Notes under the pieces: model-generated
Database searches by the model: none
The model's input: only the letters and a program-made list of their open reading frames with translations
What the model was told of the DNA's origin: nothing
Made by a program: the position numbers and the translations under genes
In this document: positions 1 through 64,000 of the stretch, piece by piece
How the letters are laid out: each line of letters begins with the position of its first letter
Numbering within the stretch: the first letter of the stretch is position 1
Origin: Dehalococcoidia bacterium
GTDB lineage: Bacteria; Chloroflexota; Dehalococcoidia; GIF9; AB-539-J10
Direction of reading: 5' to 3'
Assembly: GCA_023229725.1 (NCBI GenBank)
Contig: JALNYR010000001.1
Span: forward strand, 9,292-73,291
DNA length: 64,000 nucleotides

Positions 1-166
1 TCATCGCCTCGTGGCCTCGCTCGAGGAGATGTCGCACAAGGCGCTCGGCCGAACCGGGCGCGATCTTGTCCTCGGACTTGTAACAGGTTCGCGCGGCCTG
101 CTCGATTGCCTCGAGCGGCTTCTCCGGAAACTGCAAGATCTCGAAACTGGCCTTGATGATCTTCAT
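1..166 (-). CDS. thyX: FAD-dependent thymidylate synthase ThyX, N-terminal fragment (gene runs off the left edge)
   Basis: Not in ORF track (truncated). Reverse-strand translation from ATG 166..164 reads MKIIKASFEILQFPEKPLEAIEQAARTCYKSEDKIAPGSAERLVRHLLERGHEAM, matching the remembered ThyX N-terminus (AAR.CY.S ... GH). ATGA overlap with stop of upstream exonuclease gene. Confidence 0.6.
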   Translation of the reverse strand, partial: MKIIKASFEILQFPEKPLEAIEQAARTCYKSEDKIAPGSAERLVRHLLERGHEAM

Positions 167-699
167 CTCGAAACCCCTCTCAATTGCATGTACACGCCGA
201 GTGTGGCGTAGCAGTCGACACGCGCTGAGTGCGTGTCCGCGAGCGTGATGCCACACTTCTGACAGAGCGCCTCGAGGCTGTACGGCCTCTTGCCCGCGCC
301 GCAAACGTGCGCGGCCTTCGCGACGTCCTTGATGTCGATCATCTTCTTCGCCCGCGGCGGCTCGAACCCAACGCTGCGGCACGCCGCCGCGACGAAGCGC
401 ACGTCGAACGACGGGAAAGAACCCAGCCACCAGTCGGCTAGCTCGATGAGCGCGAGGACTGGCGGCAGGACCGCGATGAGCGGGCGCTCGGTCTTCGCCC
501 ACTCGGCGCGGCTCCAGCCGTTCACTTGGAGCGCCTGGGCACTTGCTCGCTCGGGATGGAGCAGTGGAGAGCGACCTCCTGCCTCGAAGAGCACCTTGAG
601 CGACTGGTCGACCAACACGGCGTGCGTGTCGATCACCTCGTGCTGCACCGGGTCAAATCCGGTCGTCTCGGTGTCGACGATGACGATGAGGTCGTGCAT
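163..699 (-). CDS. DEDDh 3'-5' exonuclease (DnaQ/epsilon-like)
   Basis: 178 aa. Exo I IVIVDTETTG, Exo II SFDVRF, Exo III HSARVDCY (H-x4-D) all visible. Confidence 0.8.
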   Translation of the reverse strand: MHDLIVIVDTETTGFDPVQHEVIDTHAVLVDQSLKVLFEAGGRSPLLHPERASAQALQVNGWSRAEWAKTERPLIAVLPPVLALIELADWWLGSFPSFDVRFVAAACRSVGFEPPRAKKMIDIKDVAKAAHVCGAGKRPYSLEALCQKCGITLADTHSARVDCYATLGVYMQLRGVSR

Positions 700-708
700 C
701 GAAATCTC

Positions 709-3540
709 CTACAGCCCCTTCACGAGCGTGCCGAAGTGCTCCCAGATGGCCGAGCCCACGGCCTTCGCCGTCGTCTCGACCGCGACTGGGGCTCCAGTGT
801 CGAAGCCTACGAACGTGAAGGCCTTGAGCTTCGCTGTCTCGGGCTTCTTGCCGCAGAGCGCGAGCCCGAAGGCGTCACCGTCCTTCGAGATGCTCTGGAG
901 CACCACGGCCGCCTTCTTCGACATCGTGTGCCGCCCGAGCCAGTAGACCTTCACGACGCCCGTGGGCTTCGCGGCCTCGCCAACGCGAAGGGGAAGCCCA
1001 GCCTCGGGGGCAGAGCCACCAACCGCGTCCACTGTGGCAGGGTCAGCCGCAGGAGGCGTCGCGCCTGCCGCCGCGTCGACCACGTCGCAGAGGACGCAGA
1101 GAAGCGGCTCGGTCGTGTCAGCCTTCGTGTAGCCGACGCCCAGCTCGGTCCCCGAGTCGAGGATGAACGTGCGCTGCGTCTCGTCGCGCTTCGGAGATGC
1201 CATCGCCACCAGCCCACGGACAAGGTACCAGTTGCCCGTGACAGCTTCGGTCACGGAGCACTTCTTCGCGGCGTGGAACTTGATCGGCTTCCAGACCTTG
1301 CCCCGAACGCGAGCGACGAGGGCCTCGAACGTCAGCTCGGGCACCGGCTCGATGGGCTGTCCGAACCCGATCTTCGCCTGCACGTCCTCGAGAGTGACCA
1401 TCGCGATCTCGGTGCGGAGCCGGTCGACGCTCGTGATGTTGTTGAAGCGGTCGCCCTGACCGGGGAAGCGCGCGGCGTACTCGCGGAGCGCCGGCTCTGC
1501 CGCGGTCTTGAGCCACGCGGCGATGCCGTCGGTCGCGTGCCCCGAGAGCTTCGAGACGTCCTGCATGATGTCGTCGAAGTTCGGCGGCGAGGCCTCGGGC
1601 GGCGGCAGCTTCACGATGTCGCCGGAGAGCGGCTGGCCGCGGTCGAGCACCTGCAGGATGAGCTGCTTCATCTGCGGCCGGGAGAGGTTCTCGGCCGCGC
1701 GCTCGTGGAACATCTCCTCCATGAGATCGCCCACCTGGGCCTCGGTCCAGCCGACCTTCATTTGTGCGCTCTCGAGCGCGTTGAGCTGCTCGATCGTCGC
1801 GGGGTCGCTCTCAGGAGTCTTCATGAAGATCTTCACAGGCGGCTCCGGCTCGCCGAGCACCGTGAGGAGCACGTCGGCCTCGCCGGCCGTGAGCTCCGTG
1901 AGCGGACGGCCCACCGTGGTGAAGATCCAGTCGCAGAGCTGCTGGTACGTCCAGCCGCGCTTCTCTTCGGAGAGGATCGTGAGCTTGTCGATCTGGAAGA
2001 GCGTGATCGAGCCCTCGGGGCCCGCAGCCGGCGCAGGGGTCGTGACTACGGGAGGGGAGTCCGCGGTGTCCTGCGCCGGCTGCGGAGCTACGGGGATTGA
2101 TGGCGGAACCGGCGCCGGCTCGACCACCACAGGCGGCGGAACCGCCGGCTGTGGCAGCACGGCTTGCACCTGCTGCGGCAAATGGCCCTGGTCTAACACC
2201 GACACGTTCGCAGGTGTAGGAACATCCGCCGCAAGAGACGCGACCGTAGGTTCGGCCGGCGTCGGTTCCACAGGGGTTGCGACGGCAGCAGCCGCCGCCA
2301 TCTGGCTCGCGAGCATCTCGGTCGCGCCCTTCGCGACGAGGATGCACTTCGCCGCCTCGGCTTCGGTGAGCTGCATCCACGGCTTTCCGAACAAGTGCCG
2401 CGGCTCCGAGTCCGGCGGGAAGCCGTTGAAGGACGCGCAGAAGGATAGCCACCACGTCGTCTGCTCGATGGTGACTGCCTGCGGCGGCTCGACCGAGACG
2501 GGCTCGGGCTGCTGGTAGACCGTCATGTCCCTGAGTGAGAGGCAGTGCGGCAAGGAGTCGCAGATCGAGTACTTCATGCCGAAGCACGAGGCCCAGTTCT
2601 GCGGCACGTGGCGCCAGTCAAGCCCGTACTGTTGGAACGCGGCCTCGGCCTCCGCGAAGCGCGCGTGGGCGTAGCGCATCTGCGCTTTCCAGACCTCGAG
2701 CCGATCGGGCCGCAGCCGGAGGATGTGCCGCTGGAAGCCGGGGTCGTCGTTTCTGCCGCGAGGCTTCTCGATGGTGTTGATCATGACGGCGCGGGCCGCG
2801 GGCCACCCGAGCGGCACCATGACAGTCTCCCAGATGGAGAAGAGCATCATCATCTGATCGTCCTGCCACCAGGCCTCGAGCCACTCGGGGGACGCGTTGC
2901 GAGTCGTCTTGTGGTCGGGGAGCACGACGCAGACTTGCCCGTCCGTTTCGTCGATGACGCGGAAGACAGCGTCGTAGCGGCACGAGGTCGGGAACTCGCT
3001 CTGCGGCGGCAGCGCGTAGACGTCCCGCTCGACGAAGAGCACGTCCTCTTGCGGCGGGTCCATCGTCTCGAGCCTCCGCATCGTGATCGAGGCGCCGCCG
3101 GGCGCCTGCACGTAGTTCGCGATGTAGACCGTGACGAGGCGCTGGGCGTTCATGGCGAAGCCCCACAGCTCGCTCGGCCAGGAGCGGGTCGCGCCCAAGC
3201 GCGTGCCCTCATCGAGCGCGACGCGGCACCACTCGAGGACCACCTGACAGACCGCGAGGGCCTGCGAGCGGTCGCGAGTCCGATACCAGAACGCCATCGC
3301 GGCGTGGAAGAGGATGCCCGTGACAAGTGCCTGCGTCTTCGCCGGCTCGAAGCCGTAGAGCCGCGTCAAGAGCGCCAGGTAGAGGCACTTCTTCGCGCGA
3401 GCCCAGAACGAGCTGCCCCAGAAGGTCGGCCCGCCGCCTGCGTCGAGGTGAGCTTCCTTCAGGATCTCCTCGATCGGCTTGAAATGCTCCTCGAACCGGA
3501 TGACGTCATGCGCCCCTGAGTCGACCATCGTATTCCTCAC
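709..3540 (-). CDS. PD-(D/E)XK (Cas4/RecB-like) nuclease fused to Pro-rich linker, three helical repeats and a C-terminal beta-rich domain
   Basis: 943 aa. RYD190AVF ... VVLPD209HK211TT nuclease-like motifs. Cys52 plus C319-x7-C327-x5-C333 cluster resembling Cas4 Fe-S ligands. P/A/V-rich linker aa ~420-510. Repeats aa ~356-405, 511-563, 581-634 share (I/L)xQ..L...GWT..Q...L(T/S).....L..VL. Confidence 0.55.
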   Translation of the reverse strand: MRNTMVDSGAHDVIRFEEHFKPIEEILKEAHLDAGGGPTFWGSSFWARAKKCLYLALLTRLYGFEPAKTQALVTGILFHAAMAFWYRTRDRSQALAVCQVVLEWCRVALDEGTRLGATRSWPSELWGFAMNAQRLVTVYIANYVQAPGGASITMRRLETMDPPQEDVLFVERDVYALPPQSEFPTSCRYDAVFRVIDETDGQVCVVLPDHKTTRNASPEWLEAWWQDDQMMMLFSIWETVMVPLGWPAARAVMINTIEKPRGRNDDPGFQRHILRLRPDRLEVWKAQMRYAHARFAEAEAAFQQYGLDWRHVPQNWASCFGMKYSICDSLPHCLSLRDMTVYQQPEPVSVEPPQAVTIEQTTWWLSFCASFNGFPPDSEPRHLFGKPWMQLTEAEAAKCILVAKGATEMLASQMAAAAAVATPVEPTPAEPTVASLAADVPTPANVSVLDQGHLPQQVQAVLPQPAVPPPVVVEPAPVPPSIPVAPQPAQDTADSPPVVTTPAPAAGPEGSITLFQIDKLTILSEEKRGWTYQQLCDWIFTTVGRPLTELTAGEADVLLTVLGEPEPPVKIFMKTPESDPATIEQLNALESAQMKVGWTEAQVGDLMEEMFHERAAENLSRPQMKQLILQVLDRGQPLSGDIVKLPPPEASPPNFDDIMQDVSKLSGHATDGIAAWLKTAAEPALREYAARFPGQGDRFNNITSVDRLRTEIAMVTLEDVQAKIGFGQPIEPVPELTFEALVARVRGKVWKPIKFHAAKKCSVTEAVTGNWYLVRGLVAMASPKRDETQRTFILDSGTELGVGYTKADTTEPLLCVLCDVVDAAAGATPPAADPATVDAVGGSAPEAGLPLRVGEAAKPTGVVKVYWLGRHTMSKKAAVVLQSISKDGDAFGLALCGKKPETAKLKAFTFVGFDTGAPVAVETTAKAVGSAIWEHFGTLVKGL

Positions 3541-3850
3541 CTTCTCGTGGCTCTGTCGTGAGAGCCGTGTCGATCATCGCCACCATGCCATCGGTCATCC
3601 GCGTGAAGCGCGGATCGCCCAGTCTCGTCGCGGTCGCGCCGAGGTCGAGCAAGAACTTCTTGAGCGTGCGGCAGAGCCGATACGCCTCCCACTCCCGCTC
3701 GGTCGGGAAGAGGATCATCGCGAACCACGGCGCCATCGTCTCGCGGTCCGTGAACAGCTCGTAGTGCGGCTTCGGCTTCCGCAGCATGTTGAAAAGCTGC
3801 GCACTGAGCCGCTTGAACCGCTCGGCGCCAATCGGTTCACTCGCCATCAC
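3506..3850 (-). CDS. hypothetical protein
   Basis: 114 aa. Same strand as neighbours and overlaps both. No motif recognised. Confidence 0.55.
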   Translation of the reverse strand: MMASEPIGAERFKRLSAQLFNMLRKPKPHYELFTDRETMAPWFAMILFPTEREWEAYRLCRTLKKFLLDLGATATRLGDPRFTRMTDGMVAMIDTALTTEPREGEEYDGRLRGA

Positions 3851-4248
3851 TCGTACTCTTTCTCGTCGTAGTCGCGGTCGCAGTCACAGTCTTCGCACGG
3901 CTCGTCGCAGTCGCAGTCGCCGTCGCACTCTTCCTCGTCGTCGATCTCGTTCTCGTCGGTCCAGTTCTCGGCTTGCAGCTCCTCGACGTCGATACCGAAC
4001 TCGCCGAGCGCGTTGAAGATGGCGGTGTCGAGATCGTCCATGTCGACGATCGAGTCGTCGAAGTCCTTGGGAGCGAGCACCTTGTAGACCGGCGAAACCG
4101 AGACGACGCGGCTCACCGTCTCGTCCATGAGCTCCTTGCCCGTCCGCAACTCCTCGAGGTCCACGTTGACCCTGACCTTGACGGGCACGGAGATCGTGAC
4201 GTCGATCTCTACCTCTACTTGCTTCACGTCGGACATCTCACCCTCCAA
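3847..4248 (-). CDS. highly acidic protein with C-terminal Cys/Asp repeat (CDGDCDCDEPCEDCDCD)
   Basis: 133 aa. Roughly one third Asp/Glu by my count against about 10 Lys/Arg. Six Cys in alternating C-D pattern at the C-terminus. ATGA-type packing in operon. Confidence 0.7.
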   Translation of the reverse strand: MEGEMSDVKQVEVEIDVTISVPVKVRVNVDLEELRTGKELMDETVSRVVSVSPVYKVLAPKDFDDSIVDMDDLDTAIFNALGEFGIDVEELQAENWTDENEIDDEEECDGDCDCDEPCEDCDCDRDYDEKEYE

Positions 4249-5179
4249 ACAGCTCGTTCAATTTCAGGCCCACGCCCGCGTCGAGGCCCAGCGCCTGCGC
4301 GATGAGCGAGCCTCGGTTGTCACCAAAGAGCCCGTCCGTGGCCTTCGCCTCGACCATGAGGCGATCGAACATCGACCGCTCGAACGGCACGTCGGCAACG
4401 GCGACGTAGGTCATGACCGGCCGAGTCTGGCTCATGCGGACGAGGCGGCCTCGAGCCTGGACCCAGCGGTCGACGCGCCACGGCATCTCAAGGAAGACTT
4501 GCATCCGGCAGACGCGCGCGAGCACGTCCACGCCGGTCCCGAGCAGCTCGGTCGTCGCGGCCAGCACGCCACCGTGCGAGCTCCACTGCGCGATGGCGTT
4601 CTCAACCCACGAGCGGGGACAGCCGCCGTGCGCTGTGTAGCAGACGACGCGTGGCGGCTTGCCCAACAGCTCGGAGATGCGCTCGACCGCACTGTGGTGC
4701 CAGCACCACACGAGCACATGCTCATCGGCCGCAACGAGGTCGCGGCACAGGTTCGCGACGTCGTGCAACTTCGTCTCGGCGAGCAACTCGCGAAGCGCCT
4801 GCACCTCGCCCATCGCGAACTTCGACTCGGCGCGCGACTCACCGTGGCCGCGCAGCGTCTTCTGGAGCTGGAAGACCGCGTCGCCGATGCTGCGCTCCTC
4901 GCTCGGCTCGACGCGGACGCTGAGACGCTGGATCGTCTCCTTCGGCAGCTCGTGCGCGAAGTCCTGAGCGTCGTAGTGGAGGACGAGGTTCTCGAGCCGG
5001 TAGCGCAGCTCGGCCTGCATCTGCGGCGTCGGCATGCCGGGCACGAGCGCGTTGTGCTCGTCCCGCGTGGCGCCCGTGTACCGCTCGATGAAGCTGTTGT
5101 AGCTGCCCCAGCCAGTCGAGACGGCCGTGAGCGGGCCCCAGAGCCGATGCGCGCCGCCGGAGAGGAGCGTCGCGCTCAT
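4238..5179 (-). CDS. SNF2-family helicase, C-terminal lobe (separate ORF)
   Basis: Begins MSATLLSGG (motif III-like L(S/T)GTP position). Has LLGTGVD (motif V-like) and WVQARGRLVRMSQ (motif VI Q..GR..R). ATG 5179 overlaps stop of 5176..5838 (ATGA). The in-frame upstream extension in ORF-track ORF 4238..5380 is Arg/Gly-rich junk. Confidence 0.8.
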   Translation of the reverse strand: MSATLLSGGAHRLWGPLTAVSTGWGSYNSFIERYTGATRDEHNALVPGMPTPQMQAELRYRLENLVLHYDAQDFAHELPKETIQRLSVRVEPSEERSIGDAVFQLQKTLRGHGESRAESKFAMGEVQALRELLAETKLHDVANLCRDLVAADEHVLVWCWHHSAVERISELLGKPPRVVCYTAHGGCPRSWVENAIAQWSSHGGVLAATTELLGTGVDVLARVCRMQVFLEMPWRVDRWVQARGRLVRMSQTRPVMTYVAVADVPFERSMFDRLMVEAKATDGLFGDNRGSLIAQALGLDAGVGLKLNELFGG

Positions 5180-5838
5180 GCAAGGACGCGCTTGGCGCCG
5201 CGGCAGAGCGCGTGGAGCCCACCGGTCCGCGCGGCTGACGAGTTCCCCATGTTGTGGACCTCGTCGATCACGACCAGCTCCGGCTGACGCGCGATGGCTC
5301 GCGCAGCCGTCGCGGCCTCGACGCTCGCCTCGGTCGCGAGCAAGCCCCCATCCCGCGCTGCCGCGACGATGCGGCCCCACTCGGCGACCGTCTCATGAGC
5401 GACGAGCAGCCAGCAGTGGTCTGGCAGCGACTTCACCGGCTCGCGGTGGAGCACTTCACCTGTGGTCCCGAGGTAGACCCGCTCGACTCGGAGGCGGCGG
5501 TTCCCAAGGAGCTCATAGACAACGTTCACGCCAGCCCAACGCACGATCTCCTCGAGCCAGGTGTTGAAGAGGTGTGCTGGGATGACGAACGCGACGACGT
5601 TGTAGTTGAGCGCGACCGCGGTCACGATCGACGTCGAAGTTTTCCCCAAACCGACTGAGAAGGAGTTGAGGTAACTCCCCTCGAGTCCCCAGGAGACGCC
5701 CTCGATCTGATAGCCGCGCAACCTACGACCGCAGCGCGCACCACACGCGTCTGCCGCCGACAGCGCGGCATTCAGGCTGTCAAGCCTTGAAGCCAACCCT
5801 TTGCCCTCACCGAAGACGACCCTAGCTGGCATGGTCAC
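5176..5838 (-). CDS. SNF2-family helicase, N-terminal ATPase lobe (separate ORF)
   Basis: 220 aa. LRGYQIEGVSW, GLGKTSTS (Walker A/motif I), VVIDEVHNMGN (DExH motif II). Ends RVLA-stop exactly where motif III should follow. Confidence 0.8.
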   Translation of the reverse strand: MTMPARVVFGEGKGLASRLDSLNAALSAADACGARCGRRLRGYQIEGVSWGLEGSYLNSFSVGLGKTSTSIVTAVALNYNVVAFVIPAHLFNTWLEEIVRWAGVNVVYELLGNRRLRVERVYLGTTGEVLHREPVKSLPDHCWLLVAHETVAEWGRIVAAARDGGLLATEASVEAATAARAIARQPELVVIDEVHNMGNSSAARTGGLHALCRGAKRVLA

Positions 5839-5846
5839 ATCGTGTC

Positions 5847-5886
5847 AATAAAAAAGCGACGCCCCACGCGGGCAACGTGGGGCGTC
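5847..5886 (-). terminator. intrinsic terminator on minus strand, inside the leader of the leftward operon
   Basis: 11-bp perfect stem gacgccccacg / cgtggggcgtc (5858-5868 / 5876-5886), 7-nt loop. On the minus strand it is followed by gcTTTTTTATT (5847-5855). Lies 8-9 nt upstream of the GTG/ATG start of 5176..5838. Confidence 0.6.
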
Positions 5887-5913
5887 ATTGGTGAGGGGAT
5901 CGGGACTGAAGAG

Positions 5914-5942
5914 AAGATCACACATGGCGCATTACTTGTCAA
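5914..5942 (-). promoter_or_regulatory. sigma70-like leftward promoter (-35 TTGACA, 17-nt spacer, extended -10 TGtGATCTT)
   Basis: Minus strand reads TTGACA (5942-5937), agtaatgcgccatgtgt, GATCTT (5919-5914). Perfect -35 and TG extension. Transcript would run into the terminator at 5886-5847. Confidence 0.4.
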
Positions 5943-5987
5943 TACCATAACGCCTGGTGGCGATCACCTCGTCGTAGAAATCGCAGG

Positions 5988-6017
5988 TTGACGTGGCCAG
6001 TGGAACGCCTGTACCCT
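5988..6017 (+). promoter_or_regulatory. sigma70-like rightward promoter (-35 TTGACG, 18-nt spacer, -10 TACCCT)
   Basis: TTGACG 5988-5993 and TACCCT 6012-6017, about 24 nt upstream of ATG 6042. Back-to-back with the leftward promoter. Confidence 0.4.
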
Positions 6018-6041
6018 GACTCTCGGCGAGGGCACGCCAGT

Positions 6042-7421
6042 ATGAGCATTGGTCGGGACGAAAACATCGTCAGGCTACCGCGCGCCTGGACGATGGAGGC
6101 ACGCCGAGCGCGACGCGAAATCCAACTCGAAGCCATATGGGAGGCGCACGCGAAGCCTTACGGCGAGGCACTCGCGGCCGGGAGTCCCCCATTCGGAGGC
6201 CACGTAAGATCTGGAGGCTGGACGATGGAAAACTGGGTAGTCGAAAACCTCTTCTTGGAGGGACACATCGGGTTACTCGTCGGTGACGCTGGCACCGGCA
6301 AGTCGCTCGCTGCTCTCGACTTGATGCTCGCAGCCGCGAGCGGTGGAAAGTGGCTGGGCCACTTCGAGGTGATGACGACTCCGGTCATGTACTTGGCCGG
6401 AGAGGGCAAGATCGACGAGAACACGTCACACGCGATGGGCCTGCTCTTGGGCCGCGGTGACGACCACGCCGAGTTCATGCGGCGCTATCAGCATCGCGTG
6501 CAGCTCATCGCGCCAGAAAACCTCGGACTCACGCCCGACGCGCCGCTCTCTTCCGACACGTGGTGGCGCAATATCGAAGCGCTCGTGAAGTCGACCTACC
6601 CGAAGGAAGCGCGGCCTCGGCTGTGGATTCTCGACCCGCTCCTCGCGCTCATCAACTCGACTGACAAGTCCGACGATGTGCGGCCGTTCATCGCACGAGT
6701 GCGGTGGCTCGCAGAGCAGACGAGTGGCTACGTTTTGATGATCCACCATACCAACAAGGCACGAGGACAGCAAGTATCTCGTCGGGATCGGGTTCGTGGG
6801 GAGTCGATGCTCGTGAACCTCTGCGACGACGTGCTGATCATGGAGAATGACAGCGAGGACAACAAGCTCGTTCACCTCTACGCGAACAAGCTGAAGCGTG
6901 GGGCCTCGAGCGACGCGCAGCCGTTCTGCCACATCGCGCGGAACTTCACCGAGGTCTCCGAGCACACCTTCGATCGCGTGCTCGACGCGGTCGGCGTCTC
7001 CCGCACTGGCAACGAGTCACCTCGCGCGCTCAAGCAGATCACGATGCGCTACATCGCCTACAGCCCGGAGCTGCACCGGAAGGAAGACGACTCCGGCGAG
7101 GTCGAGGCGCCCAGGCAGCAGGAGCGACAGGTCACCGTGACCGACGAGCCCGTCGAGCCCCGGATCGACATGAGCGCTTGGGACGTCGATCAGCAAAAAA
7201 TCTGGAACGTGCTGACCATGGTCGAGGAGCCGCTCACTGTCACCGCAATGCAACGCGTCCTCCTCGAGAAGCTCGGCTACGACATCACGACGACCCGCAT
7301 TCAGACTCGCTTCGACACGCTCGAGGGGCTTGGTTTGGTAGGACACACTCCTGTGAAACCTCTGATCGGACGTCCTGGTGTTGGCTACGCGCTCAAGTCT
7401 CGTCTCCTCGTCAAACCGTGA
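6042..7421 (+). CDS. RepA/AAA_25-like RecA-fold ATPase (replicative helicase-type) with C-terminal winged-helix-like tail
   Basis: GLLVGDAGTGKSLAALDL (Walker A), LWILDPLLAL (Walker B-like), VLMIHHTNK (HH.nK signature of RepA/AAA_25 family from memory). ATG 6042 chosen because the ORF-track TTG start at 5988 coincides with the -35 hexamer. Confidence 0.7.
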   Translation: MSIGRDENIVRLPRAWTMEARRARREIQLEAIWEAHAKPYGEALAAGSPPFGGHVRSGGWTMENWVVENLFLEGHIGLLVGDAGTGKSLAALDLMLAAASGGKWLGHFEVMTTPVMYLAGEGKIDENTSHAMGLLLGRGDDHAEFMRRYQHRVQLIAPENLGLTPDAPLSSDTWWRNIEALVKSTYPKEARPRLWILDPLLALINSTDKSDDVRPFIARVRWLAEQTSGYVLMIHHTNKARGQQVSRRDRVRGESMLVNLCDDVLIMENDSEDNKLVHLYANKLKRGASSDAQPFCHIARNFTEVSEHTFDRVLDAVGVSRTGNESPRALKQITMRYIAYSPELHRKEDDSGEVEAPRQQERQVTVTDEPVEPRIDMSAWDVDQQKIWNVLTMVEEPLTVTAMQRVLLEKLGYDITTTRIQTRFDTLEGLGLVGHTPVKPLIGRPGVGYALKSRLLVKP

Positions 7422-7558
7422 ACTTTCACAGTTTCCCGGCTAAAAAATCCATGCTGTTTTTCAGAAGATTCTTTTTTACGCAATGATTCCAGACTTCTAG
7501 ATGGGCTTTTTGTGGTGAACTATTTTGTCACCTTCTATTGACATTCGCCAAACACTGC

Positions 7559-7703
7559 GGATTCTTTGCGATTCCCCGAATAGCGTGGCGCTACGAGCCG
7601 CAGGCGAGTAGGTATACGGTACGCTAGGGCTTGCCCATGACTGGGCAAGCCCTAGCGTACCGTAACAACCGACACGCGTCAAGAGGGGAATCGCTTAGAA
7701 TCC
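7559..7703. repeat. nested inverted repeats: 23-bp perfect hairpin inside a 19-bp (17/19) outer inverted repeat
   Basis: Inner arms 7615-7637 / 7642-7664 (tacggtacgctagggcttgccca ... tgggcaagccctagcgtaccgta), 4-nt loop tgac. Outer arms ggattctttgcgattcccc 7559-7577 and ggggaatcgcttagaatcc 7685-7703. Small hairpin tagcg-tgg-cgcta between. No U-tract on either side. Confidence 0.8.
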
Positions 7704-7867
7704 TCCGTGGCCCGAAAGTCGATGCACACGCGTTTTTTGAGCAAAAAGGTCGAGTCTCATACGGTGCGACTGTGTAGCGAAAACGCTACCCTGCCATTTC
7801 AACCCAAGACCCTCTGTTATTCGGAATGCAACCCTCCTGATAAAACTAGGCGTCGTGGGGATCACGG

Positions 7868-7896
7868 TTGCATTTCTGAATGGCAGGCGATATCGT
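7868..7896 (+). promoter_or_regulatory. promoter for a leaderless mRNA (-35 TTGCAT, 17 nt, -10 TATCGT, 6 nt, GTG)
   Basis: TTGCAT 7868-7873, TATCGT 7891-7896, GTG 7903. Same geometry recurs at other genes. Confidence 0.5.
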
Positions 7897-7902
7897 CGGT
7901 GC

Positions 7903-8235
7903 GTGTCCGAAGCTGTACACGAGCTGAAGAAGATAGACGTCGCGATCGAGAAGGAACTCCTCGAGAGCCGCGACGTGGTCACGACGCTTCTCAAGCAGCG
8001 CGAGTCTGTCATTCGAGGAGCGTGTGAGCCGCACGAAGAGGGTCAGGCCGAGCTCATCCTCGAGCTCGCCACACGCCGTGCTCCGGCGAGCTTCAAGATG
8101 AACGAGGCCTATCGTCACGTCCGAGACTCGATGGGCCCAAGCGTGAAGCCGAACCAAGTCACGGCGTGGCTCGCGAAGCTCGTGAAGCAAGAGAAGCTGA
8201 TCAAGAGAGGACGAGGCGAATATGCGCTGGCGTAA
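7903..8235 (+). CDS. small winged-helix-like DNA-binding protein (first gene of long rightward operon)
   Basis: 110 aa from GTG 7903 (ORF track starts at 7855). Coiled N-terminus. C-terminal TAWLAKLVKQEKLIKRGRGEYALA resembles the wing motif seen in 9446, 15624 and 45187 products. Confidence 0.5.
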   Translation: MSEAVHELKKIDVAIEKELLESRDVVTTLLKQRESVIRGACEPHEEGQAELILELATRRAPASFKMNEAYRHVRDSMGPSVKPNQVTAWLAKLVKQEKLIKRGRGEYALA

Positions 8236-8902
8236 CGGCAAGCCGACGTGCGCGTCGTGTACGTTCTTCGACACCTCCGAGCCGACGCAGCTCACGCAGA
8301 CGCTGGCCCAGCGGTTCTACACGCCGGCCGAAGAGACGGGCGGCGTGTGCCAGCGGGCCGCGACTCCGTTCCGTTCTCCTCGCAACGCGGTCTGCGCGTG
8401 CTACGAAGGACCGGCGCTGCCGTGGTGGACGAAGATCTCGTCCAGCTTCGAGCTGCGTGTCCGTCGTGCGCTCGCGCAGGAAGCGCTTGACAGCCTCTCG
8501 TCGATCAGAGACGATGCTGCTGTTCTTCGCTGCGCGCTCTCCGGTGCGTGGCGCCGCGCCGTCGATGCGCGAGCTCGATCGCACGAGCTGTGGGCCGTCT
8601 TGACGCCCGCACTCAATGGTGACCTCTTGCCCGATGCGCCCGTGTGGCGCGACCGCTTCACCAACGTAACGATCTCCATCAGCCGCTGGCTCCAAGGCAT
8701 GGGCGACATGGCCGCGCTGCACGCGATCCAGGAAGCCGGCGTCGAGAGCCTCGGCATCATCATGCCCGAGCGCGACACGGGCCGGCTCTGTGAGCGCTGC
8801 GGTGAGTCGCTGAACTCGATCGAGCACGTCGACCCCGTGACGAAGGAGACGATCTGCCGCGGCTGCGCGCTCAAGATCGGGCTCGTGGAGAAGTCCTCGT
8901 GA
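8222..8902 (+). CDS. Cys-rich protein (CxxC...GxC...CxCYE module plus C-terminal zinc ribbon)
   Basis: 226 aa. CASCTFF ... GGVCQRA ... VCACYEG at the N-terminus. CERCG ... CRGC at the C-terminus. Confidence 0.6.
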   Translation: MRWRNGKPTCASCTFFDTSEPTQLTQTLAQRFYTPAEETGGVCQRAATPFRSPRNAVCACYEGPALPWWTKISSSFELRVRRALAQEALDSLSSIRDDAAVLRCALSGAWRRAVDARARSHELWAVLTPALNGDLLPDAPVWRDRFTNVTISISRWLQGMGDMAALHAIQEAGVESLGIIMPERDTGRLCERCGESLNSIEHVDPVTKETICRGCALKIGLVEKSS

Positions 8903-9438
8903 GCCGCGACCTCCCAGAGCAGAAGCAACAGCCGCTCGTGAGCCTGCGCATCGTCGACCAAGACAAGGACCCCGACTTGCCGGTCGCGGAGCGCATCGAC
9001 ATCGAGAAGACGCGCTGGGCACACGAGGTCGTGACGAAGGGCGGCAAGGAGCTGCCGCTGATCGTGACCGCGGCGCAGCAGCAGATGGCGCTCGTCGTGC
9101 CCACGCCGCTCGAGATCGCCGCGGTCGAGGAGATCATGCGCTCAGGCCTCGGCCTCTGTGGCGCCTGCACGCACTGCGACTACGCGGGCGGGCAGGAGCG
9201 CCTCATCCGTGGCGCCGCGTGGGAGGCCTACGAGCGCATGCGAGGCCGCGTCGAGAACCTGCCGCCCTGGCGGAACCTCGGCTTCTGCGACGCGAAGGGC
9301 TGCTACGTCGCGGTGAACAGCCTCGCCACGTTCGATGATGGTAAGGGCTCGGCGCCGTGCGCCGACTTCCGAGAGCGACTCGCGAAGAGGTTCTTGCGAG
9401 CCGTGGGTGGCCTGATCAAGCGGGTCGGAGACATCTGA
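8899..9438 (+). CDS. Cys-rich protein, same loose family
   Basis: 179 aa. CGACTHC ... GFCDAKGCYV ... APCADFRER. ATGA-type overlap with upstream gene. Confidence 0.6.
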   Translation: MSRDLPEQKQQPLVSLRIVDQDKDPDLPVAERIDIEKTRWAHEVVTKGGKELPLIVTAAQQQMALVVPTPLEIAAVEEIMRSGLGLCGACTHCDYAGGQERLIRGAAWEAYERMRGRVENLPPWRNLGFCDAKGCYVAVNSLATFDDGKGSAPCADFRERLAKRFLRAVGGLIKRVGDI

Positions 9439-9445
9439 AAGGAAT

Positions 9446-9838
9446 ATGAAGATGACCGAGAAGAACGAGAAGAAGACTTCCATGGACAAGCTGTTCGCAG
9501 ACCTGACGAAGCTGCAGGAAGAGGCGAAGACGGCACAGGAGACTGTCGAGACGAAGCGCGCGGAGATCGCCGCGTTCCTCGGTGGCTACGGGTTCGCGCC
9601 GCTCGTCGCGAAGAAGCGCACCTCCGGGCCGCGGGCGCCCAAGGGCGTCGCGGCCAAGACCGTGCTGGCTTTCCTGGCCCCGCGCAACAGCGCCACCACG
9701 CTCGAGATCCGCGCGGCCTGCGACATGACGTCGGGTCAAGCGCAGCCCGTGCTGACGAGCCTCGTGAAGAAGGGCCTCGTGAAGCGGTCCGACCGGGGTA
9801 GCTACGAGATCACCGAGCTCGGCAAGAAGGAGCAGTAG
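9446..9838 (+). CDS. winged-helix DNA-binding protein
   Basis: 130 aa. Coiled-coil N-terminus. LAFLAPRNSATTLEIRAACDMTSGQAQPVLTSLVKKGLVKRSDRGSYEIT is MarR/wHTH-like. Confidence 0.55.
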   Translation: MKMTEKNEKKTSMDKLFADLTKLQEEAKTAQETVETKRAEIAAFLGGYGFAPLVAKKRTSGPRAPKGVAAKTVLAFLAPRNSATTLEIRAACDMTSGQAQPVLTSLVKKGLVKRSDRGSYEITELGKKEQ

Positions 9839-9845
9839 CACTTCG

Positions 9846-10118
9846 ATGCGCGAAGAGATGCTCCAGAAGCTCGATCGCATCCTGGCCAGGGCCGTGTACT
9901 GCGCGACCCACCCTGGCGCCAAGACCACTCTGGAGAAGTTCACGGACGAGTGGCAGGAGTTCCGCGCCGAGCTTCATGCCGAGCGGTGCGAGAACTGCGC
10001 GCACAGTCGTAGGGTGCTCACGGCCGGAACTCTACTTTTCCGCTGCAACGATACTTGTGATCGTTGTGTGAAGCCCGACTTCTGCTGCTCCCACTTCGAG
10101 AAGAGGACGACGCCGTGA
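9846..10118 (+). CDS. Cys-rich small protein, same loose family
   Basis: 90 aa. CENC ... FRCNDTCDRCV ... FCCSHFEKR. Confidence 0.55.
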   Translation: MREEMLQKLDRILARAVYCATHPGAKTTLEKFTDEWQEFRAELHAERCENCAHSRRVLTAGTLLFRCNDTCDRCVKPDFCCSHFEKRTTP

Positions 10119-10267
10119 AACCGCAGCCGCTCCGCTCAGTGATTCGCGACTGGTCGCCGGTCATTGGGTACTTTTGGCGGTACCTATCACAGACTCGCGA
10201 GCAGAAGAAGCTCGAACGCGCGTTGCAACGTGAGCGTGCCGCGCAGCAGAGAAGGAGTCAGAGATGA
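10115..10267 (+). CDS. small hypothetical protein
   Basis: About 50 aa from GTG 10115 (GTGA overlap with preceding stop). ORF-track ORF starts further upstream at 10064. Confidence 0.4.
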   Translation: MKPQPLRSVIRDWSPVIGYFWRYLSQTREQKKLERALQRERAAQQRRSQR

Positions 10268-10659
10268 ACGAAACACAGGCACTCGAGGGGTTGTGGGCTT
10301 CCATCGGCCACGCGCCGTGGCCGGTCGTGATCGGCTACGTGCTGGTCGCACTCTGCATCGGTTGGAAGGGGCTCACCGAGGGCAAACTCCACGGCCAGGC
10401 GAAGGCCTGGGCCGGCGCAGTCGTCGGGATGCTCGTCGGCGTCGGCTCGTCCATGGCGCTCGACGCCGACTGGATTCACGCGGTGGTGTTCGGTGTGCTC
10501 ATCGGCGGGACCTCGACTGGGTTCTGGAGCATGGTCAAGCAGACCATCCCCGACATCGGCAAGCCGAGCGAGCCGCCGGGCCCCATGACGACGACCAACG
10601 GGATGGTCAACGTCGGGCCGCAGACGCCCTATGACCCGCCGCAGGAGCCGCCGACATGA
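10264..10659 (+). CDS. membrane protein (three hydrophobic helices, Pro-rich tail)
   Basis: 131 aa. WPVVIGYVLVALCIGW, AWAGAVVGMLVGVGSSMAL, AVVFGVLIGGTSTGFW. Confidence 0.65.
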   Translation: MNETQALEGLWASIGHAPWPVVIGYVLVALCIGWKGLTEGKLHGQAKAWAGAVVGMLVGVGSSMALDADWIHAVVFGVLIGGTSTGFWSMVKQTIPDIGKPSEPPGPMTTTNGMVNVGPQTPYDPPQEPPT

Positions 10660-10859
10660 AGCGGTTTAGCTGTCGAGAGTGCCGCTTCTCATCACAGCAA
10701 GTCATCGTGAAAGAGCCGTTTGAGCGTGATGGAATGATGCAGAATGCGCAAACACCGAGAGATGTCATCGTATGTCGGCGGATGCCGTTTTCTTTGTTGA
10801 AGCTCGCGAGCGAGTGGTGCGGTGAGTTCAAAGAGAAAGATCCAGAGCCCAAGCCGTGA
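10656..10859 (+). CDS. Cys-rich small protein with WCGEF motif
   Basis: 67 aa. CREC ... VCRR ... EWCGEFKEK. Confidence 0.55.
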   Translation: MKRFSCRECRFSSQQVIVKEPFERDGMMQNAQTPRDVIVCRRMPFSLLKLASEWCGEFKEKDPEPKP

Positions 10860-11047
10860 AGACGATCAGCGTTTCGCACTGCGGCGAGTGCCCGTTCGTG
10901 AACCACGACTTCGAGAGCCGCGTCATCGCGGAGCAGCAGTGCAACGCGTACCCGTCGGCTGTGCAGCACTGGGACTGCTCGGATAAAGCGGTTCCGGCTG
11001 AGTGTCCACTCCGCGTCGAGGTGATCGTGGTACAGGTGAAGCCATGA
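10856..11047 (+). CDS. Cys-rich small protein
   Basis: 63 aa. HCGECPF ... QQCNAY ... WDCSD ... AECP. Confidence 0.5.
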   Translation: MKTISVSHCGECPFVNHDFESRVIAEQQCNAYPSAVQHWDCSDKAVPAECPLRVEVIVVQVKP

Positions 11048-11337
11048 CGTCACACTACATTCTACCGGGCAACGTGATCTTACGGTCTAGAGGGGAGCTT
11101 GAGAAGTGGTTGCCCCTGGAGGTGGCGACCGCGATCGACGGCACGACTCGCCGTGCGAAAGAAGCGTCTGACGCTCGAGACTGGGAGCTTGTTGGTGCGG
11201 CAGCAAAGTTCATCGAGGCGGCATTGCAGTATGGCGCTGTCGTGAAGAGTCGGGCGCAACGGCAATGTTCGTGGTGTAGCCTCCCTTTACTCGAGGGCGC
11301 TACGAAGTGTCGGAACGGGCATGAGGTAGACCCATGA
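11044..11337 (+). CDS. small protein with C-terminal zinc-ribbon-like CSWC...CRNGH
   Basis: ATG 11044 (ATGA overlap). ORF track starts at 11002. Confidence 0.5.
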   Translation: MTSHYILPGNVILRSRGELEKWLPLEVATAIDGTTRRAKEASDARDWELVGAAAKFIEAALQYGAVVKSRAQRQCSWCSLPLLEGATKCRNGHEVDP

Positions 11338-11672
11338 AGCGCGCGTGCAAGGACTGCGAGTGGTACGCACCGCTGTTGAGTGGTGTCGGCGTTTACTCCG
11401 AGACGAGCGGACGTTGTCATCGACACGTTCCTGATGCGGAGAACGGCTGGCCCTACGTTTCGGTGGAAGACTGGTGCGGTGAGTTCCAGCCGCGCGAAGA
11501 AGAGAAGCCGGTGAGGCTGGCATCCGTGCCGTGCGTTGACATGTTCGGGCACCCGCACGACCGCATGAGCTGCATAGAATTTGAGCCCTACGAAGATTCA
11601 GCGTTGTGCAGTAAGTCTGGTTGGTGCGCGATGCGCCGCCGACCTACTGATGAGAAGAAGGAGCAGGAGTGA
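11334..11672 (+). CDS. Cys-rich small protein with WCGEF motif
   Basis: 112 aa. CKDCEW ... GRCHRH ... DWCGEFQPR. Confidence 0.6.
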   Translation: MKRACKDCEWYAPLLSGVGVYSETSGRCHRHVPDAENGWPYVSVEDWCGEFQPREEEKPVRLASVPCVDMFGHPHDRMSCIEFEPYEDSALCSKSGWCAMRRRPTDEKKEQE

Positions 11673-12247
11673 TGAAGTTGGACATATGGGGATTCAAGAT
11701 CGAGACGGATGAGAAGATTTGGGGGTTGGTAATCATTGCTGCGGCATTTATGGCAATGATTGTGCTCGGCACCGTCTTTGGCGGCTGCGCCGAGCGGGAC
11801 GCGCAGCGCGCCGTGCAGGCGTCGCTGACCACGCTCGCGGATGGGACGGTCATCGCTGACAAAGCCATCGCCGACGAGACGCCGCGGCTCTCGAAGGAGG
11901 CCGCGGTCCGTGCTGAGGCGAAGTGCCCAGCGCCGTGCAGCGACGAGGCGTTCGGTGCCGTCTACGATCTCGAGATGACGAAGCGAGAGAAGGCGGTCCA
12001 GGGTGTGAAGCTCGCCCAGGATTCGCTGCTCGTCGCGCAGGGTTCGGTGAAGCTCTGGATCGGCTCGGGCATGTTGCCCGATACGAAGCTGCTCTGCGAG
12101 GGCGTCGCCGACACGATCACGCCGATTCCGCTGCTGATGCAGGATGCAGGAGTCAAGAACATCCCGCCGGAGGTCGAAGCGTTCACCGGGCCGATCGTGA
12201 AGATCGGCTGCGACACCATCAGCAGGTGGATCAAGGAGCGGAGGTAG
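11669..12247 (+). CDS. N-terminally anchored membrane or exported protein
   Basis: 192 aa. IWGLVIIAAAFMAMIVLGTVFGGC hydrophobic segment, then a soluble domain. Confidence 0.6.
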   Translation: MMKLDIWGFKIETDEKIWGLVIIAAAFMAMIVLGTVFGGCAERDAQRAVQASLTTLADGTVIADKAIADETPRLSKEAAVRAEAKCPAPCSDEAFGAVYDLEMTKREKAVQGVKLAQDSLLVAQGSVKLWIGSGMLPDTKLLCEGVADTITPIPLLMQDAGVKNIPPEVEAFTGPIVKIGCDTISRWIKERR

Positions 12248-12250
12248 GTC

Positions 12251-12445
12251 ATGGGCGAGCAGATCGCGATGTGGGTGCTCAAGTTCTTGGGCGTGGCGAT
12301 CGAGGCCGGGCTCGACGCCATCGCGAACAAAGACCCGTCGAAGATGCGGAAGGTGACCGACGTCTTCAAGGCGGGCCACACTCTCGAGAGCGAGCTCGTA
12401 GGCCTCGAGGAGCGCGCCAAGCGGATCGCGGAGCACAAGCCGTAG
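12251..12445 (+). CDS. small hypothetical protein
   Basis: 64 aa. GGAGG-type RBS (ggaggtaggtcATG). Confidence 0.5.
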   Translation: MGEQIAMWVLKFLGVAIEAGLDAIANKDPSKMRKVTDVFKAGHTLESELVGLEERAKRIAEHKP

Positions 12446-12446
12446 C

Positions 12447-12701
12447 ATGAGCCCATTCCTGCAGAGCCTCGCGGCAGCGATCCGACACGTTCGGCGAGAG
12501 CGGAACGTGTCGGTGGACCAGCTCGCGGCGGTGTCGGGCGTCGAGCGGCGTGTGCTCGAGGGCTTCGAGCTGCACGTCAACGACAGCCTCAAGCTCGGCG
12601 ACCTGGCGGCGATCTGCCGCGGGCTCTCGCAGTTCGGGCCGCGGTTCGAGATGACCGACGCACTTGACGTCGCCGCAACGCTGGAGAAGAAGGCATCATG
12701 A
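12447..12701 (+). CDS. XRE-family helix-turn-helix regulator
   Basis: 84 aa. IRHVRRERNVSVDQLAAVSGVERRVLEGFE is a typical HTH_3 pattern. Confidence 0.65.
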   Translation: MSPFLQSLAAAIRHVRRERNVSVDQLAAVSGVERRVLEGFELHVNDSLKLGDLAAICRGLSQFGPRFEMTDALDVAATLEKKAS

Positions 12702-13054
12702 AGGGTCACAGGAACAGAGGCAGGGCCGCGGCGGTCGTGGTGCCGCGGCACGGGCGCGCGGTACGGCTTTCGGGCGGTGAGAAGCGCCGGCTGAAGCATC
12801 GACAGCGCACTTTGACAGGGCCAAACTGGCTGCACTCGGAGCATTGTGAGCGCGTGGATCTGGGAATGGGGAAACACGACGCGCGCGTGCGCAACTACGG
12901 CGACGGCTCGGCGGCGCCGCTGCCGACCACGAAGGAGCGGCAGGCGCAGCGAGCGCAGCGAGCGGTCGCGAAGCACACGTCGCTCGGGCTCCTGGGCAAG
13001 GCGGCTCGTGCGCTGCGCGAGAAGATGGCCGCGCTGCGAGGGGCGCAGTCATGA
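12698..13054 (+). CDS. very basic hypothetical protein
   Basis: 118 aa. G/C-rich third codon positions in this frame. ATGA overlaps at both ends. Confidence 0.55.
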   Translation: MKGHRNRGRAAAVVVPRHGRAVRLSGGEKRRLKHRQRTLTGPNWLHSEHCERVDLGMGKHDARVRNYGDGSAAPLPTTKERQAQRAQRAVAKHTSLGLLGKAARALREKMAALRGAQS

Positions 13055-13299
13055 GCCACCGCTCCAGGCACAAGCAGCAGCGCGCCATTCCCATGAAGGA
13101 GCTCGCACGGCTGCGGCGGGACAAGGTGCCCGACGAAGCCATCGAGCTTGCCTACGCCGCGCCGCTCGAGCCGTTCTCGCGTGAGCCGCTCCCGCTGGCG
13201 CCGATGGCGCGCGTCCACCGGCCCTCGTGGTTCGTCGACTTCTGGGCACGAGTTTGGGCCTTCCTCGTGGGTTGGCTCTATTCTGGAGGAGGAAGATGA
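13051..13299 (+). CDS. small hypothetical protein with hydrophobic C-terminus
   Basis: 82 aa. Ends WFVDFWARVWAFLVGWLYSGGGR. Confidence 0.5.
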   Translation: MSHRSRHKQQRAIPMKELARLRRDKVPDEAIELAYAAPLEPFSREPLPLAPMARVHRPSWFVDFWARVWAFLVGWLYSGGGR

Positions 13300-13784
13300 T
13301 CTGGCTTCTGTGGTTCCTCGTCGGCTTCGCGCTCGTCACGCTCATCGTGCGCGAGAGCATCTTCGCCTGGCCGCGGCGCTTCCTCTTCAACGTGCTCGGC
13401 TCGAAAGCGGGCGGCTGGCTCGCGTGCGGGCCCTGCGCGGCCTTCTGGGTCGGCGTCGCCGTCGGTGTCCCCGACGTGGGAATCCTCGCGCAGTGGCTTC
13501 CGGTGTGGACCATCAGCTCGTCCATCGCCGTCGCTGTCACAGGCCACGTCCTCGGAGGTCTGCTGCTCCTCGCCGCCGTGCGTCTCGTCCAGACGTTCAG
13601 CCACTCGACGCTCGCGGTCATCGCGGAAGAGGAAGCAGCGAAATCGCAGATGCTCAGAGGTACTCCCGTGGAACGAACTATGGCGATGTGGCAATCAACC
13701 ATGAACAACGCCATCGCGGCACAATTTCCTCTGAGTGGAGAGGTCGACGATCCCGACGATGACGATCCTGGAGGCCACGCATGA
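13296..13784 (+). CDS. polytopic membrane protein, DUF1360-like
   Basis: ATG 13296 after ggaggagg RBS (ORF track starts at 13227). ESIFAWPRRFLFNVLGSKAGGWLACGPCAAFWVG resembles the remembered DUF1360 C.xC..W signature. Confidence 0.5.
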   Translation: MIWLLWFLVGFALVTLIVRESIFAWPRRFLFNVLGSKAGGWLACGPCAAFWVGVAVGVPDVGILAQWLPVWTISSSIAVAVTGHVLGGLLLLAAVRLVQTFSHSTLAVIAEEEAAKSQMLRGTPVERTMAMWQSTMNNAIAAQFPLSGEVDDPDDDDPGGHA

Positions 13785-15610
13785 CCAAAGCAACAGAGAA
13801 GGAGCGAGTCGATAACGTCGTCGGCTCTGTCATGGAGAAGATGGGCGTGCCGCTCTCCGACGCGTCCGGCGTCGCGCCCGACTGGACGAAGCTGCAGGAC
13901 ATCGCTCGCGAGCTGCAGACCGTCACGGTCCACCTCATTCGTTTCGAGCGGAGCTCGTTCTTCACCAAATCCACGACGCCTATCGATGCGGGCACCTACT
14001 ACAACGTGCCCGTCGAGCGACTCCAGGTTGGCACTGCCGAGTGGATCTACGAGCAGGCCGGCGGGGGCGAGTACCGCGTCGAGGTCATCCATCCGACGAG
14101 CCCGAGGATGGGCCTGCTGACGACCTTCAAGGTGAACGTGCCCGGCGAGCCGCGAAAGCCGGCCCCGCTCGCCGCGAAGGAAGCCCTGCGGATGTCGACG
14201 TCGCAGGACCAAGTCCAGGGCCTCGCTCGCCAGTTCGCGTCGATGAACCCCGGCCTCTCCGAGATGCAGGCGCTCGAGATGGCTCAGAAGACGGCCGCGG
14301 AGAACCCCGCGCTCGCGTCGATGATGGTAGGTCAGGAGGATGAAATGGCTTTCGGTCAGCAGGGCGGCTTCAACGTGAACGGCATGATCCAGATGATGAT
14401 GGCCGAGCGCATGATGGAGCGGCAGGCCGCCCGCGAGCAGCAGTACAAGCCGCCCGCGGCGCCGCAGGAAGACCCAACGGTCCGGCTGCTCACCGAGCAG
14501 ATGCGCGAGATGAAGGCGCAGCTCGAGCGCGAGCGGGACGAGAACCGGCGGCGCGAAGAGCAGCGCGAGGCGCAGGCGAAGTTCGACCGCCTCGAGTCGA
14601 AGTTCGAGCTGCTGCTCCAGCGCCTCGACAAGCCGCAGGAGCCAAAGACCGACCCGACGGCGCTCGTGCTCTCGACGGTGCTCCCGGCGCTCACCGGCTC
14701 GCAGGAGCGCACCGCCGCCGAGCACGCGAGGGGCGCTGCGCAGCAGCTCGAGTTCATGAAGGCCATGGCCGAGAGCTCGAACCGCCGCGACCCAGCGCTC
14801 GAGAGCCTGCTCGCCCACATGCTCGACACGACGCGGCTCTCGATGGAGGCCCAGCAGCTTCGGCTGCAGGAGCCGGTGAAGAACGCCGAGGCGATGAACT
14901 CCATGATCGGCATGATGGCCGGCGTCATGCAGACCACGCACAGCATCGTCATGGCGCAGATGCAGGCCCAGCAGGGGAATCCTTTCTGGGACAAGCTCGC
15001 CGGCATCACCGACGCGCTCCCCGGTATCATCATGGCGCTCGCCTCGCCCGAGGTGGAGCACGGCACCATCGAGGCCTCCGGGCCGGCCGCGCCCGACGTG
15101 AGCGAGCAGGCCGCCGCGGCTCGGGTGCAGCAGATGCGCGCCGCCGACGCCGCCGCGCAGGCCGCGGCCCAGGTTCCGGCCGGCGCGCCGCCGCCGGCGC
15201 AGGTCGCGCCAGCCCCCGTCGAGCCGCCGCTACCCGCCACGGCCGGGCCCGAGCAGGCCGAGGACGAAGACGAGGACGAGGGCGACGACGAGCTGCCCGA
15301 GGACCCGATCGAGCGGGCGAAGATCGTGCTCGACATCTTCGGCCTCGAGGGCGCGGCCGACGTGCTCCTCAAGTTCGAGGACGCCGTCACGACGCTCAAC
15401 CTGTTCTTCTTCGAGGGCGCCGCGCCGAGCGTGCTGGGCGAGAAGTTCGCCGCGCTGCTCATCGGGGCCCCCGACATCACCTTCGACGTCTCGGGCGACC
15501 AGCTCGTCCGCACCGTGCGCGAGCAGTTCGGCTGGAACCCGCAGCGCTCCGGAAAGTTCGTGAAGGCTTTCGAGGAGGCACTCGCCAAGGCCGCCGCTCC
15601 GGCGGCGTGA
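13781..15610 (+). CDS. large hypothetical protein (beta-rich N-domain, Met/Gln-rich and coiled-coil middle, acidic stretch)
   Basis: 609 aa. MIQMMMAERMMERQAAREQQ, KAQLERERDENRRREEQREAQAKF, EDEDEDEGDDE. No portal or terminase motifs seen. Confidence 0.7.
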   Translation: MTKATEKERVDNVVGSVMEKMGVPLSDASGVAPDWTKLQDIARELQTVTVHLIRFERSSFFTKSTTPIDAGTYYNVPVERLQVGTAEWIYEQAGGGEYRVEVIHPTSPRMGLLTTFKVNVPGEPRKPAPLAAKEALRMSTSQDQVQGLARQFASMNPGLSEMQALEMAQKTAAENPALASMMVGQEDEMAFGQQGGFNVNGMIQMMMAERMMERQAAREQQYKPPAAPQEDPTVRLLTEQMREMKAQLERERDENRRREEQREAQAKFDRLESKFELLLQRLDKPQEPKTDPTALVLSTVLPALTGSQERTAAEHARGAAQQLEFMKAMAESSNRRDPALESLLAHMLDTTRLSMEAQQLRLQEPVKNAEAMNSMIGMMAGVMQTTHSIVMAQMQAQQGNPFWDKLAGITDALPGIIMALASPEVEHGTIEASGPAAPDVSEQAAAARVQQMRAADAAAQAAAQVPAGAPPPAQVAPAPVEPPLPATAGPEQAEDEDEDEGDDELPEDPIERAKIVLDIFGLEGAADVLLKFEDAVTTLNLFFFEGAAPSVLGEKFAALLIGAPDITFDVSGDQLVRTVREQFGWNPQRSGKFVKAFEEALAKAAAPAA

Positions 15611-15623
15611 GGAAGGAAAGATC

Positions 15624-15848
15624 ATGAAGAAGGAATTGAAGAAGGCGCCCACGATCAAGGACCGCATCGTTCGAGTGCTCCGGGGCCGCAAGCGGGGGCT
15701 CACACCCACCGAGCTCGGCCTCAAGCTCGGCTTTGAGAAGAAGCAGGCGAGCGCGCTGGTCGGCCCGGCCTTGAAGAAGCTCGTCGCCGAGGGCCTCGTC
15801 GACCGCCACAAGATCGGTCGCCGCGTCGAGTACGCCTGGGTCGGCTAG
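15624..15848 (+). CDS. small winged-helix DNA-binding protein
   Basis: 74 aa. LTPTELGLKLGFEKKQASALVGPALKKLVAEGLVDRHKIGRRVEYAWVG. Confidence 0.55.
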   Translation: MKKELKKAPTIKDRIVRVLRGRKRGLTPTELGLKLGFEKKQASALVGPALKKLVAEGLVDRHKIGRRVEYAWVG

Positions 15849-15885
15849 TTCCTCTACATAGAGATCTTCCCCTACTCTCTACCTC

Positions 15886-16410
15886 GTGAAGCTGCACCGC
15901 ATTCGCATCAGAAACCAGCGGGATCGCATCCGGTTGATCGAGGAGCAGGTCAGGGAATCGCTCTACGGCGACGATTTCACCGAGCTCCGCTACGAGGTCT
16001 CCCCGAACCGAGCCCTCGCTGGCGTGCCGGCGCGAGACGACGAAGCGCAGGCGCGAGCCGTCTGGTCCTGGGTAAGAGAGAAGGTCCTGTACGTTCCCGA
16101 CCCGTGGCCCTTCGACCTCTTTCCCACGGCCGGCGCGGTGCTCGACTACGGCATGGGCGACTGCGACTGCCACACCATCGTGAACTGCACGCTCCTCGCG
16201 ATCCTGGGCTTCCCGGTCGGCGTTCGGATGATCCAGGCCGACGACGGCTTCTGGCACGTCTACTCGACCGTCTGGCTCCCGCGGGACGTTCCCACGCACG
16301 CCGTGGCGTTCGACACCGCCTGGGACGGCGCCGAGGACATGGGCGAGGAGTTCCCCCACGACCGCGTGAAGAACTTCGACGAGTACGTGCTCGAGCTGCG
16401 ACAGGGATAG
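15886..16410 (+). CDS. transglutaminase-like cysteine protease superfamily protein
   Basis: 174 aa. DYGMGDCDCHTIV (Cys), FWHVYS (His), FDTAWD (Asp) in the order and spacing expected for the C-H-D triad. Confidence 0.55.
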   Translation: MKLHRIRIRNQRDRIRLIEEQVRESLYGDDFTELRYEVSPNRALAGVPARDDEAQARAVWSWVREKVLYVPDPWPFDLFPTAGAVLDYGMGDCDCHTIVNCTLLAILGFPVGVRMIQADDGFWHVYSTVWLPRDVPTHAVAFDTAWDGAEDMGEEFPHDRVKNFDEYVLELRQG

Positions 16411-16422
16411 TAGGAGGATTTC

Positions 16423-18621
16423 ATGAGTCTCAACAGGTCAGACAACGACGGCGGAACCTGGGGCATCGCGATGACGTCGCACGGACCGCTCGACATGACG
16501 CAGTCGAAGTCGGACGGAACCCCGGCGATCTTCTCGAAGCACCAGGGGCTCAAGCCGTTGGGCGATGTGAGTCGCATCCGCGCGTTCATCAACGAGTGCA
16601 TCGAGAACGCGAAGCGGGCACAGGGTGGTGTGCTGCCGCAGGTCATTGAGATGGAGGTTTCGGACGGCCACGGGGGAGTCGTCTCGGAGCATCTGCTCGT
16701 TCCGGTGGCGCTCGGTTCGACCACGATCCTGACGCTGCAGCAGGCCGCGGCGACAGGAATCGGCGCCTTCACCGGGGTCGTCTCGCGTCTGGAGGACGTG
16801 AGCTATCTGCGGCAGGCCTCGGTGTATGAGGGGATGTTCCGTGCAGAGCATCCGGACGCGGACGAGGCCGCGGTTCGCACGGCGCTCGCGAAGTTCCGGC
16901 AGGACAGCGGCACGACAGAGCCGAACCCCGCCGGGATGGAGGAGGAGCTCCGGGGCATGCTGGTCGCGGATGGCGCGACGCCAGATGCCGCGCGAGCCAC
17001 CGTCGCCCAGGCAACCTCCGCGCTCCGCGGCAACTCCGACGACGTGAGCGCGCTCACGACCACGCAGAACTATGCCGCCCTCGCGACGGTGCTCTCCTCG
17101 GTGGCGTCCGTGTCCCTCACCGCCGCGATGGAGGAGCCGGACTATCTCCAGGCGAACGATAAGCTCGACACGGCAGTGCGAGTGCTCAACACGATCACCA
17201 CGGTTTTCGACGCGGTCTCTGCCATCTCGTCGCTCGTGTCGGCCACCGGAGCTGGTGCCATCGTCGCCGTCGTCTTCGAGATCCTCGCGCTCGTCTGCCG
17301 GTTTATCACCTGGCTGCTCGACGTGATCCGGGACTACACGATCTCGCCGCTCGAGGGCTGGGACAAGGAGTGGGACGGCACCGACTGCACGCTCATCTTG
17401 AAGGAGCGGCTCCGCATCCTCGTCCAGATCGACGAGACCATCATCGACAGCTCGGCCACGGGCTGGCAGAAGCACTGGGCTGACGCGATGGAGCGGTTGG
17501 GCCACAACGCGGACGCTCAGTTCAACCTGCTCACGAACATGATCTACGACACGGCCTGGGCTCGCGGTGAGGAGCGGATCGCGGCGGCGAAGGCAATCGC
17601 GCAGACCCTGGGTGGCCGGGCCGCGACGAAGTCGTTCAACGAGTGCGATGACATCGCGAACTGGCTCGGGTACATCGGCGTGCCGGCCGACGACGTGTAC
17701 ACCATCCGGACGTGGCTCTACGAGGCCCGGAAGGTCACGGTCGTGCAGGCTCGGCGGAACCGGCTGCGCAGCATGGTGGGCGACGCGCCGCATGGCGGCG
17801 TGAGCGGGTACGGCGTCGAGTACACCGGCAACATGGTCAACTACCTTCACAGCGAGGGGAAGGACTGCCCGAACGATCGTGAGTCTCGTTGCCACGTCCT
17901 GGGAGGCGATGGGTACTACTGCCAGACGAACTTCCGGGCCGGCGCAGACCCCTGGTATCGGGACTGCCGGAACATCGACATTTCCAGCAGCTCGCAGTTC
18001 GTGCCGTTCTCGATCCAGCAGCTCGACGCGCTCTGGGATGAGCTCCGAAACAAGCTCCGCGTGTCTCGCTCGTGGCCGGCGCCGGTCAGCCCGCCGCTCA
18101 CCTTCAAGGACTTCATCCTGTCGGCGCCGCGGCAGCTCTCGCTCTTCAAGATGCTCGCCCCGGGCGCGAGCTCGGCGCAGATCGACCAGTTCGCCATCCT
18201 CGACGTCGGCACTCCGCAGTATCGCCGCGCCGCGGTGGTCCTCCGCGGCGTGCCCGACTCGGTGCTCGCGCCCGAGGTCATCTCAGCGAGCCGACGCATC
18301 ACGGCCGGCGGCGAGACCATGCGGCTGTGGTGGGCCGACACGTGGTTCATCTCGAACGGCACGGTCTTCCTCTACGTCCATTACCTTCCTGTGGACGCCG
18401 GCAGGCGCGGCTACGTCGCCGAGGGCATCCCCGCTTCGGACTCGTTCCTGCGATCGGCCTCGGACGCGGACCTGCAGCGGAAGCTCTACGACCAGCTCGG
18501 CATCGGAACGATGTCTGGTCTGAGCGGTACGAGCGGCTCCGGGGGAGGCGGCGGGACCGCGCTCGTCGTGGGCGGCGCCGTCGTGGCCGGTATCGCCGCT
18601 GCGCTCCTCCTCAAGAAGTAG
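16423..18621 (+). CDS. large protein with internal hydrophobic segment and C-terminal membrane anchor
   Basis: 732 aa. GAGAIVAVVFEILALVCRFITWLL internal segment. Ends GSGGGGGTALVVGGAVVAGIAAALLLKK. Confidence 0.7.
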   Translation: MSLNRSDNDGGTWGIAMTSHGPLDMTQSKSDGTPAIFSKHQGLKPLGDVSRIRAFINECIENAKRAQGGVLPQVIEMEVSDGHGGVVSEHLLVPVALGSTTILTLQQAAATGIGAFTGVVSRLEDVSYLRQASVYEGMFRAEHPDADEAAVRTALAKFRQDSGTTEPNPAGMEEELRGMLVADGATPDAARATVAQATSALRGNSDDVSALTTTQNYAALATVLSSVASVSLTAAMEEPDYLQANDKLDTAVRVLNTITTVFDAVSAISSLVSATGAGAIVAVVFEILALVCRFITWLLDVIRDYTISPLEGWDKEWDGTDCTLILKERLRILVQIDETIIDSSATGWQKHWADAMERLGHNADAQFNLLTNMIYDTAWARGEERIAAAKAIAQTLGGRAATKSFNECDDIANWLGYIGVPADDVYTIRTWLYEARKVTVVQARRNRLRSMVGDAPHGGVSGYGVEYTGNMVNYLHSEGKDCPNDRESRCHVLGGDGYYCQTNFRAGADPWYRDCRNIDISSSSQFVPFSIQQLDALWDELRNKLRVSRSWPAPVSPPLTFKDFILSAPRQLSLFKMLAPGASSAQIDQFAILDVGTPQYRRAAVVLRGVPDSVLAPEVISASRRITAGGETMRLWWADTWFISNGTVFLYVHYLPVDAGRRGYVAEGIPASDSFLRSASDADLQRKLYDQLGIGTMSGLSGTSGSGGGGGTALVVGGAVVAGIAAALLLKK

Positions 18622-18714
18622 CGCACACGCCCTCACCAAGTTCCCTACCTTTTCAGTCTCGTGATTCACTTCACCTTGCTCAACGTGCTGGAAGGTCCAG
18701 CGAAGGAGGAAGAG

Positions 18715-18864
18715 ATGGCGAAGTCGAGGAAGCGCAGCACCCGGTGCAAGAGCATCGGCGTCCGCAAGATCTGCATGCGGCCGGCGAAGGGCGGACGGAA
18801 AGTGTTCTGCAAGTGCCCCGGCAGCAGCAAGCCGCGTCGGCGTGGCAGGGGCAAGCGGCGCTAG
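18715..18864 (+). CDS. tiny basic Cys protein (STRCK...CM...FCKCP type)
   Basis: 49 aa: MAKSRKRSTRCKSIGVRKICMRPAKGGRKVFCKCPGSSKPRRRGRGKRR. RBS gaaggaggaagag. Paralog of 23109..23282. Confidence 0.6.
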   Translation: MAKSRKRSTRCKSIGVRKICMRPAKGGRKVFCKCPGSSKPRRRGRGKRR

Positions 18865-18920
18865 CGCGTCGCGATCACAGGCGAACTCGAGAAGAACGAA
18901 GGACAGCGAGGTAAGGACAC

Positions 18921-19364
18921 ATGAAGGGTCAGCGAAAGTTCTCGACCTCCGGCACCTCGTACCTGAGCCTCGCGGACGCGGGGCTGGGTGCGGCGGCCGG
19001 ATTCCTGGTTCCGGTGGTGGCGAACAAGTTCATGGAGTCGTGGACGACGAAGCCCACGTTCGTCGCCGACAACCAGTCCATGGTGGCGGCAGCCATCGGC
19101 GTCGCGGTCGCGATCCCGGTGTACTACTGGCGTGGTCTCGCCCCCGCGATCATCGCGGCGGCGATGGCGCTGGTGTACGGCATCGGGCCGCAGATCACGA
19201 CCTGGGTCAACGAGCTCGGCCAGAGCGGGTTCGGCGGCGCCCAGATGGGCTCCGGGCGCGCGGTGGGCCTGCTCCAGCAGGCGTCGCGCCAGCGAAACGC
19301 GGTGGGTGCGTTGCAGTCCGTGCCGCGCCGTCGTTCGAGGGAGTTCGCCGGGCACTCGGACTGA
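18921..19364 (+). CDS. membrane protein (three hydrophobic helices)
   Basis: 147 aa. GLGAAAGFLVPVVANKF, MVAAAIGVAVAIPVYYW, LAPAIIAAAMALVYGIG. Confidence 0.65.
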   Translation: MKGQRKFSTSGTSYLSLADAGLGAAAGFLVPVVANKFMESWTTKPTFVADNQSMVAAAIGVAVAIPVYYWRGLAPAIIAAAMALVYGIGPQITTWVNELGQSGFGGAQMGSGRAVGLLQQASRQRNAVGALQSVPRRRSREFAGHSD

Positions 19365-19419
19365 GCGCACGGTGACGTGAGAGTCTGAAGAAGGAAAAGA
19401 AGGAGAAGAGGAGAAGATC

Positions 19420-20025
19420 ATGGCTTACACACCGTTCACCGTGAAGGACGCCGGCGGGCGACCCATTCCCGTCGAGGACTATGTCGATAGGCAGGTCTGG
19501 TCCGGCGCCAATATCGCGAGCTCGGCCTCGGCCGACGTGACCATGTTCAAGTTCAGCAAGGGCGAGTCCGTCGCCGCTTCCGGCACCGCGAGCGCGGTCA
19601 CCGGCGACTTCCGCCACACCAACGTGCAGTACAAGGGCACGATGCCGCAGACCGATGGCCTCGAGGTCAGGACCGTCGCCTACGAGTTCCCGCCCGATGT
19701 GACGCTCACCGCGCTGCAGCAGCTCTCCGAGCGCATCTGGACCGAGTTCTATTTCGGTTCCGAGCGCCCGAGCTACGCGTTCCTCGCGCGCCACGCGCCG
19801 CCTGGCACCGGCCTCTGGGGCGTCACGACGGTCACGGCCGTGTCGATGTACAACGTCGGCGAGCCCAACCCGTCGCACCGCCTGAAGTTCAACATCCCGC
19901 TCATCCTGCGCCCCGGTGACCAGTTCCGCGCCGACATCCGCATCCAAGGCGGCGCCCTCACGACGGCCGCGGCCGACGTGTTCATGCGCCTCGTCCTCCG
20001 TGGCTCCGGCCCGACCGCCGTCTGA
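19420..20025 (+). CDS. beta-rich structural-type protein P1 (single module)
   Basis: 201 aa. Preceded by an unusually long purine-rich leader gaagaaggaaaagaaggagaagaggagaagatc. C-terminal LKFNIPLILRPGDQFRADIRI...FMRLVLRG motif is shared with P2 and P3. Confidence 0.7.
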   Translation: MAYTPFTVKDAGGRPIPVEDYVDRQVWSGANIASSASADVTMFKFSKGESVAASGTASAVTGDFRHTNVQYKGTMPQTDGLEVRTVAYEFPPDVTLTALQQLSERIWTEFYFGSERPSYAFLARHAPPGTGLWGVTTVTAVSMYNVGEPNPSHRLKFNIPLILRPGDQFRADIRIQGGALTTAAADVFMRLVLRGSGPTAV

Positions 20026-20066
20026 GCAGCCCGCTCGGTCGTCGAAACCCCACCAGCCACTTCAAG

Positions 20067-20096
20067 TTCCCCCGCGCGAAGACATCGCTCTACACT
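20067..20096 (+). promoter_or_regulatory. candidate leaderless-type promoter (-10 TACACT, 6 nt, ATG 20103; weak -35 TTCCCC)
   Basis: TACACT 20091-20096, then tctcgc and ATG. Confidence 0.35.
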
Positions 20097-20102
20097 TCTC
20101 GC

Positions 20103-20897
20103 ATGACAGAGCAGCGTTACTTCGTCCCGTGGGCCCAGGCGGAACAGATCGACGTCGCAGCGAGCACCTACTTCAAGAACAGCTCGCCGTCGCTCTGGAA
20201 GAACAACCTCGACCAGCCGATCCACGTGACGCATCTGCTCGTCGACTCGAACAGCGTCACGACCGCGTCGATCAAGGTGGGCAAGCAGGGGCGCAGCCGC
20301 ATCGTCGATTCCTACGTCTCGACGCTCGCGCTCCACAACATCGAGCGGCTCTCGAACCAAGCGACCGACAGCGCGGCGCCGCTCTGGAAGTTCGACAAGC
20401 GCTACCCCGTGATCGTCTCGCCGCAGCAGATCTTCCAGGTCGAGATGACCGATCTGGCGGGCGCCATCCGCTACGTGAACGTCCAGTTCCACGGCTACCG
20501 GCTCTGCGACCCCTCCGAGCCCGTGGTTCTCGCGGAGCGGGTGACCCTCGCGTCCCTCGGGAACATCACCGCGCTCGTCAAGACCGACCCGAAGAGCCCC
20601 ATCATCATCACCGACTTCGGGTTCTACTGCGAGGAGACCGGCACCGCGGCGCTGCTCCGCGGCTTGAAGACGCGCGTGACTGAGGGCGGCCTGCCGCCTT
20701 GGATGAACATGTTCATTCGCGGCACGGTGCTCTTCCCGAACCGGCAGGGCGGCGCGGCCATTCTCGAACTGGCGCCCGACGATCTCTTGATCCAGCCCGG
20801 TGAGGTGCTCGAGTTCGAGGTGATCGACACCTCGGCCGCGGCCGTGACGGTCTACGTCGGCGCGGTGGGCTACACGGAGGATCGGAGGAGTCGATGA
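20103..20897 (+). CDS. beta-rich structural-type protein P2 (two modules)
   Basis: 264 aa. Mid LWKFDKRYPVIVSPQQIFQVEM...VNVQFHGY and C-terminal ILELAPDDLLIQPGEVLEFEVI...VTVYVGAVGY repeat the P1 motif. Confidence 0.7.
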   Translation: MTEQRYFVPWAQAEQIDVAASTYFKNSSPSLWKNNLDQPIHVTHLLVDSNSVTTASIKVGKQGRSRIVDSYVSTLALHNIERLSNQATDSAAPLWKFDKRYPVIVSPQQIFQVEMTDLAGAIRYVNVQFHGYRLCDPSEPVVLAERVTLASLGNITALVKTDPKSPIIITDFGFYCEETGTAALLRGLKTRVTEGGLPPWMNMFIRGTVLFPNRQGGAAILELAPDDLLIQPGEVLEFEVIDTSAAAVTVYVGAVGYTEDRRSR

Positions 20898-21757
20898 CGA
20901 CGCCTCGGCTAGACCAGGGGCGGTGGCTCCCGAACCTGCAGATGTACGCCGGCAGCACTGTCGCGGTGAACGCCGCGGCGAAGACGTTCCCTGGTGAGGT
21001 CGGCGTCTCGAAGGACCCGCTCAAGAACGACACGCAGTCGCCACTGATCGTGCGGGCGTTCTCCTGCACCGTCGGCTGGACGATCGCGCGGGCCAGCGTC
21101 GCAACGCCGCTGATCTTCGACGTGACGGTCAACACCATGCGCCGCGGGAGCTACAAGATCCAGCAGCAGAGCGTGCAGTACGCGCCGCACGTGAACTTCG
21201 TCACCGGGCTCTACGGCTCGCTCAACACGGCCGTGCGGCCCTACGTGTGGAAGTTCGCCGTGCCGGCGCTCCTCCAGCGCGGAGAGACGATCCTCTTCGA
21301 GTACGGCAACGTTTCGAGCGAGTCGGTCTTCGTGTGGTCGAGCTCGCAGGCGAAGGCCTCGAAGTACAGCATCCGCTGCCGCGGCAAGGTCACAGGCGAC
21401 CTCGTGCTCTTCGGCGGCGGCGGGACGCCCACGGCAGGTGACCGCCTCGTCGGCGTCCACCAGAACCTTACCGACGAGGACCTCGAGATCCTCTCGGTGA
21501 CGATGGTGGTCGGAACCGCGACCTCCGACCGGCCGATCTTCAACATGGAGATCGCGGGCCGCCGCATCTCCCGCGGCGAGCGCCCCTTCTGGCTCTTCGC
21601 CGAGCCGTTCACCTACGGGCGGTTCCTCTTCGACCGGCTCCCGGAAGGCGGGCTCGTGCTCATGCCGGGCGACAACTTCGAGGTCTCCGTGCAGAACCCG
21701 CAGTACACGAGCCTCACCGTGACGTTGGGCCTCGAGGCCTACCAGCAGGTGACGTGA
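20894..21757 (+). CDS. beta-rich structural-type protein P3 (two modules)
   Basis: 287 aa. VWKFAVPALLQRGETILFEY...SIRCRGKV and FLFDRLPEGGLVLMPGDNFEVSV...LTVTLGLEAY. ATGA overlap with P2. Confidence 0.7.
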   Translation: MTTPRLDQGRWLPNLQMYAGSTVAVNAAAKTFPGEVGVSKDPLKNDTQSPLIVRAFSCTVGWTIARASVATPLIFDVTVNTMRRGSYKIQQQSVQYAPHVNFVTGLYGSLNTAVRPYVWKFAVPALLQRGETILFEYGNVSSESVFVWSSSQAKASKYSIRCRGKVTGDLVLFGGGGTPTAGDRLVGVHQNLTDEDLEILSVTMVVGTATSDRPIFNMEIAGRRISRGERPFWLFAEPFTYGRFLFDRLPEGGLVLMPGDNFEVSVQNPQYTSLTVTLGLEAYQQVT

Positions 21758-22026
21758 TGCAGACGAGGACCTTCAACATCGCGCCCGGCGCCGCGGAAGA
21801 GATCGTGCTCGACCGCCCGGTCGCCATGACGCTGCTCATGACGAGCGACGACGACGTGGCCTGGCTCATGACCACCGAGGGTCCGCTCGACGTCGAGCGG
21901 GCCGTGCGCCTCGACAAGTCGCAGTGCCCCTTCACCAGCATTTGGGATGGGCTCCTCGTCATTCACTCGCCGTCGCAGGGCAGCCGCACCATTCAGGTAT
22001 CGCTCGCCATCGGAGGTGCCGCGTGA
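21754..22026 (+). CDS. small beta-rich protein
   Basis: 90 aa. FNIAPGAAEEIVLDRPVAMTLLM resembles the P1-P3 motif. Overlaps both neighbours. Confidence 0.6.
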   Translation: MMQTRTFNIAPGAAEEIVLDRPVAMTLLMTSDDDVAWLMTTEGPLDVERAVRLDKSQCPFTSIWDGLLVIHSPSQGSRTIQVSLAIGGAA

Positions 22027-22853
22027 GCTGGCGAACGTGGCTGCGGCAGACCGCCATCCGGCTCGGAATCGCCGAGCAGGGCTCGATCGCCGTCGAGGAC
22101 GGGCTCGACTACCTCGCGATGCTCGAGGAGCGGGCGAACGCGCTCCGCGTCGGCCTCCTCGAGACGGCCACGACGAGGCACCTCTACGTCGAGGAGGCGA
22201 CCGCCTACGACGTCGCCCGCGGCAACCTGCTCGCGACGACCAAGGCGATGCACTCGGAGCTCCTCGCGATGGGCGTGCCCGGCCAGCAGCTCCCGCGCGT
22301 CGTCATGCTCGGCCCGCTGCCCGCCGCCGTCCTCCAGGGCGTCACGCTCGCCCCGTCAGGCGCGATCTCGCCGGCCGCAGGCGGCGCGCTCGGCGCCATT
22401 CGAGTCGGGCCGCGCGGCGTGCCCGCGCACGTCTTCGACGCGGGCCCAGACACGGTCGGCGTGCTCAAGGGCCTCACCATCGGCGTCGCGGTCCAGTACG
22501 GGCTCGTGGTCATCGGCATCCTCGCCGCCGGCGCTGTGCTCACCTACTACCTGACGCGGCTCTTCAGCCCGGAGATTGCGCTCCAGCAGGCGGTCACGGA
22601 CCACGACCTGGGCGTCGCGGAGAACCTCCGCGACGTGCTCACCGAGTACGAACGAACGCGGCAGGCCGCGCTCGAGTCGGGCGTCGACCCGAACACGCTG
22701 CCGCCTCCGGACGTGAGCGGCTTCGCGACGCTCGCCACAGGAAATCCGCTCGCGGCAGGGCTCTCGAGCGTGAAGGGCCTCGCCATAGTGGCCTTCGCGA
22801 TCGGCGCGCTTTTCGTAGGGTACAAGATCTACAAGGACAGAAGGGAAGGTTGA
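22023..22853 (+). CDS. membrane protein with C-terminal anchor
   Basis: GTG 22023 (GTGA overlap; ORF track starts at 21924). YGLVVIGILAAGAVLTYYL, and ends GLAIVAFAIGALFVGYKIYKDRREG. Confidence 0.6.
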   Translation: MSWRTWLRQTAIRLGIAEQGSIAVEDGLDYLAMLEERANALRVGLLETATTRHLYVEEATAYDVARGNLLATTKAMHSELLAMGVPGQQLPRVVMLGPLPAAVLQGVTLAPSGAISPAAGGALGAIRVGPRGVPAHVFDAGPDTVGVLKGLTIGVAVQYGLVVIGILAAGAVLTYYLTRLFSPEIALQQAVTDHDLGVAENLRDVLTEYERTRQAALESGVDPNTLPPPDVSGFATLATGNPLAAGLSSVKGLAIVAFAIGALFVGYKIYKDRREG

Positions 22854-22855
22854 TC

Positions 22856-23083
22856 ATGGCACGGAGAAAAGGTGGCAAGTGGGCAGGCAAGCGGCGGTAC
22901 TGCGTGAGCGCGGGAGCGCCGGGCTTCGGGCAGCGGATCATGGCGTGCTTCTACAAGAAGTCGAACGCCACGAAGAAGTGCAAGGCGCTCCGCGCCTCCG
23001 GCAACCGCTGCAAGGTCATCGGCAAGGCGAAGGGCTCGCACGCCGGCCTGAAGTGCTGCTCGTGGCGGAAGAAGTGCCGGTAG
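22856..23083 (+). CDS. tiny basic protein, C-x6-A-x3-C-x6-G-x2-C-x-V family
   Basis: 75 aa from ATG 22856 inside ORF-track ORF 21947..23083. RBS gaagggaagg. Core ACFYKKSNATKKCKALRASGNRCKV. Confidence 0.6.
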   Translation: MARRKGGKWAGKRRYCVSAGAPGFGQRIMACFYKKSNATKKCKALRASGNRCKVIGKAKGSHAGLKCCSWRKKCR

Positions 23084-23108
23084 CCGTCTGCGGCTGAAGG
23101 AGAACATC

Positions 23109-23282
23109 ATGTCCAAGCGAAAAAGCACGCGCTGCAAGTACGCTGGTGTGACCGCGGCCGGAAAACCCTACTGCATGAAGCTCGGCCCGCGTGGCAGTGG
23201 CAAGACTGGGATGCGCTTCTGTAAGTGCCCCAAGTCGGTAGGCAGGCTCATGTCGCGCGACCCCTACGCCGGCTGGAAGTAG
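23109..23282 (+). CDS. tiny basic Cys protein (STRCK...CM...FCKCP type)
   Basis: 57 aa, below the ORF-track size cutoff: MSKRKSTRCKYAGVTAAGKPYCMKLGPRGSGKTGMRFCKCPKSVGRLMSRDPYAGWK. RBS gaaggagaac. Confidence 0.55.
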   Translation: MSKRKSTRCKYAGVTAAGKPYCMKLGPRGSGKTGMRFCKCPKSVGRLMSRDPYAGWK

Positions 23283-23308
23283 ACACTTCCACCTCGCTGC
23301 GCTACGAT
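23280..23308 (+). promoter_or_regulatory. promoter for leaderless mRNA (-35 TAGACA, 17 nt, -10 TACGAT, 6 nt, ATG 23315)
   Basis: TAGACA 23280-23285 (overlaps stop of upstream gene), TACGAT 23303-23308. Confidence 0.5.
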
Positions 23309-23314
23309 CCTCCC

Positions 23315-23521
23315 ATGGCAGTCCGCTACACGAAGCGCACGGCGCCGCGGAAGGGTGGCATCCTCGGGAACCTCCTCGGGCTCGTAGGAGACCTCGCTCT
23401 CTCCGCAGGCCAGAACGTCAAGCAAGCCGCATCGGCAGCCTCGGCCGGCCAGGTCACGCACAAGCCCTGCAACGCCTGCACGGCGCCCGCGGCGCCCCCG
23501 TCGAACGGCGGCGCCGCGTGA
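23315..23521 (+). CDS. small hypothetical protein
   Basis: 68 aa: MAVRYTKRTAPRKGGILGNLLGLVGDLALSAG... The ATG sits 6 nt after the -10-like hexamer. Confidence 0.5.
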   Translation: MAVRYTKRTAPRKGGILGNLLGLVGDLALSAGQNVKQAASAASAGQVTHKPCNACTAPAAPPSNGGAA

Positions 23522-23763
23522 GCCAGAACCCAGGGCCGGCGCAGCCGAACGAGCGGCGTGTCGAGGGCCGGTGCATGGCCTGTGGCTTCGAGGGCGATGT
23601 CATCGAGCGCACCATCGGCGCTGGGTTGAAGATCACGATGTGCGACCGCTGCTCGTTCGCCGGCCAGCAGGCGCTCGCGCTCGCGCAGACAGTGCGCCCG
23701 TTCGTCCCCATCGCGCAGAAGTTCCTCGGTGGTCTGCTGAACGCCATCGTGCCGCGCCGGTAA
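23518..23763 (+). CDS. small zinc-ribbon protein
   Basis: 81 aa. CMACG ... CDRC. Confidence 0.55.
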   Translation: MSQNPGPAQPNERRVEGRCMACGFEGDVIERTIGAGLKITMCDRCSFAGQQALALAQTVRPFVPIAQKFLGGLLNAIVPRR

Positions 23764-23798
23764 TCGAGCGCCAGCACTGGCGGTTATACGTTTGCATG

Positions 23799-23807
23799 TG
23801 GTAGCCT
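23799..23807 (+). promoter_or_regulatory. extended -10 element (TGgTAGCCT), 6 nt before ATG 23814
   Basis: TG 23799-23800, TAGCCT 23802-23807. No good -35; that position is occupied by GGTTATACG (23782-23790). Confidence 0.35.
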
Positions 23808-23813
23808 CACCAC

Positions 23814-26243
23814 ATGAAGCACATCCCGACCATCTCGCTCGTCATGATCCACAGGCGCGCTGGAGACCGCCTTCTCGAAGCGGTGGGCTCCGCGCTCGAC
23901 CACGTGGACGAGGTCGTGCTCGTCGACACTGGGCCGAACGATGACGACGACGCCGCGAAGGCAGCGCGAAAGTACATCGCGCAGTCCATCGAGCCCGAGT
24001 GCGCAGCGCGCGGCATTAACTTCAAGCAGGTAAATTACCGCGGCCCCGAGTTCCTGCACGACGGCCGGCGCTACACGGCCGACTTCTCCGCAGCGCGGAA
24101 CTTCGCGCACGGCCTCGCGACGAAGGAGTGGGAGTTCTTCCTCGACGCTGACGACATCCTGCAGTGGGACGGCGATTGGAACCTCCGCAAGCTCATCTCC
24201 GAGGTCCACGCGAAGCACCTGGGCGTCGGCGAGATTTCGATGCCCTACGCCTACCAGCCGGGGCTCGAGCAGGATCGAGTGCGCCTGTGGAAAAGGTCGC
24301 TCGGCTGGGAGTGGCGCGGCGCGCTCCACGAGGAGCGGCACCCGCTCGCGCCGGGCCGGTTCACCCGGTGCCAGCTCACGTCGGACGAGGGCTTCTTCGT
24401 CGAGCACCGCGGTGATGGCAAGGCGAGCCACGCGCGGAACGCCGCGCTCCTCAAGCACCTGTGGGACACGGGCCGTTACGACGAGTTCACGCCGCAGATG
24501 GTCTGCGCGTTCTTTGCGCAGATGCTCGACTACAAATACCTGTATATCCTCGACCTGGAAATGCCCGAGGATGCGAGCCGTGACGCGCTCGCGCTCTTCC
24601 ACGCGCTTCGCGCCGAGGCCTGCCGCCGGCTCGGACGCGAGAACGACATGCTCGCCGAGCTGGGCGCCGCGGTCGCGCTCGCGCCGGACGACCGCGCCCA
24701 CTGGGCCGAGCTGGGGCTCGAGTGGGCCAGCTCCGGTCGGGACAACGCCAAGCCCTCGGCCGCGCTCGCGCTCAAGCATGCCTTTCTCGTTCTCCCCGAG
24801 ACGTGGCGCTACCTCGCGCCGACTGGTTGGTTCGAGGGCGAGGCGCGGGAGAAGGCCGCGCGGTTCCTCGCCGACGTCGAGGAGTACGGCGTTGCCAGCC
24901 ACATTGCCGCTGGCAACGACGCCGTCTGGCGAAAGGTGAGCGACGAGATCAAGGCACAGGAGCATCGCGTCCTGCGACGAGGGCGCAAAATGGTTGGGAC
25001 GCCGGTGCGCCGCTTCGACCGCATCGACTTCCTCGTTTCGAGCCCAGTAGAGGGCTGGGGCCCACTCTCCGACAAGGTCGTCGGCGGCTCCGAGCTCGCG
25101 GTTCTCGAGGTTGCGCCACGGCTCGCGCGGCTTGGCATCGAGACGCACGTCTGGGCGCTAGGCCTGGGCACCGACGACGTGGGCGCGAAGGAACACGCGA
25201 TGGGTGGGGGCGTTGTTCTCGGTGCTGCGACGTGGCATGACCTCGCCGACTTCGACCCCTCGACGCCAACGGGCGCCGTCGTCGTGTGGCGAGACGCGCG
25301 CCGCATCCCCGGCTGCCGGGGCTTCGGGCATCCCGTCTGGCTCTGGGCGCACGACATCCCCGAGGTCTTCGGCGCCGAGGGCCTCCACGCCGCCGACAAG
25401 GTCTTCGCGCTCTCGAAGCATCATCTGCGCCGCTTCGCCGAGCTCGGCGTGGACGAGGAGAAGCTCGTTCTCTCGCAGAACGGGCTCGACCCAGGTGACG
25501 TGCAGGAGGCGTGGGACGCCGTGGTCAAGAACGGCGTTCGCGACCCGCACCGAGCCGTTTACTGCTCCTCGGCGAACCGTGGGCTCATGTTGCTTCTCGA
25601 CGCCTGGCCGGCCATTCGACAGCAAGTGCCCGACGCGACGCTCGACGTCTGTTACGGGCTTGAGATGTTCCGGCGCCGCGACACGCCTCCGCGGCTCCGT
25701 GGCTTTGCAGACTGGGTCGAGCAGCGCTGTGCCACGCTCGAGCCCCAGGGCGTCATCTTCCGCGGCGCGACGCCACACGCAGACCTGTTGCGCATCCTCG
25801 GCTCCTCTGGCGTCTGGGCCTACCCTTGCGTCTTCGAGGAGATCTTCTGCATCGCCGCCATCGAGGCGCAGGCGATGGGCTGCTGGCCGGTCACGATCAC
25901 GTCGGCCGCGCTCGCGGAAACGGTACACGGGGGATCCCTCTTGCCGCTGCGACAGCTTCAGGACGAGTGCGACCTTTCCCCTGAGGAACGCGCACTCGGT
26001 GAGGTCTGGACGACCGTGCATCCCGCGAGCCGTGCCTACGTCGAAGCCGTCGCGAACGCGATGTTGAAACCTCCCTTCGTCGCAGACCGAGCCAACTTAT
26101 CTGCTTCCATGCTCTCCATCTACGATTGGGCTCACGTGGCCGCGCATTTCGCGCGAGCCCTTGAGATGGAGAAAAACAATGACGGCTCAAGCCAAGACCT
26201 CGCTCGGACCGCTCGTCTGCGTCGTGACCAACTGCTGCCTTGA
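23814..26243 (+). CDS. bifunctional glycosyltransferase (N-terminal GT-A/GT2-like, central helical region, C-terminal GT-B/GT4-like)
   Basis: 809 aa. ISLVMIHRRAGDRLLEAV...VVLVDTGPNDD...FFLDADDIL (DxD). GGSELAVLEVAPRLARLGIETHVWA ... EEIFCIAAIEAQAMGCWPVT (E-x7-E). Confidence 0.75.
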   Translation: MKHIPTISLVMIHRRAGDRLLEAVGSALDHVDEVVLVDTGPNDDDDAAKAARKYIAQSIEPECAARGINFKQVNYRGPEFLHDGRRYTADFSAARNFAHGLATKEWEFFLDADDILQWDGDWNLRKLISEVHAKHLGVGEISMPYAYQPGLEQDRVRLWKRSLGWEWRGALHEERHPLAPGRFTRCQLTSDEGFFVEHRGDGKASHARNAALLKHLWDTGRYDEFTPQMVCAFFAQMLDYKYLYILDLEMPEDASRDALALFHALRAEACRRLGRENDMLAELGAAVALAPDDRAHWAELGLEWASSGRDNAKPSAALALKHAFLVLPETWRYLAPTGWFEGEAREKAARFLADVEEYGVASHIAAGNDAVWRKVSDEIKAQEHRVLRRGRKMVGTPVRRFDRIDFLVSSPVEGWGPLSDKVVGGSELAVLEVAPRLARLGIETHVWALGLGTDDVGAKEHAMGGGVVLGAATWHDLADFDPSTPTGAVVVWRDARRIPGCRGFGHPVWLWAHDIPEVFGAEGLHAADKVFALSKHHLRRFAELGVDEEKLVLSQNGLDPGDVQEAWDAVVKNGVRDPHRAVYCSSANRGLMLLLDAWPAIRQQVPDATLDVCYGLEMFRRRDTPPRLRGFADWVEQRCATLEPQGVIFRGATPHADLLRILGSSGVWAYPCVFEEIFCIAAIEAQAMGCWPVTITSAALAETVHGGSLLPLRQLQDECDLSPEERALGEVWTTVHPASRAYVEAVANAMLKPPFVADRANLSASMLSIYDWAHVAAHFARALEMEKNNDGSSQDLARTARLRRDQLLP

Positions 26244-26454
26244 GGCGACCAGCATCGTCGGTGTCGCCCATGGCCTCTCGACCACTCCCGACATCATGGC
26301 CGTCCACAAGTACGTGTGGGCCGCGAACGTGACGCTCGGCACGCCCGTGTCGGTGTACGCGGACTCGACCACGCTCTACTTCAGCAACGCGAAGGGCGAC
26401 AAGGCCGTGCTCGTGGACGGCTGGGCCCAGGTGGTCCACACCCTCGTCCGGTAA
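26179..26454 (+). CDS. small hypothetical protein (start uncertain)
   Basis: ATG 26179 would overlap the glycosyltransferase gene by 65 nt. Alternative starts are GTG 26224 and ATG 26299. Beta-rich sequence VHKYVWAANVTLGTPVSVYADSTTLYFSNAKGDKAVLVDGW. Confidence 0.4.
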   Translation: MTAQAKTSLGPLVCVVTNCCLEATSIVGVAHGLSTTPDIMAVHKYVWAANVTLGTPVSVYADSTTLYFSNAKGDKAVLVDGWAQVVHTLVR

Positions 26455-26477
26455 CCGACTGCTCGCGGTCGGTTCAG

Positions 26478-26528
26478 ACGGCCCGTTTCAGGCATAGAAC
26501 CTCCTGCCTGGAGCGGGCCGTTTCATAT
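26478..26528 (+). terminator. intrinsic terminator candidate
   Basis: acggcccg-ttt-caggca / loop tagaacctcc / tgcctg-gag-cgggccgt, followed by ttcatat. Lies between 26454 and the promoter at 26539. Confidence 0.45.
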
Positions 26529-26538
26529 GCAACTCCAG

Positions 26539-26567
26539 TTGCATTCCGCGCATGACCCGACTACGCT
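26539..26567 (+). promoter_or_regulatory. promoter for leaderless mRNA (-35 TTGCAT, 17 nt, -10 TACGCT, 6 nt, ATG 26574)
   Basis: TTGCAT 26539-26544, TACGCT 26562-26567. Confidence 0.5.
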
Positions 26568-26573
26568 CGGGCC

Positions 26574-27338
26574 ATGTCGAACCTCTTGTCGATCTACTGC
26601 TTCTACAAGAACGAGCTGGAGTCGTTCGGCGTCACGGTGCCGACCTGGCTCCCCTTCTTAGAGGGCGGCGGTGAGCTGGTCCTCGTCGACACGGGCTCGA
26701 GCGACCGCTCGCGGGAGTGGGCCGGCGCGCTCGCCGCATCGCCGCAGGTAGCTGCTGCGGGCATCTCGGTGAAGTCGATGGGAGCGCCCTGGCCCGACCC
26801 GATGAACTGGGCCGCCATCACGCAGCAGACGATGGACCTCTGCTCGAGGCCCTGGCGGCTGCGGCTCGACGCCGACGAGAAGCTCGAGGGCGATCCCAAG
26901 GCGCTCGCGAGCGTCTTGCGGAACCTCGAGCAGCTCGCGGTCGACCAGGGCCACAGCGCGCGAGACGGGCTCCTCATGCCCGGCACGTGTCCCGTCGCGC
27001 TCTCGGGGCTCTGTGTCTTCCTCCACGAGCCTGAGACTGGGGTCGAGCAGTACCGCTCGAGGCTCCATCGCGCCGGCTGGACGTGGAAGTACCGCATCGA
27101 CCCGGTGCCAGTGCCGCCGCCCGGAGAGGAAGGCGGCGTCTTCATGCTGCTCCAGAACTGGATCTGCCGCGTCATCCACACGCGGGCCTCCATCCGGCCT
27201 GACGCGCTCGCCCGGGCCGAGGGCGTGCTCGAGCTGGCCGAGCAGCTCGACGGGCCCCTCGACGGGCCGGCGCAGGTCCACTACCAGAACGCCATCGATC
27301 GCGCTCGAATCTACGGGAAGAAGGAAGGTGAGATATGA
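26574..27338 (+). CDS. GT-A/GT2-like glycosyltransferase
   Basis: 254 aa. LSIYCFYKNELESF ... LVLVDTGSSDRS ... RLRLDADEKL. Confidence 0.55.
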   Translation: MSNLLSIYCFYKNELESFGVTVPTWLPFLEGGGELVLVDTGSSDRSREWAGALAASPQVAAAGISVKSMGAPWPDPMNWAAITQQTMDLCSRPWRLRLDADEKLEGDPKALASVLRNLEQLAVDQGHSARDGLLMPGTCPVALSGLCVFLHEPETGVEQYRSRLHRAGWTWKYRIDPVPVPPPGEEGGVFMLLQNWICRVIHTRASIRPDALARAEGVLELAEQLDGPLDGPAQVHYQNAIDRARIYGKKEGEI

Positions 27339-30300
27339 GGTTCGTCACGTTGGTCGAGTGCGACCAGGATATTGCCGCGCTGCTCGAGACGGCGAAGTCG
27401 TCGTGGGACAGGTTCGGCGAGGTGCTCAACGTCTTCCGCGACGACGAGGGAAAGCTCGCCGAACGGCTGAACGCGAGGGTCGCGCACATCGAGGGCCCGG
27501 CCTGGGTCGCGCTCGCCGAGCTGAACGAGGAGTTCGCGGGCGACGGCGAGAACGTGAAGGAGGAGCTCGGCTTCTACGTCGAGCGGCTCTACCGGGAGAA
27601 CGTGCAGCTCACCGCGGCGGCGTCGTGGGTCGGGCAGGACTACGCGACCGCGAAGGCGTACCGGCCCAAGATCTGGTTCGTGCCCGAGGGCTCGACCTTC
27701 GGCGCCGAGTGGGAGTTCCGCTTCGAGGTCGACGTGGTCGTCACCTCGCGCCGGCCCACGGCCGACAACGCGATGTTCTCGGTGACGAAAGAGAACTTCG
27801 CCATCTCTCGAAGGACTTCGATTCGGAGCATCGGTGAAGTCGACCGGCGGCAGGCGATCGTGGCCGCGCTCGGACACGAGCTCACCTGCGCCGAAGAGCA
27901 GCACTACCAGGCCGCGCTCGTGCCGCCGTGGAGCCCGCTCCTCTCCCTCTGCGTCATCGCCCGCGGGGTCGACGAGGCCCTGCTGCGGATGCTCGAGAGC
28001 GTCCGTGGCCACGTCTCCGAGGTCTGCATCCTCTTCACGACCTTCGAGGACCCCGGTGTTGATCTCAGCACGGCAGATGGTTGCTTGCACGACACCGTGG
28101 ACGTGCCGTTGCGGATCGACTGCTGGCACGACCCGCACTCCTTCCAGCAATCCGACGGCACGTGGTGCATCGCGAACTTCGACTGGGCTCGACAGCAGTG
28201 CTTCGGGCTCGCCTCTGGGATGTTCCGCATGTTCCTCGACGCCGACGACACGCTCGAATGGACTGGAGCACCGCCCGCGCCGCCGCTTTGGGACATCGTC
28301 GCGAAGAACTTCCTCGCAGGAGCCAAGCGCGCGTACAGCTCGCGCTCGGTCGCGCTGCCCTACTTCTACGTGGGCAGCGAGCTGAAGGACGCGGCGGTGC
28401 CCGGCATCGCCCAGCCGCGGAGCTGCATCTTCCTGTGGGGGGAGGACGGTCACCCGCTCTGGCGTTGGCACAGGCCGCTTCACGAGCGCGCGGTGCCGAC
28501 CGAGTGGAACGTCGTCTCACGGCACGACAGCGTCGAGCTCCCCGGCGAGATCTTCATCATCCGCCACCACGGCGACGCCGACGTCGGCTCGCACCAGGAG
28601 CGGAACCGCTACATCGCTGAGTGGGCGCTCGAGTATCGCCCCGACCTCTCCGACATGGACCGCGCCGCGCTCGAGTTCGTCCTCGCGACCATCGCGCTCC
28701 GGGAGGATGGGATCGCGGCCGCGGCGCCGCGCTTCGAGCGCGCGATGGAGCTCGGGCAGGGTGACAGCTACGGCCTCGTCGCCGCCATCGACTACGCGAC
28801 CGCGCTCATCGCGGCGCACCGCCCGAAGGACGCGCTCGAGATCGTCATGCCGCGGCTCGACCTCTTCCCGACCGATCAGGGGCTCATGCTCGTCGCGGCG
28901 CGAGCGTACCGCAAGATGCAGCAGCCAGGCCTCGCGCTCAAGTGGTATTGGAAGGCGCTCGCCGAGAAGCCCGAGACGCCGGCCGGCCAGTCGTATCGCT
29001 GCCTCGTCGCTGACGTCGAGTACGCGGCCAGGCTCGAGGCGGTGGACGCCGCGGTGGAGGTGCGGCAGCTCGACGCCGCCGTCACCATCTTGGAGAAGGC
29101 GCCGGCGTCGATCAAGAAGCGCCCGGAGGTCGAGCGGGCCGTGACGAACGTGCGTCGGCTCGCGGGCGACAACATCGCGGCCACCTCCGTGCTCGCGCTC
29201 GTCCACTATCTCCTCTCGCTCGACTGCGTCGACCTCGCCGCGCAGGTGGTCGATTCGCTCACGCCGCAGCTCCTCGAGCTCGAGCCGGTAGTTCGGGCCC
29301 GTCGCGCCGTCGAGCGCCGCTCGCGCCACCTGCGCGACGACGGCGCATACCTCGCGACCTATGACATCCTCAACGAAGCCGACCTCGTCGTGAAGGCGAA
29401 GCGACATCAGGGCTTCCTCCTCGAGCGCATCATCGCCGCGGGGCCCGTCGAGTTCTGGGATGTCGGCTGCAACACCGCTTGGCTCACGATCGCCGTCGCC
29501 CAGGCGCTCCCGAAGTGCCACTGCGTCGGCATTGACATCTCGACAGCGCGGGTCGAGGAGGCGCAGCGTCGCGCCAAGCTCGCGGGCGTCGAGAACGTCG
29601 AGTTCTTCGTGGACGGCGCGGTACCGGAGCGCCCTGATACGTGCAGCAAGATCTTCGTCGACACGTTCGGACCTCGGCTCGTCCTCATCTCCGAGGTGCT
29701 CGAGCACCTGATCTCCCCAATCGACGTGCTCAACTTCTGGCAGTACGAAGGCGGCGCGGACCGCATCATGATCACGGTCCCCGACGTCGAGGCCTACTAC
29801 AACCTCTGGTGGTGGGCGCGGCAGTTGAACGAGCCGCTCTCGCACTCGCAGCGACTGGGCTCCGAGGGCGCCGAGCACGTCCGCTGCTACGACGCGCACC
29901 GCATCGTCGCCGAGTTGCGGGAAGCCGGCTTCGAGCCCGAGCGCGTCGAGCGTGTGGACATCTCGCAGAACCTCGTGGGCGAGGGCGAGCCGGACCAGAG
30001 CCTGCTCTTCGTGGACGCGGTTCGCGGCGCGAGCATGGAGGCCATGGCCGCGCTGCATCCATTCGGCCGCATCGACATCTTCTGCGAGGGCTACGTGCCT
30101 TGGGGCCCGCGCGCCCATCTTGAGGGCTCGGGCGCCACCTCGCGCATGGTCGGCGGCTCGGAGCAGGCCGTCATTCACCTCGCTCCGGAGCTGGCGGCGC
30201 GCGGCTACGAGGTCCACGTCTACGCCGCGCCGATGGAGCGCCGCGGCTTCGAGCGCGGCGTCTGGTGGCATCACCTCGGAGAGTTCGTGCCGTCCGAGCC

Positions 30301-31258
30301 GCGCGACCTCGTCATCGTCTGGCGCCGGGCCGAGCACCTCCATCGCTGCGTCACGGAGGCCGAGGGGCGCTGGCCGGTTTGGCTCTGGTGCCACGACGTG
30401 CCGGACCCGAAGCGCGCCGCGAACTACCGCGTCGCGGACCGCGTCCTCGTGCTCTCGCAGTACCAGCGCGAGCTCTACGCGGCGGTCGGCGTCGCGCAGG
30501 GGAAGCTGGTCGTCCTGCAGAACGGGGTCGACGCCGCCGCGATCGAGGTGGCTCGGACGACTCGCGATCCTGCAGTCGTTACGGCGCGAGAGTTCGACTC
30601 TCGTGCCGTCTTCTACGGCTCCTCGGGCGACCGGGGCCTCCTTCACCTTCTCCGGATGTGGCCGAGCGTGCGAGAGGCCGTGCCCGACGCGCAGCTCATC
30701 TGCACCTACCGCACTGACCTCATGCGCTGGCCGACGAACCCGCCGATCTGGTTCAAGATCGCCGACGAGATTGAACGGCTCGGCCGCGAGCTCCCCGGCG
30801 TCACCTTCTACCCTGGCCTGCCGCACGACGAGTACCTCGCCGCGGCCTCGCGCTGTGGCGTCTGGGCCTACCCGTCGAACTTCGAGGAGATCTCGTGCAT
30901 CGTCGCGATGGAGATGCAGGCCCTCGGCCTCGAGCCCGTCGCAACGGACCTCGCCGCGCTCTCGGAGACCGTCCTCGAGGGCCCGCTCGTCCGGTGGAAC
31001 ATCGTCTCGGACGAGCTCATCGCCGGAGGCGCTCGGAGCGAGGGGGGCACGCTCTGGGTGCCAGACGGCTGTTTCTCCAAGACTTTCCGCGATGTTCTCG
31101 TCGGTGCGCTGCTCGACCCGATGTCAGGGAATGACCGCCTCAAGTTATCCGAGGACGCGCTCGCCCGCTACTCTTGGACCGTGACCGCCCGGCTCTTCGC
31201 CGAGGCGATCGAGGAGTCCAGGCATGGCGACCACCCCCACGAAGAGCCGCGAGAGTGA
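27335..31258 (+). CDS. 1307-aa multidomain enzyme: unknown N-domain, GT-A, TPR-like repeats, class I SAM methyltransferase, GT-B/GT4
   Basis: LSLCVIARGVDEALLRMLESV ... FLDADDTL. Helical repeats aa ~400-700. FWDVGCNTAWLTIAVA ... VGIDIS ... LVLISEVLEHL (MTase motif I and post-I). MVGGSEQAVIHLAPELAARGYEVHVYA ... EEISCIVAMEMQALGLEPV. Confidence 0.75.
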   Translation: MRFVTLVECDQDIAALLETAKSSWDRFGEVLNVFRDDEGKLAERLNARVAHIEGPAWVALAELNEEFAGDGENVKEELGFYVERLYRENVQLTAAASWVGQDYATAKAYRPKIWFVPEGSTFGAEWEFRFEVDVVVTSRRPTADNAMFSVTKENFAISRRTSIRSIGEVDRRQAIVAALGHELTCAEEQHYQAALVPPWSPLLSLCVIARGVDEALLRMLESVRGHVSEVCILFTTFEDPGVDLSTADGCLHDTVDVPLRIDCWHDPHSFQQSDGTWCIANFDWARQQCFGLASGMFRMFLDADDTLEWTGAPPAPPLWDIVAKNFLAGAKRAYSSRSVALPYFYVGSELKDAAVPGIAQPRSCIFLWGEDGHPLWRWHRPLHERAVPTEWNVVSRHDSVELPGEIFIIRHHGDADVGSHQERNRYIAEWALEYRPDLSDMDRAALEFVLATIALREDGIAAAAPRFERAMELGQGDSYGLVAAIDYATALIAAHRPKDALEIVMPRLDLFPTDQGLMLVAARAYRKMQQPGLALKWYWKALAEKPETPAGQSYRCLVADVEYAARLEAVDAAVEVRQLDAAVTILEKAPASIKKRPEVERAVTNVRRLAGDNIAATSVLALVHYLLSLDCVDLAAQVVDSLTPQLLELEPVVRARRAVERRSRHLRDDGAYLATYDILNEADLVVKAKRHQGFLLERIIAAGPVEFWDVGCNTAWLTIAVAQALPKCHCVGIDISTARVEEAQRRAKLAGVENVEFFVDGAVPERPDTCSKIFVDTFGPRLVLISEVLEHLISPIDVLNFWQYEGGADRIMITVPDVEAYYNLWWWARQLNEPLSHSQRLGSEGAEHVRCYDAHRIVAELREAGFEPERVERVDISQNLVGEGEPDQSLLFVDAVRGASMEAMAALHPFGRIDIFCEGYVPWGPRAHLEGSGATSRMVGGSEQAVIHLAPELAARGYEVHVYAAPMERRGFERGVWWHHLGEFVPSEPRDLVIVWRRAEHLHRCVTEAEGRWPVWLWCHDVPDPKRAANYRVADRVLVLSQYQRELYAAVGVAQGKLVVLQNGVDAAAIEVARTTRDPAVVTAREFDSRAVFYGSSGDRGLLHLLRMWPSVREAVPDAQLICTYRTDLMRWPTNPPIWFKIADEIERLGRELPGVTFYPGLPHDEYLAAASRCGVWAYPSNFEEISCIVAMEMQALGLEPVATDLAALSETVLEGPLVRWNIVSDELIAGGARSEGGTLWVPDGCFSKTFRDVLVGALLDPMSGNDRLKLSEDALARYSWTVTARLFAEAIEESRHGDHPHEEPRE

Positions 31259-33167
31259 GCTTCGTTCCCTCGGCCGACGTTCCGTCACCGCAGTAGACGC
31301 TGCAGCTCCTGTAATCGACTCCGGGTTCGACGTTACCGCGTGGGATCAGGTCCTCGTCGCGGTCTCCGGAGACGTGGTGGGCGTCGCGGAGGTGCTGGTC
31401 TACGCCCAGTACGCCGGCTTCATCACGACCGCGCAAGCGCCGACGATGGTGCCGATGACGTACTTGCGCGCCGTGCCGCTCAAGGACCACACGAGCACCT
31501 ACCGCGGCAACGCGGCCTTTGTGCTCAACACGATGAAGGCCGACGCCATCTTCCCGTCCATCATCACCTTCTCCGGCGCGGCGACGGTGTACGTCAACGT
31601 CTTCGGGATCACGCCGAAGGGCGCCGAGCTCATCTCTGGGGCCGGCATTCAGGGGGAGGACGACGCTGACGTTTTTGACACCGTCGATCTCATCAAGGTG
31701 GGAGGCCAGACGCTCGCGGCACACGGCCTGGCCTCGACGACGATCCCGGTGCCGGTCGGGGCTCGGGCGACGGTGGCAGACCCGACCGACGTCGATGCGA
31801 ACGCCGTCGTGCTGCTGTCGACCACGCTCGGCTCGCGGCTGCGAGTTCAGGCGGGTGGAGTTGCAGCCCACGGGGATGCTGTCGCCGGCAATCCGGTCCT
31901 CACAGGCATGAAGGCCACGGATGCCGAGCCTGCCGACGTGACCGAAGGCGACGTCGAGGACCTCTCGGGAACGCTGGGCGGCCGGCTCCGGGTGAACGCC
32001 GTCGGCAACGTCGCGGACGATGCTGCTGCGGCGCTCGCCCCGGTGCGGGTCGCCGGCACGGCCGACGCGGTGCTCTCCACAGTCCACGACGGCGACGTCG
32101 CGCAGCTCGTGACCGACCTCTACAGACGCCTCGTGACGCTCCCGCACGGCGCGACCGCCGACGACGCCGCCGATACCGCGGCTCTGAACCCTGTCAAGGT
32201 CGGCGGCATCGCCATCTCGCACCTCACGCCAGACGCCGCCGATGCGGGCGACGTGGTTCACCTCTCGACCGACCTCTACCGGCGCGTGCGCGTGCTCCCC
32301 GAGGGCCCCATCGCCGACGACGCGGTAGCCGACGCCACGAACCCGCTGAAGGTGGGCGCCGTGGTCGACGTGGCCGTCGCGGATGCGGCCGACGGCGACA
32401 TGGTTCACCTCGTCACGGACCTCCAGCGACGGCTGCGCGTCGCGGCCGAGGGCGCCGGGGCCCACGACGCCGCGGTGGCCGGCTTCCCGGTCATCGTGGG
32501 CGCGAAGGCGACAGCGGCCGAGCCTGCGACGGTGACCGAGGGCGACGCCTCCTACCTCTCCACGAACCTCGTGGGCCGGCTGCGCGTGAACGCGGTCGGG
32601 AACGTCGCCGACGACGCCGTGGCCGACGCGCTCGGGCCCGTGAAGGTGGGCGCGGTCGCCGACCAGGTGCTCTCGACGGTCGCCGACGCTGACATGGTCC
32701 ACCTGATCACGGACCTCTCGCGCAGGCTCCAGATCCGAGACGGGCTCGCGGGCGACGACGTCTCCGGCGCGAACCGCGTGGCCGCGAACACGACTGCCGA
32801 CGAACGCGACGAGAGCGCCCAGCCTTGGGCGAACGAGACGCTCGCCGCGGCGACGGCGGTCTACTACCCGTCGAGCTCGGGCGCCGAGATCGGGAACCGG
32901 CCGTGGCTCACGTTCCAGGTGGGCATCCGCCACGGCACGCTGACCTTCGAGAGCTCGAACGACGGCACCTCGTGGACCGACGTCACGAAGACTGTCATCG
33001 ACCGCGGCCAGGGTGGCGGCGGGTACGCCTCGTGGGTCGAGCCCGACGCCGCGACGGTCTACTACCAGCTCGAGCTCGTGGCCGGCGCGCGGTACGTGCG
33101 GGCGCTCTGGACCCCGACCGACGCCACCTCGATCATCATCATCTACGTCATGGCGCGAGCCGCGTAG
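31224..33167 (+). CDS. repeat-containing spike/fibre-like protein (N beta-domain, 7 x ~50-aa repeats, C-terminal beta-sandwich)
   Basis: 647 aa. Repeats end in ...GD.VHL(V/I/S)TDL.RRLRV. C-terminal NDGTSWTDV...ARYVRALWTP domain. Start overlaps upstream gene by 35 nt. Confidence 0.75.
   Translation: MATTPTKSRESELRSLGRRSVTAVDAAAPVIDSGFDVTAWDQVLVAVSGDVVGVAEVLVYAQYAGFITTAQAPTMVPMTYLRAVPLKDHTSTYRGNAAFVLNTMKADAIFPSIITFSGAATVYVNVFGITPKGAELISGAGIQGEDDADVFDTVDLIKVGGQTLAAHGLASTTIPVPVGARATVADPTDVDANAVVLLSTTLGSRLRVQAGGVAAHGDAVAGNPVLTGMKATDAEPADVTEGDVEDLSGTLGGRLRVNAVGNVADDAAAALAPVRVAGTADAVLSTVHDGDVAQLVTDLYRRLVTLPHGATADDAADTAALNPVKVGGIAISHLTPDAADAGDVVHLSTDLYRRVRVLPEGPIADDAVADATNPLKVGAVVDVAVADAADGDMVHLVTDLQRRLRVAAEGAGAHDAAVAGFPVIVGAKATAAEPATVTEGDASYLSTNLVGRLRVNAVGNVADDAVADALGPVKVGAVADQVLSTVADADMVHLITDLSRRLQIRDGLAGDDVSGANRVAANTTADERDESAQPWANETLAAATAVYYPSSSGAEIGNRPWLTFQVGIRHGTLTFESSNDGTSWTDVTKTVIDRGQGGGGYASWVEPDAATVYYQLELVAGARYVRALWTPTDATSIIIIYVMARAA
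31653..32741 (+). repeat. in-frame tandem coding repeats (~147 nt unit, 7 copies, with a higher-order 4-unit period)
   Basis: Units R2/R6 (AHGDAVAGNPVLTGMKATDAEPADVTEGD vs AHDAAVAGFPVIVGAKATAAEPATVTEGD) and R3/R7 (VGNVADDAAAALAPVRVAG vs VGNVADDAVADALGPVKVGA) are closer to each other than to their neighbours. Confidence 0.8.
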
Positions 33168-33176
33168 GAGGCACCT

Positions 33177-33569
33177 GTGGACGAAAAGACGCTCTACCCC
33201 GAGAACTACGAAGAGCCCGAGGCCGAGGCGAAGGCGCCGGTCGGCCGCGACACGACCGCCGTGCTCGCGCTCATTCGGGCCGCGGTGCCCGTGGGCGGGA
33301 AGCCCCTCCCGGTCGAGGCGGTCCGCAAGCTCGTCTGCGGTGACCAGCCGCAGTACACGACCGTGGCCCAGGGTCCCGACCCCTCTGAGGACATGCCCGC
33401 GGCGCTCGCGGCGCTCGCCGCCGGCCAGCCCGTCGTCGGCCCGGCCGCGACCTCGAGCTTCCTTCCGGAAGAGGTCGACGCGCTCGTCCTCCAGGTCATC
33501 GAGGAGCGCAAGCCCTCGTGGAAGCCGGCCGCCGTCGCCGAGGCGAGGGTCGAGGAGCTGGTGAAGTGA
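33177..33569 (+). CDS. hypothetical protein
   Basis: 130 aa. GTG start after taggagg RBS. Confidence 0.6.
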   Translation: MDEKTLYPENYEEPEAEAKAPVGRDTTAVLALIRAAVPVGGKPLPVEAVRKLVCGDQPQYTTVAQGPDPSEDMPAALAALAAGQPVVGPAATSSFLPEEVDALVLQVIEERKPSWKPAAVAEARVEELVK

Positions 33570-34951
33570 CCGTCGGCGAAGTCATCCGCACGCCCGAGGA
33601 GCGTGCCATGGACCTGCTCTTCAAGCTCGGCCACAGCCTCACATCCCGTGATGCCGTCGAGCGCGGCGGCGCGACCATCGTCGGCACCGGCACGACGTTC
33701 GGGCTGGATGGGATGACGCTGAACGGTTCGGGGAACCTGAGCTACTCGACGGCGGGTCCGTCTGTCCTTCGCGCATCTCGTACAACGGTTGTGGAATTCA
33801 CGCTTGGATTCTCAGGTGACGATGGAGCCATTCATTACTTTTTCGATTATACGACACTATCGGGTACTGGCCGTTTCGCTATTACTAAGAATGCGGCGAA
33901 TGCGATTGTAGTGACGATTGGCGGAACTACAGTTCTTACCGTAGCATATGCGACGTGGAACGCCGCGCTAGTTGTTGGTCGAAACGTGTTGGTTCTATCG
34001 TCAATTACAGGGTCAACTACCCTATGGCTCAACGGCACTAGCATAGGAACGTCGGCGACAGCTTGGGCCGCAGTCGCGGGAATGCATACGTTTGCGGTAG
34101 GTGCTGCTTACGATAACGGGAGCCGCTTCACCGGCACCATTCACCGCTTCGAGATCTACGGCAACGTCGCCACCGCCGTTGACGAGCCCTACCTACGCGC
34201 CGGCACGCTGATCTCCGCGCTCAACGACCCGCTGGCCGTTTTGCCTGGCACGAGCTACTACAAGAACGACGCTGGTCTGTACGTGACCGACGTTGGCGGC
34301 CGAATCGGCGGCACGGCTCTGATGGGATCGGACGGCGCGACGGCGGCGCAGTTCCCGACGGTGGCTCGCTCGGCTGGCCTCGTACGCGGGTTTGGCTTTG
34401 ATGGTGGTGATCAAGTCAACCTTGGCGATTCAGACTTATTCAGCTTTACCGATGGTGCCGTAGATAAGCCGTTCACCCTGGCCTGCCTCGCTTCACAGAC
34501 GCTCGCGTCTACGCAGGCTCTTATCGCCAAGTCCAACGGGGTGACTGCTGGTGAATATCAGCTCGGACTGAACGTCAATGCTGGGATCATCGAAGCGGTG
34601 TTCCTTCTCATTGATGAGACGGGTGTTGCATACATCGGAAGAACAGGATCTTTGAATGTGAAGTTGTTGGGCGCATTGACCCCGATCATCGCAACGTGTT
34701 CCGGAAGTGGAACTGTAGCAGGATTACGGATCTACGCTGGTGGCATTCGCGCTGATACTACGAACACGACGTTTGGTGTGTACGCTCGAATGCGGAATAC
34801 AGCGCGGACGCTTCGTGTCGGAAACGACGATTCGGGAGTGATGCCGATGCGCGGTAGTGTTGTGCTTCCTTGTGCGTTTGACTACGAGGCTTCTCCCCTT
34901 CAGGCAAAGGCTATTGGCGCGCGCCTACTACAGCAATCGAGGAGGGGATAA
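33566..34951 (+). CDS. LamG/concanavalin-A-like lectin domain protein (probably two domains)
   Basis: 461 aa from GTG 33566 (GTGA overlap). ...AVGAAYDNGSRFTGTIHRFEIYGN is typical of Laminin_G_3-type domains. Parts of the gene have visibly lower G+C. Confidence 0.5.
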   Translation: MTVGEVIRTPEERAMDLLFKLGHSLTSRDAVERGGATIVGTGTTFGLDGMTLNGSGNLSYSTAGPSVLRASRTTVVEFTLGFSGDDGAIHYFFDYTTLSGTGRFAITKNAANAIVVTIGGTTVLTVAYATWNAALVVGRNVLVLSSITGSTTLWLNGTSIGTSATAWAAVAGMHTFAVGAAYDNGSRFTGTIHRFEIYGNVATAVDEPYLRAGTLISALNDPLAVLPGTSYYKNDAGLYVTDVGGRIGGTALMGSDGATAAQFPTVARSAGLVRGFGFDGGDQVNLGDSDLFSFTDGAVDKPFTLACLASQTLASTQALIAKSNGVTAGEYQLGLNVNAGIIEAVFLLIDETGVAYIGRTGSLNVKLLGALTPIIATCSGSGTVAGLRIYAGGIRADTTNTTFGVYARMRNTARTLRVGNDDSGVMPMRGSVVLPCAFDYEASPLQAKAIGARLLQQSRRG

Positions 34952-35751
34952 TGCCTAAGTGGACAGAAAAAGAACTGCCGCAGCAGCATCCTGGTGGTAA
35001 TCATTTCATCGACGATATTCGCGGTCGTCGGTTTGGGCGGCTCGTGGTGTTGTACCCGACGAACTTGCACAGGTCCAGCGGCGACACACTGTGGCTCTGC
35101 AAGTGCGACTGTGGAGCTTACTTCGTGGATTCACGCAACAAGCTGTTGCCTCCTACCCGGCGAGAGCGGAGTTGCGGTAGCTCATGCACGCTTGGAGCAA
35201 ACTCCTACGAGGTTGTTGGTGATGTTGCGTACATGAAGCTATACGATAAGAGCGGCGCGCATAAGGAGACTGCTCTAATCGACGCAGAAGACCTGGAGTT
35301 GGTGAGAGGGGATAGGTGGTCTGTGGTTCTGGGTCGTAACGGTATCAGCTACGTATATTGCGGCGCGAAGGGGAAACCACTGCATAGGATCATCCTGGAG
35401 GCGCACGGCGTGGACCTCGACGGCCTTGACGTAGACCACATCAAACACAACGGGCTCGACAATAGAAAGTGCAAGCTCCGGCCAGCGACTCGCGCGCAGA
35501 ATGTCATGAACTCAAAGCCGAAAAAGTCGATCACTGGCTATCGTGGAGTAACGTATCGGGCCAGAGCGAAGGACAAGCATTACTTCGCGAAGATCCGCGT
35601 TGACGGCGAGTGCTACAGCCTTGGGGGACACGCTACTCCCGAAGCAGCAGCTCTCGCTTACAACCGTGCTGCTCGTGAACATCATGGCGAGTTCGCCTGT
35701 TTGAACCGAGTGACGCTTGTCTTGAACAGATCTGTGCAGGTGACCCCATGA
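34951..35751 (+). CDS. HNH-AP2 homing endonuclease (free-standing)
   Basis: 266 aa. FGRLVVL...WLCKCDCG...SCGSSC N-domain. HNH_3 core VDHIKHNGLDNRKCKLRPATRAQN. AP2 domain YRGVTYRA...FAKIRVDGECYSLGGHATPEAAALAYNRAAREHHGEFACLN. Low G+C. TAATG and ATGA overlaps with flanking genes. Confidence 0.8.
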   Translation: MPKWTEKELPQQHPGGNHFIDDIRGRRFGRLVVLYPTNLHRSSGDTLWLCKCDCGAYFVDSRNKLLPPTRRERSCGSSCTLGANSYEVVGDVAYMKLYDKSGAHKETALIDAEDLELVRGDRWSVVLGRNGISYVYCGAKGKPLHRIILEAHGVDLDGLDVDHIKHNGLDNRKCKLRPATRAQNVMNSKPKKSITGYRGVTYRARAKDKHYFAKIRVDGECYSLGGHATPEAAALAYNRAAREHHGEFACLNRVTLVLNRSVQVTP

Positions 35752-37739
35752 GTGGCCTTAATAGCTTTTACGACTACCTCACCTCGCTCTCGCCCGCAAT
35801 GGCTACACTTTTACTTCGGGGCGCCGTGGAGACTCTCGACTCCTACGCTCGGCCACGCGTCATCACTCCCGGCACGGCTGGCGTCGGCCTGACCTGGCGG
35901 CGCGGCGATAAGGGTTACTACCTCGGCCAAGAGAAGAGTTGCACTGCCGGTGGTGGTGGATCTATTTCGATTGTAGACTCCGGCGCTGCTCCGGAGCTGC
36001 GCGCAGTGAGTGGCACCCTTTTCTGGACAGCTAAAGACTTCCGTGCGACGACTGTTGATATCGTCGGCGCAACCCGAGCGCGTGTATATGCGAAGGCTGA
36101 CGCTGGGGGAAGCGACCTGATAGTATTCATCTGGGGCACAAACCAGATTGCAATTTACGATGGAACTTCGGTACGCACAATTACCTCAACGGGGTTGGCC
36201 GACGCTCGAACGGTAGCGATCAAGTGGGTAACCGGGGGCGTGCCTGGGTTGTTCACCGACGGTATCTATCGGGCAGCCTTTTCGGGGACAATCGTTCCGC
36301 CTGGGAACGACGCGAACCTCTATTTATGCAACGAGAGTTCCGGCGGTTATGGCTCCCGCATCAACGATTACGGCTTGCAAGCGATCTTCAACGACGTCGT
36401 CCTCGGACGTGCGATCACGGACGAGGAGATTGCGAACCTCCACGACGCTTGGGAGTCGATCGTCAGCGTCTTCGAGCCCAAGCGGACGATCTGGCTGCCG
36501 CGCAAGTCGAGCGAGATCATCACGCCTGCTGCGCTCGTGCAGCTCGCAGGCGCGAAGAACGCAAGCTCGCTCGTCCTCGACCTCACAGGGAACGGTCGCA
36601 ACGGCACCGTCAGCGGGCGCGTGACGCAGTCGAAGAGCCCGTGCTGCACGCGCCACCAAGCCCACGGCGCCGGGAACCCACTCATCGCCGCGGCGGCCGA
36701 CACCTCGCTCTACCCGAACAGCTTCTCCCTCGAGCTCCAGTACAACGCCCGCTCCCGCGGCCAGTTGGACCAGGGCTGCCTCTGGTCCATCTCGGACGGC
36801 GGGACGACGCGGAGCCGGCTCTACCTGGGCGCGGCGAACACATGGTACTACGAGGTCGCCTACGCCTCCTCGACCGCCCGCTGGACGTTCTCCGCGGGCG
36901 CCTACAACATCGACCACGAGCTGGTGCTGCGGCACGCGCGCTCCACGGGCGCCGCGCCGACCGCCACGCTCGACGGCGTCGCCCTCACGGTGACCGAGGC
37001 GGTCGCCGCGAGCGGCGCGCTCACGGCCGCGGCGGCGCCCATCGTGAACCGGTTCAACACCGCCGCGCTCGACAGCGACTTCGACGGCGCGCTCATCGAG
37101 GAGAAGGAGTTCGCCTCGGTCCTCTCGGACGCCGACGTGCAGCTCCTCTACCTCGCCTTCGCAGGCTTGGGCATCGTCATCGCGCACCGGACCGATCACC
37201 CCGTCAGCGTCGCAGCAGTAGCGGCTGGCGGAAACGTCGGCCCCTATCGGGTCGTCTCCGGCACGCACAAGTGGCACGACGACGGCACGCGCCGCGGGCT
37301 CCTGGGCGTCACCGCCGGCACGTTCGTCCTCCGCGAGTCGTCGGAGCAGGCCTATGGCGGCTGGGCCTACGCCGCGGTCGTGAAGGGCTCCGATGCGGGG
37401 GTCGTGGAGATCCCGATCCTCGCCTCGTACTCCGGAGCTCTCACAGCCACGGCGCAGAACGCCTACACGATCCGGTTCACTGACACCGAGGCCGTCGCGA
37501 TCATCAAGTACACGGCCGGCGTCGCCTCCACGGTCGCGACCTCCGCGGACTCGGCGATCGTGGTAGCCACCAACTACGAGGTCATGATCACGCGGCGCGA
37601 GTCGGACGGCTACTTCTCAGTGTCACTCAAGGGCGGCGCGTACACGGACTGGACTGAGGTTGTGGCCGGCACCGACACGACCTTCACGAGCTCGAAGACG
37701 CTCGTCGGCGCTCTCGACGCGGGAGGCTGGCTTGCTTAG
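35748..37739 (+). CDS. large beta-rich fibre/receptor-binding-like protein with LamG-like segments
   Basis: 663 aa. FSLELQYNARSRGQLDQGCLWSISDGGTTRSRLYLGAANTWYYEV... 5' third has lower G+C. Confidence 0.45.
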   Translation: MSGLNSFYDYLTSLSPAMATLLLRGAVETLDSYARPRVITPGTAGVGLTWRRGDKGYYLGQEKSCTAGGGGSISIVDSGAAPELRAVSGTLFWTAKDFRATTVDIVGATRARVYAKADAGGSDLIVFIWGTNQIAIYDGTSVRTITSTGLADARTVAIKWVTGGVPGLFTDGIYRAAFSGTIVPPGNDANLYLCNESSGGYGSRINDYGLQAIFNDVVLGRAITDEEIANLHDAWESIVSVFEPKRTIWLPRKSSEIITPAALVQLAGAKNASSLVLDLTGNGRNGTVSGRVTQSKSPCCTRHQAHGAGNPLIAAAADTSLYPNSFSLELQYNARSRGQLDQGCLWSISDGGTTRSRLYLGAANTWYYEVAYASSTARWTFSAGAYNIDHELVLRHARSTGAAPTATLDGVALTVTEAVAASGALTAAAAPIVNRFNTAALDSDFDGALIEEKEFASVLSDADVQLLYLAFAGLGIVIAHRTDHPVSVAAVAAGGNVGPYRVVSGTHKWHDDGTRRGLLGVTAGTFVLRESSEQAYGGWAYAAVVKGSDAGVVEIPILASYSGALTATAQNAYTIRFTDTEAVAIIKYTAGVASTVATSADSAIVVATNYEVMITRRESDGYFSVSLKGGAYTDWTEVVAGTDTTFTSSKTLVGALDAGGWLA

Positions 37740-38835
37740 GACCGCGACACGGTATCCGCGAGGCGGGAGCCTGCGGCCTACGAACGTCGACCCCGACCCG
37801 ATCTCGTCGGACGCGGTCTGGGTGCCGACGAACACCGTGGTATTCCCCGCAGGCTCCGCGCCGCTCTCGTACACCGACCTCGACCTCTCTGCGGTGGTCG
37901 GGGCCCGGTCGGCCTGGGTGCTCATCGGCATCAAGGCGACGAGCTCGACCGCGCGAGTCGTGCGCTTCCGGACGAACGGCGAGACGCAGACCTGGGGCAG
38001 CTTCAACGTCAGCGTCGAGACGAGCGGTGGCGCTCCCTACACCCTCGTCCGGACCTCTCCGCTCGGGATCATCGAGTGGCTCTCCTCCGGCACGCAGACC
38101 GTCGAGCTCACGGTGCTCGGCTACGTCTCGAACATCCTGCTCGGCGCGGCGCAGCTCTACAACGGCACGCTGCCCACCGGGTGGCAGACCTTCGACGCCT
38201 CCGGGAACGTCTCGAACATCGCGCTGGTCATGCTGAAGAGCCTGCGATTGAACGCGGTGACGAACCGCTTCCACATCTACCGGCCTCGCGGGGATGTTGA
38301 TGACTGGGTGCTCGACGTCGACTGCGAGAACATCAACAACTTCATGATCTGCTCGCCGACCGACATGGCGGTCCGGATGCTGACCTTGACCGACAGCTCC
38401 GGAAACGTCGACTTCTACGCGGACATCAACACGACCCAGTCGCGCATCACCATGGACTCCTTCGCCCAGCTCGGTCAGGGATTCTTGCTGCCCAACGCCG
38501 GGCAGGAGATCGTGTTCCCCTCGGGGCTCTCGCCCACGGTGCTCACCGACCTCGATCTCTCACCAGCCATCGGCGCGCAGGCCGCGCTGGTCTTCCTCAA
38601 GGCGAAGTCGGTCGTGGTCGATACCTCGGTCATGTTCCGGCGTAACGGCGAGGTCATCTCGGCAGTCGCGCCCAACGCTGGCGTGCAGTTCTTCCGAAAC
38701 GAACACAGTGCGAACGTCTGCGGGCTCGTCATCGTCGCGTGCGACGAGGCGGGGCTCGTCGAGTGGTGCGCGAGCACGACCGGCTCGCCCGCGCAGCACG
38801 AGATCACGGTCCTCGGGTACATCCCGGCGGCGTAG
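37732..38835 (+). CDS. two-domain beta protein (internal duplication)
   Basis: TTG 37732 after gggagg RBS is my preferred start (ORF track starts at 37660). Duplicated VFPAGSAPLSYTDLDLSAVVGARSAWVLIGIKA...VRFRTNGE...ELTVLGYV and VFPSGLSPTVLTDLDLSPAIGAQAALVFLKAK...VMFRRNGE...EITVLGYI. Confidence 0.55.
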   Translation: MLRTATRYPRGGSLRPTNVDPDPISSDAVWVPTNTVVFPAGSAPLSYTDLDLSAVVGARSAWVLIGIKATSSTARVVRFRTNGETQTWGSFNVSVETSGGAPYTLVRTSPLGIIEWLSSGTQTVELTVLGYVSNILLGAAQLYNGTLPTGWQTFDASGNVSNIALVMLKSLRLNAVTNRFHIYRPRGDVDDWVLDVDCENINNFMICSPTDMAVRMLTLTDSSGNVDFYADINTTQSRITMDSFAQLGQGFLLPNAGQEIVFPSGLSPTVLTDLDLSPAIGAQAALVFLKAKSVVVDTSVMFRRNGEVISAVAPNAGVQFFRNEHSANVCGLVIVACDEAGLVEWCASTTGSPAQHEITVLGYIPAA

Positions 38836-38850
38836 TAGGAGAGGAAGACA

Positions 38851-39510
38851 ATGACGCAACCCACGATGATCCGCGTAATCGGTCAGGTAGCCGATGATGC
38901 GGCGAACGTCGCGACCGAGATCCCGCTCAAGATCGGCGCCGTAGCCGAGGACGTGCCGACCGCGGTCACCGACGTGACCGACGCGGACAAGGTCCACCTC
39001 GTCGCGGACTTGAAGCGCCGACTCTGGGCGCACGCCGTGGGCGGCGTCGCTGACGCCGCAGCGAACGTCACGACCGAGCATCCGCTCAAGATGGGAGCTG
39101 TCGCCGAGGCAGCCCCGGCAGGAACGGGCATCGCCGACGGGGACATCGCACATCTCATCACGGATCTCTATCGGCGGCTTCGCGTGCTCGCCGAGGGGGC
39201 AACTGCAGACGACGCGCAAGACTCTGCGAACCTGAACCCGGTGAAGATTGGGGCTCGCGCCGTGAGCAACGCCGCACCGGAGAACCTTGACGTGATCGAC
39301 GCCGGCGACGTCGGGCACCTGATCACCGACACCATGCGCCGACTCCTCGTGAACGTCTGCGGCAACCAGGCCGACGGCGCCGTTGCCGACTCAGCGAACC
39401 CGATCAAGATCGGCGCGGTCGCGGAGACCACGGTGGCCGGCACGGGCGTCGCGAACGCGGACATCGTCCACCTCGTGACCGACCTCTACCGCCGGCTCCG
39501 AGTCGTGCAG
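38851..39510 (+). repeat. in-frame tandem coding repeats (4 copies, ~150-185 nt)
   Basis: Units end ...HLVADLKRRLWAHA, ...HLITDLYRRLRVLA, ...HLITDTMRRLLVNV, ...HLVTDLYRRLRVVQ. Confidence 0.75.
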
Positions 39511-39909
39511 GTCCCGCAGGTCTTGACCGTGAGCTGGGCCGACCTCTCGAACGTCTCCGCCGATGCCTACTACCCGTCCGAGGGTGGGCTCGACACCGAC
39601 GTCTACGGCACGATCACGCTCACCGGCAAGGTCATCTGCGGAGCCGACAACACCTCGGTCCTCACGATCGAGGTCACGAACGATGAGGACGCGACGCCGG
39701 GGAACCGCGACTGGCAGGCGATCTACGTCTACAGCAACCTCACCGACGACGTGCTCAATCAGGTCGCGACGCTGGCCGGCGCGACCTCGCAGATCGCCAT
39801 CTCGCTCAACGATCTGGGCTTCAAGTACGTGCGGGCGAAGTACGATATCACCCGGCCCGCGGCGAACAACGACACCGTCATCCTCAAGGCGCAGTACCGA
39901 GCGAGGTAG
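38851..39909 (+). CDS. second repeat-containing spike/fibre-like protein (4 x ~50-aa repeats plus C-terminal beta-sandwich)
   Basis: 352 aa. Same repeat signature (ADDA...NP(L/I)K(I/M)GAVAE...D.VHL(V/I)TDLYRRLRV). C-terminal ...FKYVRAKYDITRP... parallels ...ARYVRALWTPTD... of 31224..33167. Confidence 0.75.
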   Translation: MTQPTMIRVIGQVADDAANVATEIPLKIGAVAEDVPTAVTDVTDADKVHLVADLKRRLWAHAVGGVADAAANVTTEHPLKMGAVAEAAPAGTGIADGDIAHLITDLYRRLRVLAEGATADDAQDSANLNPVKIGARAVSNAAPENLDVIDAGDVGHLITDTMRRLLVNVCGNQADGAVADSANPIKIGAVAETTVAGTGVANADIVHLVTDLYRRLRVVQVPQVLTVSWADLSNVSADAYYPSEGGLDTDVYGTITLTGKVICGADNTSVLTIEVTNDEDATPGNRDWQAIYVYSNLTDDVLNQVATLAGATSQIAISLNDLGFKYVRAKYDITRPAANNDTVILKAQYRAR

Positions 39910-39912
39910 CAG

Positions 39913-40356
39913 ATGATCCTCAACGGCAAGAAGAAGCTCGTCACGTACTTGACGAACAAGACCGGCACGACGTCGGTCAAGGGGCAGGTCGTCGTCCAGT
40001 ACGCCGACCTCGATGACGCGTACATCGCGGCTCCGGCCGGAACGATACTCGCGATGGGCGCCGTGCTTCAGGGCGGCATTGCTGGCGATGCGAAGGTCCC
40101 GATCTGCACCTTCGGCCGGTGTCAGGTGCTTTTCCCGATCGGGGCTGATGCGACCCGGGGCAACTGGGCTTCCGTCCACACGACCGACGCAGGAATGGCG
40201 TCCTCCGAGTACGTCGCACTCGGTGATATCTTCGCGCAAGGGCTCGGCATGGTGCACGAAACCGTTGCGAGTTCTCCGTCTAGCCCGATTCTCGTGTGGA
40301 TCGACTTCGTGCCGTCGAAGGCGAAGGATATCCCCGTCGCGAATGGAGGAGGCTGA
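39913..40356 (+). CDS. hypothetical beta-rich protein
   Basis: 147 aa. RBS gaggtagcag. Confidence 0.6.
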   Translation: MILNGKKKLVTYLTNKTGTTSVKGQVVVQYADLDDAYIAAPAGTILAMGAVLQGGIAGDAKVPICTFGRCQVLFPIGADATRGNWASVHTTDAGMASSEYVALGDIFAQGLGMVHETVASSPSSPILVWIDFVPSKAKDIPVANGGG

Positions 40357-40586
40357 TGACGATCGCGATGAAAGCAGACCTCGACGCGTTCGAGGCGCGG
40401 CAGGAAGAGCGGCTTGGGCGCATCGAGGCGCAGCTCGAGTCGCTCGTTCTTCTCCTCCAGCACCACGGGAAAGCACTGGGCGAGCTCGAGACGCTCATCC
40501 CGCGCCTCGCCGCCGCTGGGCGCCCGTCGCATCCGGCCGGGCCGCGGGGGACGCCGTGCCCCGAGGCCTGTGAAGGTGCCCCGTGA
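40356..40586 (+). CDS. small coiled-coil protein
   Basis: 76 aa from ATG 40356 (TGATG overlap). MTIAMKADLDAFEARQEERLGRIEAQLESLVLLLQ. Confidence 0.5.
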   Translation: MTIAMKADLDAFEARQEERLGRIEAQLESLVLLLQHHGKALGELETLIPRLAAAGRPSHPAGPRGTPCPEACEGAP

Positions 40587-41089
40587 GCCAGTCGCGGCAC
40601 CACGACTACTCGCAGGAGCCCCTGCCGCGGCCGGAGCCCGACTCCCCGAACCCGCGTCCGCTCATTCCGACCGGGCCGCCGCACAGCGGCTCCTGTCGCT
40701 ACCCCTTCGAGATCGGCTGGGTTCAACGGAACATGGAGACGTTTCAAAAGTCGGTCCTGCCTGCGGTCGGCTGGACCGAGAGCACCCGGAAGTGGCTTTC
40801 CCTCATCGGCGGCATCGTCCTGTCGGGCCTGCTCGCCCTCGGGCTCGCGCTGGGGTCGACGTGTCGCACGGCCGGGGCCCAGGAAGAGCGGCTCGAGCAG
40901 GTCCGGACCGCGCAGAGCGCCGAGCGAGTCGAGCGCGTGGCCGAGGACAAGCAGATCACGGACGCGCAGACCGCACGGTACGACAAGCTCTTCGACTTGG
41001 TGGTGAAGATCCATTCGGACGTGCAGGTCCTGAAGTCGCGCGCCGACGACGATCGCGTGGCCGGCGACCACGGCGGCCAGCGGCAGTAA
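40583..41089 (+). CDS. single-pass membrane protein with coiled-coil C-domain
   Basis: 168 aa. WLSLIGGIVLSGLLALGLALG. GTGA overlap. Confidence 0.6.
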   Translation: MSQSRHHDYSQEPLPRPEPDSPNPRPLIPTGPPHSGSCRYPFEIGWVQRNMETFQKSVLPAVGWTESTRKWLSLIGGIVLSGLLALGLALGSTCRTAGAQEERLEQVRTAQSAERVERVAEDKQITDAQTARYDKLFDLVVKIHSDVQVLKSRADDDRVAGDHGGQRQ

Positions 41090-41152
41090 GCCGCGGTCTA
41101 CTTCGCCCCCGCGCGACGCTCCTGTTACCTTGAAGGTGTTGGAGGTTCTCCC

Positions 41153-41647
41153 ATGTACGAACCGTGTCCAGGCTGCGTGAATCAGAACAAGGTGGAGACG
41201 TCCGTCGCTGACCCCGCGGCGCAGCGCCTGCTCGAGCAGTACGAAGCCCAGCCCAGCGACATCGTCACCAACTCCGCGGGCGAGATCGTGGGGGAAGCAC
41301 CGCCCGACTCCCCTGACTACACCGTCACGTGGGACATGCCCGACACGAGCCGCGAGCGGATGGGCCTCCTCATCGCGGGCGGGCTCGCGTTCCTCGCCCC
41401 CTTCGTCGGCTTCGCCGTCGCGGCGCACACCGCCCGGAAGCACGCCGGCCTCATCAAGCCCGTCGGCGCCGGCGCGCTCACGTTCTTCGCGCTCCGGGCG
41501 GCCTCGGTGGGCGTGCTCCACTACTCGGGGAACCTGCCGAACGTCTCTGCGGCGACCGCGCTGGGCGCGACCTTGCCACAGGTGCCCCGGCGGAACTACC
41601 AGCTCGGAGCCACGCGCGGCCGCGCGCCCTGCACGACCTGTCACTGA
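41153..41647 (+). CDS. membrane protein (two hydrophobic helices)
   Basis: 164 aa. MGLLIAGGLAFLAPFVGFAVAA and VGAGALTFFALRAASVGVL. Confidence 0.6.
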   Translation: MYEPCPGCVNQNKVETSVADPAAQRLLEQYEAQPSDIVTNSAGEIVGEAPPDSPDYTVTWDMPDTSRERMGLLIAGGLAFLAPFVGFAVAAHTARKHAGLIKPVGAGALTFFALRAASVGVLHYSGNLPNVSAATALGATLPQVPRRNYQLGATRGRAPCTTCH

Positions 41648-41720
41648 CCTCCGGTTGCATTTCACGCTACTCGCTCCACCGCCTTTCCGCCAGCAAATTC
41701 CCACGCTATGAGTAATCCTA

Positions 41721-41750
41721 TTGACAGCCGGGAAACTCCCGTGCTACGGC
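41721..41750 (+). promoter_or_regulatory. promoter for leaderless mRNA (-35 TTGACA, 18 nt, -10 TACGGC, 6 nt, ATG 41757)
   Basis: TTGACA 41721-41726, TACGGC 41745-41750. The ORF-track TTG start at 41721 is the -35 hexamer itself. Confidence 0.5.
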
Positions 41751-41756
41751 TTTCTC

Positions 41757-42239
41757 ATGCAACTGGACTTCGAGCCCGAGACGGGCGAGGTGGTCGTGGC
41801 GGTCATGGTACGGACGACCGAGGGCAAGCTCGAGGTGCGCGAGGTGCCCATATCGGTTCGCGCCGGCATCGCGCCGCTATCGGGTGAGCTGGGGCCCGGG
41901 CCGCGCATGTTCATCCTCGAGTGGGTGCGCGTCCTCCTCTCCGGATACGTCGAGATCCATCGGGGCGAGCTGGAGGAGTCGCTCGCGCCTGAGAGCTGCG
42001 TCGTGCCGCTGAACTGGCCGCGAGACGTCCCGACGGCGGCGCTCGTCTACATCGGGCCCGCCGGCTCGCTCGTCCTCGAGGAGCCGCGCTGCATCGCCTG
42101 CAAGGGCAAGGGCACGAGCCCCTTCGCGCCCCCCGGCTTCACCGGGGGCACCTGCGCCATCTGCGACGGCAGCGGCGAGTACACGGTCGCCGTCAAGCCC
42201 AGCGCCGACGACGCGCCGCTGCCGGAGGAGGGGCGATGA
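41757..42239 (+). CDS. protein with C-terminal DnaJ-type CxxCxGxG zinc finger
   Basis: 160 aa from ATG 41757. CIACKGKG ... CAICDGSG. Confidence 0.6.
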   Translation: MQLDFEPETGEVVVAVMVRTTEGKLEVREVPISVRAGIAPLSGELGPGPRMFILEWVRVLLSGYVEIHRGELEESLAPESCVVPLNWPRDVPTAALVYIGPAGSLVLEEPRCIACKGKGTSPFAPPGFTGGTCAICDGSGEYTVAVKPSADDAPLPEEGR

Positions 42240-42472
42240 AGACGCGACCGATCTTTATCCTGTGGGCGAGCGGGCCGCACGTGTGTGTCAGCGGCGAGGG
42301 TAACGCGATCTGCAAGGAGGCGCTGGGAAGCCGCGAGGCCGCGGAGCAGCACATCCCGACGTTTCGCGCGCGGTTCGGTCGGAAGCCAGGAGACCCGCCT
42401 GGGATATTCGAGTTCACGGTCGAGAAGATCAAGGTGCTAGAGCTGACGCTCGTGGAGCCTGACGATGCGTGA
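42236..42472 (+). CDS. small hypothetical protein
   Basis: 78 aa. ATGA overlap. Confidence 0.55.
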   Translation: MKTRPIFILWASGPHVCVSGEGNAICKEALGSREAAEQHIPTFRARFGRKPGDPPGIFEFTVEKIKVLELTLVEPDDA

Positions 42473-42569
42473 CTTCGTGCTCGACACGATCTGCCCAGTC
42501 GTCGGGATGGGCTTCGCGGTCCTCGTGTGGGCCTGGGCTATCGGGCTCGCTGCAGGCGTGACGTGGTGA
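42465..42569 (+). CDS. 34-aa single-pass membrane peptide
   Basis: Not in ORF track (too short): MRDFVLDTICPVVGMGFAVLVWAWAIGLAAGVTW. The ATG overlaps the upstream gene end and the stop overlaps the GTG of the next gene (GTGA). Confidence 0.4.
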   Translation: MRDFVLDTICPVVGMGFAVLVWAWAIGLAAGVTW

Positions 42570-42769
42570 AGTCGAAGGGCTTCAAGTGCGGCGCATGCGG
42601 CGCCTCGACGCACGAGCCGCGGACCTGCAACGTCTGCGGTGAGCTCGTGTGCCCCGACTGCGCGCACCACTGGGTCGAGGGCCACGCGGTCGTGTGCCCC
42701 GACTGCGCGAACACGCTGCGAGCTGCCGTTGGCAAGGACACGAGCGGCGGGCTGGAGGAACCAACATGA
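42566..42769 (+). CDS. zinc-ribbon protein
   Basis: 67 aa from GTG 42566 (ORF track starts at 42527). CGAC...CNVC...CPDC...CPDC. Confidence 0.55.
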   Translation: MKSKGFKCGACGASTHEPRTCNVCGELVCPDCAHHWVEGHAVVCPDCANTLRAAVGKDTSGGLEEPT

Positions 42770-43173
42770 GCGACAAGAACCATGGGGCGGCGCTGCTGGA
42801 GGAGCTTCCCCATTTGCACTGCGCAACCATGATCGGGCCGGGAAAGGAGGGACACTACCAGGAGGCTCTTCGTCACGCCGAGGCGCTCATCGCCGAGCGC
42901 GACGCCGCAGTCGCCCGCGCCGATCAGGCGGAGGCCGACCTTCGCGCGCTGCGCGCCGTGGAGTGCGACGTCATCCTCGACCTCGCGGCGTGGAAGGAGC
43001 GGGCTGAGAGGGCGAGGGGCGAGATCTCGTACTACTGCAAGTACGAGTGCAGGCCTCACGCTGGACAGTGCAAGACGTGCAGAGTACCGACCGCCCTCGC
43101 TGACGAGCCGTCCGACGACCCGCAGGGTATCCCCTCGGGAGCCCCGACGGGCGGGAGCGGTACAGGCGTATAA
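42766..43173 (+). CDS. coiled-coil protein with C-terminal Cys cluster
   Basis: ATG 42766 (ATGA overlap; ORF track starts at 42649). YYCKYECRPHAGQCKTC. Confidence 0.55.
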   Translation: MSDKNHGAALLEELPHLHCATMIGPGKEGHYQEALRHAEALIAERDAAVARADQAEADLRALRAVECDVILDLAAWKERAERARGEISYYCKYECRPHAGQCKTCRVPTALADEPSDDPQGIPSGAPTGGSGTGV

Positions 43174-43188
43174 CCCATGGGTTATACG
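43167..43188. promoter_or_regulatory. 22-bp perfect palindrome cgtataaccca/tgggttatacg (operator-like)
   Basis: Overlaps the TAA stop at 43171-43173. Followed by hairpin gggaaac-cgagccc-gtttccc (43188-43208). Half-site GGTTATACG recurs at 23782-23790 and, as GTTATACG, at 63965-63972. Confidence 0.45.
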
Positions 43189-43258
43189 GGAAACCGAGCC
43201 CGTTTCCCGTGAGCCCACGGGGGTACCGATAGGGGCGCCCAGCCGGCGCCCAGAAGGG

Positions 43259-43540
43259 ATGAAGGGAAGGGACATGTCGAAGATTTTGACGTTGACGCAC
43301 GCAGAGCTTCTCGCGCTATGGGAGGTTCTGGACTTCGCGGGAGAGCAGTTCTCCATCGCGGGCTGCGAAGACACGCAGCTTCCGATGGTACCTGGGATGG
43401 AAGAATTCCTGACAGCGGTGGCTGCCAACGACTCTTGGGGAAAACTTCCGAGTTTTCACGTCGCGCATCGTACCGTGCAGGGCAGCACCGTCGTTTGGTA
43501 CTTGCGAAATCGTATCGCGAAAGCACTTGAGGAAAAGTGA
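43259..43540 (+). CDS. small hypothetical protein
   Basis: 93 aa. The second ATG at 43274 is an equally plausible start. Confidence 0.55.
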   Translation: MKGRDMSKILTLTHAELLALWEVLDFAGEQFSIAGCEDTQLPMVPGMEEFLTAVAANDSWGKLPSFHVAHRTVQGSTVVWYLRNRIAKALEEK

Positions 43541-43546
43541 GGGGAC

Positions 43547-45187
43547 ATGACAGGCAAGAAGAAGATCACGACCACGACCAGCAGCACGGCGCAGGCCTCG
43601 GGGCACGTCTTCGACGAGCTCAGTGCCGCGGTGCAGCAGCGCTTCCGCGGGGCCCGCGCCCTGCCGCTCTTCACGACCGACGCGAGTGGGCTCTTCGACG
43701 CGTTCATCGCAGGCCTCCCCCTTGGGCATCGGCAGCACCACGCCTGCAACAACTGCCGCCACTTCGTCGAGCGGTACGGTGGCCTCGTCACGATCGACGC
43801 CGCCGGCAAGCCGCGGTCCGCGCTGTGGGACTCGGAGAACGCCCCTGAGTTCTACAAGGCCGCGGTCGCCGCCATGGAGAAGCGCGTCGCTCGCGCGGCC
43901 GTGACCGGCATCTTCTATAGCGAAGAGCCCACGTGGGGCGTGCCGCAGAACGTGAGCAGCAAGACGGGCATCACCTGGACGCACTTTCACGCTCTCTCGG
44001 TCCAGGTCTTCAAGAAGACCGTGCTCAAGAACGCCGCGCAGGCCATGGCCGAGCGCCGCGAGGAGTGCGGCATGCTCAAGCGCGGGCTCGCCGAGTTCTC
44101 GAAGGACACGGCGCTGCAGGCGCTGACGCTGCTCAAGAGCGGCAACCTGCCGCGGTCCGAGAAGGCCCTCGGAGTCGCCGAGTGGTTCTTCGGGCTGCAC
44201 GAGCGCACGAAGGGCGTGCGCGGCAAGGCTCGCGACAACATCGTCTGGGCTGCAGTCGCGACGGCGCCCGTGGGCTTCGCGCACGTGAGAGCGTCCATGA
44301 TCGGGACGCTGCTCGAGGACGTGCAGACTGGCCTGCCGTTCGAGGACATCAAAGCGAAGTGGTCCGAGAAGATGGACCCGCTCCAGTACATGAGGCCGCA
44401 GTCCGACCCGAGCGCGGGCAATATCGCCCAGGCCGAGAAGGTCGTCGAGGCGCTCCGGAGCGCGGGCGCGCTCGAGCGCCGCTTCGCTCGGCTCGACGAG
44501 GTGCAGGCGCTCTGGCGTCCACAGGCCCCGCCCGTCGATGCCACGCGAGCTGGCGGCGTGTTCGCGAACGTGAAGCCGAAGGGCAGCGAGCGCTCGGCGG
44601 GAGGAGTCGCGCAGCCCGACGTGGTCATGACCTGGGAGAAGTTCAGCCGAGAGGTGCTGCCGCACGCTCGCGAGATGTTCGCCGACGTGCCCCGAGTCGG
44701 CAAGTTCATGGCGCTCCTGACCGCGGTGAACCCAGACGCGCCGCCCATCATCCAGTGGGACTGGGAGGCTCACCGCAACCCCGTTAACTGGTACGTTTAC
44801 CCAGGCGGCTCGCCCGCGGCGAACTGGGGACTCGTCGGAGGAGGCTGCGTCAAGGTCACCGCGGTCTGCCTGCTCCCGTGCATGTGGAACCCCGACGTCT
44901 ATCACGTCGGCCAGGGCAAGGGCGCGGTCCTCTTGCTCGAGGGCTGCAGGGAGTCCACCTTCACAGGCGGCATCGCGCTCTTCCCCGAGGTGCTGAAGTC
45001 TGCGTACCACGCGGTGCGCAAGACGATCGAGGCTTTCTCGCGAGGCGCGCAGCTCCAGGGCCGCGAGGAGATGTCGGCATGCGGCCTCGATCTCCGCGCT
45101 GGTGAGCCGCACCCGTGGAACCAGCGTGTGCATGTCATCGACGAGCATGGGACGCGCACAGCGTACAGCCTCGACAGGTGGGACTGA
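43547..45187 (+). CDS. large hypothetical protein with HHACNNCRHF Cys/His motif
   Basis: 546 aa. No family recognised by eye. Confidence 0.7.
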   Translation: MTGKKKITTTTSSTAQASGHVFDELSAAVQQRFRGARALPLFTTDASGLFDAFIAGLPLGHRQHHACNNCRHFVERYGGLVTIDAAGKPRSALWDSENAPEFYKAAVAAMEKRVARAAVTGIFYSEEPTWGVPQNVSSKTGITWTHFHALSVQVFKKTVLKNAAQAMAERREECGMLKRGLAEFSKDTALQALTLLKSGNLPRSEKALGVAEWFFGLHERTKGVRGKARDNIVWAAVATAPVGFAHVRASMIGTLLEDVQTGLPFEDIKAKWSEKMDPLQYMRPQSDPSAGNIAQAEKVVEALRSAGALERRFARLDEVQALWRPQAPPVDATRAGGVFANVKPKGSERSAGGVAQPDVVMTWEKFSREVLPHAREMFADVPRVGKFMALLTAVNPDAPPIIQWDWEAHRNPVNWYVYPGGSPAANWGLVGGGCVKVTAVCLLPCMWNPDVYHVGQGKGAVLLLEGCRESTFTGGIALFPEVLKSAYHAVRKTIEAFSRGAQLQGREEMSACGLDLRAGEPHPWNQRVHVIDEHGTRTAYSLDRWD

Positions 45188-45837
45188 TGGACAAGATGAT
45201 CGAAGCCCTCGGCAGCGCCGAGGTTGTGGCGTCGCTCCTGACCGCGGCCTTGACCTACCAGGAGACGGTGCGCGAGATCCTCGCTCGCGTCGTGGAACAG
45301 GAACAGGAGCAGCTCTTGTTGTCCTCTCCGTACAAGATCCTGACCCAGCCGACGCCGACGCCGCTGCCGACGCCGACGCCAGAGCAAGAGAAGGCTCGCA
45401 CCGAGACGGCCGCGCGCGAGCTCGAGGAAATGAAGGTGCGCGTCCTCGAGTGCCTGCGGGTGCCGGGCAACAAGTACTTCGACGCTGAAGCTCTGGCACA
45501 GGCCGCGACGCATGGGTTCTTCCCGATCGCCGTGGCGAGCGACGCAGTCGCTGCTCTCTTGTGCGAGAAGAAGATCGATCTGTGGCGCGTTGCTGGCTTC
45601 GCGGAAGTCACGCCGGCCACGCCGCCAGTTTCCCCGATAGATCTGCGGAAGCAAGCCATCTGCAATCTTCTTCACCGTTGCGCCATGCGTGCGAACCGGC
45701 TTTATCACATATCGGGTGTCAGCGTGTTATGCGCTGACTTCCACGACGTGGACGAAGCGCTCGACGCGCTCGTCGCAGACGGCACGGTCGTGAAGAACCA
45801 GGGCGGCTGGTACCGGCTCGCGAAGAAGAAGGCCTGA
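45187..45837 (+). CDS. hypothetical protein with C-terminal winged-helix-like motif
   Basis: ATG 45187 (TGATG overlap; ORF track starts at 45115). TPTPLPTPTP linker. Ends EALDALVADGTVVKNQGGWYRLAKKKA. Confidence 0.55.
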   Translation: MDKMIEALGSAEVVASLLTAALTYQETVREILARVVEQEQEQLLLSSPYKILTQPTPTPLPTPTPEQEKARTETAARELEEMKVRVLECLRVPGNKYFDAEALAQAATHGFFPIAVASDAVAALLCEKKIDLWRVAGFAEVTPATPPVSPIDLRKQAICNLLHRCAMRANRLYHISGVSVLCADFHDVDEALDALVADGTVVKNQGGWYRLAKKKA

Positions 45838-45838
45838 C

Positions 45839-46270
45839 GTGGAGACGAAGGAGTTGATCGAGAAGCTGCGCTCCATCATCGGGGATATAGCCATTAGCAC
45901 CGAGCGTTGGCGAATCGTGAGCGTGGCGGCCGACACGCTCGAGAAGCTCCAAGCCCACGTCGCCAAGGTCGAGGCGTGCGCGAACGAGCAGACCGCCCTG
46001 ATCGCGTACTGGTCGAACGCAACAGTCACCGCGACGATGCGCGCCGAGAAGGCCCAGACTCGCGTCATCGAGCTCGAGGCAGCCTTCGAGCGCGAAGTCG
46101 ACCAGCGCAAGAAGGCCGAGGACGCTGTCGAGCTGCTCGAGAAGAAGCTCGCGCAGGGCGGCACCATCGTACCGGGCGGCGTCACCGTCGTCTGGGAGCC
46201 CGACAGCAACCGCGTCGTCGTGACCTACAACAACGTGCCCCGCTTGGACGTCGTCACTAGGAGGAGCTGA
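45839..46270 (+). CDS. coiled-coil protein
   Basis: 143 aa. GTG start 2 nt after the preceding stop. Confidence 0.55.
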   Translation: METKELIEKLRSIIGDIAISTERWRIVSVAADTLEKLQAHVAKVEACANEQTALIAYWSNATVTATMRAEKAQTRVIELEAAFEREVDQRKKAEDAVELLEKKLAQGGTIVPGGVTVVWEPDSNRVVVTYNNVPRLDVVTRRS

Positions 46271-46488
46271 TGACGCCGGCCGACCTCATCTCGCGGTTGA
46301 AGAGTAGGGCATACACGCTCGAGCAGGAAAAGCCCGACACCGCGCTCGTGATGGAGGCGATGGCGCACATTCTCGCGCAGGACGCGACGGTGAACCGGCT
46401 AGCCGCAGCGTTCATGGAGCGGTCGATCGAGCGTGCGCTCGGGCACAAGAAGATGACCGCGAAGCCGGCGCGGCCCGTGAAAGGTTGA
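46270..46488 (+). CDS. small hypothetical protein
   Basis: 72 aa. TGATG overlap. Confidence 0.5.
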   Translation: MTPADLISRLKSRAYTLEQEKPDTALVMEAMAHILAQDATVNRLAAAFMERSIERALGHKKMTAKPARPVKG

Positions 46489-46495
46489 GGGGAAC

Positions 46496-47014
46496 ATGGA
46501 ACGAACCGAATTGGTCGGATGGCTCCGCTGGCACGCAGAGGAGCACACAGGATACGTCGTCGGCACCGAGACGGCAGACGCCTACCGCGCCGCCGCCGAC
46601 ATGCTCGAAGTCGACAAGCACATCGACGCGCTTCGCACCGCCGCCGCCAAGCGCATCAAAGATCTCGAAGCCCGCCTCCTGGAGCTCGAGCAGGCGTTTG
46701 CCGAGGAGAGTGCGACAGCGGCGTCAGCGCTCGCGCAAGCGACCGAGCTCCGCGCGCTGCTCCACTTCGAGGTAGAGCGGTTTCAACAGCTCTACATGGA
46801 GGCGATCGACCGGGAGAAGTCGACATCCGATCGGCTCGGCGAGTCCGCAGGACGGCGCATCAAGGCCGAGGCCCGCGTTCGCGAGCTCGAAGCCCGCCTC
46901 GACCGGATGGCGCAGGACCAGCGCGCGGTCCGCGTCACCCGAGAGCCTGGGCGCGTCCGTGTCGCCGTGGCGCTCGGGCCCGTCGAGGTCACCATCGAAA
47001 GGAAAAGCCGATGA
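46496..47014 (+). CDS. coiled-coil protein
   Basis: 172 aa. RBS gagggga. Confidence 0.55.
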   Translation: MERTELVGWLRWHAEEHTGYVVGTETADAYRAAADMLEVDKHIDALRTAAAKRIKDLEARLLELEQAFAEESATAASALAQATELRALLHFEVERFQQLYMEAIDREKSTSDRLGESAGRRIKAEARVRELEARLDRMAQDQRAVRVTREPGRVRVAVALGPVEVTIERKSR

Positions 47015-47994
47015 ACACGGACATCCAAGCCATTCAGGAAGCGATTATCGCGGAGTTCAAGACACAGGACAAAAGTCCCCGCCGACGAGACGATGTTATC
47101 GCGAGCGTAATGAATTCCGGCAAATTCTTTGTGAGCGAAGTACGCGATACGTTCAACGCGCTCACCAGCGCACAGCATATCCTCCGTCGGCAGAGCTGGT
47201 ACGTGTTGGCCGAGCGCCCCGCGGCCCCGCCTCCGCCGCTGATGTCGAAGCACGAGATCGAACAGCTCGTGCTCGCGACGCTGCCGAAGAACGCGAACAG
47301 CGAGGAGCACCCTGCAAGCTCGTTCCACCACGACGGCCCGCGGGACCGGCCCGACTGGACCGTCGAGAACGTCGAGGCCGCGCTGCGTCGGCTCTCGGAA
47401 CGGCCCGCCGGCTACGCGCCGGTCAGGCGGTGCTCCGACCCGGCGTGCGGCTGGTACACGGTGCTTCCCACACTGCCGCTCGAGCCGATCGACTCTCCCA
47501 CGCAAGCGATGCCGGGGGTACTCCTGCAGAACCAGCTCCTCGACCTCGCACAGAAGGGCCGGGAGTCCTTGGCGCTCTCTGAGAAGGCCTGCGAAGTTCT
47601 CGAAGCGGCGTGCTCGACGATCGCAGCGCTCATGAACGTCGAGGTGCGACTCAAGGCGCCGACGGCCGCCGAGCCCAAGCCCGTTCGCGATATGACGACC
47701 GAGGAGTCGGAGGCCGAGTTCAAGAAGAAGTACGACGCCTGGGCCGACGCGTACCAGGTCGTCGGGACCGAGGCTCACACGCTCGGCAACGCGACCAGCG
47801 AGGCGCTCTGCCGCGAGGTCGTGTGGCGGCTCGCGACCGGCAAGTTGCCCGACGCGCTCGAGGCCGCGCTCGTGAACGTGCTGCAGGCGCGCCTCGCGCA
47901 GCCCGTACCGATGTTCGTCACCAAGCACCAACAGAAGATGGCTGGCACGATGGAGGCGCTGCGGCGCGCTGGCGCGTTCAAGAAGGAGACGTGA
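47011..47994 (+). CDS. hypothetical protein
   Basis: 327 aa from ATG 47011 (ATGA overlap) within ORF-track ORF 46519..47994. Confidence 0.6.
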   Translation: MNTDIQAIQEAIIAEFKTQDKSPRRRDDVIASVMNSGKFFVSEVRDTFNALTSAQHILRRQSWYVLAERPAAPPPPLMSKHEIEQLVLATLPKNANSEEHPASSFHHDGPRDRPDWTVENVEAALRRLSERPAGYAPVRRCSDPACGWYTVLPTLPLEPIDSPTQAMPGVLLQNQLLDLAQKGRESLALSEKACEVLEAACSTIAALMNVEVRLKAPTAAEPKPVRDMTTEESEAEFKKKYDAWADAYQVVGTEAHTLGNATSEALCREVVWRLATGKLPDALEAALVNVLQARLAQPVPMFVTKHQQKMAGTMEALRRAGAFKKET

Positions 47995-47995
47995 G

Positions 47996-48163
47996 ATGCC
48001 CGAGCTGGAAATCAAAGTAGACATCACGATCAAGTGCGAGAGGTGCGACGCGGAACTGTCGACGGAGTTCGACAGTCGGCGAGCGCTTCTCAAAGTTGAG
48101 CCCTGCGAGACGTGCCTCAAGGAGGAGTACGAAGAAGGCCTTGCCGACGGCGGGGAGGACTGA
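47996..48163 (+). CDS. 55-aa zinc-ribbon protein
   Basis: Not in ORF track: MPELEIKVDITIKCERCDAELSTEFDSRRALLKVEPCETCLKEEYEEGLADGGED. Confidence 0.45.
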   Translation: MPELEIKVDITIKCERCDAELSTEFDSRRALLKVEPCETCLKEEYEEGLADGGED

Positions 48164-48164
48164 A

Positions 48165-48614
48165 ATGTTTTGCAAGCTGTTGCAGAAGCTGGTCGCTGAG
48201 TACGGCGGGCAGATGAGTTACATGGGCGGCGACGTTGACCGAGATCTCGTGGATGCTTTGGTGTACAAGTTCGCGGACCAGCGAGATGTTGAATCGAACC
48301 GGCATACGAAGCACGCGCTCGGCTACATCCGGGTGCTCTACGACCTCGGCGTGCTCGTCGCGCTCGAGTCGCCGGCCGACGGCGAGGTCAAGGTCGACGT
48401 CGCGCTGGCGCAGAAGATCCTCCGCATCGTGAACAGGCATCGCGTCGAGCATCTCCGCGTCTGCAAGCGCTGCAAAAAGGATGTCGGCCCTGACGTCGTG
48501 AAGCTCGTGGAGCCCGTGTGGCGCACATGCGCCGGAGGGAATCCCTATCGAAACGTCTATGCCTTCTGCCCCGACTGCGCCGCCGCGGCCGGGCCCGAGT
48601 GGGTGAAACGATGA
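48165..48614 (+). CDS. hypothetical protein with C-terminal zinc ribbon
   Basis: 149 aa from ATG 48165. CKRC ... CPDC. Confidence 0.55.
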   Translation: MFCKLLQKLVAEYGGQMSYMGGDVDRDLVDALVYKFADQRDVESNRHTKHALGYIRVLYDLGVLVALESPADGEVKVDVALAQKILRIVNRHRVEHLRVCKRCKKDVGPDVVKLVEPVWRTCAGGNPYRNVYAFCPDCAAAAGPEWVKR

Positions 48615-48826
48615 CGCCCGAAGTGACCATCACGTTGACTCGCGCGGACCTCGAGATCATGGAGTCATACTCACCGGTCTACTACACGCCTCGACTCGGC
48701 GATGCCGTCATCGGCGTGCGGATCAAGCTCTCGCCGGCCGCGCGCCGGCTCGTTCGCGAGGGGTCCGCGCCCCGTGCAGAGCGCCGCGCCCGGCGCGGTC
48801 GCAAGGTAAAGGAGCAGAAGCCATGA
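48611..48826 (+). CDS. small hypothetical protein with basic tail
   Basis: 71 aa from ATG 48611 (ATGA overlap). Confidence 0.5.
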   Translation: MTPEVTITLTRADLEIMESYSPVYYTPRLGDAVIGVRIKLSPAARRLVREGSAPRAERRARRGRKVKEQKP

Positions 48827-49416
48827 TGAAGTTCACGCATTGGGCCAATGACCCAGGCTGTCCCAGTATTGGGCTGGAGAGCAGCGACGGTGAGGTCAAG
48901 GTGGCGCTCTTTGATCTCGTCCCCGTCAGCGACTGTATCGGCGGCGGATACCAGGTCACGTGGCGAGGCACTATCGGAAGTGTGGGCGCGGGGGCAGTCG
49001 GTGCAGATCGCCGAGCCCACGGGGCGTCGCTTCTCCACGCCTATGGGGCGTCGCTCCTCCACGCCCTTGAGCTGGGCGTCGCCGCCGCGGCGCGGTGGAT
49101 CGCTGTCGAGCTGCTCAGGGACTCAACCCCACCGGGCGAGGGCGAGAGGACCGAGAACGTCTCCCTCTATACAGTGTTTCCTACTGCGACCCCGTTCAGT
49201 GCGACGTTGTGGCTCACAGGACTCGGACACGCTGGAACAATCGGACAGGTCAGCATGGACGAACCGCTCGCGGGTGTGAACGTGTTTCGCGCAAGCTGGC
49301 TCGCAGACAACGACGGACCCGTCGACTGCGCCTCGTCTGAGCAGGCCCTCGCCGCGCTCATCGAGCACGCCGCGCCGTGGATCGCGACGGCACTCGCGAA
49401 GGAGATAGAGTCATGA
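48823..49416 (+). CDS. hypothetical protein
   Basis: 197 aa. ATGA overlaps at both ends. Confidence 0.6.
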   Translation: MMKFTHWANDPGCPSIGLESSDGEVKVALFDLVPVSDCIGGGYQVTWRGTIGSVGAGAVGADRRAHGASLLHAYGASLLHALELGVAAAARWIAVELLRDSTPPGEGERTENVSLYTVFPTATPFSATLWLTGLGHAGTIGQVSMDEPLAGVNVFRASWLADNDGPVDCASSEQALAALIEHAAPWIATALAKEIES

Positions 49417-50264
49417 TCGAACAACTCGACCAGTTCATGACCTACCTCTTCCAGCAGAAGCTGCGCCCGGCGACCGTGTCGCTCTACTGCGGCGCGGTGC
49501 GCCGGGCCCTCGAGGCCGGCGACATGCTCTCGGTCCTCTCGGACGAGAAGCTCGGCGCTTCGACGCTCGAGACGTACCGAAAGGCGCTCGCGCACTGGGC
49601 GGCGTTCTCCGGGAACAAGGGCCTCGTTGCGAAGCTCCGAGCCTGGACGCCGGGCAAGCGGCCCCGCCGCGTCAACCCGGCTCGCGCCCTCGACATTGAG
49701 AAGGAGTGGCCCCGGCTGCGGCGCGCGGTGCTCGGCCACGAGCATCCCGCTCTCGCCGCGGTCATGTACCTGCTCTTGACCTCCGGGCTTCGCATCGCAG
49801 AGGTGCTCGACCTCACGCGAGAGGACTTGTTCAAGGCTGGGGCTGGGCAAGAGGTCTTCATCGTGCAGAAGGGCGACTCCCAGCGGCTCTTCGTTCTCCC
49901 CACCGCGATGATGCGGCAGCAGGGCTTGGCGCTCGCCGAGTCCGTGCGGCTCGCCGACGTCGAGCTGGTGTGGCAGACACTCACAACGTCGCGGCGTGGA
50001 ACGCGTCGGGCCGTCGAGGACTACATCCGCCGCGAGATGAAGGCGGTCGGCAAGTCGGTGGGGATCCCCGGCGTCCACCCCCACATCGCGCGGCACACCA
50101 TCGCCGACGCGGTCTACGAGCAGAAGGGCGACGCCCGCGCCGTCGCCGAGGCCCTGGGCCACAAGGGCACGCGCACGGCAGACCGCTGGTACATGGACCA
50201 CACCCGCAAGGGCAAGGCCGCCGCGGTCCTGGGCGCCGCGGTCGGGGAAGACGATGAGGCATGA
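49413..50264 (+). CDS. tyrosine recombinase (short XerC/D-like integrase)
   Basis: 283 aa from ATG 49413. SAM-like N-domain (FMTYLFQQKLRPATVSLYCGAVRR). LLLTSGLRIAEVLDL (Arg I), HIARHT (H-x-x-R), LGHKGTRTADRWY (His, Tyr). Confidence 0.85.
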   Translation: MIEQLDQFMTYLFQQKLRPATVSLYCGAVRRALEAGDMLSVLSDEKLGASTLETYRKALAHWAAFSGNKGLVAKLRAWTPGKRPRRVNPARALDIEKEWPRLRRAVLGHEHPALAAVMYLLLTSGLRIAEVLDLTREDLFKAGAGQEVFIVQKGDSQRLFVLPTAMMRQQGLALAESVRLADVELVWQTLTTSRRGTRRAVEDYIRREMKAVGKSVGIPGVHPHIARHTIADAVYEQKGDARAVAEALGHKGTRTADRWYMDHTRKGKAAAVLGAAVGEDDEA

Positions 50265-50457
50265 GCCACCGGTCCAGTGCGGCCCATGCAAGGGCCGCGG
50301 CTGGACGTGGCGGCGGTGCTCTGCCGGCGTGCGTGGTGGGCAGGGCGACTGGAAGTGGACGCGCTGCACGTCGTGCCGCGGCTTCGGAATTGACCTGCGA
50401 GACCTCGCAGAGCAGCATGGACTCGTGCTCAAGCCCATGCCGATAGGGAAACTGTGA
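50254..50457 (+). CDS. small DnaJ-type CxxCxGxG zinc-finger protein
   Basis: 67 aa. CGPCKGRG ... CTSCRGFG. Confidence 0.55.
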   Translation: MRHEPPVQCGPCKGRGWTWRRCSAGVRGGQGDWKWTRCTSCRGFGIDLRDLAEQHGLVLKPMPIGKL

Positions 50458-50999
50458 TGCCTTGGAAAATGTTTCGCCGGCCTCGCCCGGCTGTGAAGGT
50501 CGAGATGCCCGATGGGCGCACGATCGACGGCACGGCCGTCGAGTGGCTCATGAACGGGCAGTCGTCGGTCGTGGCGGTCCACACCGGCAAGGGCACGATG
50601 CAGTTCGGGCTCGTGACCGGCCGCATCGCTGGGCTCGAGGAGCACCCGATGAAGCCGTGCATCCGAGCCGACTCGCTCGTGGCGCTCCGCGCGAACATCG
50701 CGTCCCGTGAGAACGCGCCGGAAGAGGCGCTGGTGCGACGCTCTGCCTTCGTGCTCGTCTCCTCGGACGACCACGCCGGCGCCATCGCGGTCTCCGGCGA
50801 CGAGCAGGTCCTCCACCTGCTCGTCCCCGCCGGCTACGCGGCGAGCACGATCGCGGCGCAGCTCGAGGGGGTCTTCGCCTGGGCAGAGCACCTCGCCCGA
50901 CAGGGCGCGGAGCGCAAAGCGACCGCGAGCGCCGCGAGGAAGACGAGCGCGGCCCGGCGCAAGACGACCCGCACCCACAGGCGCGGCCGTGACGACTGA
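50454..50999 (+). CDS. hypothetical protein with basic C-terminal tail
   Basis: 181 aa. Confidence 0.6.
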   Translation: MMPWKMFRRPRPAVKVEMPDGRTIDGTAVEWLMNGQSSVVAVHTGKGTMQFGLVTGRIAGLEEHPMKPCIRADSLVALRANIASRENAPEEALVRRSAFVLVSSDDHAGAIAVSGDEQVLHLLVPAGYAASTIAAQLEGVFAWAEHLARQGAERKATASAARKTSAARRKTTRTHRRGRDD

Positions 51000-51540
51000 A
51001 GGCGCGGCCCAGGTGGCGCTCGAGGCGCTCGCGCGGTTCGAGGCCCGGCTCCTCGAGGTCGAGAGGAGCGTCGCCGAGTTGGCCGCGCTGGTGCTCCACC
51101 GACCGCACATCCCCGCATCGAAGTCGACGCGGTGGGGCACGCCACGCGACCTCTTCGCGGCGCTCGATGCGGAGTTCGGGCCTTTCGACCTCGACCCTGC
51201 AGCCGACGACGAGCTCCACGTCGTCGAGTGCTACTTCACCGAGGCGATGAACGGGCTGCTCCTGCCGTGGTTCGGCCGCGTCTTCTGCAACCCGCCCTAC
51301 GGCGACGAGGGCGTCTGGGTCTACAAGGCACTCCTCGAGCTCGCGCTCGGCCACTGCAGCCGCGTCGTCTTCCTCGTGCCGTCCAAGACGAGCGTTTCGT
51401 GGTGGCACGAGCTGGTGGAGCCGGCGAAGGCGCGCGGCGAGTGCGAGGTGCGGTTCTTGGAAGGCCGGTTGACCTTCCGCGGTGCGAAGAGCTGCGCGCC
51501 CTTCGCGTCCACTGTTCTCGTGTTCGAGAGGAAAGCCTGA
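50989..51540 (+). CDS. phage Dam-type DNA N6-adenine methyltransferase
   Basis: STRWGTPRDLFAALDAEFGPFDLDPAA ... WFGRVFCNPPYG (NPPY catalytic motif). Start GTG 50989, or GTG 51013. ORF track starts at 50707 in an Arg/Ser-rich extension. Confidence 0.8.
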   Translation: MTTEGAAQVALEALARFEARLLEVERSVAELAALVLHRPHIPASKSTRWGTPRDLFAALDAEFGPFDLDPAADDELHVVECYFTEAMNGLLLPWFGRVFCNPPYGDEGVWVYKALLELALGHCSRVVFLVPSKTSVSWWHELVEPAKARGECEVRFLEGRLTFRGAKSCAPFASTVLVFERKA

Positions 51541-51881
51541 TGCCGCGAGTCGTTCCAAAGCTCGTCGGTGAAGAGCTGCTGCGACGGCTTCGTGAGACGG
51601 GCGTCCTGTGGGCCACGTTCGACACGCGCTACGGCTCGCAGCGCTGCAAGCTCGAGCTGCCGTCGGGCCCCGATGAGCGGAAGCCACATCCCGAGATCGA
51701 AGTCGCGCTCGGCTGGAAGGCGCGGGTCTTCCTCGTCTTGGGAGGCCGCAAGCCACATCGAGGGCTGCGACTCGTTGTTGAAGAGGCGGCTGGCTCCCGC
51801 GTCGTCGACTTGACGACTGGAGCAAAGTTCCGACCGACGAAGGTCGTTGCGATCGTCACCGAGATGCACGAAAGGAAGTAG
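51540..51881 (+). CDS. hypothetical protein
   Basis: 113 aa from ATG 51540 (TGATG overlap) within ORF-track ORF 51132..51881. Confidence 0.55.
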   Translation: MPRVVPKLVGEELLRRLRETGVLWATFDTRYGSQRCKLELPSGPDERKPHPEIEVALGWKARVFLVLGGRKPHRGLRLVVEEAAGSRVVDLTTGAKFRPTKVVAIVTEMHERK

Positions 51882-51883
51882 CA

Positions 51884-52372
51884 ATGTCGTTGACTCAGCT
51901 CATGGAAAGCTGGATCGTGACCGTACACGAGCTCGTGAAGGGGGCGCCGAGAGTCCATCACAACGCGATACGGGCTAGCGCGGTCGCGAGCGTGCTTCGC
52001 AGTGCTGCCGCGACCGACTTGCTCGACTACGACACGCGCCGTAACGCGCTCTACGAAGCGCAGCGGCTCCGGCCGGTCGAGGAGGACGTGCTCATCGGGG
52101 CGCGGTTCGAGGACACTGAGATCGTGCAGTGGACGCAGCTCCGGCCGCGCGGCCCGTTCGAGGGACTGAGCATCGGCTCGGGTTGGGACGAGTACCATCA
52201 GGTCCGAACAGGCGCCCCGCTCGCCGACTTCCCGCAGAAAGTGCAGGATCTCATCAAGCAGCAGCTCGCACTCGACGCGCAGGGCCCGCTCGCGAAGCGT
52301 GAGGTCGTGGGTTATCGAGCGAGCACGCTCGACGAAACCGAGCAGGACGAGGACGACGACGACGACGACTAG
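51884..52372 (+). CDS. hypothetical protein with poly-Asp C-terminus
   Basis: 162 aa. Ends ETEQDEDDDDDD. Its stop overlaps the stop of the convergent M23 gene (CTAG). Confidence 0.6.
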   Translation: MSLTQLMESWIVTVHELVKGAPRVHHNAIRASAVASVLRSAAATDLLDYDTRRNALYEAQRLRPVEEDVLIGARFEDTEIVQWTQLRPRGPFEGLSIGSGWDEYHQVRTGAPLADFPQKVQDLIKQQLALDAQGPLAKREVVGYRASTLDETEQDEDDDDDD

Positions 52373-53133
52373 ACCATCTCGCCGACGACCGCGATGCCTT
52401 CCTCGCGCAGCCACACGACCGGCTCGGTGACTTCGCGGCGGCCGAGCGCGACGTTGTCGCGGAGCGAGCCCATCTGCGGGATGCGCGAGTTGTGGACCTC
52501 GAAGTGGCAGTGGGCGCCCATCGTGCGGCTCGTGTTCTCACCAGCCGCGTTCCGACAGCGCGCCGCGTCGGTGCGGCGGCACCAGCAGGGCACGACCGCC
52601 CCCTCGGGCGCGCAGGTGTTCCCGACGTAGCCGATGACGTCGTCGCCCTGGACGAGCTGGCCCAAGCCGACGTTGAAACCGTCGAGGTGCGCGTAGACGG
52701 TCGAGCGGTTCCCCGCGTCGAGGTGCGAGAGCCAGATCATGCGGCCGAAGCCGGCGATGCGGTTCTCCGCGTAGGTGACGATGCTTGTCTTCGCGGCTCG
52801 CACTGGCGTCTCAGGCGCCGCAGTGATGTCCTTCCCCCAGTGCGGGTCGACGCGGCCCTGGTAGGCATCGTCCATGTCCATGTCGCGTCCAGGACGGCCG
52901 CGGTCGACGATCCAGCGCGCGGTCTGGAAGAACGAGCCCGAGGGCAGCTCGACGATCGCACCGGGCATGACCGAGCGGTAGGCCTCGGCGACGGCCTCTT
53001 CGGGCCCGAGCCCGAGGCCGACGTTCCGCCAATAGGCGGCGACGATGCGCTCGGCGGCGTTGCCCTTGCGCATCGCCATGGTGACGCCCACGCCAGCCGC
53101 TGCGACGAGCCCGATGACGGCGAAGGGGTTCAC
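52369..53133 (-). CDS. M23/LytM metallopeptidase with N-terminal Gly/Ala-rich signal anchor
   Basis: 254 aa. MNPFAVIGLVAAAGVGVTMAM anchor. HWGKD (H-x3-D), YAHLDGFNVGLGQLVQGDDVIGYVG, HCHFEVH (H-x-H) all present. Confidence 0.75.
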   Translation of the reverse strand: MNPFAVIGLVAAAGVGVTMAMRKGNAAERIVAAYWRNVGLGLGPEEAVAEAYRSVMPGAIVELPSGSFFQTARWIVDRGRPGRDMDMDDAYQGRVDPHWGKDITAAPETPVRAAKTSIVTYAENRIAGFGRMIWLSHLDAGNRSTVYAHLDGFNVGLGQLVQGDDVIGYVGNTCAPEGAVVPCWCRRTDAARCRNAAGENTSRTMGAHCHFEVHNSRIPQMGSLRDNVALGRREVTEPVVWLREEGIAVVGEMV

Positions 53134-53717
53134 GCGAACACCAGCAACTCGATGTTGCGGTTAGAGGTCCAAGTCACAGGGTCGAGTGTCGTTTCCTCGA
53201 CCTCGGATAGTTCCTGCGGTACGGCGACTGAGCTGTACACGCTAAAGGCCACTTCTGCAACGTAGGTATTGCCGATCACTTCGCCCGCGTGAACAAACTG
53301 CCCGATGCCGACCAACCAACCACCCCGCGGTCCTGACCCGCCTTGGAGGATGGTGAAGCTCGAGCTTCCACGCTCGTCGAGATGCGAGAGGTAAATGCCG
53401 GTGCTCGCATCGTTCGGCTCGTTTCCTGCGTTCCAGATCCGAGTCACGAGGGCGTCTGACGGAGCGTGTATTTCCGCAGATATTGGAATGTCAAAGAAAA
53501 TCTCTCCATCCTGCACATCGTAGTCTGGGTCACGCTCTCCTCCAGCGGTGACAAGAATGTGAGCGTGCCAACCTGAAAGCCGGAACCCAGTCGGGAGCTG
53601 CACGAAGTGGTTCCAATAACGCCGGACCCAATCTGCCGCGGCGTTCGACTTGCGGGCAAGCATAGTCAGCCCGACGACACCAGCACCGATGAGGAGAACG
53701 ACTGCAAATGGATTCAT
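53130..53717 (-). CDS. degenerate M23/LytM-like paralog (catalytic His residues missing)
   Basis: ATG 53717 (ATGA overlap). MNPFAVVLLIGAGVVGLTML anchor. YLSHLDERG...VGIGQFVHAGEVIGNT is retained, but FFDIP replaces H-x3-D and AFSVYSS replaces H-x-H. Confidence 0.6.
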   Translation of the reverse strand: MNPFAVVLLIGAGVVGLTMLARKSNAAADWVRRYWNHFVQLPTGFRLSGWHAHILVTAGGERDPDYDVQDGEIFFDIPISAEIHAPSDALVTRIWNAGNEPNDASTGIYLSHLDERGSSSFTILQGGSGPRGGWLVGIGQFVHAGEVIGNTYVAEVAFSVYSSVAVPQELSEVEETTLDPVTWTSNRNIELLVFA

Positions 53718-54283
53718 ACCCAACCTCGGACGAAGGCCGTGGCCTGCGTGCCGTTCTCGCGCAGCCATGCCCTCGCGTTGATGGGGCGAGCCCCGCTGTT
53801 GGGGTCCGCTGCCATCGTGTTCTGGACGGCGAAGGTGAAGAGCGTCTCGTTCGAGCCGTAGGTGCCCTGCCGCGCTTGCCCAATGACCTGATCTCCCGCG
53901 ACGAACCCACCCAGGCCGACCATGTAGTCGATGCCGACGTAGAGGAAGCTCTCGTCGGACTGGTGGAGCGAGGAGAGCCCGAGCGCCGGGCCGCGACCAG
54001 GGATCGTCCCGACCCAGGAGACCACGCAGTCGGTCACGGCGCGGATGTCAGAGCCAGGGTTCGGGTGGACGTCGAGCCCGTCGCCGTTCACTGGGGCGAG
54101 CTCGCCCCCCTCGACGAGCCACGTGCAGCCGTCGGTCATGCGGCGCACGAACTCGGCCGGCGGCTGGACGCGGCCAGCCCAGAAGTCCGTGAGCCACTGG
54201 ACGACCGGGTTCCGCTTCCGGGCGAGCGCGCCCACGGCGACCGCGCTCCCGACGACCAGCACGAAGACGGCGAGCGGGTTCAC
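53714..54283 (-). CDS. degenerate M23/LytM-like paralog
   Basis: 189 aa. MNPLAVFVLVVGSAVAVGAL anchor. GLGGFVAGDQVIGQA is retained. TLFTFAVQN replaces H-x-H. Confidence 0.6.
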   Translation of the reverse strand: MNPLAVFVLVVGSAVAVGALARKRNPVVQWLTDFWAGRVQPPAEFVRRMTDGCTWLVEGGELAPVNGDGLDVHPNPGSDIRAVTDCVVSWVGTIPGRGPALGLSSLHQSDESFLYVGIDYMVGLGGFVAGDQVIGQARQGTYGSNETLFTFAVQNTMAADPNSGARPINARAWLRENGTQATAFVRGWV

Positions 54284-54384
54284 GGCACGGCCCTGCCGCG
54301 CACCCAGGAGTGGACGACGGCGACCGCGAGGAGCACTGCGAGCGCGCCGCCGGCGAGCTGGGCGACCGTGTTGAGCTTCGACAT
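54280..54384 (-). CDS. 34-aa single-pass membrane peptide (holin/antiholin-like position)
   Basis: Not in ORF track: MSKLNTVAQLAGGALAVLLAVAVVHSWVRGRAVP. Strong RBS (gcaggaggtcatcATG). Its TGA overlaps the GTG of the next gene. Confidence 0.5.
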   Translation of the reverse strand: MSKLNTVAQLAGGALAVLLAVAVVHSWVRGRAVP

Positions 54385-54417
54385 GATGACCTCCTGCTGC
54401 ACGCCCCGAGGGGCGTG

Positions 54418-55008
54418 CTATCCAAGCACGGCGCGAGCCGCGCGTTCATAGCCGGCGGCGTTCGGGTGAAGCCCGCCGGGCGTTCCATACTGCTCCGCGA
54501 AGTAGCCGGGCTCCGTGGGGTCGCCCAGGAGCCGCCAGAGCGAGATGCGGCCGGCCATCCGCCCATGGAGCCGCTCGAGCGCGGCCAGCTCCATCCGCCA
54601 CGCGTTCGTCGATTCCGACATCCCGAAGGCCGGCGGCGGGCCCACGAGGACGACGCGGCAGCCGAGCGCCCGCATCTGGTCCACGATCGCGACCGTCTCG
54701 TCCATGACCTGGGCCGCGGTCTTGTCGCCCAGGCTGTTCACGCCCGTCGAGAGGATGACGGTCCTCGCCTCGGGGTGGAGCCGCAGCCGCGCCGAGGCGA
54801 AGCGGCCCGAGACGGCCGAGCCCTCGCCGCTCCGGGCCTCGGTGAAGGCCTGGCCGGGCACGAGTCGCTCGAGCGCGCGGCCGAGCCCCTCGGCGATGGA
54901 GTCGCCCATCGTGAGGTACGGCGGCTTCGGCCGGCTCCTACCCAAGAGCAGGCAGAAGCCGGCCACGCCAGCCGCACCGAGCCCGAGCTTGAGGAGCATC
55001 GAGGTCAT
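54418..55008 (-). CDS. SGNH/GDSL hydrolase with N-terminal signal anchor
   Basis: 196 aa from ATG 55008 (TGATG overlap; ORF track extends to 55389). LLKLGLGAAGVAGFCLLLG anchor. MGDSIAEGLG (block I), ILSTGVNSLG (block III), GGLHPNAAGY (block V-like). Confidence 0.6.
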   Translation of the reverse strand: MTSMLLKLGLGAAGVAGFCLLLGRSRPKPPYLTMGDSIAEGLGRALERLVPGQAFTEARSGEGSAVSGRFASARLRLHPEARTVILSTGVNSLGDKTAAQVMDETVAIVDQMRALGCRVVLVGPPPAFGMSESTNAWRMELAALERLHGRMAGRISLWRLLGDPTEPGYFAEQYGTPGGLHPNAAGYERAARAVLG

Positions 55009-55202
55009 CAGCCTAGCCGCATGACTTGTCGCCGCCGCGTGTGCGTTTGCTTGCGGACGCTGCAGCGCTTGCCCTTCGCACGCATCCGCCGGCAGATCGA
55101 TTTCGCTGCCGACTTGGTGAGCGCGCAGCCCTGATGCCGCCCGTTCACGATGATCTTGTAGAGCGTTCTCGTACTCGAGCAAGGACCGCCACCGTTCTTC
55201 AT
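55008..55202 (-). CDS. tiny basic protein, C-x6-A-x3-C-x6-G-x2-C-x-V family
   Basis: 64 aa. Core GCALTKSAAKSICRRMRAKGKRCSV. Confidence 0.6.
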   Translation of the reverse strand: MKNGGGPCSSTRTLYKIIVNGRHQGCALTKSAAKSICRRMRAKGKRCSVRKQTHTRRRQVMRLG

Positions 55203-55229
55203 GATCTTCTCCTCCAGCAGCTCCCGCTG

Positions 55230-55418
55230 CTACCGCGGCCTGCGCGCCTTCCGGCACACGACCTTGCAGTTCTTGCCCGCGGCGCGGCGCCGCTTGCAGA
55301 CGGCCTTCGCCCGCGTCTTCGTCGTCGTGCAGACGTTGGCGCGGTACCGCTTCGCCCTCGGCGTCTTCACGTAGACCGTGCAGCGACACCGACTCGATCG
55401 CTTCGCTCTCTTCGCCAT
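55230..55418 (-). CDS. tiny basic protein, C-x6-A-x3-C-x6-G-x2-C-x-V family
   Basis: 62 aa. Core VCTTTKTRAKAVCKRRRAAGKNCKV. Confidence 0.6.
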   Translation of the reverse strand: MAKRAKRSSRCRCTVYVKTPRAKRYRANVCTTTKTRAKAVCKRRRAAGKNCKVVCRKARRPR

Positions 55419-55421
55419 GAC

Positions 55422-55604
55422 CTACTCCTCCGGCGGCAGCGTGCCGCCGCGCTTCGACCGCTTCTTGCTTTGCGACGTAAAACAGCGGAGTTCCATCCCC
55501 GGCTCTTCCACGCCGCGCTTGTACGTGCAGCAGCGCGAGCTGCCGTCAGGCTGCTTCTCGCACACGATCTTCGTCGGGCTCGGGCCCGTGCGCTTGCGTC
55601 GCAT
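55422..55604 (-). CDS. tiny basic Cys protein
   Basis: 60 aa: MRRKRTGPSPTKIVCEKQPDGSSRCCTYKRGVEEPGMELRCFTSQSKKRSKRGG... Confidence 0.5.
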   Translation of the reverse strand: MRRKRTGPSPTKIVCEKQPDGSSRCCTYKRGVEEPGMELRCFTSQSKKRSKRGGTLPPEE

Positions 55605-55607
55605 CGT

Positions 55608-55958
55608 CTACCTCTTCGCCGGCAGTGCCGGCACTCCGCGCAGCCGCGGGCTGACCTCGACGTACTCGGCGTCGATAACGTCGGCCTTCTGACCGCAGCG
55701 GGTGTTGAACCTCTCGATGCTCTTGAGGACCGCGCGCCGGGCCGTCTCGCAGCGCGCTCGACGCTTCTGGTCGGCCTTGACCTCGTCCGAGCGGCGCATC
55801 TTCCCCGAGCGCTCGAAGGCAGGGACGACCTCACAGCGGACGCGCTTGTTCTCCGCTTGGTAGCCCAGCGCCTGACGCTCCGCGATGGCGAGGGGCAGCG
55901 GCTCGGTCGTGAGCGTGGTGCCGCCCCCATCTACGCAGCGGATGAGGAACTTCTTCAT
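55608..55958 (-). CDS. small basic protein
   Basis: 116 aa from ATG 55958 (ATGA overlap; ORF track extends to 56168). ...ERQALGYQAENKRVRCEVV... resembles the family core. Confidence 0.5.
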   Translation of the reverse strand: MKKFLIRCVDGGGTTLTTEPLPLAIAERQALGYQAENKRVRCEVVPAFERSGKMRRSDEVKADQKRRARCETARRAVLKSIERFNTRCGQKADVIDAEYVEVSPRLRGVPALPAKR

Positions 55959-56182
55959 CGGCCACGCCGCCCGAGCCAGTCGAGGTGGTCCATCACCACG
56001 GCGGCGTCCATGCACTTCTGCTGGTGGAGCAGCTTGTGCGCTTCCTTCAAGTCGGCGTGGATGTGGCGGTGCTCGGCGCGGCACATGGCCGAGGTGCAGC
56101 CGCGGCCGTAGACACGCTCGAGCTTCCGCTGCACCGCGACGAGGCGCATGAAGTCGGCCTTCGGACAACGAACCTTCGCCAT
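55955..56182 (-). CDS. small Cys/His-rich protein
   Basis: 75 aa from ATG 56182 (TGATG overlap): MAKVRCPKADFMRLVAVQRKLERVYGRGCTSAMCRAEHRHIH... Confidence 0.5.
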   Translation of the reverse strand: MAKVRCPKADFMRLVAVQRKLERVYGRGCTSAMCRAEHRHIHADLKEAHKLLHQQKCMDAAVVMDHLDWLGRRGR

Positions 56183-56370
56183 CAGCGACCTCGCCTGCCG
56201 CCGACCTTGCGGCTGTAGACCTCGCAGCAGCGCCCCCGCAGCGAGGCGGCCGAGCAGAAGCCGATGGCTTCGTCGTTCGTCTTGAAGCATCGGTCCTTCG
56301 CCCAGGACGACTTCGTCACGGGGCCCTTGCCGCGGAGGTGCGTGCAGTAGCGGTTGCGCTTCGTACCCAT
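56182..56370 (-). CDS. tiny basic protein, C-x6-A-x3-C-x6-G-x2-C-x-V family
   Basis: 62 aa. Core RCFKTNDEAIGFCSAASLRGRCCEV. Confidence 0.6.
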   Translation of the reverse strand: MGTKRNRYCTHLRGKGPVTKSSWAKDRCFKTNDEAIGFCSAASLRGRCCEVYSRKVGGRRGR

Positions 56371-56376
56371 GGACCG

Positions 56377-56382
56377 AGTCTA
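56377..56382 (-). promoter_or_regulatory. -10-like TAGACT, 6 nt before ATG 56370 (leaderless geometry)
   Basis: Minus strand reads ctgTAGACTcggtccATG. No convincing -35. Confidence 0.3.
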
Positions 56383-56419
56383 CAGGGGCTCGCGTGCGGG
56401 GGCGAAGTAGAGGTTGGCT

Positions 56420-56504
56420 TGGTTGCGGGGGGAGGACTTGAACCTCCGAAGGCTTTCACCAGCAGCCTTACGAGCTGCTCCCTTTGTCTCTTGGATACCC
56501 CGCA
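56420..56504 (-). tRNA. tRNA-Tyr(GUA)-like, type II (long variable arm), CCA encoded
   Basis: 85 nt: TGCGGGG-TA-TCCAAGAGACAAAGGGA-GCAGC-TCGTAAG-GCTGC-TGGTGAAAGCCTTC-GGAGG-TTCAAGT-CCTCC-CCCCGCA-A-CCA. Closely parallels E. coli tRNA-Tyr from memory, but the anticodon loop has C at position 33. Confidence 0.75.
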
Positions 56505-56567
56505 AGCTGCCTCGCAGTGCCAGATGCGGGCAACGGCTACCGTTTCCTCTCGGAAACGCCTGGCGCC

Positions 56568-56642
56568 GGTAGCGCGGGACGGGATCGAACCGTCGGCCTC
56601 CGGGTTATGGGCCCGGCGAGCTACCTACTGCTCCACCGCGCT
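56568..56642 (-). tRNA. tRNA-Met(CAU), initiator-like
   Basis: AGCGCGG-TG-GAGC-AGTAGGTA-GCTC-G-CCGGG-CCCATAA-CCCGG-AGGCC-GACGG-TTCGATC-CCGTC-CCGCGCT-A-CC. Three G:C pairs closing the anticodon stem and A11:U24, as in bacterial initiators, but A1:U72 is paired and position 33 is C. The 3' CCA is not fully encoded (CCg). Confidence 0.75.
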
Positions 56643-56782
56643 GTGACTGTTGGCGCGGACCGTGCGCCTGCGCCATCGTCCTCGATGCTACGAGTTGTCG
56701 CGGGCTCGGAAGCCTGTGCTCGCGCACCTCATCGAAATCTCCGCACCTCGGGTTCTCAGAGGCGAACGTCTTAGCAGGTCTG

Positions 56783-56812
56783 AGCGTACCGCGACGGGGC
56801 GGCGGCCGTCAA
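56783..56812 (-). promoter_or_regulatory. sigma70-like promoter upstream of the tRNA pair (-35 TTGACG, 18 nt, -10 TACGCT)
   Basis: Minus strand has TTGACG (56812-56807) and TACGCT (56788-56783). The -35 overlaps the stop of 56809..57399. Confidence 0.35.
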
Positions 56813-57399
56813 GGGCAGACGCCAGCGGCGAGAAGGGCGGCACGGTCGGCTTCGAGGAGGTCACCCAGTGGATCGTTCGGGCTCGCCATCGTTGAGCGAA
56901 GGTCGACGGTCATGGGCGGGCCCGGATCGTCCGCGAGCGCCAGCGGAACGTGGCCGATGGCGTGCCGCAGCGCGAGCCGTGCCGTCGACTCGTTGTACGC
57001 GATGTCCGAAGAGATCGTGATCGTGCCGCTCACGACGAAGCCGTCGACGTCGAACTCGACGTGAGCTCGCTCGGCCGTCTCACCGTCGTCGGCGAGGTCG
57101 AGGAGGTCGCCGTCAGCGTAGGGAGACACGTAGCCGACGTCGACCAGGACCTCGCCGTACTCGTCGATGCAGAGCGCCTCGCAGCCGAGGCGATCGTTCC
57201 ACCACGCGACCTCGCCCTCGAGCCAGCCCGCGGGCACCGTCTCGTCGGCCCAGAGCGCCGGCGGCGGCACCTGCGGCTGCGCGTCCTGACCGGTCGGCGT
57301 GATGAGCCAGAACTCGTTCAGCTCCTCGGTCGTCGGGCAGTCGGCGCCGAGCGTGAAAAGCACGAACGAGGTGAATAAGGCTATTCGTGTGAACGTCAT
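56809..57399 (-). CDS. exported protein with degenerate metzincin-like motif (HAIGH instead of HEIGH)
   Basis: 196 aa. Signal-like MTFTRIALFTSFVLFTLGADC. ALRHAIGHVPLALADD resembles HExxHxxGxxH with Glu replaced by Ala. Confidence 0.4.
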   Translation of the reverse strand: MTFTRIALFTSFVLFTLGADCPTTEELNEFWLITPTGQDAQPQVPPPALWADETVPAGWLEGEVAWWNDRLGCEALCIDEYGEVLVDVGYVSPYADGDLLDLADDGETAERAHVEFDVDGFVVSGTITISSDIAYNESTARLALRHAIGHVPLALADDPGPPMTVDLRSTMASPNDPLGDLLEADRAALLAAGVCP

Positions 57400-57405
57400 G
57401 CAGCC

Positions 57406-57411
57406 AGTGTA
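57406..57411 (-). promoter_or_regulatory. -10-like TACACT, 6 nt before ATG 57399 (leaderless geometry)
   Basis: Minus strand reads gaTACACTggctgcATG. Same hexamer as upstream of 20103. Confidence 0.3.
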
Positions 57412-57417
57412 TCATCG

Positions 57418-57738
57418 ATGAGGGAGGAGAAGACGATGCGAGAACTCTTGACGGCCGATCATCCCGCGCTGTGGTTCCTGCGGTTCATGTGGGTCGTGAT
57501 CCTCGCGGCCTGGCTGGGCTGGCTGTCGGGCTGCGGCGATCCCTACGCTGACGCCGACGTGGACGAGTACGTCTGCAACGAGATGTGCCTCGACCCCGAT
57601 GAGACGGCGCCGAATCACTGCACCTGCGGGCGGCTCATCGAGGAGTTCCCCTTCACCCAGCCGGGTGTGACGACGTGCCTGTGTTCCTGCAATCCAGACC
57701 TCGAGCGCGCCGAGACGTGGTGCGCGGACCCGTTCTGA
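57418..57738 (+). CDS. Cys-rich lipoprotein
   Basis: 106 aa (ATG 57436 after gagggaggag is the likelier start). Lipobox LGWLSGC, then a mature domain with 9 further Cys. Confidence 0.6.
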   Translation: MREEKTMRELLTADHPALWFLRFMWVVILAAWLGWLSGCGDPYADADVDEYVCNEMCLDPDETAPNHCTCGRLIEEFPFTQPGVTTCLCSCNPDLERAETWCADPF

Positions 57739-58677
57739 TCAGGCTCGCGTCGCCCCCCAGGTCTTCTTGAGCCACGCGAGCACGCGCCGCTGCGTGGGCG
57801 TGTCGCTCCTGATGCCGAAGAGCCACTTCGAGGACCACATGCGAATGGCCATGACGCGGACGCCCGCGTCATTCAGCGGGCTGCAGAGCGGCGCGACCGC
57901 CAGTTCGAGCGCCTCTTCGACTTCGTGGCCCGGCCACTTCTGGTCGTAGCCGGCGAGGCCCGCGCCGAGCTGGACGATGCCCTTTGCGAGCTCGGGGATG
58001 TCCTCGAGCACGTCCTCAAGGAACTCCTCCTGCAGCCGACCGGGGCCCCGCGGCCCGGAGAAGGCCACCTTCTTCCCCTCCCAGTCGCTCTCGGTCGAGT
58101 AGAGCTGGTAGTACATGCGGTCGAGGAGCCGGGCGAGGAAGGCGTGCTTGCTCGCCTCCTTGTGGCCCGTGTGCGTCGTCCCCTGGAGCGCGATGTCGTG
58201 CTTCGCGGCCAGCTCTCGCCGCCGGCCCACGAGGTAGGCCGCGGCGCCGTCGAGCGAGGCGAAGCCGCGGCAGTGCTGCTCCTTCCACATCCCCTCGGCG
58301 TCGCCCTCGAGCGCCGTGAAGCCGAAGGGCAGGATCTCGTGGTCGAGGATCTCGCAAGCCCGGTCGATCTTGTCCATGTCGGGCTCGGGCCAGTCGGTCG
58401 CGACGAGGCTGATGTCCGCGTCCAAGGCGAGCGGCAGGATGATGGCGAGGTCCCGCGGCTTGTAGACCGAGTCGAGACCTGGCTTCGTCGTGTCGACCAT
58501 GAGCGCGGCGGTCATGACGCCGTGCTCACGCATGAGAGCCCAGTAGGCCGGGTCCTTCACGACCGACGGGGGATCGTCGATCCAGACCTCGAGGCACGGC
58601 AGCTTCGATGCCGCCGCTGCGGCGCGCGGGATAGGAGTTTCGGGCGAGGTGGGCACGCGAGAGATTTCGTCTGGCAT
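57739..58677 (-). CDS. hypothetical protein, possibly a TIM-barrel glycoside-hydrolase-like enzyme
   Basis: 312 aa. Alternating beta/alpha-looking segments and its location among cell-wall hydrolases. No catalytic motif recognised, so function is a guess. Confidence 0.3.
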   Translation of the reverse strand: MPDEISRVPTSPETPIPRAAAAASKLPCLEVWIDDPPSVVKDPAYWALMREHGVMTAALMVDTTKPGLDSVYKPRDLAIILPLALDADISLVATDWPEPDMDKIDRACEILDHEILPFGFTALEGDAEGMWKEQHCRGFASLDGAAAYLVGRRRELAAKHDIALQGTTHTGHKEASKHAFLARLLDRMYYQLYSTESDWEGKKVAFSGPRGPGRLQEEFLEDVLEDIPELAKGIVQLGAGLAGYDQKWPGHEVEEALELAVAPLCSPLNDAGVRVMAIRMWSSKWLFGIRSDTPTQRRVLAWLKKTWGATRA

Positions 58678-58683
58678 GGGTCC

Positions 58684-58689
58684 ATGCTA
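58684..58689 (-). promoter_or_regulatory. -10-like TAGCAT, 6 nt before ATG 58677 (leaderless geometry)
   Basis: Minus strand reads gggTAGCATggacccATG. Confidence 0.3.
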
Positions 58690-58718
58690 CCCTTGGCGTC
58701 CGAATTGGAGGTGTTGCG

Positions 58719-59324
58719 ATGTACGTGAGCAGGAAGACGAGGGACTGGTTGGGGCGCGTGCTCGTATGGGTGATCGTGGGCGCCGCGGCCTTTGCTGCCT
58801 TCGGGGTCATGCAGGACTGCCTCTGCGCGCCGAGCGCCGAGGCCGAGGAGGGCGAGTCCTACGAGGTCATCGCGGCCATCCTTGCGCTCCAGCCGGCGAC
58901 GACACCTGAACGCGCAGCGCGGCTCGCGGGCATCTTCGCGGGCGCCGGCCACGAGACACGCATTGACCCGTTGCTTCTCGTTGCCATCGCGATGCGGGAG
59001 AGCTCGCTCCGAGAGGACGTCGAGCAGCTCAAGCGACTCGGGCGACGAGGTGAGCGTGGTCTTCTTCAACTCATGCCCCGCGGCGTCGCCCTTTCGCACC
59101 GGCCCGAGGCCTGTGGTCCCGAGCTCGAGGGCGCGCACTGTCAGGTCTACGCAGGAGCGATGTGGCTTGCACACCTTCGTGACGAGCAGTGTCCTGGCTC
59201 GACATGGCGTTGGGTTGCCGCGTTTGGCTGGAGTCGATGCCCGAACGAGCACGAGGCTCGAGCCGACCGGAACGCGAACATCGCAGCGAGTTACTACGCA
59301 CAGGTGGGCGGCACGCGCTGGTAG
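58719..59324 (+). CDS. lytic transglycosylase (SLT domain) with N-terminal membrane anchor
   Basis: 201 aa. VLVWVIVGAAAFAAFGV anchor. LLLVAIAMRESSLRE (catalytic E-S), RGLLQLMP, YAGAMWLAHL. Confidence 0.7.
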   Translation: MYVSRKTRDWLGRVLVWVIVGAAAFAAFGVMQDCLCAPSAEAEEGESYEVIAAILALQPATTPERAARLAGIFAGAGHETRIDPLLLVAIAMRESSLREDVEQLKRLGRRGERGLLQLMPRGVALSHRPEACGPELEGAHCQVYAGAMWLAHLRDEQCPGSTWRWVAAFGWSRCPNEHEARADRNANIAASYYAQVGGTRW

Positions 59325-59383
59325 CTACTGCCTCGGGACGATGTCGACTCGACCGCGCAGCGGCGGCTCTCCGCAGAACGAGT

Positions 59384-60058
59384 TCACCTTGTCGGAAAGT
59401 TCTGGAAAGCGAACTCTCTAAAGTATTCGACAGCGGCAACATCATAAGCGCGTGCTGCACCTTCTATATTTGAGTACACGCCAAGGTGCTTGTACTTTCC
59501 ATCTACCTTGATAAAAGCTGCGTAATGTTGAACTCCGCGTTTTCCCTCGCCAGACTTTCTCACACCTTTATATCGTGTAATGCGAACTTTGTTTGCGCCG
59601 CGATTCTTGCAATTATCACCGCGCGTACAAACTCGAAGATTCTCTCGCCGATTATCTAATGTGTCACGATTGCGATGATCTACTTCTACTGCATCTTCCG
59701 GACGCAATCCCAAAATAACTCGATGCAGCCATACGTTCTGTTTCTTCTCATGACGAACCGCGTACCCAAATTTTGACTTGCACCATCTGAATCCGGATAC
59801 TAATGGAACGTCCGCAATACTGATTTTCGTAGTAGCGCCTCGCGATAGCACCACTTCTGCAAATTCTTCGTGAATGATAATGTCGCTCGTAGCTTTGAAG
59901 TTACCCTTTCTGCATCCACAACTTTTTGAATGACCAGATATCAAGTTCCTAAGTTCAGGATTGCTGACTCTACCGCATTCACAAACGCATGTAGCGGTAC
60001 GTTCATGAACTTCACAAACTGTGAGTCGTTGGAACTTGTCCCCGATCTTCACGTTCAT
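59384..60058 (-). CDS. HNH-AP2 homing endonuclease (second copy)
   Basis: 224 aa. FQRLTVCE...CVCECG...SCGC N-domain. VDHRNRDTLDNRRENLRVCTRGDN HNH core. YKGVRKS...AAFIKVDGKYKHLGVYSNIEGAARAYDVAAVEYFREFA AP2 domain. Markedly low G+C. Confidence 0.8.
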   Translation of the reverse strand: MNVKIGDKFQRLTVCEVHERTATCVCECGRVSNPELRNLISGHSKSCGCRKGNFKATSDIIIHEEFAEVVLSRGATTKISIADVPLVSGFRWCKSKFGYAVRHEKKQNVWLHRVILGLRPEDAVEVDHRNRDTLDNRRENLRVCTRGDNCKNRGANKVRITRYKGVRKSGEGKRGVQHYAAFIKVDGKYKHLGVYSNIEGAARAYDVAAVEYFREFAFQNFPTR

Positions 60059-60089
60059 ATTGGCTTAGACGAGTATCGTGGCGAGTTAT

Positions 60090-60722
60090 TCAACGCGCGG
60101 CAGGAACTACAGAAACCACACCGGAAAGTTGCATATTTCCAGGAACAAAACAGTTCGAGTCTACTGCTATTCCTCTATTACCGATTTCGTTACATGCAGC
60201 GAAATCCAGAAGTCCTACTACAGAATTTCGAGGTGGAACTCCAGCAGCAAACGACATGATCATGAAGTACAATTCAGGTTCCTTCTCTTGAAACCAAGCC
60301 CAGCTTCGCGATTGAACGAACGCGCGCCTAGCGAGTTTTTCGTCGGTGCAAGCACCGTCCGTTCTCCCACAGCATCCGCGCCCCTCTTTACACGCGCTTC
60401 TTGTAGACCACAACAGAGAAACGGGCTGTGAGTACGCGCGTACCAGACTCAGCAGCGAAGATGGTTGCCACCGTTGTGGACTTTGTCTGAACGCAGCGAA
60501 ACGTTGAACAAGACACCATGCGACTGCGGTTTGACCAGCGATCGTATTGCTCTCCCCGTAGCACGCCCGGGCGAGCCAGAGCCACTCGTCCATCGAGGGC
60601 GTGTAGCTGACGCCGTCGCCCAGGATCGTGCCGTGGCCGCGCGCTGGCTTCGCGGCGATGAGGAGGAGACCTCCGAGCGCGAGGGCTCCGAGGCCGAGCT
60701 TCTGCCAGGTCGAGGTCTTCAC
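60090..60722 (-). CDS. SleB/CwlJ-like cell-wall hydrolase with N-terminal anchor
   Basis: 210 aa from GTG 60722 (GTGA overlap; ORF track extends to 60836). LGLGALALGGLLLIAA anchor. EWLWLARACYGESNTIAGQTAVAWCLVQRF resembles the Hydrolase_2 signature. The 3' end is low G+C. Confidence 0.5.
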   Translation of the reverse strand: MKTSTWQKLGLGALALGGLLLIAAKPARGHGTILGDGVSYTPSMDEWLWLARACYGESNTIAGQTAVAWCLVQRFAAFRQSPQRWQPSSLLSLVRAYSQPVSLLWSTRSACKEGRGCCGRTDGACTDEKLARRAFVQSRSWAWFQEKEPELYFMIMSFAAGVPPRNSVVGLLDFAACNEIGNRGIAVDSNCFVPGNMQLSGVVSVVPAAR

Positions 60723-61141
60723 CGACGGCGGCCCTTCTTGCCCCAGAGCGTCCAGGCCGCGAGCCCAAGGCCCACGAGCCCGACGCCGAGGCTCGCGAAC
60801 TGGAACCACGAGCTGCCGCTGCCCCCGAACGCCCACCGGGCCGCCTCCTCGAGCTGGCGCTGCTCGAGCGCCGACAAGTTATCGCAGTGGCCCGAGACGA
60901 AGACCGTCACGGCCTGCGCGAAGAGCACGTCGAGGGCGGGCGGGAAGAAGACCTCGTCGAAGTCGCCGTCCGAGGTCGGGTCGGCGACCGACACGCCCGA
61001 GCGGATGCACCACTGCGTGTAGGCGTTCCCGACCAGCGTGGCGTGGCGGCAGGCGACCGACGTCGAGGCGTTCGTCGCGACCGCGCGCATGACGCGCTGG
61101 AAGTCGTCGATCTCGTGAGCTGACAGGCGAACGATGCCCAT
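60719..61141 (-). CDS. C-terminally anchored membrane protein
   Basis: 140 aa from ATG 61141. Ends WFQFASLGVGLVGLGLAAWTLWGKKGRRR. Confidence 0.6.
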   Translation of the reverse strand: MGIVRLSAHEIDDFQRVMRAVATNASTSVACRHATLVGNAYTQWCIRSGVSVADPTSDGDFDEVFFPPALDVLFAQAVTVFVSGHCDNLSALEQRQLEEAARWAFGGSGSSWFQFASLGVGLVGLGLAAWTLWGKKGRRR

Positions 61142-61143
61142 GA

Positions 61144-61467
61144 CTACTTCCTCGCTACCAAGTAGACGATGAGGCCTACGACTCCGACCCCAGCGCCGAC
61201 CTTGAGCCACGTCGGGATACCACCTTGCCGGTCCCAGCACTCATCGAACTGTCGCGCGAGGGCCTCCTGCCGTGCGCGATTCGCGTCCCACTCTGCGCCA
61301 GTGAGCCCCGCAGCCGGATTCCGACGCGCGCTCTCTACCAGAGCTGCGGTTTGCGCGATGACGGCATCTCGAAGTGCGACGCACGAAGCTGGAACTGTGG
61401 CGTTTTGCCAGTCGAGAATGAGCGCCTCGCCGTTCGTGATGAAGTTGATCCGCTCCTGCTCTGTCAT
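61144..61467 (-). CDS. C-terminally anchored membrane protein
   Basis: 107 aa from ATG 61467 (ORF track extends to 61953 in a junk-like frame). Ends TWLKVGAGVGVVGLIVYLVARK. Confidence 0.6.
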   Translation of the reverse strand: MTEQERINFITNGEALILDWQNATVPASCVALRDAVIAQTAALVESARRNPAAGLTGAEWDANRARQEALARQFDECWDRQGGIPTWLKVGAGVGVVGLIVYLVARK

Positions 61468-61472
61468 GTGTC

Positions 61473-62039
61473 CTACCTCTTCTTCCCGAAGACCATCCAC
61501 GCCGTGACGCCGACGAGGCCCAGGCCCAAGAGCCAGGGCAGCGCGCCGGCCACCGCGCCCAGAGCCTGGCGCCGCTCGGCCAGCCGCTCGAAGTCGTCGA
61601 GGGCGTCGGCGACGCCCTGCGGCAGCGGCACCGAGCGGTAGCAGAGCCCGCGAGCGTAGCCCAGGGCGAGCGCGGCCAGCCCGACGCCCAGAGCGCTCGC
61701 GCTCCCCTCGAGGTCGGCCACGATGGCATCGTAAGACCCCTGGACGAGCACCCGGTCGGCGCCCGAGACGCGAGCCCGCGCGAGCCCGTAGAGCCGGTCG
61801 ATGCGGGGCAGGGACGTCACCGTCCGGCCCGAGGGGGCACCCGCGGGGCCCGGTCGCGAGGGATCCGTTACCTCGCGCCCCTCGGCGATGTCCGAGAGCA
61901 GCATGCCGGCGATGTCGAGGAGGAGCAGCGCGGAAGCGTCCTCCTCGGGGCACTCCTCGATGCGGCTCGTCATCTCCTGGAGCGCGAGCTCACCGTCGAC
62001 CAGCACGTCGATGGCATCCTGGCTGACGAACTGGCTCAC
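61473..62039 (-). CDS. C-terminally anchored membrane protein
   Basis: 188 aa. Ends GALPWLLGLGLVGVTAWMVFGKKR. Confidence 0.6.
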   Translation of the reverse strand: MSQFVSQDAIDVLVDGELALQEMTSRIEECPEEDASALLLLDIAGMLLSDIAEGREVTDPSRPGPAGAPSGRTVTSLPRIDRLYGLARARVSGADRVLVQGSYDAIVADLEGSASALGVGLAALALGYARGLCYRSVPLPQGVADALDDFERLAERRQALGAVAGALPWLLGLGLVGVTAWMVFGKKR

Positions 62040-62398
62040 TTCATGCCCCGAACGATGAGGAAGACGCCTCCCAAGACAACGGCACCAATGACGACTTTCG
62101 CGCCGGTTGAAAGCCCTGTCGCCTCCGCGCCCTCGAACAAGTCTTCGCCGGGGTCTTCGCCTTCCGGTGGCTCCTCCCCCTCGGCGCTGGGGAGTTCGTC
62201 CTCAACCGGATTGTCGTATTGCGTCCCTTCACCACTCATCTGCCCGAAGGGGATCTCGTCGGTGGTGTAGTCGACCTTGAGTCGAGCAGGGTCAAGGGAA
62301 TACGTCACGCGGTCGACGCTCGGCCTCGAAGTCGAGGTCGAGGTCGTTTCCTCAGAGCCGGTCGCACCGAAGTGGCTACGTCTCATCTCATCCTCCAA
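62036..62398 (-). CDS. acidic C-terminally anchored membrane protein
   Basis: 120 aa. Ends GAKVVIGAVVLGGVFLIVRGMK. Confidence 0.6.
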   Translation of the reverse strand: MEDEMRRSHFGATGSEETTSTSTSRPSVDRVTYSLDPARLKVDYTTDEIPFGQMSGEGTQYDNPVEDELPSAEGEEPPEGEDPGEDLFEGAEATGLSTGAKVVIGAVVLGGVFLIVRGMK

Positions 62399-62811
62399 AG
62401 TCCGTATGCCGCGAGCGCGACCAGACCCAGCCCGGCGGCGATGCGCCAGCCACCGCCCTCCGCTGGCGACGCAGGCGGCGTCTCTTCGTCAGCGTCAGGT
62501 TCCGAGTCGCCGTCGGTGTCGGTCGGCATCGGATCGAGGCAGGTCTGCAGCCGCGCCAAAGCGCTCCGCGCCGCGGCGACGTGGCGCTCGGGGTCGTCTT
62601 GAAAGTAGTACGCGTTCGAGACCCCGTCGAAGAGGCCCGCTCCCAGCGCGGTGTCCGCGAGAAGGATCGCGGCCTCGGCCTGGTCGAGAATCCTCGCGCA
62701 GTCGCCGAGCGCCTCTCGCGCGGCCTCGTAGCCCTGGACGGCGGTGTTGATGTCGTTGCGCCGCTCGATGAGCCGGATGGCCGAGGCTGCGGTCATGTTG
62801 CGCTCGGACAT
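62383..62811 (-). CDS. C-terminally anchored membrane protein
   Basis: 142 aa. Ends GGGWRIAAGLGLVALAAYGLWRMR. Confidence 0.6.
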   Translation of the reverse strand: MSERNMTAASAIRLIERRNDINTAVQGYEAAREALGDCARILDQAEAAILLADTALGAGLFDGVSNAYYFQDDPERHVAAARSALARLQTCLDPMPTDTDGDSEPDADEETPPASPAEGGGWRIAAGLGLVALAAYGLWRMR

Positions 62812-62812
62812 G

Positions 62813-63103
62813 CTACTCCTTCTTCCCGAGCATCTCGGTGAGCGTGAGGGGCCGCACCGGTTGGAACTCGGGTGGCGCGGCGGTGCCCTGCTGCAGCTTC
62901 TCCGCCTGCGAGGTGCAGCGGGCTCGGGCGGCTCTGATGACCTTCATGGCGCCCATGCAGAAGCCACGCGCGGCGAGCTCCTTCGCCTTGGGGACGTCGT
63001 CTTTCACGCACTGGCACCAGCAGTCGCCGTGGCTGTCGAGCTCCTCGACCTCGGAGATGAGGTCGCGGACGCCAGGGCAGCGCAGCTCCGGGGGCTTCGC
63101 CAT
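62813..63103 (-). CDS. small Cys-rich soluble protein
   Basis: 96 aa. CPG...CWCQC...FCMG...RC. No hydrophobic tail. Confidence 0.55.
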   Translation of the reverse strand: MAKPPELRCPGVRDLISEVEELDSHGDCWCQCVKDDVPKAKELAARGFCMGAMKVIRAARARCTSQAEKLQQGTAAPPEFQPVRPLTLTEMLGKKE

Positions 63104-63637
63104 CTAGCGCCTCCTCCGCGGCTTCTTCGCGCGGTCGTAGATGTAGGCCCCGCCCGCGAGCACCGCAGCGCCCAGGACGGCGACGGTGCCGACGAGGCCC
63201 CAGCGCGTGCGGATGGCGCAGCGCCCCGACTCGACGGCGAGCACGCCGGCCACGATCTGCTCGAGCGGCTGACGCCACTCGAGCGGCACGACGAGGCCCA
63301 TCGGCGCGTAGGACCGCATCGAACGGAGCGTCGCGTCGGCGTCCCAAAGCGCGAGCACCTCGTCGGTGCCGAGCCCCTCGCCACTCTCCGACGCGGCCCA
63401 GTACGGCACGGAGAAGACGTCAGCGTCGCTGGGGTCGTAGTTCGTCGAGGCGGCATTGAGCGCCGAGACGTACTGCGCCGCGAGCGCCTCGAGCTGCCCG
63501 GTGAACTCGGCGCAGCCCTCGCCGGCCGGCGCCTGCAAGCCCGCTGCGGCGCGGCCCACGTCGGCGACGACCTCGTCGGCCTCGCTCGCGCGGAAGATCC
63601 AGTAGTCGCGGCTGTTGTAGGTGAACTGACGTCCCAT
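63104..63637 (-). CDS. C-terminally anchored membrane protein
   Basis: 177 aa. Ends RWGLVGTVAVLGAAVLAGGAYIYDRAKKPRRRR. Confidence 0.6.
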   Translation of the reverse strand: MGRQFTYNSRDYWIFRASEADEVVADVGRAAAGLQAPAGEGCAEFTGQLEALAAQYVSALNAASTNYDPSDADVFSVPYWAASESGEGLGTDEVLALWDADATLRSMRSYAPMGLVVPLEWRQPLEQIVAGVLAVESGRCAIRTRWGLVGTVAVLGAAVLAGGAYIYDRAKKPRRRR

Positions 63638-63639
63638 GA

Positions 63640-63939
63640 TTACCTCTTGCCCTTGAAGAGCAGCCAGACCCCGAAGACAAGCCCCGCGGCGCCAAGGAGG
63701 CCGAGGGCGACAGCACCTCCGGTACCCTCTGCAGCAACGCCTGCAACGACCAGCGGGTCCATCTGCGCAGGCTCGGGCTCGTCAGCCTGCTGATACTGAG
63801 CATCGCACTCCGCGAACGCGGCGCGCCACGCCTGCACGGCCTGCGTGAATTGCGCGGCCTGCGTAGCAAAAAGCCACGCCCCGCCGATGCAACGCTCCGG
63901 AATCGTGGTGTTCAGCTCGGACACGAACTGCTCGGGCAT
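63640..63939 (-). CDS. C-terminally anchored membrane protein
   Basis: 99 aa. Ends GGAVALGLLGAAGLVFGVWLLFKGKR. RBS gagg upstream. Confidence 0.6.
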   Translation of the reverse strand: MPEQFVSELNTTIPERCIGGAWLFATQAAQFTQAVQAWRAAFAECDAQYQQADEPEPAQMDPLVVAGVAAEGTGGAVALGLLGAAGLVFGVWLLFKGKR

Positions 63940-64000
63940 GTAGTTGGCCTCGAGCGCTGCGCCTGTTATACGGAGGACGTCAACCGGGTCCGCGAGGGCG

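Follow-up and report, generated by a model that had tools for sequence, protein, structure and literature searches.

Double-jelly-roll viruses have one two-domain capsid protein, and the genomes of those that infect bacteria are 10-20 kb long. In the Helvetiavirae (P23-77 with its VP16/VP17, SH1 and HCIV-1), two jelly-roll capsid proteins, one small (~170-200 aa) and one larger (~230-290 aa), are encoded by adjacent genes, and the conserved block starts with the packaging ATPase gene. These vertical single-jelly-roll viruses with two capsid proteins have an internal membrane (PMC6414509) and encode FtsK-HerA ATPases, and VP4 of SPV1, a member of the Portogloboviridae, takes a basal position among them (PMC8812541). 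The particle of SPV1 consists of a jelly-roll shell over an inner membrane and a nucleoprotein core. A glycosyltransferase and a methyltransferase are among the SPV1 gene products (PMC8459092), but no packaging ATPase is (PMC8812541). Its capsid proteins VP4 and VP10 are single jelly rolls, membrane proteins lie beneath the capsomers, and the DNA of its VP1-DNA core is condensed by a small basic protein.

The gene block described here, as predicted from its genes, resembles SPV1 in this combination of features, and SPV1 is its best functional analogy. However, SPV1 has an archaeal hyperthermophile as its host and a genome of 20 kb, whereas here a bacterial host is indicated, with a genome of at least 4 times that size.

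A conserved gene block in a large virus-like element

We analyzed a window of 64 kb from a contig of 79,034 bp, of which ~15 kb (about 11 genes) lie outside the window. All of the open reading frames of the block were recovered at the coordinates given below, each on the + strand, and their GC3 of 0.87-0.94 is of the coding type. The same gene order is kept across at least six divergent lineages, on roughly a dozen contigs that come from different metagenomes. A search of the GTDB representative genomes gave no relative. The block forms the conserved core of a family of large virus-like bacterial elements that has not been described before.

Elsewhere the window carries replication genes, an integrase, two tRNAs and HNH homing endonucleases, and it also encodes membrane-anchored M23, SLT and GDSL hydrolases. 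None of the window proteins scanned matched a housekeeping family. Outside the block, the window thus has the appearance of an autonomous viral genome, and a bacterial host is indicated by the wall hydrolases (M23 and SLT here, PG_binding_1 in relatives).

The first gene of the block encodes a 185-aa polytopic membrane protein (13227..13784) with about three hydrophobic segments and with homologs at the same position in loci L001, L002 and L005. It is followed by a 609-aa protein (13781..15610) with a small N-terminal beta-rich domain, a long Met/Gln/Glu-rich middle that reads as coiled-coil or low-complexity, an acidic tract and a C-terminal domain. This protein, a candidate scaffold or size-determining protein, has no Walker A motif and no match in Pfam, PHROGs, NCBIfam or PDB; blastp shows it to be kept in L001, L002, L005 and L007, and a 617-aa gene of L011 was assigned as its counterpart by position and length and then aligned. 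Next come a 74-aa basic winged-helix-like protein (15624..15848; weak MarR_2 match, E = 1e-3; homolog in L001) and a 174-aa transglutaminase-like (papain-fold) cysteine protease or amidase (15886..16410). The latter matches Pfam Transglut_core just below the cutoff (E = 1.6e-4), as do four of its relatives weakly (precomputed Pfam), and its triad is intact, the GDCDxH Cys, the WHVY His and the DTxW Asp being kept in 7 lineages; it is a candidate maturation protease. A 732-aa protein (16423..18621) combines an internal hydrophobic hairpin (~265-303) with a Gly-rich linker, and its C terminus carries a membrane anchor. Homologs occur in L001, L002, L005 and L006; Pfam, NCBIfam and PDB gave no match, and the one PHROGs match, a weak one, was to an uncharacterized family (E = 0.039).

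A preliminary description of this DNA had noted membrane proteins and tiny basic Cys proteins interleaved with P1 to P3, and these are real and conserved across loci. Upstream of P1 are a 49-aa protamine-like protein (18715..18864; pI 12.0, 21 K+R, no D/E, 4 Cys), which is a candidate DNA-condensing core protein, and a 147-aa polytopic membrane protein with hydrophobic segments (18921..19364; homologs at 37-77% identity in L001, L002, L005, L006 and L007). Translation revealed 40-47-aa 4-Cys equivalents of the former at the same position in L001, L002, L006 and L011, and a 43-aa gene of L014 was placed there by position. Downstream of P3 are a 90-aa acidic protein (21754..22026; pI 4.5), translationally coupled to P3 and with an acidic gene of 88-102 aa at its position in every lineage, and a 276-aa protein (22023..22853), whose gene is coupled to that of the 90-aa protein; it spans the membrane twice (~148, ~242) and has homologs in L001, L002, L005 and L006. 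From P2 through P3 and the 90-aa gene to the 276-aa gene, stop and start codons overlap, here as well as in relatives, as would suit proteins of a stoichiometric complex. The block continues with a 75-aa basic protein (22856..23083; pI 10.9, 23 K+R, 7 Cys; 80-81% identity to its L001 and L002 counterparts) and a 57-aa basic 4-Cys protein (23109..23282; STRCK...C-M...FCKCP), which by eye looks like a paralog of the 49-aa protein and has no homolog in the other loci compared. Two small proteins of 68 and 81 aa (23315..23763) are conserved in L001 and L002. The 81-aa protein is zinc-ribbon-like (CxxC...CxxC), and proteins of 69-82 aa with this pattern occupy its position in L005, L006, L007 and L011.

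As had been described, a glycosylation cluster and spike-like genes come after the block; Pfam and a comparison of repeats both bear this out. The cluster (23814..31258, Pfam) encodes an 809-aa GT2+GT4/GT1 protein, 97-aa and 254-aa proteins and a 1307-aa protein with TPR, methyltransferase and GT4 domains, and it lies 3' of the block in all relatives. A 647-aa fibre-like protein (31224..33167), which matched no family and no phage, has at least six repeats at a spacing of ~49 aa (GD.VHL.TDL.RRLRV), and the same repeats are found in a second fibre-like protein of 352 aa (38851..39909; 47% identity, E = 5e-28).

P2 and P3 are paralogs

P1 (19420..20025, 201 aa, 16 homologs) is a candidate capsid or penton protein with a predicted single beta-sandwich (jelly-roll-like). 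It is preceded by a leader with repeated GGAG/AGGA (19377..19419), said earlier to be exceptionally purine-rich. This leader is indeed the most purine-rich + strand 40-mer in the window (0.90 versus a mean of 0.505, sd 0.079) and is kept in the close relatives L001, L002 and L005. As the strongest such leader of the window, it was counted in favour of a virion reading.

P2 (20103..20897, 264 aa), a candidate major shell protein, is the best conserved of the three: 12 homologs have 66-86% identity and distant lineages 33-46%, while no match was found across 50,697 phage genomes. No Shine-Dalgarno sequence lies ahead of its ATG. A -10-like hexamer, TACACT (20091..20096), is located 6 nt upstream, and a TANNNT hexamer occurs at equal spacing in L001, L002, L005 and L006; it is possible that TACACT sets a leaderless transcript start. 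The start of P3 (20894..21757, 287 aa, 21 family members in a profile search) overlaps the P2 stop, indicating translational coupling, and this long start at 20894 is backed by conservation from residue 1.

Pairwise BLASTP alone gave no significant similarity between P2 and P3 (E = 0.03-0.2); profile comparison, however, identified them as full-length paralogs (hhalign E = 1.8e-10; E = 1e-14 and prob 98% with deeper alignments). A strand-turn-strand signature had been claimed as common to P1, P2 and P3. A relationship is shown for the P2-P3 pair only; P1 reached E values of 6e-5 to 2e-4 against P2/P3 with a shallower alignment, but significance was lost once the profiles were deepened (E = 0.015-0.024, prob 2-3%). 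A regular expression drawn from the five signature sites matched just those five in all six frames, a result that is post hoc and circular. The proposed arrangement of one module in P1 and two in each of P2 and P3 likewise survives only for the pair, and internal duplication of P3 is only suggestive (N-half versus C-half, E = 5e-4, prob 31%). The related segment proposed for the 90-aa protein was not substantiated, as no relation to P3 was detectable (E = 0.29).

Predicted folds and comparison with known viruses

The AlphaFold (AF2) model of P3 (pLDDT 88.8, pTM 0.88) shows two tandem 8-stranded beta domains (8+8 strands), and its pTM suggests a rigid two-domain unit. The P1 model is weaker (pLDDT 69.6, pTM 0.67). 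Using Foldseek, the best E values for P3 (about 2e-6, prob ~1) were to birnavirus VP2 (IBDV, IPNV), the top matches, and to nodavirus coat proteins; cressdnavirus coat proteins, a carbohydrate-binding module (CBM; 2c26, prob 0.80) and lambda gpJ were also matched. All TM-scores were 0.24 or lower (about 0.2) with an rmsd of ~20 Å, so the likeness is one of local 3Di similarity only. Birnavirus VP2 has two jelly-roll domains that are nested and stacked, not tandem, and birnaviruses and nodaviruses are animal RNA viruses. At this TM-score and rmsd, the similarity of P3 to these proteins is generic to jelly rolls and is no evidence of relationship.

The top match of P1 was an SPV1 capsid chain (6oj0_A, prob 1.0, TM 0.43/0.48, E = 9.5e-3), followed in the PDB by the other SPV1 capsid protein (TM 0.33-0.36) and then by plant-virus single-jelly-roll coat proteins, HPV L1 and PHM. 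This structural match to SPV1 is weak (E~0.01, on a model of pLDDT 70) and has no counterpart in sequence similarity. The jelly-roll sandwich is also known from carbohydrate-binding modules, tail fibres, C1q/TNF and PHM, each of which turns up among the matches of P1 or P3.

The models thus support the earlier jelly-roll reading in that P1 and P3 are predicted to be jelly-roll-like beta-sandwiches whose best matches, weak as they are, are viral jelly-roll capsid proteins. The reading did not hold at the level of capsid class: PRD1/PM2-type double-jelly-roll and P23-77-type proteins were absent from the top 50 matches of both P1 and P3, as were STIV and adenovirus proteins from those of P3.

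With the double-jelly-roll viruses the block shares the predicted two tandem sandwiches of P3 in a rigid unit, alongside a single-sandwich P1 and membrane proteins, and P2 and P3 are close in size to PM2 P2 and other double-jelly-roll capsid proteins at the small end of the range. In contrast to these viruses, it has two paralogous two-domain proteins as well as protamine-like proteins, and a large glycosylation cluster goes with it; an FtsK/HerA ATPase was looked for and not found, and the element is several-fold larger than their bacterial genomes. With the Helvetiavirae the block has in common neighbouring genes for a small and a larger jelly-roll-like protein and, as predicted, an internal membrane, and P1 is linked to them by its best match, SPV1 VP4, at the base of the P23-77/SH1/HCIV-1 group. 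However, none of their solved capsid proteins was in the top 50 for P1 or P3, the larger proteins here form a paralog pair with apparent internal duplication, and the packaging ATPase of the Helvetiavirae has no counterpart found here. SPV1, for its part, lacks a two-domain paralog pair.

Hallmark genes and alternative readings

The absence of tailed-phage hallmark genes noted earlier holds among the proteins scanned: Pfam, PHROGs and NCBIfam gave no match to a terminase, portal, HK97 capsid, tail or baseplate family in a scan that covered most of the larger predicted proteins of the 64-kb window and some of its small ORFs. We also looked for an FtsK/HerA-type packaging ATPase, as the preliminary description had suggested, and found none in the window. 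The sole Walker A protein of the window is an AAA_25 replicative helicase, and no relative has a Walker-A ORF within 10 kb of the block. A tailless membrane virus is supported by the syntenic module with its membrane and DNA-condensing-type proteins, but not by a packaging ATPase.

One alternative, which we regard as unlikely, is a highly divergent tailed phage whose head genes lie in the ~15 kb of contig beyond the window or are too divergent to detect. On this reading P1 to P3 are beta-sandwich proteins of the tail tip, the baseplate or receptor binding, and a tape-measure or other tail-associated role falls to the proteins of 609 and 732 aa. Lambda gpJ, tail-fibre and "tail protein" entries do appear among the Foldseek matches (E = 1e-4 to 1e-3), although the top 50 include no distal-tail (Dit) or baseplate structure, of which many have been solved. 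A genome of at least 79 kb with tRNAs and HNH genes is typical of tailed phages, and the fibre, LamG and hydrolase genes downstream of the block also speak for one; however, terminase, portal, capsid, tube, sheath, Dit, Tal and baseplate families were unmatched in the window proteins scanned and, by precomputed Pfam, up to 10 kb from the block in relatives, and no Walker-A terminase candidate was found. Because relatives carry recombination and replication genes (AAA_24, HD) beyond the window start, only about 8 genes are left for a head-tail set. One window protein (phrog_1735) is common to 538 tailed phages, but in phage Bosa it sits with nucleotide-metabolism rather than structural genes. 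Protamine-like and several membrane proteins would also be unusual inside a tail module.

It could also be speculated that the virus is non-icosahedral, an enveloped or pleomorphic particle with a nucleoprotein core in which P1 to P3 serve as matrix, nucleocapsid-coat or envelope-associated proteins. The many membrane and tail-anchored proteins, the protamine-like proteins, the weak TM-scores to icosahedral capsid proteins and the packaging ATPase not found in the window or near the block in relatives are all consistent with such a particle. Nevertheless we consider it distinctly unlikely, as the top fold matches are shell-forming jelly-roll capsid proteins, both the rigidity of the two-domain unit (pTM 0.88) and the tight coupling of the paralogs are reminiscent of capsomer-type proteins, and the known ATPase-free jelly-roll viruses (SPV1, FLiP) are icosahedral (PMC8812541).

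That P1 to P3 are lectin- or CBM-like carbohydrate-binding or -active proteins, forming with the glycosyltransferases a surface-glycan/adhesion module of a mobile element, is very unlikely: the CBM and PHM matches, the position of the block directly 5' of the giant GT/MT genes and the carbohydrate enzymes among cellular double-jelly-roll proteins such as DUF2961 (PMC8812541) speak for it, but P1 to P3 have no Pfam match to DUF2961, CBM or lectin, and neither a hydrophobic N terminus nor a transmembrane segment is present in them. Their conservation goes together with that of protamine-like, scaffold-like and protease genes; moreover, no housekeeping family was matched by the scanned proteins of the element, and GTDB representative genomes yielded no relative.

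A proposed virion

In a tailless jelly-roll particle, P2 and its paralog P3, each presumably with two tightly packed 8-stranded beta-sandwich domains, would form the shell, its hexamer-type capsomers and vertices alike, together with the single-sandwich P1. The 185-, 147-, 276- and 732-aa membrane proteins would lie within, or anchor, a lipid layer beneath it. The highly basic Cys-rich proteins of 40-75 aa would condense the DNA into a nucleoprotein core and so make it unnecessary for a motor to package DNA into a preformed head. A role as scaffold or size ruler may fall to the 609-aa coiled-coil protein and maturation of the particle to the papain-fold protease, while the adjoining giant glycosyl/methyl-transferases would glycosylate its surface and the repeat-bearing fibre and LamG proteins would bind the host.

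The particle is most likely tailless and membrane-containing, with jelly-roll proteins as predicted by the models. The lineage is not a demonstrated member of the Varidnaviria. We give an even chance to the block being the virion module of a new lineage of tailless jelly-roll viruses. The members of the family are most likely GC-rich, virus-like dsDNA elements of bacteria, at least 79 kb in size, with the conserved block as their virion-morphogenesis core.

Composition of the block

The 64-kb window belongs to a 79,034-bp contig that NCBI places in a 'Dehalococcoidia bacterium' MAG; its GC content is ~66%, and GC3-based gene calling gave ~75 genes. All the ORFs named in the preliminary description were found, with a strong coding signal. 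P1 (19420-20025, M0R22_00200), P2 (20103-20897, M0R22_00205) and P3 (20894-21757) are followed by a 90-aa ORF (p90, 21754-22026) and a 276-aa two-TM protein (p276, 22023-22853). Tiny basic proteins start at 18715, 22856 and 23109, and a 147-aa membrane protein starts at 18921.

The tiny protein preceding this membrane protein is protamine-like: 40-49 aa long, with a pI of 11-12, ~40% K+R, no acidic residue and four Cys. The window and the metagenomic loci L001, L002, L006 and L011 all encode a protein of this kind there, as their translations showed; in L014 a 43-aa gene occupies the position, a candidate by place and size. Two more basic Cys-rich proteins and one CxxC...CxxC protein are encoded 3' of the two-TM protein. 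The Cys, His and Asp of a transglutaminase-like protein are retained in seven lineages. The 609-aa protein is mostly coiled-coil or low-complexity and has no Walker A motif.

The purine-rich leader described ahead of P1 tops all 40-mers on the plus strand of the window and is kept in close relatives. P2 lacks a Shine-Dalgarno sequence, and a TACACT hexamer lies exactly 6 nt before its ATG (20091-20102). A TANNNT hexamer is conserved at the same position in L001, L002, L005 and L006. This layout is that of a leaderless mRNA and suggests that P2-P3-p90-p276 are transcribed as a unit of their own and, perhaps, that the host employs leaderless translation.

A conserved family with few relatives in the databases

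P1, P2 and P3 had no match in Pfam, PHROGs or NCBIfam. Among 5.8 billion proteins we found 7 relatives of P3, 12 of P2 and 16 of P1, and an exhaustive profile search brought the P3 family to 21 representatives. Gene order was identical in every relative with a readable contig: a ~600-aa coiled-coil protein, the transglutaminase-like protein and a ~500-750-aa membrane protein, followed by a tiny basic protein, a ~150-aa membrane protein, P1, P2 and P3, and then by a ~90-aa acidic protein, a ~265-aa two-TM protein, small Cys proteins and giant glycosyl/methyl-transferases. In every lineage, stop and start codons overlap along P2-P3-p90-p276. Of P1-P3, P2 is the best conserved, with 33-46% identity in distant loci as compared to 24-34% for P3. 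Contigs of the family span 38-79 kb and share the module of predicted jelly-roll, membrane and protamine-like proteins, with no terminase, portal, HK97 capsid or packaging ATPase detected. The family is open to direct testing, as its contigs turn up in several public metagenomes.

P2-pattern scans of IMG/VR and the GTDB representative genomes gave no relative, and neither P2 nor the fibre protein, the 943-aa protein or the helicase had a tblastn match in 50,697 phage genomes. The DNA of the block had no match in phages. Sequence and profile searches of the PDB with P2, P3 and the 609-aa, 732-aa, 943-aa and 663-aa proteins returned noise only, and full-text literature searches yielded no description of such a family.

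P2 and P3 are paralogs

The preliminary description had related P1, P2 and P3 by a shared strand-turn-strand signature. Pairwise BLASTP among the three gave no significant match, and profiles were therefore needed to relate them. By profile-profile comparison P2 and P3 are paralogous over their full length, with an E-value of 1.8e-10 that improved to 1e-14 (prob 98%) once divergent P2 homologs were added. The internal repeat proposed for P3 aligned in register, N-half to C-half, at only E 5e-4 and prob 31%. Similarly, P1 matched the C-terminal module of P3 at E 6e-5 to 2e-4 when the P1 alignment was shallow, and this weakened to E 0.015-0.024 with alignments of 7 and 16 sequences. Nothing was detected for the related segment attributed to the 90-aa protein (E 0.29). 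A pattern built from the five strand-turn-strand sites had no other occurrence in six frames, in a test that was post hoc.

Predicted structures of P3 and P1

The P3 model is confident (pLDDT 88.8, pTM 0.88) and consists of eight strands followed by eight strands, with helix nearly absent. Its top Foldseek matches in PDB and BFVD were birnavirus VP2 (E about 2e-6, prob ~1), followed by nodavirus and cressdnavirus coat proteins, a CBM, lambda gpJ and assorted tail-fibre entries. Among the best 50 of ~1500 matches every TM was ≤0.24 with an rmsd near 20 Å. The likeness of the model to capsid proteins is thus local and jelly-roll-generic, without global superposition. PRD1 P3, PM2 P2, STIV B345, adenovirus hexon and FLiP did not occur in the best 50 of the ~1500.

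The P1 model is less confident (pLDDT 69.6, pTM 0.67). Its top two PDB matches were two capsid proteins of Sulfolobus polyhedral virus 1 (SPV1), 6oj0_A (prob 1.0, TM 0.43/0.48, E 9.5e-3) and 6oj0_Z (E 0.056); further matches were plant-virus single-jelly-roll coat proteins, papillomavirus L1, PHM and C1q/TNF. PRD1 P31-type and other penton proteins were not among the matches listed for this model. Both models are thus predicted sandwiches of jelly-roll type; they do not establish membership of a known capsid family.

Hallmark genes of tailed phages and packaging ATPases

In agreement with the preliminary description, no tailed-phage hallmark (terminase including the Caudoviricetes large subunit, portal, HK97-fold capsid, protease/scaffold, tube, sheath, tape-measure or baseplate) was matched by Pfam, PHROG or NCBIfam profiles in a scan that covered most of the larger predicted proteins of the window and a subset of the small ORFs. 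Dit and baseplate structures were likewise missing from the best 50 Foldseek matches of P3, and the gpJ and tail-fibre matches were weak (TM ≤0.24).

These results bear on the possibility that the element is a divergent tailed phage with hidden head genes. A compact head module could lie in the ~15 kb of contig beyond the window; however, ~11 protein genes precede the window start, as judged from NCBI accession numbers, and in two related contigs the exonuclease gene is followed, on the side away from the block, by genes for an AAA_24 recombination ATPase, a proline-rich protein and an HD phosphohydrolase. The upstream stretch is therefore at least partly devoted to replication/recombination. 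We consider such a tailed phage unlikely.

In the Bamfordvirae (Varidnaviria) an FtsK/HerA ATPase usually adjoins the capsid gene. No packaging ATPase of this superfamily (A32-like) was found in 64 kb of the 79,034-bp contig, where the sole Walker-A protein is an AAA_25 helicase, and in relatives a search to within 10 kb of the block likewise gave no Walker-A ORF. The AAA_25 protein was rejected as a packaging ATPase, as it matches PHROG primase/helicase families. FLiP, an accepted member of the Bamfordvirae, and SPV1 both lack a packaging ATPase (PMC8812541), and its absence is therefore not disqualifying for a jelly-roll virus.

Genes flanking the block

5' of the block are a DnaQ-like exonuclease, a 943-aa orphan, a helicase C-domain protein and the AAA_25 replicative helicase. 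The 943-aa protein (709-3540, minus strand) adjoins the exonuclease and helicase genes and had no match in Pfam, NCBIfam, PDB or phage genomes; a weak PHROG exonuclease match at residues 43-232 was the only signal. A highly diverged polymerase or primase is one possible identity.

The glycosylation and spike-like genes described after the block are present as two giant GT/MT proteins, two fibre-like proteins and LamG proteins. The fibre-like proteins (31224-33167 and 38851-39909, plus strand; E 5e-28 between them) share an unannotated ~49-aa repeat with a consensus around GD.VHL.TDL.RRLRV, of which the 647-aa protein holds at least six copies. Neither matched Pfam, PHROGs or NCBIfam, the 647-aa protein had no match in phage genomes, and a tandem-repeat finder applied to the DNA reported no repeat in either gene. 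By eye, the C-terminus of the 647-aa protein resembles a discoidin- or CBM-type domain. The 391-aa protein (37660-38835, plus strand) appears by eye to hold two similar modules (VVFPAGSAPLSYTDLDLSAVVGA... and IVFPSGLSPTVLTDLDLSPAIGA...), a repeat that a BLASTP self-comparison did not report.

Further 3' are an HNH endonuclease in a low-GC island, a phrog_1735 protein, a tyrosine integrase, membrane-anchored M23, GDSL and SLT hydrolases, tRNA-Tyr and tRNA-Met, and a second HNH endonuclease. The phrog_1735 protein (43547-45187, plus strand, 546 aa, unknown function, E 7e-100) is 36-45% identical to proteins of 538 tailed phages and is the only strong link of the element to known phages. We rejected it as a hidden terminase: Xanthomonas phage Bosa has a separate terminase, and its phrog_1735 gene sits between ribonucleotide reductase and PNK/ligase genes, away from structural genes.

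The HNH genes at 34951-35751 (plus strand), 59384-60058 (minus strand) and L007 8649-9152 lie in low-GC islands (0.57-0.61 vs 0.66) and look like homing endonucleases; in L007/L008 the insertion of an HNH gene separates P1 from P2. The LamG protein (33518-34951) and the AAA_25 helicase (5988-7421), both in low-GC stretches, may be recent acquisitions. The tRNA-Tyr (GTA) and tRNA-Met (CAT) genes (56420-56642, minus strand) lie amid orphan genes, 6 kb from the integrase (49377-50264), and no att site or host flank was identified in the window. A minus-strand run at 60719-63939 encodes small orphan proteins, each with a C-terminal hydrophobic segment and a basic tail (..GKKR, ..KKGRRR, ..KKPRRRR, ..WRMR), a family-like set of apparently C-tail-anchored membrane proteins. 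The 96-aa protein at 62813-63103 was at first suspected of a connection to contig L010, which proved to be a coincidence.

No cellular housekeeping family was matched among the scanned window proteins, and the contig resembles an autonomous viral genome. The assignment to a Dehalococcoidia bin is doubtful, and so, therefore, is the host.

Comparison with known virus groups

The double jelly-roll capsid protein of Bamfordvirae has two tandem eight-stranded jelly rolls per chain. The P3 model has 8+8 strands (pTM 0.88) and a half-repeat at E 5e-4, and may have such a fold. The Bamfordvirae penton is a single jelly roll; the P1 model (pLDDT 69.6) resembles single-jelly-roll coat proteins, with no penton protein among its listed matches. 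P1-P3 had no Pfam match at E≤0.1, which includes DUF2961 (PF11175), a family of cellular double jelly-roll carbohydrate enzymes.

The closest working analogy for the element is SPV1 (Portogloboviridae). The SPV1 shell is of single-jelly-roll type and overlies an inner membrane with sub-capsomer proteins; basic protein and DNA make up the core, and the genome has genes for a glycosyltransferase and a methyltransferase (PMC8459092). On the other hand, P1 has no sequence similarity to SPV1 VP4/VP10; Portogloboviridae have a Sulfolobales (archaeal) host and a ~20-kb circular genome, compared to a contig of 79,034 bp here; and the element encodes the peptidoglycan hydrolases M23 and SLT, with PG_binding_1 in relatives. 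The data do not place the element in Portogloboviridae, Bamfordvirae or Helvetiavirae, and several of their defining features were looked for and not found.

Interpretation

On the best-supported reading, a new family of large virus-like bacterial elements uses this block for morphogenesis, and the particle that it builds is a tailless jelly-roll virion, as originally proposed. We give this about an even chance. In such a virion P1, P2 and P3 would form the shell, a lipid layer would carry the membrane proteins of the element, and the DNA would be condensed into a nucleoprotein core by the protamine-like proteins. The assembly module would include a scaffold-like protein and a cysteine protease, and the particle surface would be glycosylated and bear fibres. 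An enveloped, non-icosahedral particle is quite improbable, and a non-virion lectin-type module is very improbable.

A tailless jelly-roll virion would be of a kind already known, the jelly-roll, membrane-containing virus, in a family for which we found no earlier description. The tailless membrane-containing viruses known from bacteria have genomes of roughly 10-20 kb, and a large genome in a bacterial virus is generally taken to mean a tailed particle, with an HK97 capsid and a terminase. It is less likely than not, but a real possibility, that the window comes from the founding member of a deep, unrecognised lineage of bacterial dsDNA viruses of ~80 kb or more with a glycosylated, membrane-containing, tailless jelly-roll particle and no packaging ATPase. 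The shell of such viruses would be built from a duplicated two-domain pair and a single-domain protein, and their genome would be condensed by protamine-like, putatively zinc-binding mini-proteins.

Such a lineage would fall outside the families defined at present and would be the counterpart in bacteria of the portoglobovirus-type architecture, on a genome four times as large. If the tailless jelly-roll reading holds, jelly-roll virion architecture in bacteria would be extended several-fold in genome size. It would also reveal a blind spot in virus detection: we found no relatives in IMG/VR, 50,697 phage genomes or PHROGs, and the source contig was binned as a Dehalococcoidia MAG. Finally, a bacterial case would join the ATPase-less jelly-roll viruses SPV1 and FLiP, which have been discussed as early stages of capsid evolution (PMC8812541).

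Follow-up and report, generated by a model that had tools for sequence, protein, structure and literature searches.

A cassette of three neighbouring genes in an unclassified virus-like element encodes five sugar-transferase domains and one methyltransferase domain: three GT-A domains (GT2-like, with a DxD motif), two GT-B domains (GT4-like, with an E-x7-E motif) and one class I SAM methyltransferase. As the closest solved relatives of three domains glycosylate proteins, we consider it most likely that the cassette adds a methylated sugar chain to particle proteins of the element itself; this predicted role is our best reading, and we give it about an even chance of being correct. The features within the window, by which we mean the whole 64-kb stretch of DNA that was analysed, are as follows.

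23778..23807, + strand: promoter-like P1 (-35 TGGCGG, 23778-23783; -10 TAGCCT, 23802-23807)
23814..26243, + strand: 809-aa bifunctional glycosyltransferase (Pfam, PDB profile matches, AlphaFold and Foldseek, orthologues)
23814-24449, + strand: GT-A/GT2 module of the 809-aa protein, residues 1-212
24450-24998, + strand: helical TPR-like array of the 809-aa protein, residues about 213-395
25002-26198, + strand: GT-B/GT4 module of the 809-aa protein, residues 397-795
26179..26454, + strand: conserved 91-aa gene inside the cluster (third-position GC 0.88, orthologues)
26455..26523, + strand: two stable hairpins between transcription units, 26455-26472 and 26476-26523 (folding energy)
26539..26567, + strand: promoter-like P2 (TTGCAT, 26539-26544; 17-nt spacer; TACGCT, 26562-26567)
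26574..27338, + strand: 254-aa stand-alone GT-A-like protein, DAD at residues 99-101 (hhalign, BLASTP)
27335..31258, + strand: 1307-aa five-module fusion (Pfam, paralogy to the 809-aa protein, full-length orthologues)
27335-27919, + strand: orphan N-terminal domain of the fusion, residues 1-195
27920-28624, + strand: GT-A domain of the fusion, residues 196-430
28625-29404, + strand: TPR-like helical region of the fusion, residues 431-690
29405-30034, + strand: class I SAM methyltransferase of the fusion, residues 691-900
30050-31234, + strand: GT-B/GT4 domain of the fusion, residues 906-1300
31224..33167, + strand: 647-aa repeat protein, putative spike or fibre (overlap with the fusion gene, shared repeats)

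The cassette belongs to a virus-like element

An earlier note on this DNA had described ORFs at 23814-26243 (809 aa), 26574-27338 (254 aa) and 27335-31258 (1307 aa), and all three are present there with a high third-position GC (0.84-0.91). Their translations contain the motifs reported for them, namely FFLDADDIL and EEIFCIAAIEAQAMG in the 809-aa protein, RLRLDADEKL in the 254-aa protein and FLDADDTL, FWDVGCNTAW, VGIDIS, VLEHL and EEISCIVAMEMQALG in the 1307-aa protein. The earlier reading overlooked the 195-aa N-terminal domain of the fusion and the conserved 91-aa gene within the cluster.

The gene order is the same in the related metagenomic contigs L001, L008 and L009, and L010 shares it up to the contig end, which precedes the fusion gene. 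Recurrence of this order in at least four related contigs indicates that the cluster is part of the element, as had been proposed, and not flanking host DNA. On one side the cassette is flanked by very conserved beta-rich proteins and on the other by repeat or LamG-domain proteins.

The description of the upstream genes as capsid-like could not be confirmed. Third-position GC does not support the ORF at 21947-23083; the coding frame over this region is 21924/22023-22853 and encodes a membrane protein. The model of the upstream capsid candidate reached a pLDDT of 57, with Foldseek matches at a TM-score of about 0.2, and profile searches of solved structures (PDB) with the upstream candidates gave nothing. 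Since the 64 kb contains no recognisable terminase, portal or HK97-fold capsid protein, we infer the viral nature of the element itself. These negative results, the weak capsid evidence and the absence of the cassette family from IMG/VR viral contig scans would all suit a non-viral element (a plasmid, integrative element or secretion/adhesin island) whose cassette glycosylates surface adhesins, in this case the repeat and LamG-domain proteins. We regard this as unlikely, given that the window holds genes from the phage pool, including a match to phrog_1735 (E 7e-100, 538 phage records), a phage-type primase/helicase, an SNF2 helicase, an HNH-AP2 homing endonuclease, M23 peptidases and tRNA genes, and that relative L001 also encodes DUF5131. 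Furthermore, no relatives of the element were found in 185,579 species genomes, and no conjugation genes were seen.

Domain architecture points to protein acceptors

Pfam, profile, hhalign and AlphaFold/Foldseek searches together show that all six catalytic domains are real. Both GT-B domains pass Pfam thresholds (Glyco_trans_1_4 at 34.8 bits against a cut-off of 27 in the 809-aa protein, Glyco_transf_4 at 44.8 bits against 28.5 in the fusion), the glutamates of E-x7-E are invariant in the family alignments, and the nearest relatives are PimA and PimB', which also match the 809-aa model in Foldseek. The methyltransferase, likewise claimed from its motifs, exceeds the cut-offs of Methyltransf_25, _31 and _12, and its family profile matches 45 class I methyltransferases in the PDB (best E 7e-9). 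The GT-A domains are barely detected by Pfam, with PF00535 at E 2.4e-4 and under its cut-off in the 809-aa protein and with no PF00535 match in the other two, but they are supported by the remaining methods. A profile of the GT-A region matched GmaR (E 5.9e-12) and SunS (E 7e-7) in the PDB, and every sequence in the GT-A family alignment keeps DxD. Within the 809-aa family (five orthologues, 54-72% identity), the invariant residues include D111, D113 and D114 of DxD and E676 and E684 of E-x7-E.

The 254-aa protein, which has no Pfam match and whose best PDB match, GmaR, is not significant (E 0.12), was assigned by comparison of its family with the GT-A family profile (hhalign probability 95%, E 2.6e-8) and by BLASTP to the 809-aa GT-A domain (E 4e-5); its DAD motif is shared with its single aligned relative. 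Its gene overlaps that of the fusion by 4 nt, an arrangement kept in relatives.

The 809-aa and 1307-aa enzymes are paralogues, with 36% identity between their GT-B domains (E 4e-60) and 27% between their GT-A domains (E 8e-11). The TPR-like repeats proposed for the fusion are borderline in Pfam (TPR_19 at 22.9-25.9 bits, cut-off 25), although the model of the 809-aa paralogue does contain a helical array at residues 202-357 (pLDDT about 75). This model matched SunS and ThuS with a Foldseek E of 4e-16 and a target-normalised TM-score of 0.52-0.61, superposing about 305 residues at an rmsd of 4.4-4.7 A. In both paralogues a GT-A domain is joined to an array of helical repeats, as it is in SunS, ThuS and GmaR, and these protein/peptide glycosyltransferases are the closest solved relatives of the GT-A/helical modules, which favours protein acceptors over a polysaccharide pathway. 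No membrane segment was predicted in any of the three enzymes, and the neighbouring genes scanned included no flippase, polymerase or initiating transferase.

Some phages are known to carry clusters of glycosyltransferases and methyltransferases for DNA hypermodification (bioRxiv 10.1101/2023.12.21.572611), and the present cassette could in principle protect the element from host restriction through glycosylated and methylated bases. We consider this highly improbable, because the GT-A/helical modules match enzymes that act on proteins, because no base hydroxylase, kinase or DNA C5- or N6-methyltransferase family was detected among the ORFs scanned and because the cassette lies in the structural block, apart from the replication genes of the element at 0-8 kb.

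Conserved candidate expression signals and overlapping genes

The earlier note had proposed promoters of the leaderless type ahead of 23814 and 26574, and -35/-10-like boxes that end 6-8 nt ahead of both ATGs are indeed kept across relatives. The -10 box of P1 ends 6 nt before the ATG at 23814; in L001, L008, L009 and L010 the corresponding boxes (TTGC[AG]G or TGGCG[GA], a 17-18 nt spacer, then TATACT or TAGCCT) sit 6-8 nt ahead of the ATG. Judged from sequence, P1 probably functions as a promoter. P2 is followed by CGGGCC and the ATG at 26574, an arrangement repeated in L001, L008 and L009 (TTGCAT, 17-18 nt, TA[CA][GTC]CT, CGGGCC, ATG), and the pattern has a single occurrence in the window, where 0.05 would be expected by chance.

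The internal terminator was only partly borne out. The hairpin pair is strong (minimum free energy -44.9 kcal/mol, z-score -6.7, none of 200 shuffles as stable) and both hairpins are retained in L008 with a different inner stem sequence, although L001 lacks them. However, there is no clean T-run, and in a generic scan terminator-like sites were no commoner than chance. The reported 35-nt overlap between the fusion gene and 31224-33167 is real; three relatives show an overlap of 32-35 nt, which measures 32 nt in L001 and 35 nt in L002.

The first 65 nt of the 91-aa gene lie within the 3' end of the 809-aa gene. Orthologues occur in L001, L008 and L009, with two copies in L010, and the family keeps a TNxC[LM][ER]ATS motif and an N-x-S/T site; Pfam gave no match. 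Its product is possibly an acceptor or an accessory protein. One could imagine a glycocin-like system, in which this protein, once glycosylated by SunS-type enzymes, acts as a signal, a toxin or a decoration protein. No structures match better than SunS and ThuS, SunS is itself prophage-encoded (PMC6391423), and the 91-aa gene always lies between glycosyltransferase genes and encodes a conserved Cys and a Ser/Thr motif. Nevertheless, with a single conserved Cys the protein lacks the nested disulfides of glycocins, the ORFs scanned yielded neither an ABC transporter-peptidase nor a thiol-disulfide oxidoreductase, and five glycosyltransferase domains plus a methyltransferase far exceed what a single-sugar glycocin needs, so that we hold this explanation to be quite unlikely.

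A proposed route to glycosylated particle proteins

Under our preferred reading, the element would carry a cytoplasmic glycosylation cassette expressed alongside its particle genes, the most likely product being a short methylated oligosaccharide on at least one of its structural proteins. Two leaderless transcripts would arise from the conserved promoters, one from P1 with the 809-aa and 91-aa genes and one from P2 with the 254-aa, 1307-aa and overlapping repeat-protein genes. The helical arrays may dock the acceptor protein while the GT-A domains would draw on host nucleotide-sugar pools to attach sugars to Ser, Thr or Cys. The chain would be extended by the GT-B domains, and the methyltransferase would O-methylate a sugar, probably as a cap, although its substrate could instead be protein. 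The orphan N-terminal domain of the fusion may anchor the enzyme to an assembly intermediate. That two enzymes have docking arrays suggests two acceptors or two stages. The 647-aa repeat protein, which has no Pfam or PHROG match and shares repeats of about 45 aa with 38851-39909, is a candidate acceptor.

Alternatively, the cassette may modify a host glycoconjugate or surface protein (teichoic acid, lipoglycan, S-layer protein, flagellin or pilin) and not particle proteins, thereby blocking superinfection or changing the host serotype. Some prophages are known to encode soluble glycosyltransferases acting on wall teichoic acid. The element encodes an integrase (a tyrosine recombinase) and may therefore be temperate, making a host-surface role during lysogeny possible; moreover, the GT-B domains most resemble PimA and PimB', which are lipid-linked mannosyltransferases, and GmaR, the best GT-A sequence match, works on a host surface filament. 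We nonetheless find a host target rather unlikely, as the cassette lacks membrane components, lies within a conserved block of beta-rich, repeat and LamG-domain proteins and is translationally linked to the repeat-protein gene, and as its homologue in phage ctKR88 is found near a capsid gene.

Comparison with known systems

SunS and ThuS (PDB 7MSN, 7MSP, 7MSK), the best fold matches to the 809-aa model, likewise have an N-terminal GT-A domain (GT2, DxD) followed by a helical TPR-like substrate-binding domain, but at about 420 aa they are single-function enzymes which place one sugar on a small peptide, have no GT-B or methyltransferase fusion and are accompanied by transporter and disulfide genes that are absent around the cassette. 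GmaR (PDB 22ao), the Listeria flagellin O-GlcNAc transferase, carries, after its GT-A domain, TPR repeats with a proposed role in substrate recognition, and puts GlcNAc on a protein that assembles into a large polymer (PMC9638930). Its C-terminal part is an anti-repressor, where the cassette enzymes have a second glycosyltransferase, and both GmaR and the filament that it modifies belong to the host, unlike the element-borne cassette.

Among viruses, PBCV-1 encodes single polypeptides with several glycan-building activities, which we liken to the cassette enzymes by description: A064R has two rhamnosyltransferase domains and a methyltransferase whose target is the terminal sugar on the capsid glycan, and A111/114R has three glycosyltransferase domains (PMC7826918). 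However, the host is a eukaryotic alga, the glycans are N-linked, the domain order differs and neither protein is described with a TPR docking domain. In mycobacteriophages of clusters F and O, capsid and tail tube proteins are the targets of phage-encoded glycosyltransferases and an O-methyltransferase (Freeman et al. 2023, as cited in PMC11600133 and PMC12619734), but these enzymes come from separate single-domain genes and are not fused modules. No mycobacteriophage record was among the tblastn matches of the 1307-aa fusion, and the first 400 aa of the 809-aa protein had no tblastn match.

The metagenomic podovirus ctKR88 (MW202524.1) encodes an uncharacterised 761-aa GT2/TPR/GT1 protein which is homologous to the 809-aa protein over its full length (26% identity, about 780 aligned columns, E 6e-43), with the same three-module order in Pfam. 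It sits two genes after a SU10-type capsid gene, with further glycosyltransferases and a methyltransferase downstream. ctKR88 is a tailed phage whose capsid protein is recognisably of the SU10 type, and its methyltransferase is a separate gene, not fused as in the 1307-aa protein; its neighbouring 'gtA' and methyltransferase genes showed no specific similarity to genes of the window. BFVD, a collection of predicted viral structures, also holds many GT-A/helical-repeat proteins of phages and giant viruses, up to 1443 aa. Since proteins of the GT-A/helical-repeat kind are already known from both sources, the earlier judgement that such a fusion is unusual for a bacterial virus was overstated, and only the five-module version, with an inserted methyltransferase and an extra N-terminal domain, is rare. 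Full-length orthologues of this version are P0002 (65%) and P0003 (55%), and its N-terminal domain is lineage-specific, with two matches in 1.84 billion representatives, both within its own family.

Results and Discussion

Two paralogous multi-domain enzymes and a third GT-A-like protein

The three open reading frames (ORFs) proposed in the earlier note were all present, as was, in their translations, each of the peptide motifs it had quoted. The note had overlooked an additional domain at the N-terminus of the 1307-aa fusion and a conserved 91-aa gene between the glycosyltransferase genes. The cassette is composed of:

23814-26243, 809-aa glycosyltransferase
26179-26454, conserved gene, 91 aa
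26574-27338, 254-aa GT-A-like protein
27335-31258, 1307-aa fusion

Third-position GC of the three enzyme ORFs is 0.84-0.91 (the window has a GC content of ~67%), which argues that they are real coding frames. The 809-aa protein has five orthologues (54-72% identity) and the 1307-aa protein has full-length orthologues with 65% and 55% identity. We rejected the possibility that the 1307-aa ORF originated as an assembly chimera, as the same full-length protein is found in three independent assemblies.

The 809-aa protein consists of a GT-A domain, a helical array and a GT-B domain. The fusion keeps this order and has in addition a methyltransferase, inserted ahead of the GT-B domain, and the extra domain at residues 1-195. 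By sequence comparison the two proteins are paralogues, with 36% identity between GT-B domains (E 4e-60) and 27% between GT-A domains (E 8e-11). The extra domain of the fusion (27335-27919) had only two matches among 1.84 billion representative proteins, both of them members of the family, and showed no similarity to the GT-A profile described below or to solved structures.

Evidence for the catalytic domains

The five glycosyltransferase domains and one methyltransferase predicted in the earlier note were borne out by Pfam, profiles, fold matches and conserved motifs, in the case of the 254-aa protein by way of its family profile. PF00535 (GT2) was sub-threshold in the 809-aa protein, and Pfam gave no GT-A match in the 254-aa protein or in the fusion. 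A profile built from the aligned GT-A regions of the 809-aa and 1307-aa families matched the glycosyltransferase domain of GmaR, the Listeria flagellin O-GlcNAc transferase (E 5.9e-12), and the glycocin S-glycosyltransferase SunS (E 7e-7). The 254-aa family aligned to this profile using hhalign (probability 95%, E 2.6e-8), indirect evidence that the 254-aa protein is probably GT-A/GT2-like. No variation was seen at the DxD residues D108, D110 and D111 in the GT-A alignment of the 1307-aa and 809-aa families, and the DAD at residues 99-101 of the 254-aa protein is also found in its sole aligned relative, from metagenomic contig L001.

Six family sequences were used to model the 809-aa protein with AlphaFold. 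The model can be used for residues 1-357 (pLDDT about 75) and is poor in the N-terminal lobe of the GT-B domain (pLDDT about 30). Foldseek placed SunS and ThuS at the top (E 4e-16, target-normalised TM-score 0.52-0.61), followed by SpsA and polypeptide GalNAc-transferases, and the C-terminal part of the model matched PimA and PimB'. In this model, paired helices at residues 202-357 superpose on the helical domain of SunS. In the 1307-aa fusion, TPR_19 scored 22.9 bits over the whole protein and 25.9 bits over the N-terminal half (cut-off 25), with no individual stretch significant.

The GT-B domains gave weak PDB and fold matches to PimB' and PimA, and were also recognised by Glyco_trans_1_4 in the 809-aa protein (34.8 bits, cut-off 27) and by Glyco_transf_4 in the 1307-aa protein (44.8 bits, cut-off 28.5). 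Neither pair of E-x7-E glutamates (E1185/E1193 and E676/E684) varies in the family alignments. Residues 706-870 of the fusion scored above cut-off with Pfam class I SAM methyltransferase models, namely Methyltransf_25 (35.1 bits, cut-off 27), Methyltransf_31 (31.7, cut-off 27) and Methyltransf_12 (30.3, cut-off 30). Motif I is the variant DVGCNT[AG], and D734 is invariant. The methyltransferase profile matched 45 class I enzymes in the PDB, among which those acting on small-molecule, RNA and protein substrates scored alike.

A possible route to a methylated glycan

The cassette enzymes are soluble, and no sugar-nucleotide synthesis gene was found among the ORFs scanned with Pfam. In the mechanism that we propose, the helical arrays would bind the acceptor protein, as has been proposed for GmaR (PMC9638930), the GT-A domains would start a glycan from host nucleotide sugars, the GT-B domains would extend it and the methyltransferase would cap a sugar. 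The last step would parallel the chlorovirus glycosyltransferase/methyltransferase PBCV-1 A064R (PMC7826918) and the mycobacteriophage virion-glycosylation cassette (Freeman 2023, as cited in PMC11600133). Candidates for the acceptor would be the 647-aa repeat protein, whose gene overlaps the fusion gene, together with the 91-aa protein and the conserved beta-rich proteins. We consider it an evenly balanced question whether the cassette builds a methylated glycan on these candidate proteins through helical docking, GT-A initiation, GT-B extension and methyl capping.

That the enzymes would instead take part in hypermodification of DNA seems far-fetched, as no base-modifying partner enzymes were found among the ORFs scanned and the GT-A/helical modules match enzymes that act on proteins. 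A further possibility is a glycocin-like modification of the 91-aa protein. This protein has orthologues in the relatives on contigs L001, L008 and L009, and two copies in L010 (9577-9852 and 9895-10170); it shares the motif TNxC[LM][ER]ATS and a conserved N-x-S/T site, has no Pfam match and may serve as an acceptor or in an accessory role. SunS-type clusters are marked by a precursor with nested disulfides, a transporter-peptidase and thiol-disulfide oxidoreductases, whereas the 91-aa protein has one conserved Cys, and neither a transporter-peptidase nor a thiol-disulfide oxidoreductase was found among the neighbouring ORFs scanned. We therefore regard a glycocin-like role as very unlikely, and a glycan built on proteins of the element as the better reading.

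Expression signals and conserved gene order

Leaderless-type promoters had been claimed at 23814 and 26574. Relatives keep a -35-like box and a TAnnCT/TATACT box upstream of the 809-aa and 254-aa genes, the latter box ending 6-8 nt before the ATG, with no space for a ribosome-binding site, and this conservation supports the predicted leaderless promoters. The claimed internal terminator fared less clearly. Two stable hairpins are found between the two units (26455-26523; free energy -44.9 kcal/mol, z-score -6.7) and both are retained in L008 with different stem sequence, but they have no clean T-run and a generic terminator scan returned sites at chance level. The 35-nt overlap of the fusion gene with the following gene is present and kept in relatives.

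The contigs carrying orthologues share a common gene order, in which genes for proteins of 201, 264, ~289, ~90 and ~275 aa and two to three small genes are followed by the ~780-aa glycosyltransferase, the 90-aa gene, the ~255-aa GT-A protein, the ~1290-aa fusion and the repeat protein. L010 follows the order to its end, which falls at the small genes downstream of the 780-aa glycosyltransferase; L008 and L009 break off inside the fusion gene. Because this order is conserved, a flanking host locus can be ruled out, and the cassette locus is fixed within the mobile element. The earlier note had allowed that the cluster might be a host polysaccharide locus flanking the element, an interpretation that we rejected on the conserved gene order and on the absence of membrane machinery: the three enzymes have no hydrophobic stretches of transmembrane grade, and no Pfam families for an initiating polyprenyl-phosphate transferase, a flippase, an ABC transporter or a polymerase were found in or beside the cluster. 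A cassette that belongs to the element could still modify the host surface, which we consider unlikely because it lies within the structural block and has no membrane parts.

A more distant relative is found on L006 (~53% GC), a GT-A/TPR/methyltransferase/GT-B protein of 1067 aa that is 34% identical to the fusion and does not have its N-terminal domain. It is followed by a separate 440-aa TPR and methyltransferase protein, both in the stretch 275-4806.

Neighbouring candidates for structural proteins

Upstream of the cassette is a conserved block:

13781-23800, genes for proteins of 609, 174, 732, 147, 201, 264, 287, 90 and 276 aa

Conservation within the family is highest for the 201-aa and 264-aa proteins (67-87% identity), and the 732-aa and 276-aa proteins contain membrane segments. 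Proteins of the structural block gave no structural-family match by PHROG or Pfam (10 proteins scanned) or by tblastn against phage records (609-aa, 732-aa and 287-aa proteins), the sole exception in the upstream block being a weak transglutaminase-like match at 15886-16410. The 201-aa and 264-aa families had no match when their profiles were searched against the PDB, and hhalign showed no relationship among the 201-aa, 264-aa, 287-aa and 90-aa families.

The description of upstream genes as capsid-like is unproven. The ORF to which it probably refers, 21947-23083, does not correspond to the coding frame, and the AlphaFold model of the 287-aa protein is all-beta and of low confidence (pLDDT 57). 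Birnavirus VP2 was its top Foldseek match (E 1.7e-6), but with a TM-score of about 0.2 and an rmsd of about 20 A, and we set such jelly-roll capsid matches aside as too weak.

The downstream gene described as spike-like fits that role plausibly. The proteins encoded at 31224-33167 and 38851-39909 are paralogues made of ~45-aa repeats (...D.VHLxTDLxRRLRV...), up to 50% identical (E 5e-36), and LamG-domain proteins are encoded downstream of the former. Neither repeat protein has a family match; both may be fibre or spike proteins.

The carrier element

Outside the cassette and the structural block, the following features were recognised:

163-699, minus strand, RNase T-like exonuclease
4238-5838, minus strand, SNF2-type helicase
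5988-7421, primase/helicase-type AAA_25 protein (Pfam E 2.7e-24; phrog_906, phrog_239)
34951-35751, ORF with HNH_3 and AP2 endonuclease domains (Pfam)
43547-45187, phrog_1735 member, 546 aa (E 7e-100)
49377-50264, tyrosine recombinase
52369-53133, minus strand, M23 peptidase
53714-54283, minus strand, M23 peptidase
56420-56642, minus strand, tRNA-Tyr(GTA) and tRNA-Met(CAT) genes

The recombinase, peptidases, helicases, exonuclease, tRNAs, endonuclease and phrog_1735 member speak for a phage-like element. In the 64 kb examined of the 79-kb contig, we recognised no terminase, portal or HK97-fold capsid, and scans of 185,579 species genomes (GTDB) with the fusion and the 287-aa family found no related loci. 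That the carrier is not a virus at all seems to us quite unlikely, given the genes from the phage pool in the window. It is possible, if somewhat doubtful, that the carrier represents a so far unclassified lineage of prokaryotic viruses, large in size (about 79 kb), that lack recognisable HK97, terminase and portal genes, possibly have a jelly-roll capsid and a membrane, and build a methylated oligosaccharide on their own capsid or spike proteins with cytoplasmic assembly-line enzymes, in which SunS/GmaR-type protein glycosyltransferase modules, GT4 extenders and a sugar methyltransferase are joined. If so, such a system would mirror, in prokaryotes, the capsid glycosylation of chloroviruses.

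Three of the listed genes deserve separate mention. The primase/helicase-type ORF has a TTG start, lies in a stretch of GC 0.59 and failed the third-position GC filter, and may have been acquired separately. The HNH_3 and AP2 ORF (GC 0.57 versus about 0.67) lies exactly between a LamG-domain gene and a 663-aa gene, which abut each other without an insert in L001, and looks like a recent homing-endonuclease insertion. The 546-aa phrog_1735 protein, whose family is of unknown function, has homologues in 538 phage records, with up to 45% identity, and in Pamexvirus phiH1 the homologue is encoded between the ribonucleotide reductase and ligase genes.

Relatives in other viruses and significance

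Searched by megablast against 50,697 phage records, 20000-38000 had no match. When the fusion was searched against the same records by tblastn, matches were confined to its GT-B domain, the best being the metagenomic podovirus ctKR88 (MW202524.1) and none a mycobacteriophage, and a tblastn search with the N-terminal 400 aa of the 809-aa protein (its GT-A/helical half) found nothing. The earlier note had called for a search for homologous fusions in viruses. A GT-A/TPR/GT-B homologue was found in ctKR88, but in IMG/VR none of the scans, run with the fusion and with the 809-aa and 287-aa families, found a related locus. The ctKR88 homologue, a 761-aa GT2/TPR/GT1 protein, shows end-to-end similarity to the 809-aa protein (E 6e-43). 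Its gene is located two genes after a SU10-type capsid gene and is followed by more glycosyltransferases and a methyltransferase, although the ctKR88 'gtA' and methyltransferase genes are not specifically related to those of the window. This position suggests that capsid-adjacent GT-A/TPR/GT-B genes may be a recurring, overlooked phage module. Furthermore, BFVD, a collection of predicted viral protein structures, contained many phage and giant-virus matches to the GT-A/helical part, some of 790-1443 aa.

To our knowledge, virus-encoded self-glycosylation of particles was long held to be restricted to giant algal viruses. It has recently been demonstrated for mycobacteriophages, in which it weakens antibody recognition. 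Virus-encoded multi-domain glycan-building enzymes are already known, as are phage cassettes pairing glycosyltransferases with a methyltransferase. New are a fusion of five modules that includes an embedded methyltransferase and an orphan domain, its occurrence alongside a bifunctional paralogue and a third GT-A protein, and the presence of such a cassette in a lineage whose structural genes resemble none that are known. The cassette would carry self-glycosylation to an unrelated, uncharacterised virus-like lineage. Compact natural fusions that would combine docking of the acceptor, sugar transfer of two kinds and methylation within a single polypeptide would also be convenient for studying protein-directed glycan building without a membrane carrier, and are possible tools for protein glyco-engineering.

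A 1371-aa protein, P0005, with the order GT2, TPR, GT1, GT2, GT1, is encoded at 8001-12116 of L011 (ENA contig_19509). Its neighbours are an integrase, a DUF87/TrwB-type ATPase and a 2761-aa protein, and L011 is possibly a further mobile element that carries a giant multi-glycosyltransferase fusion.
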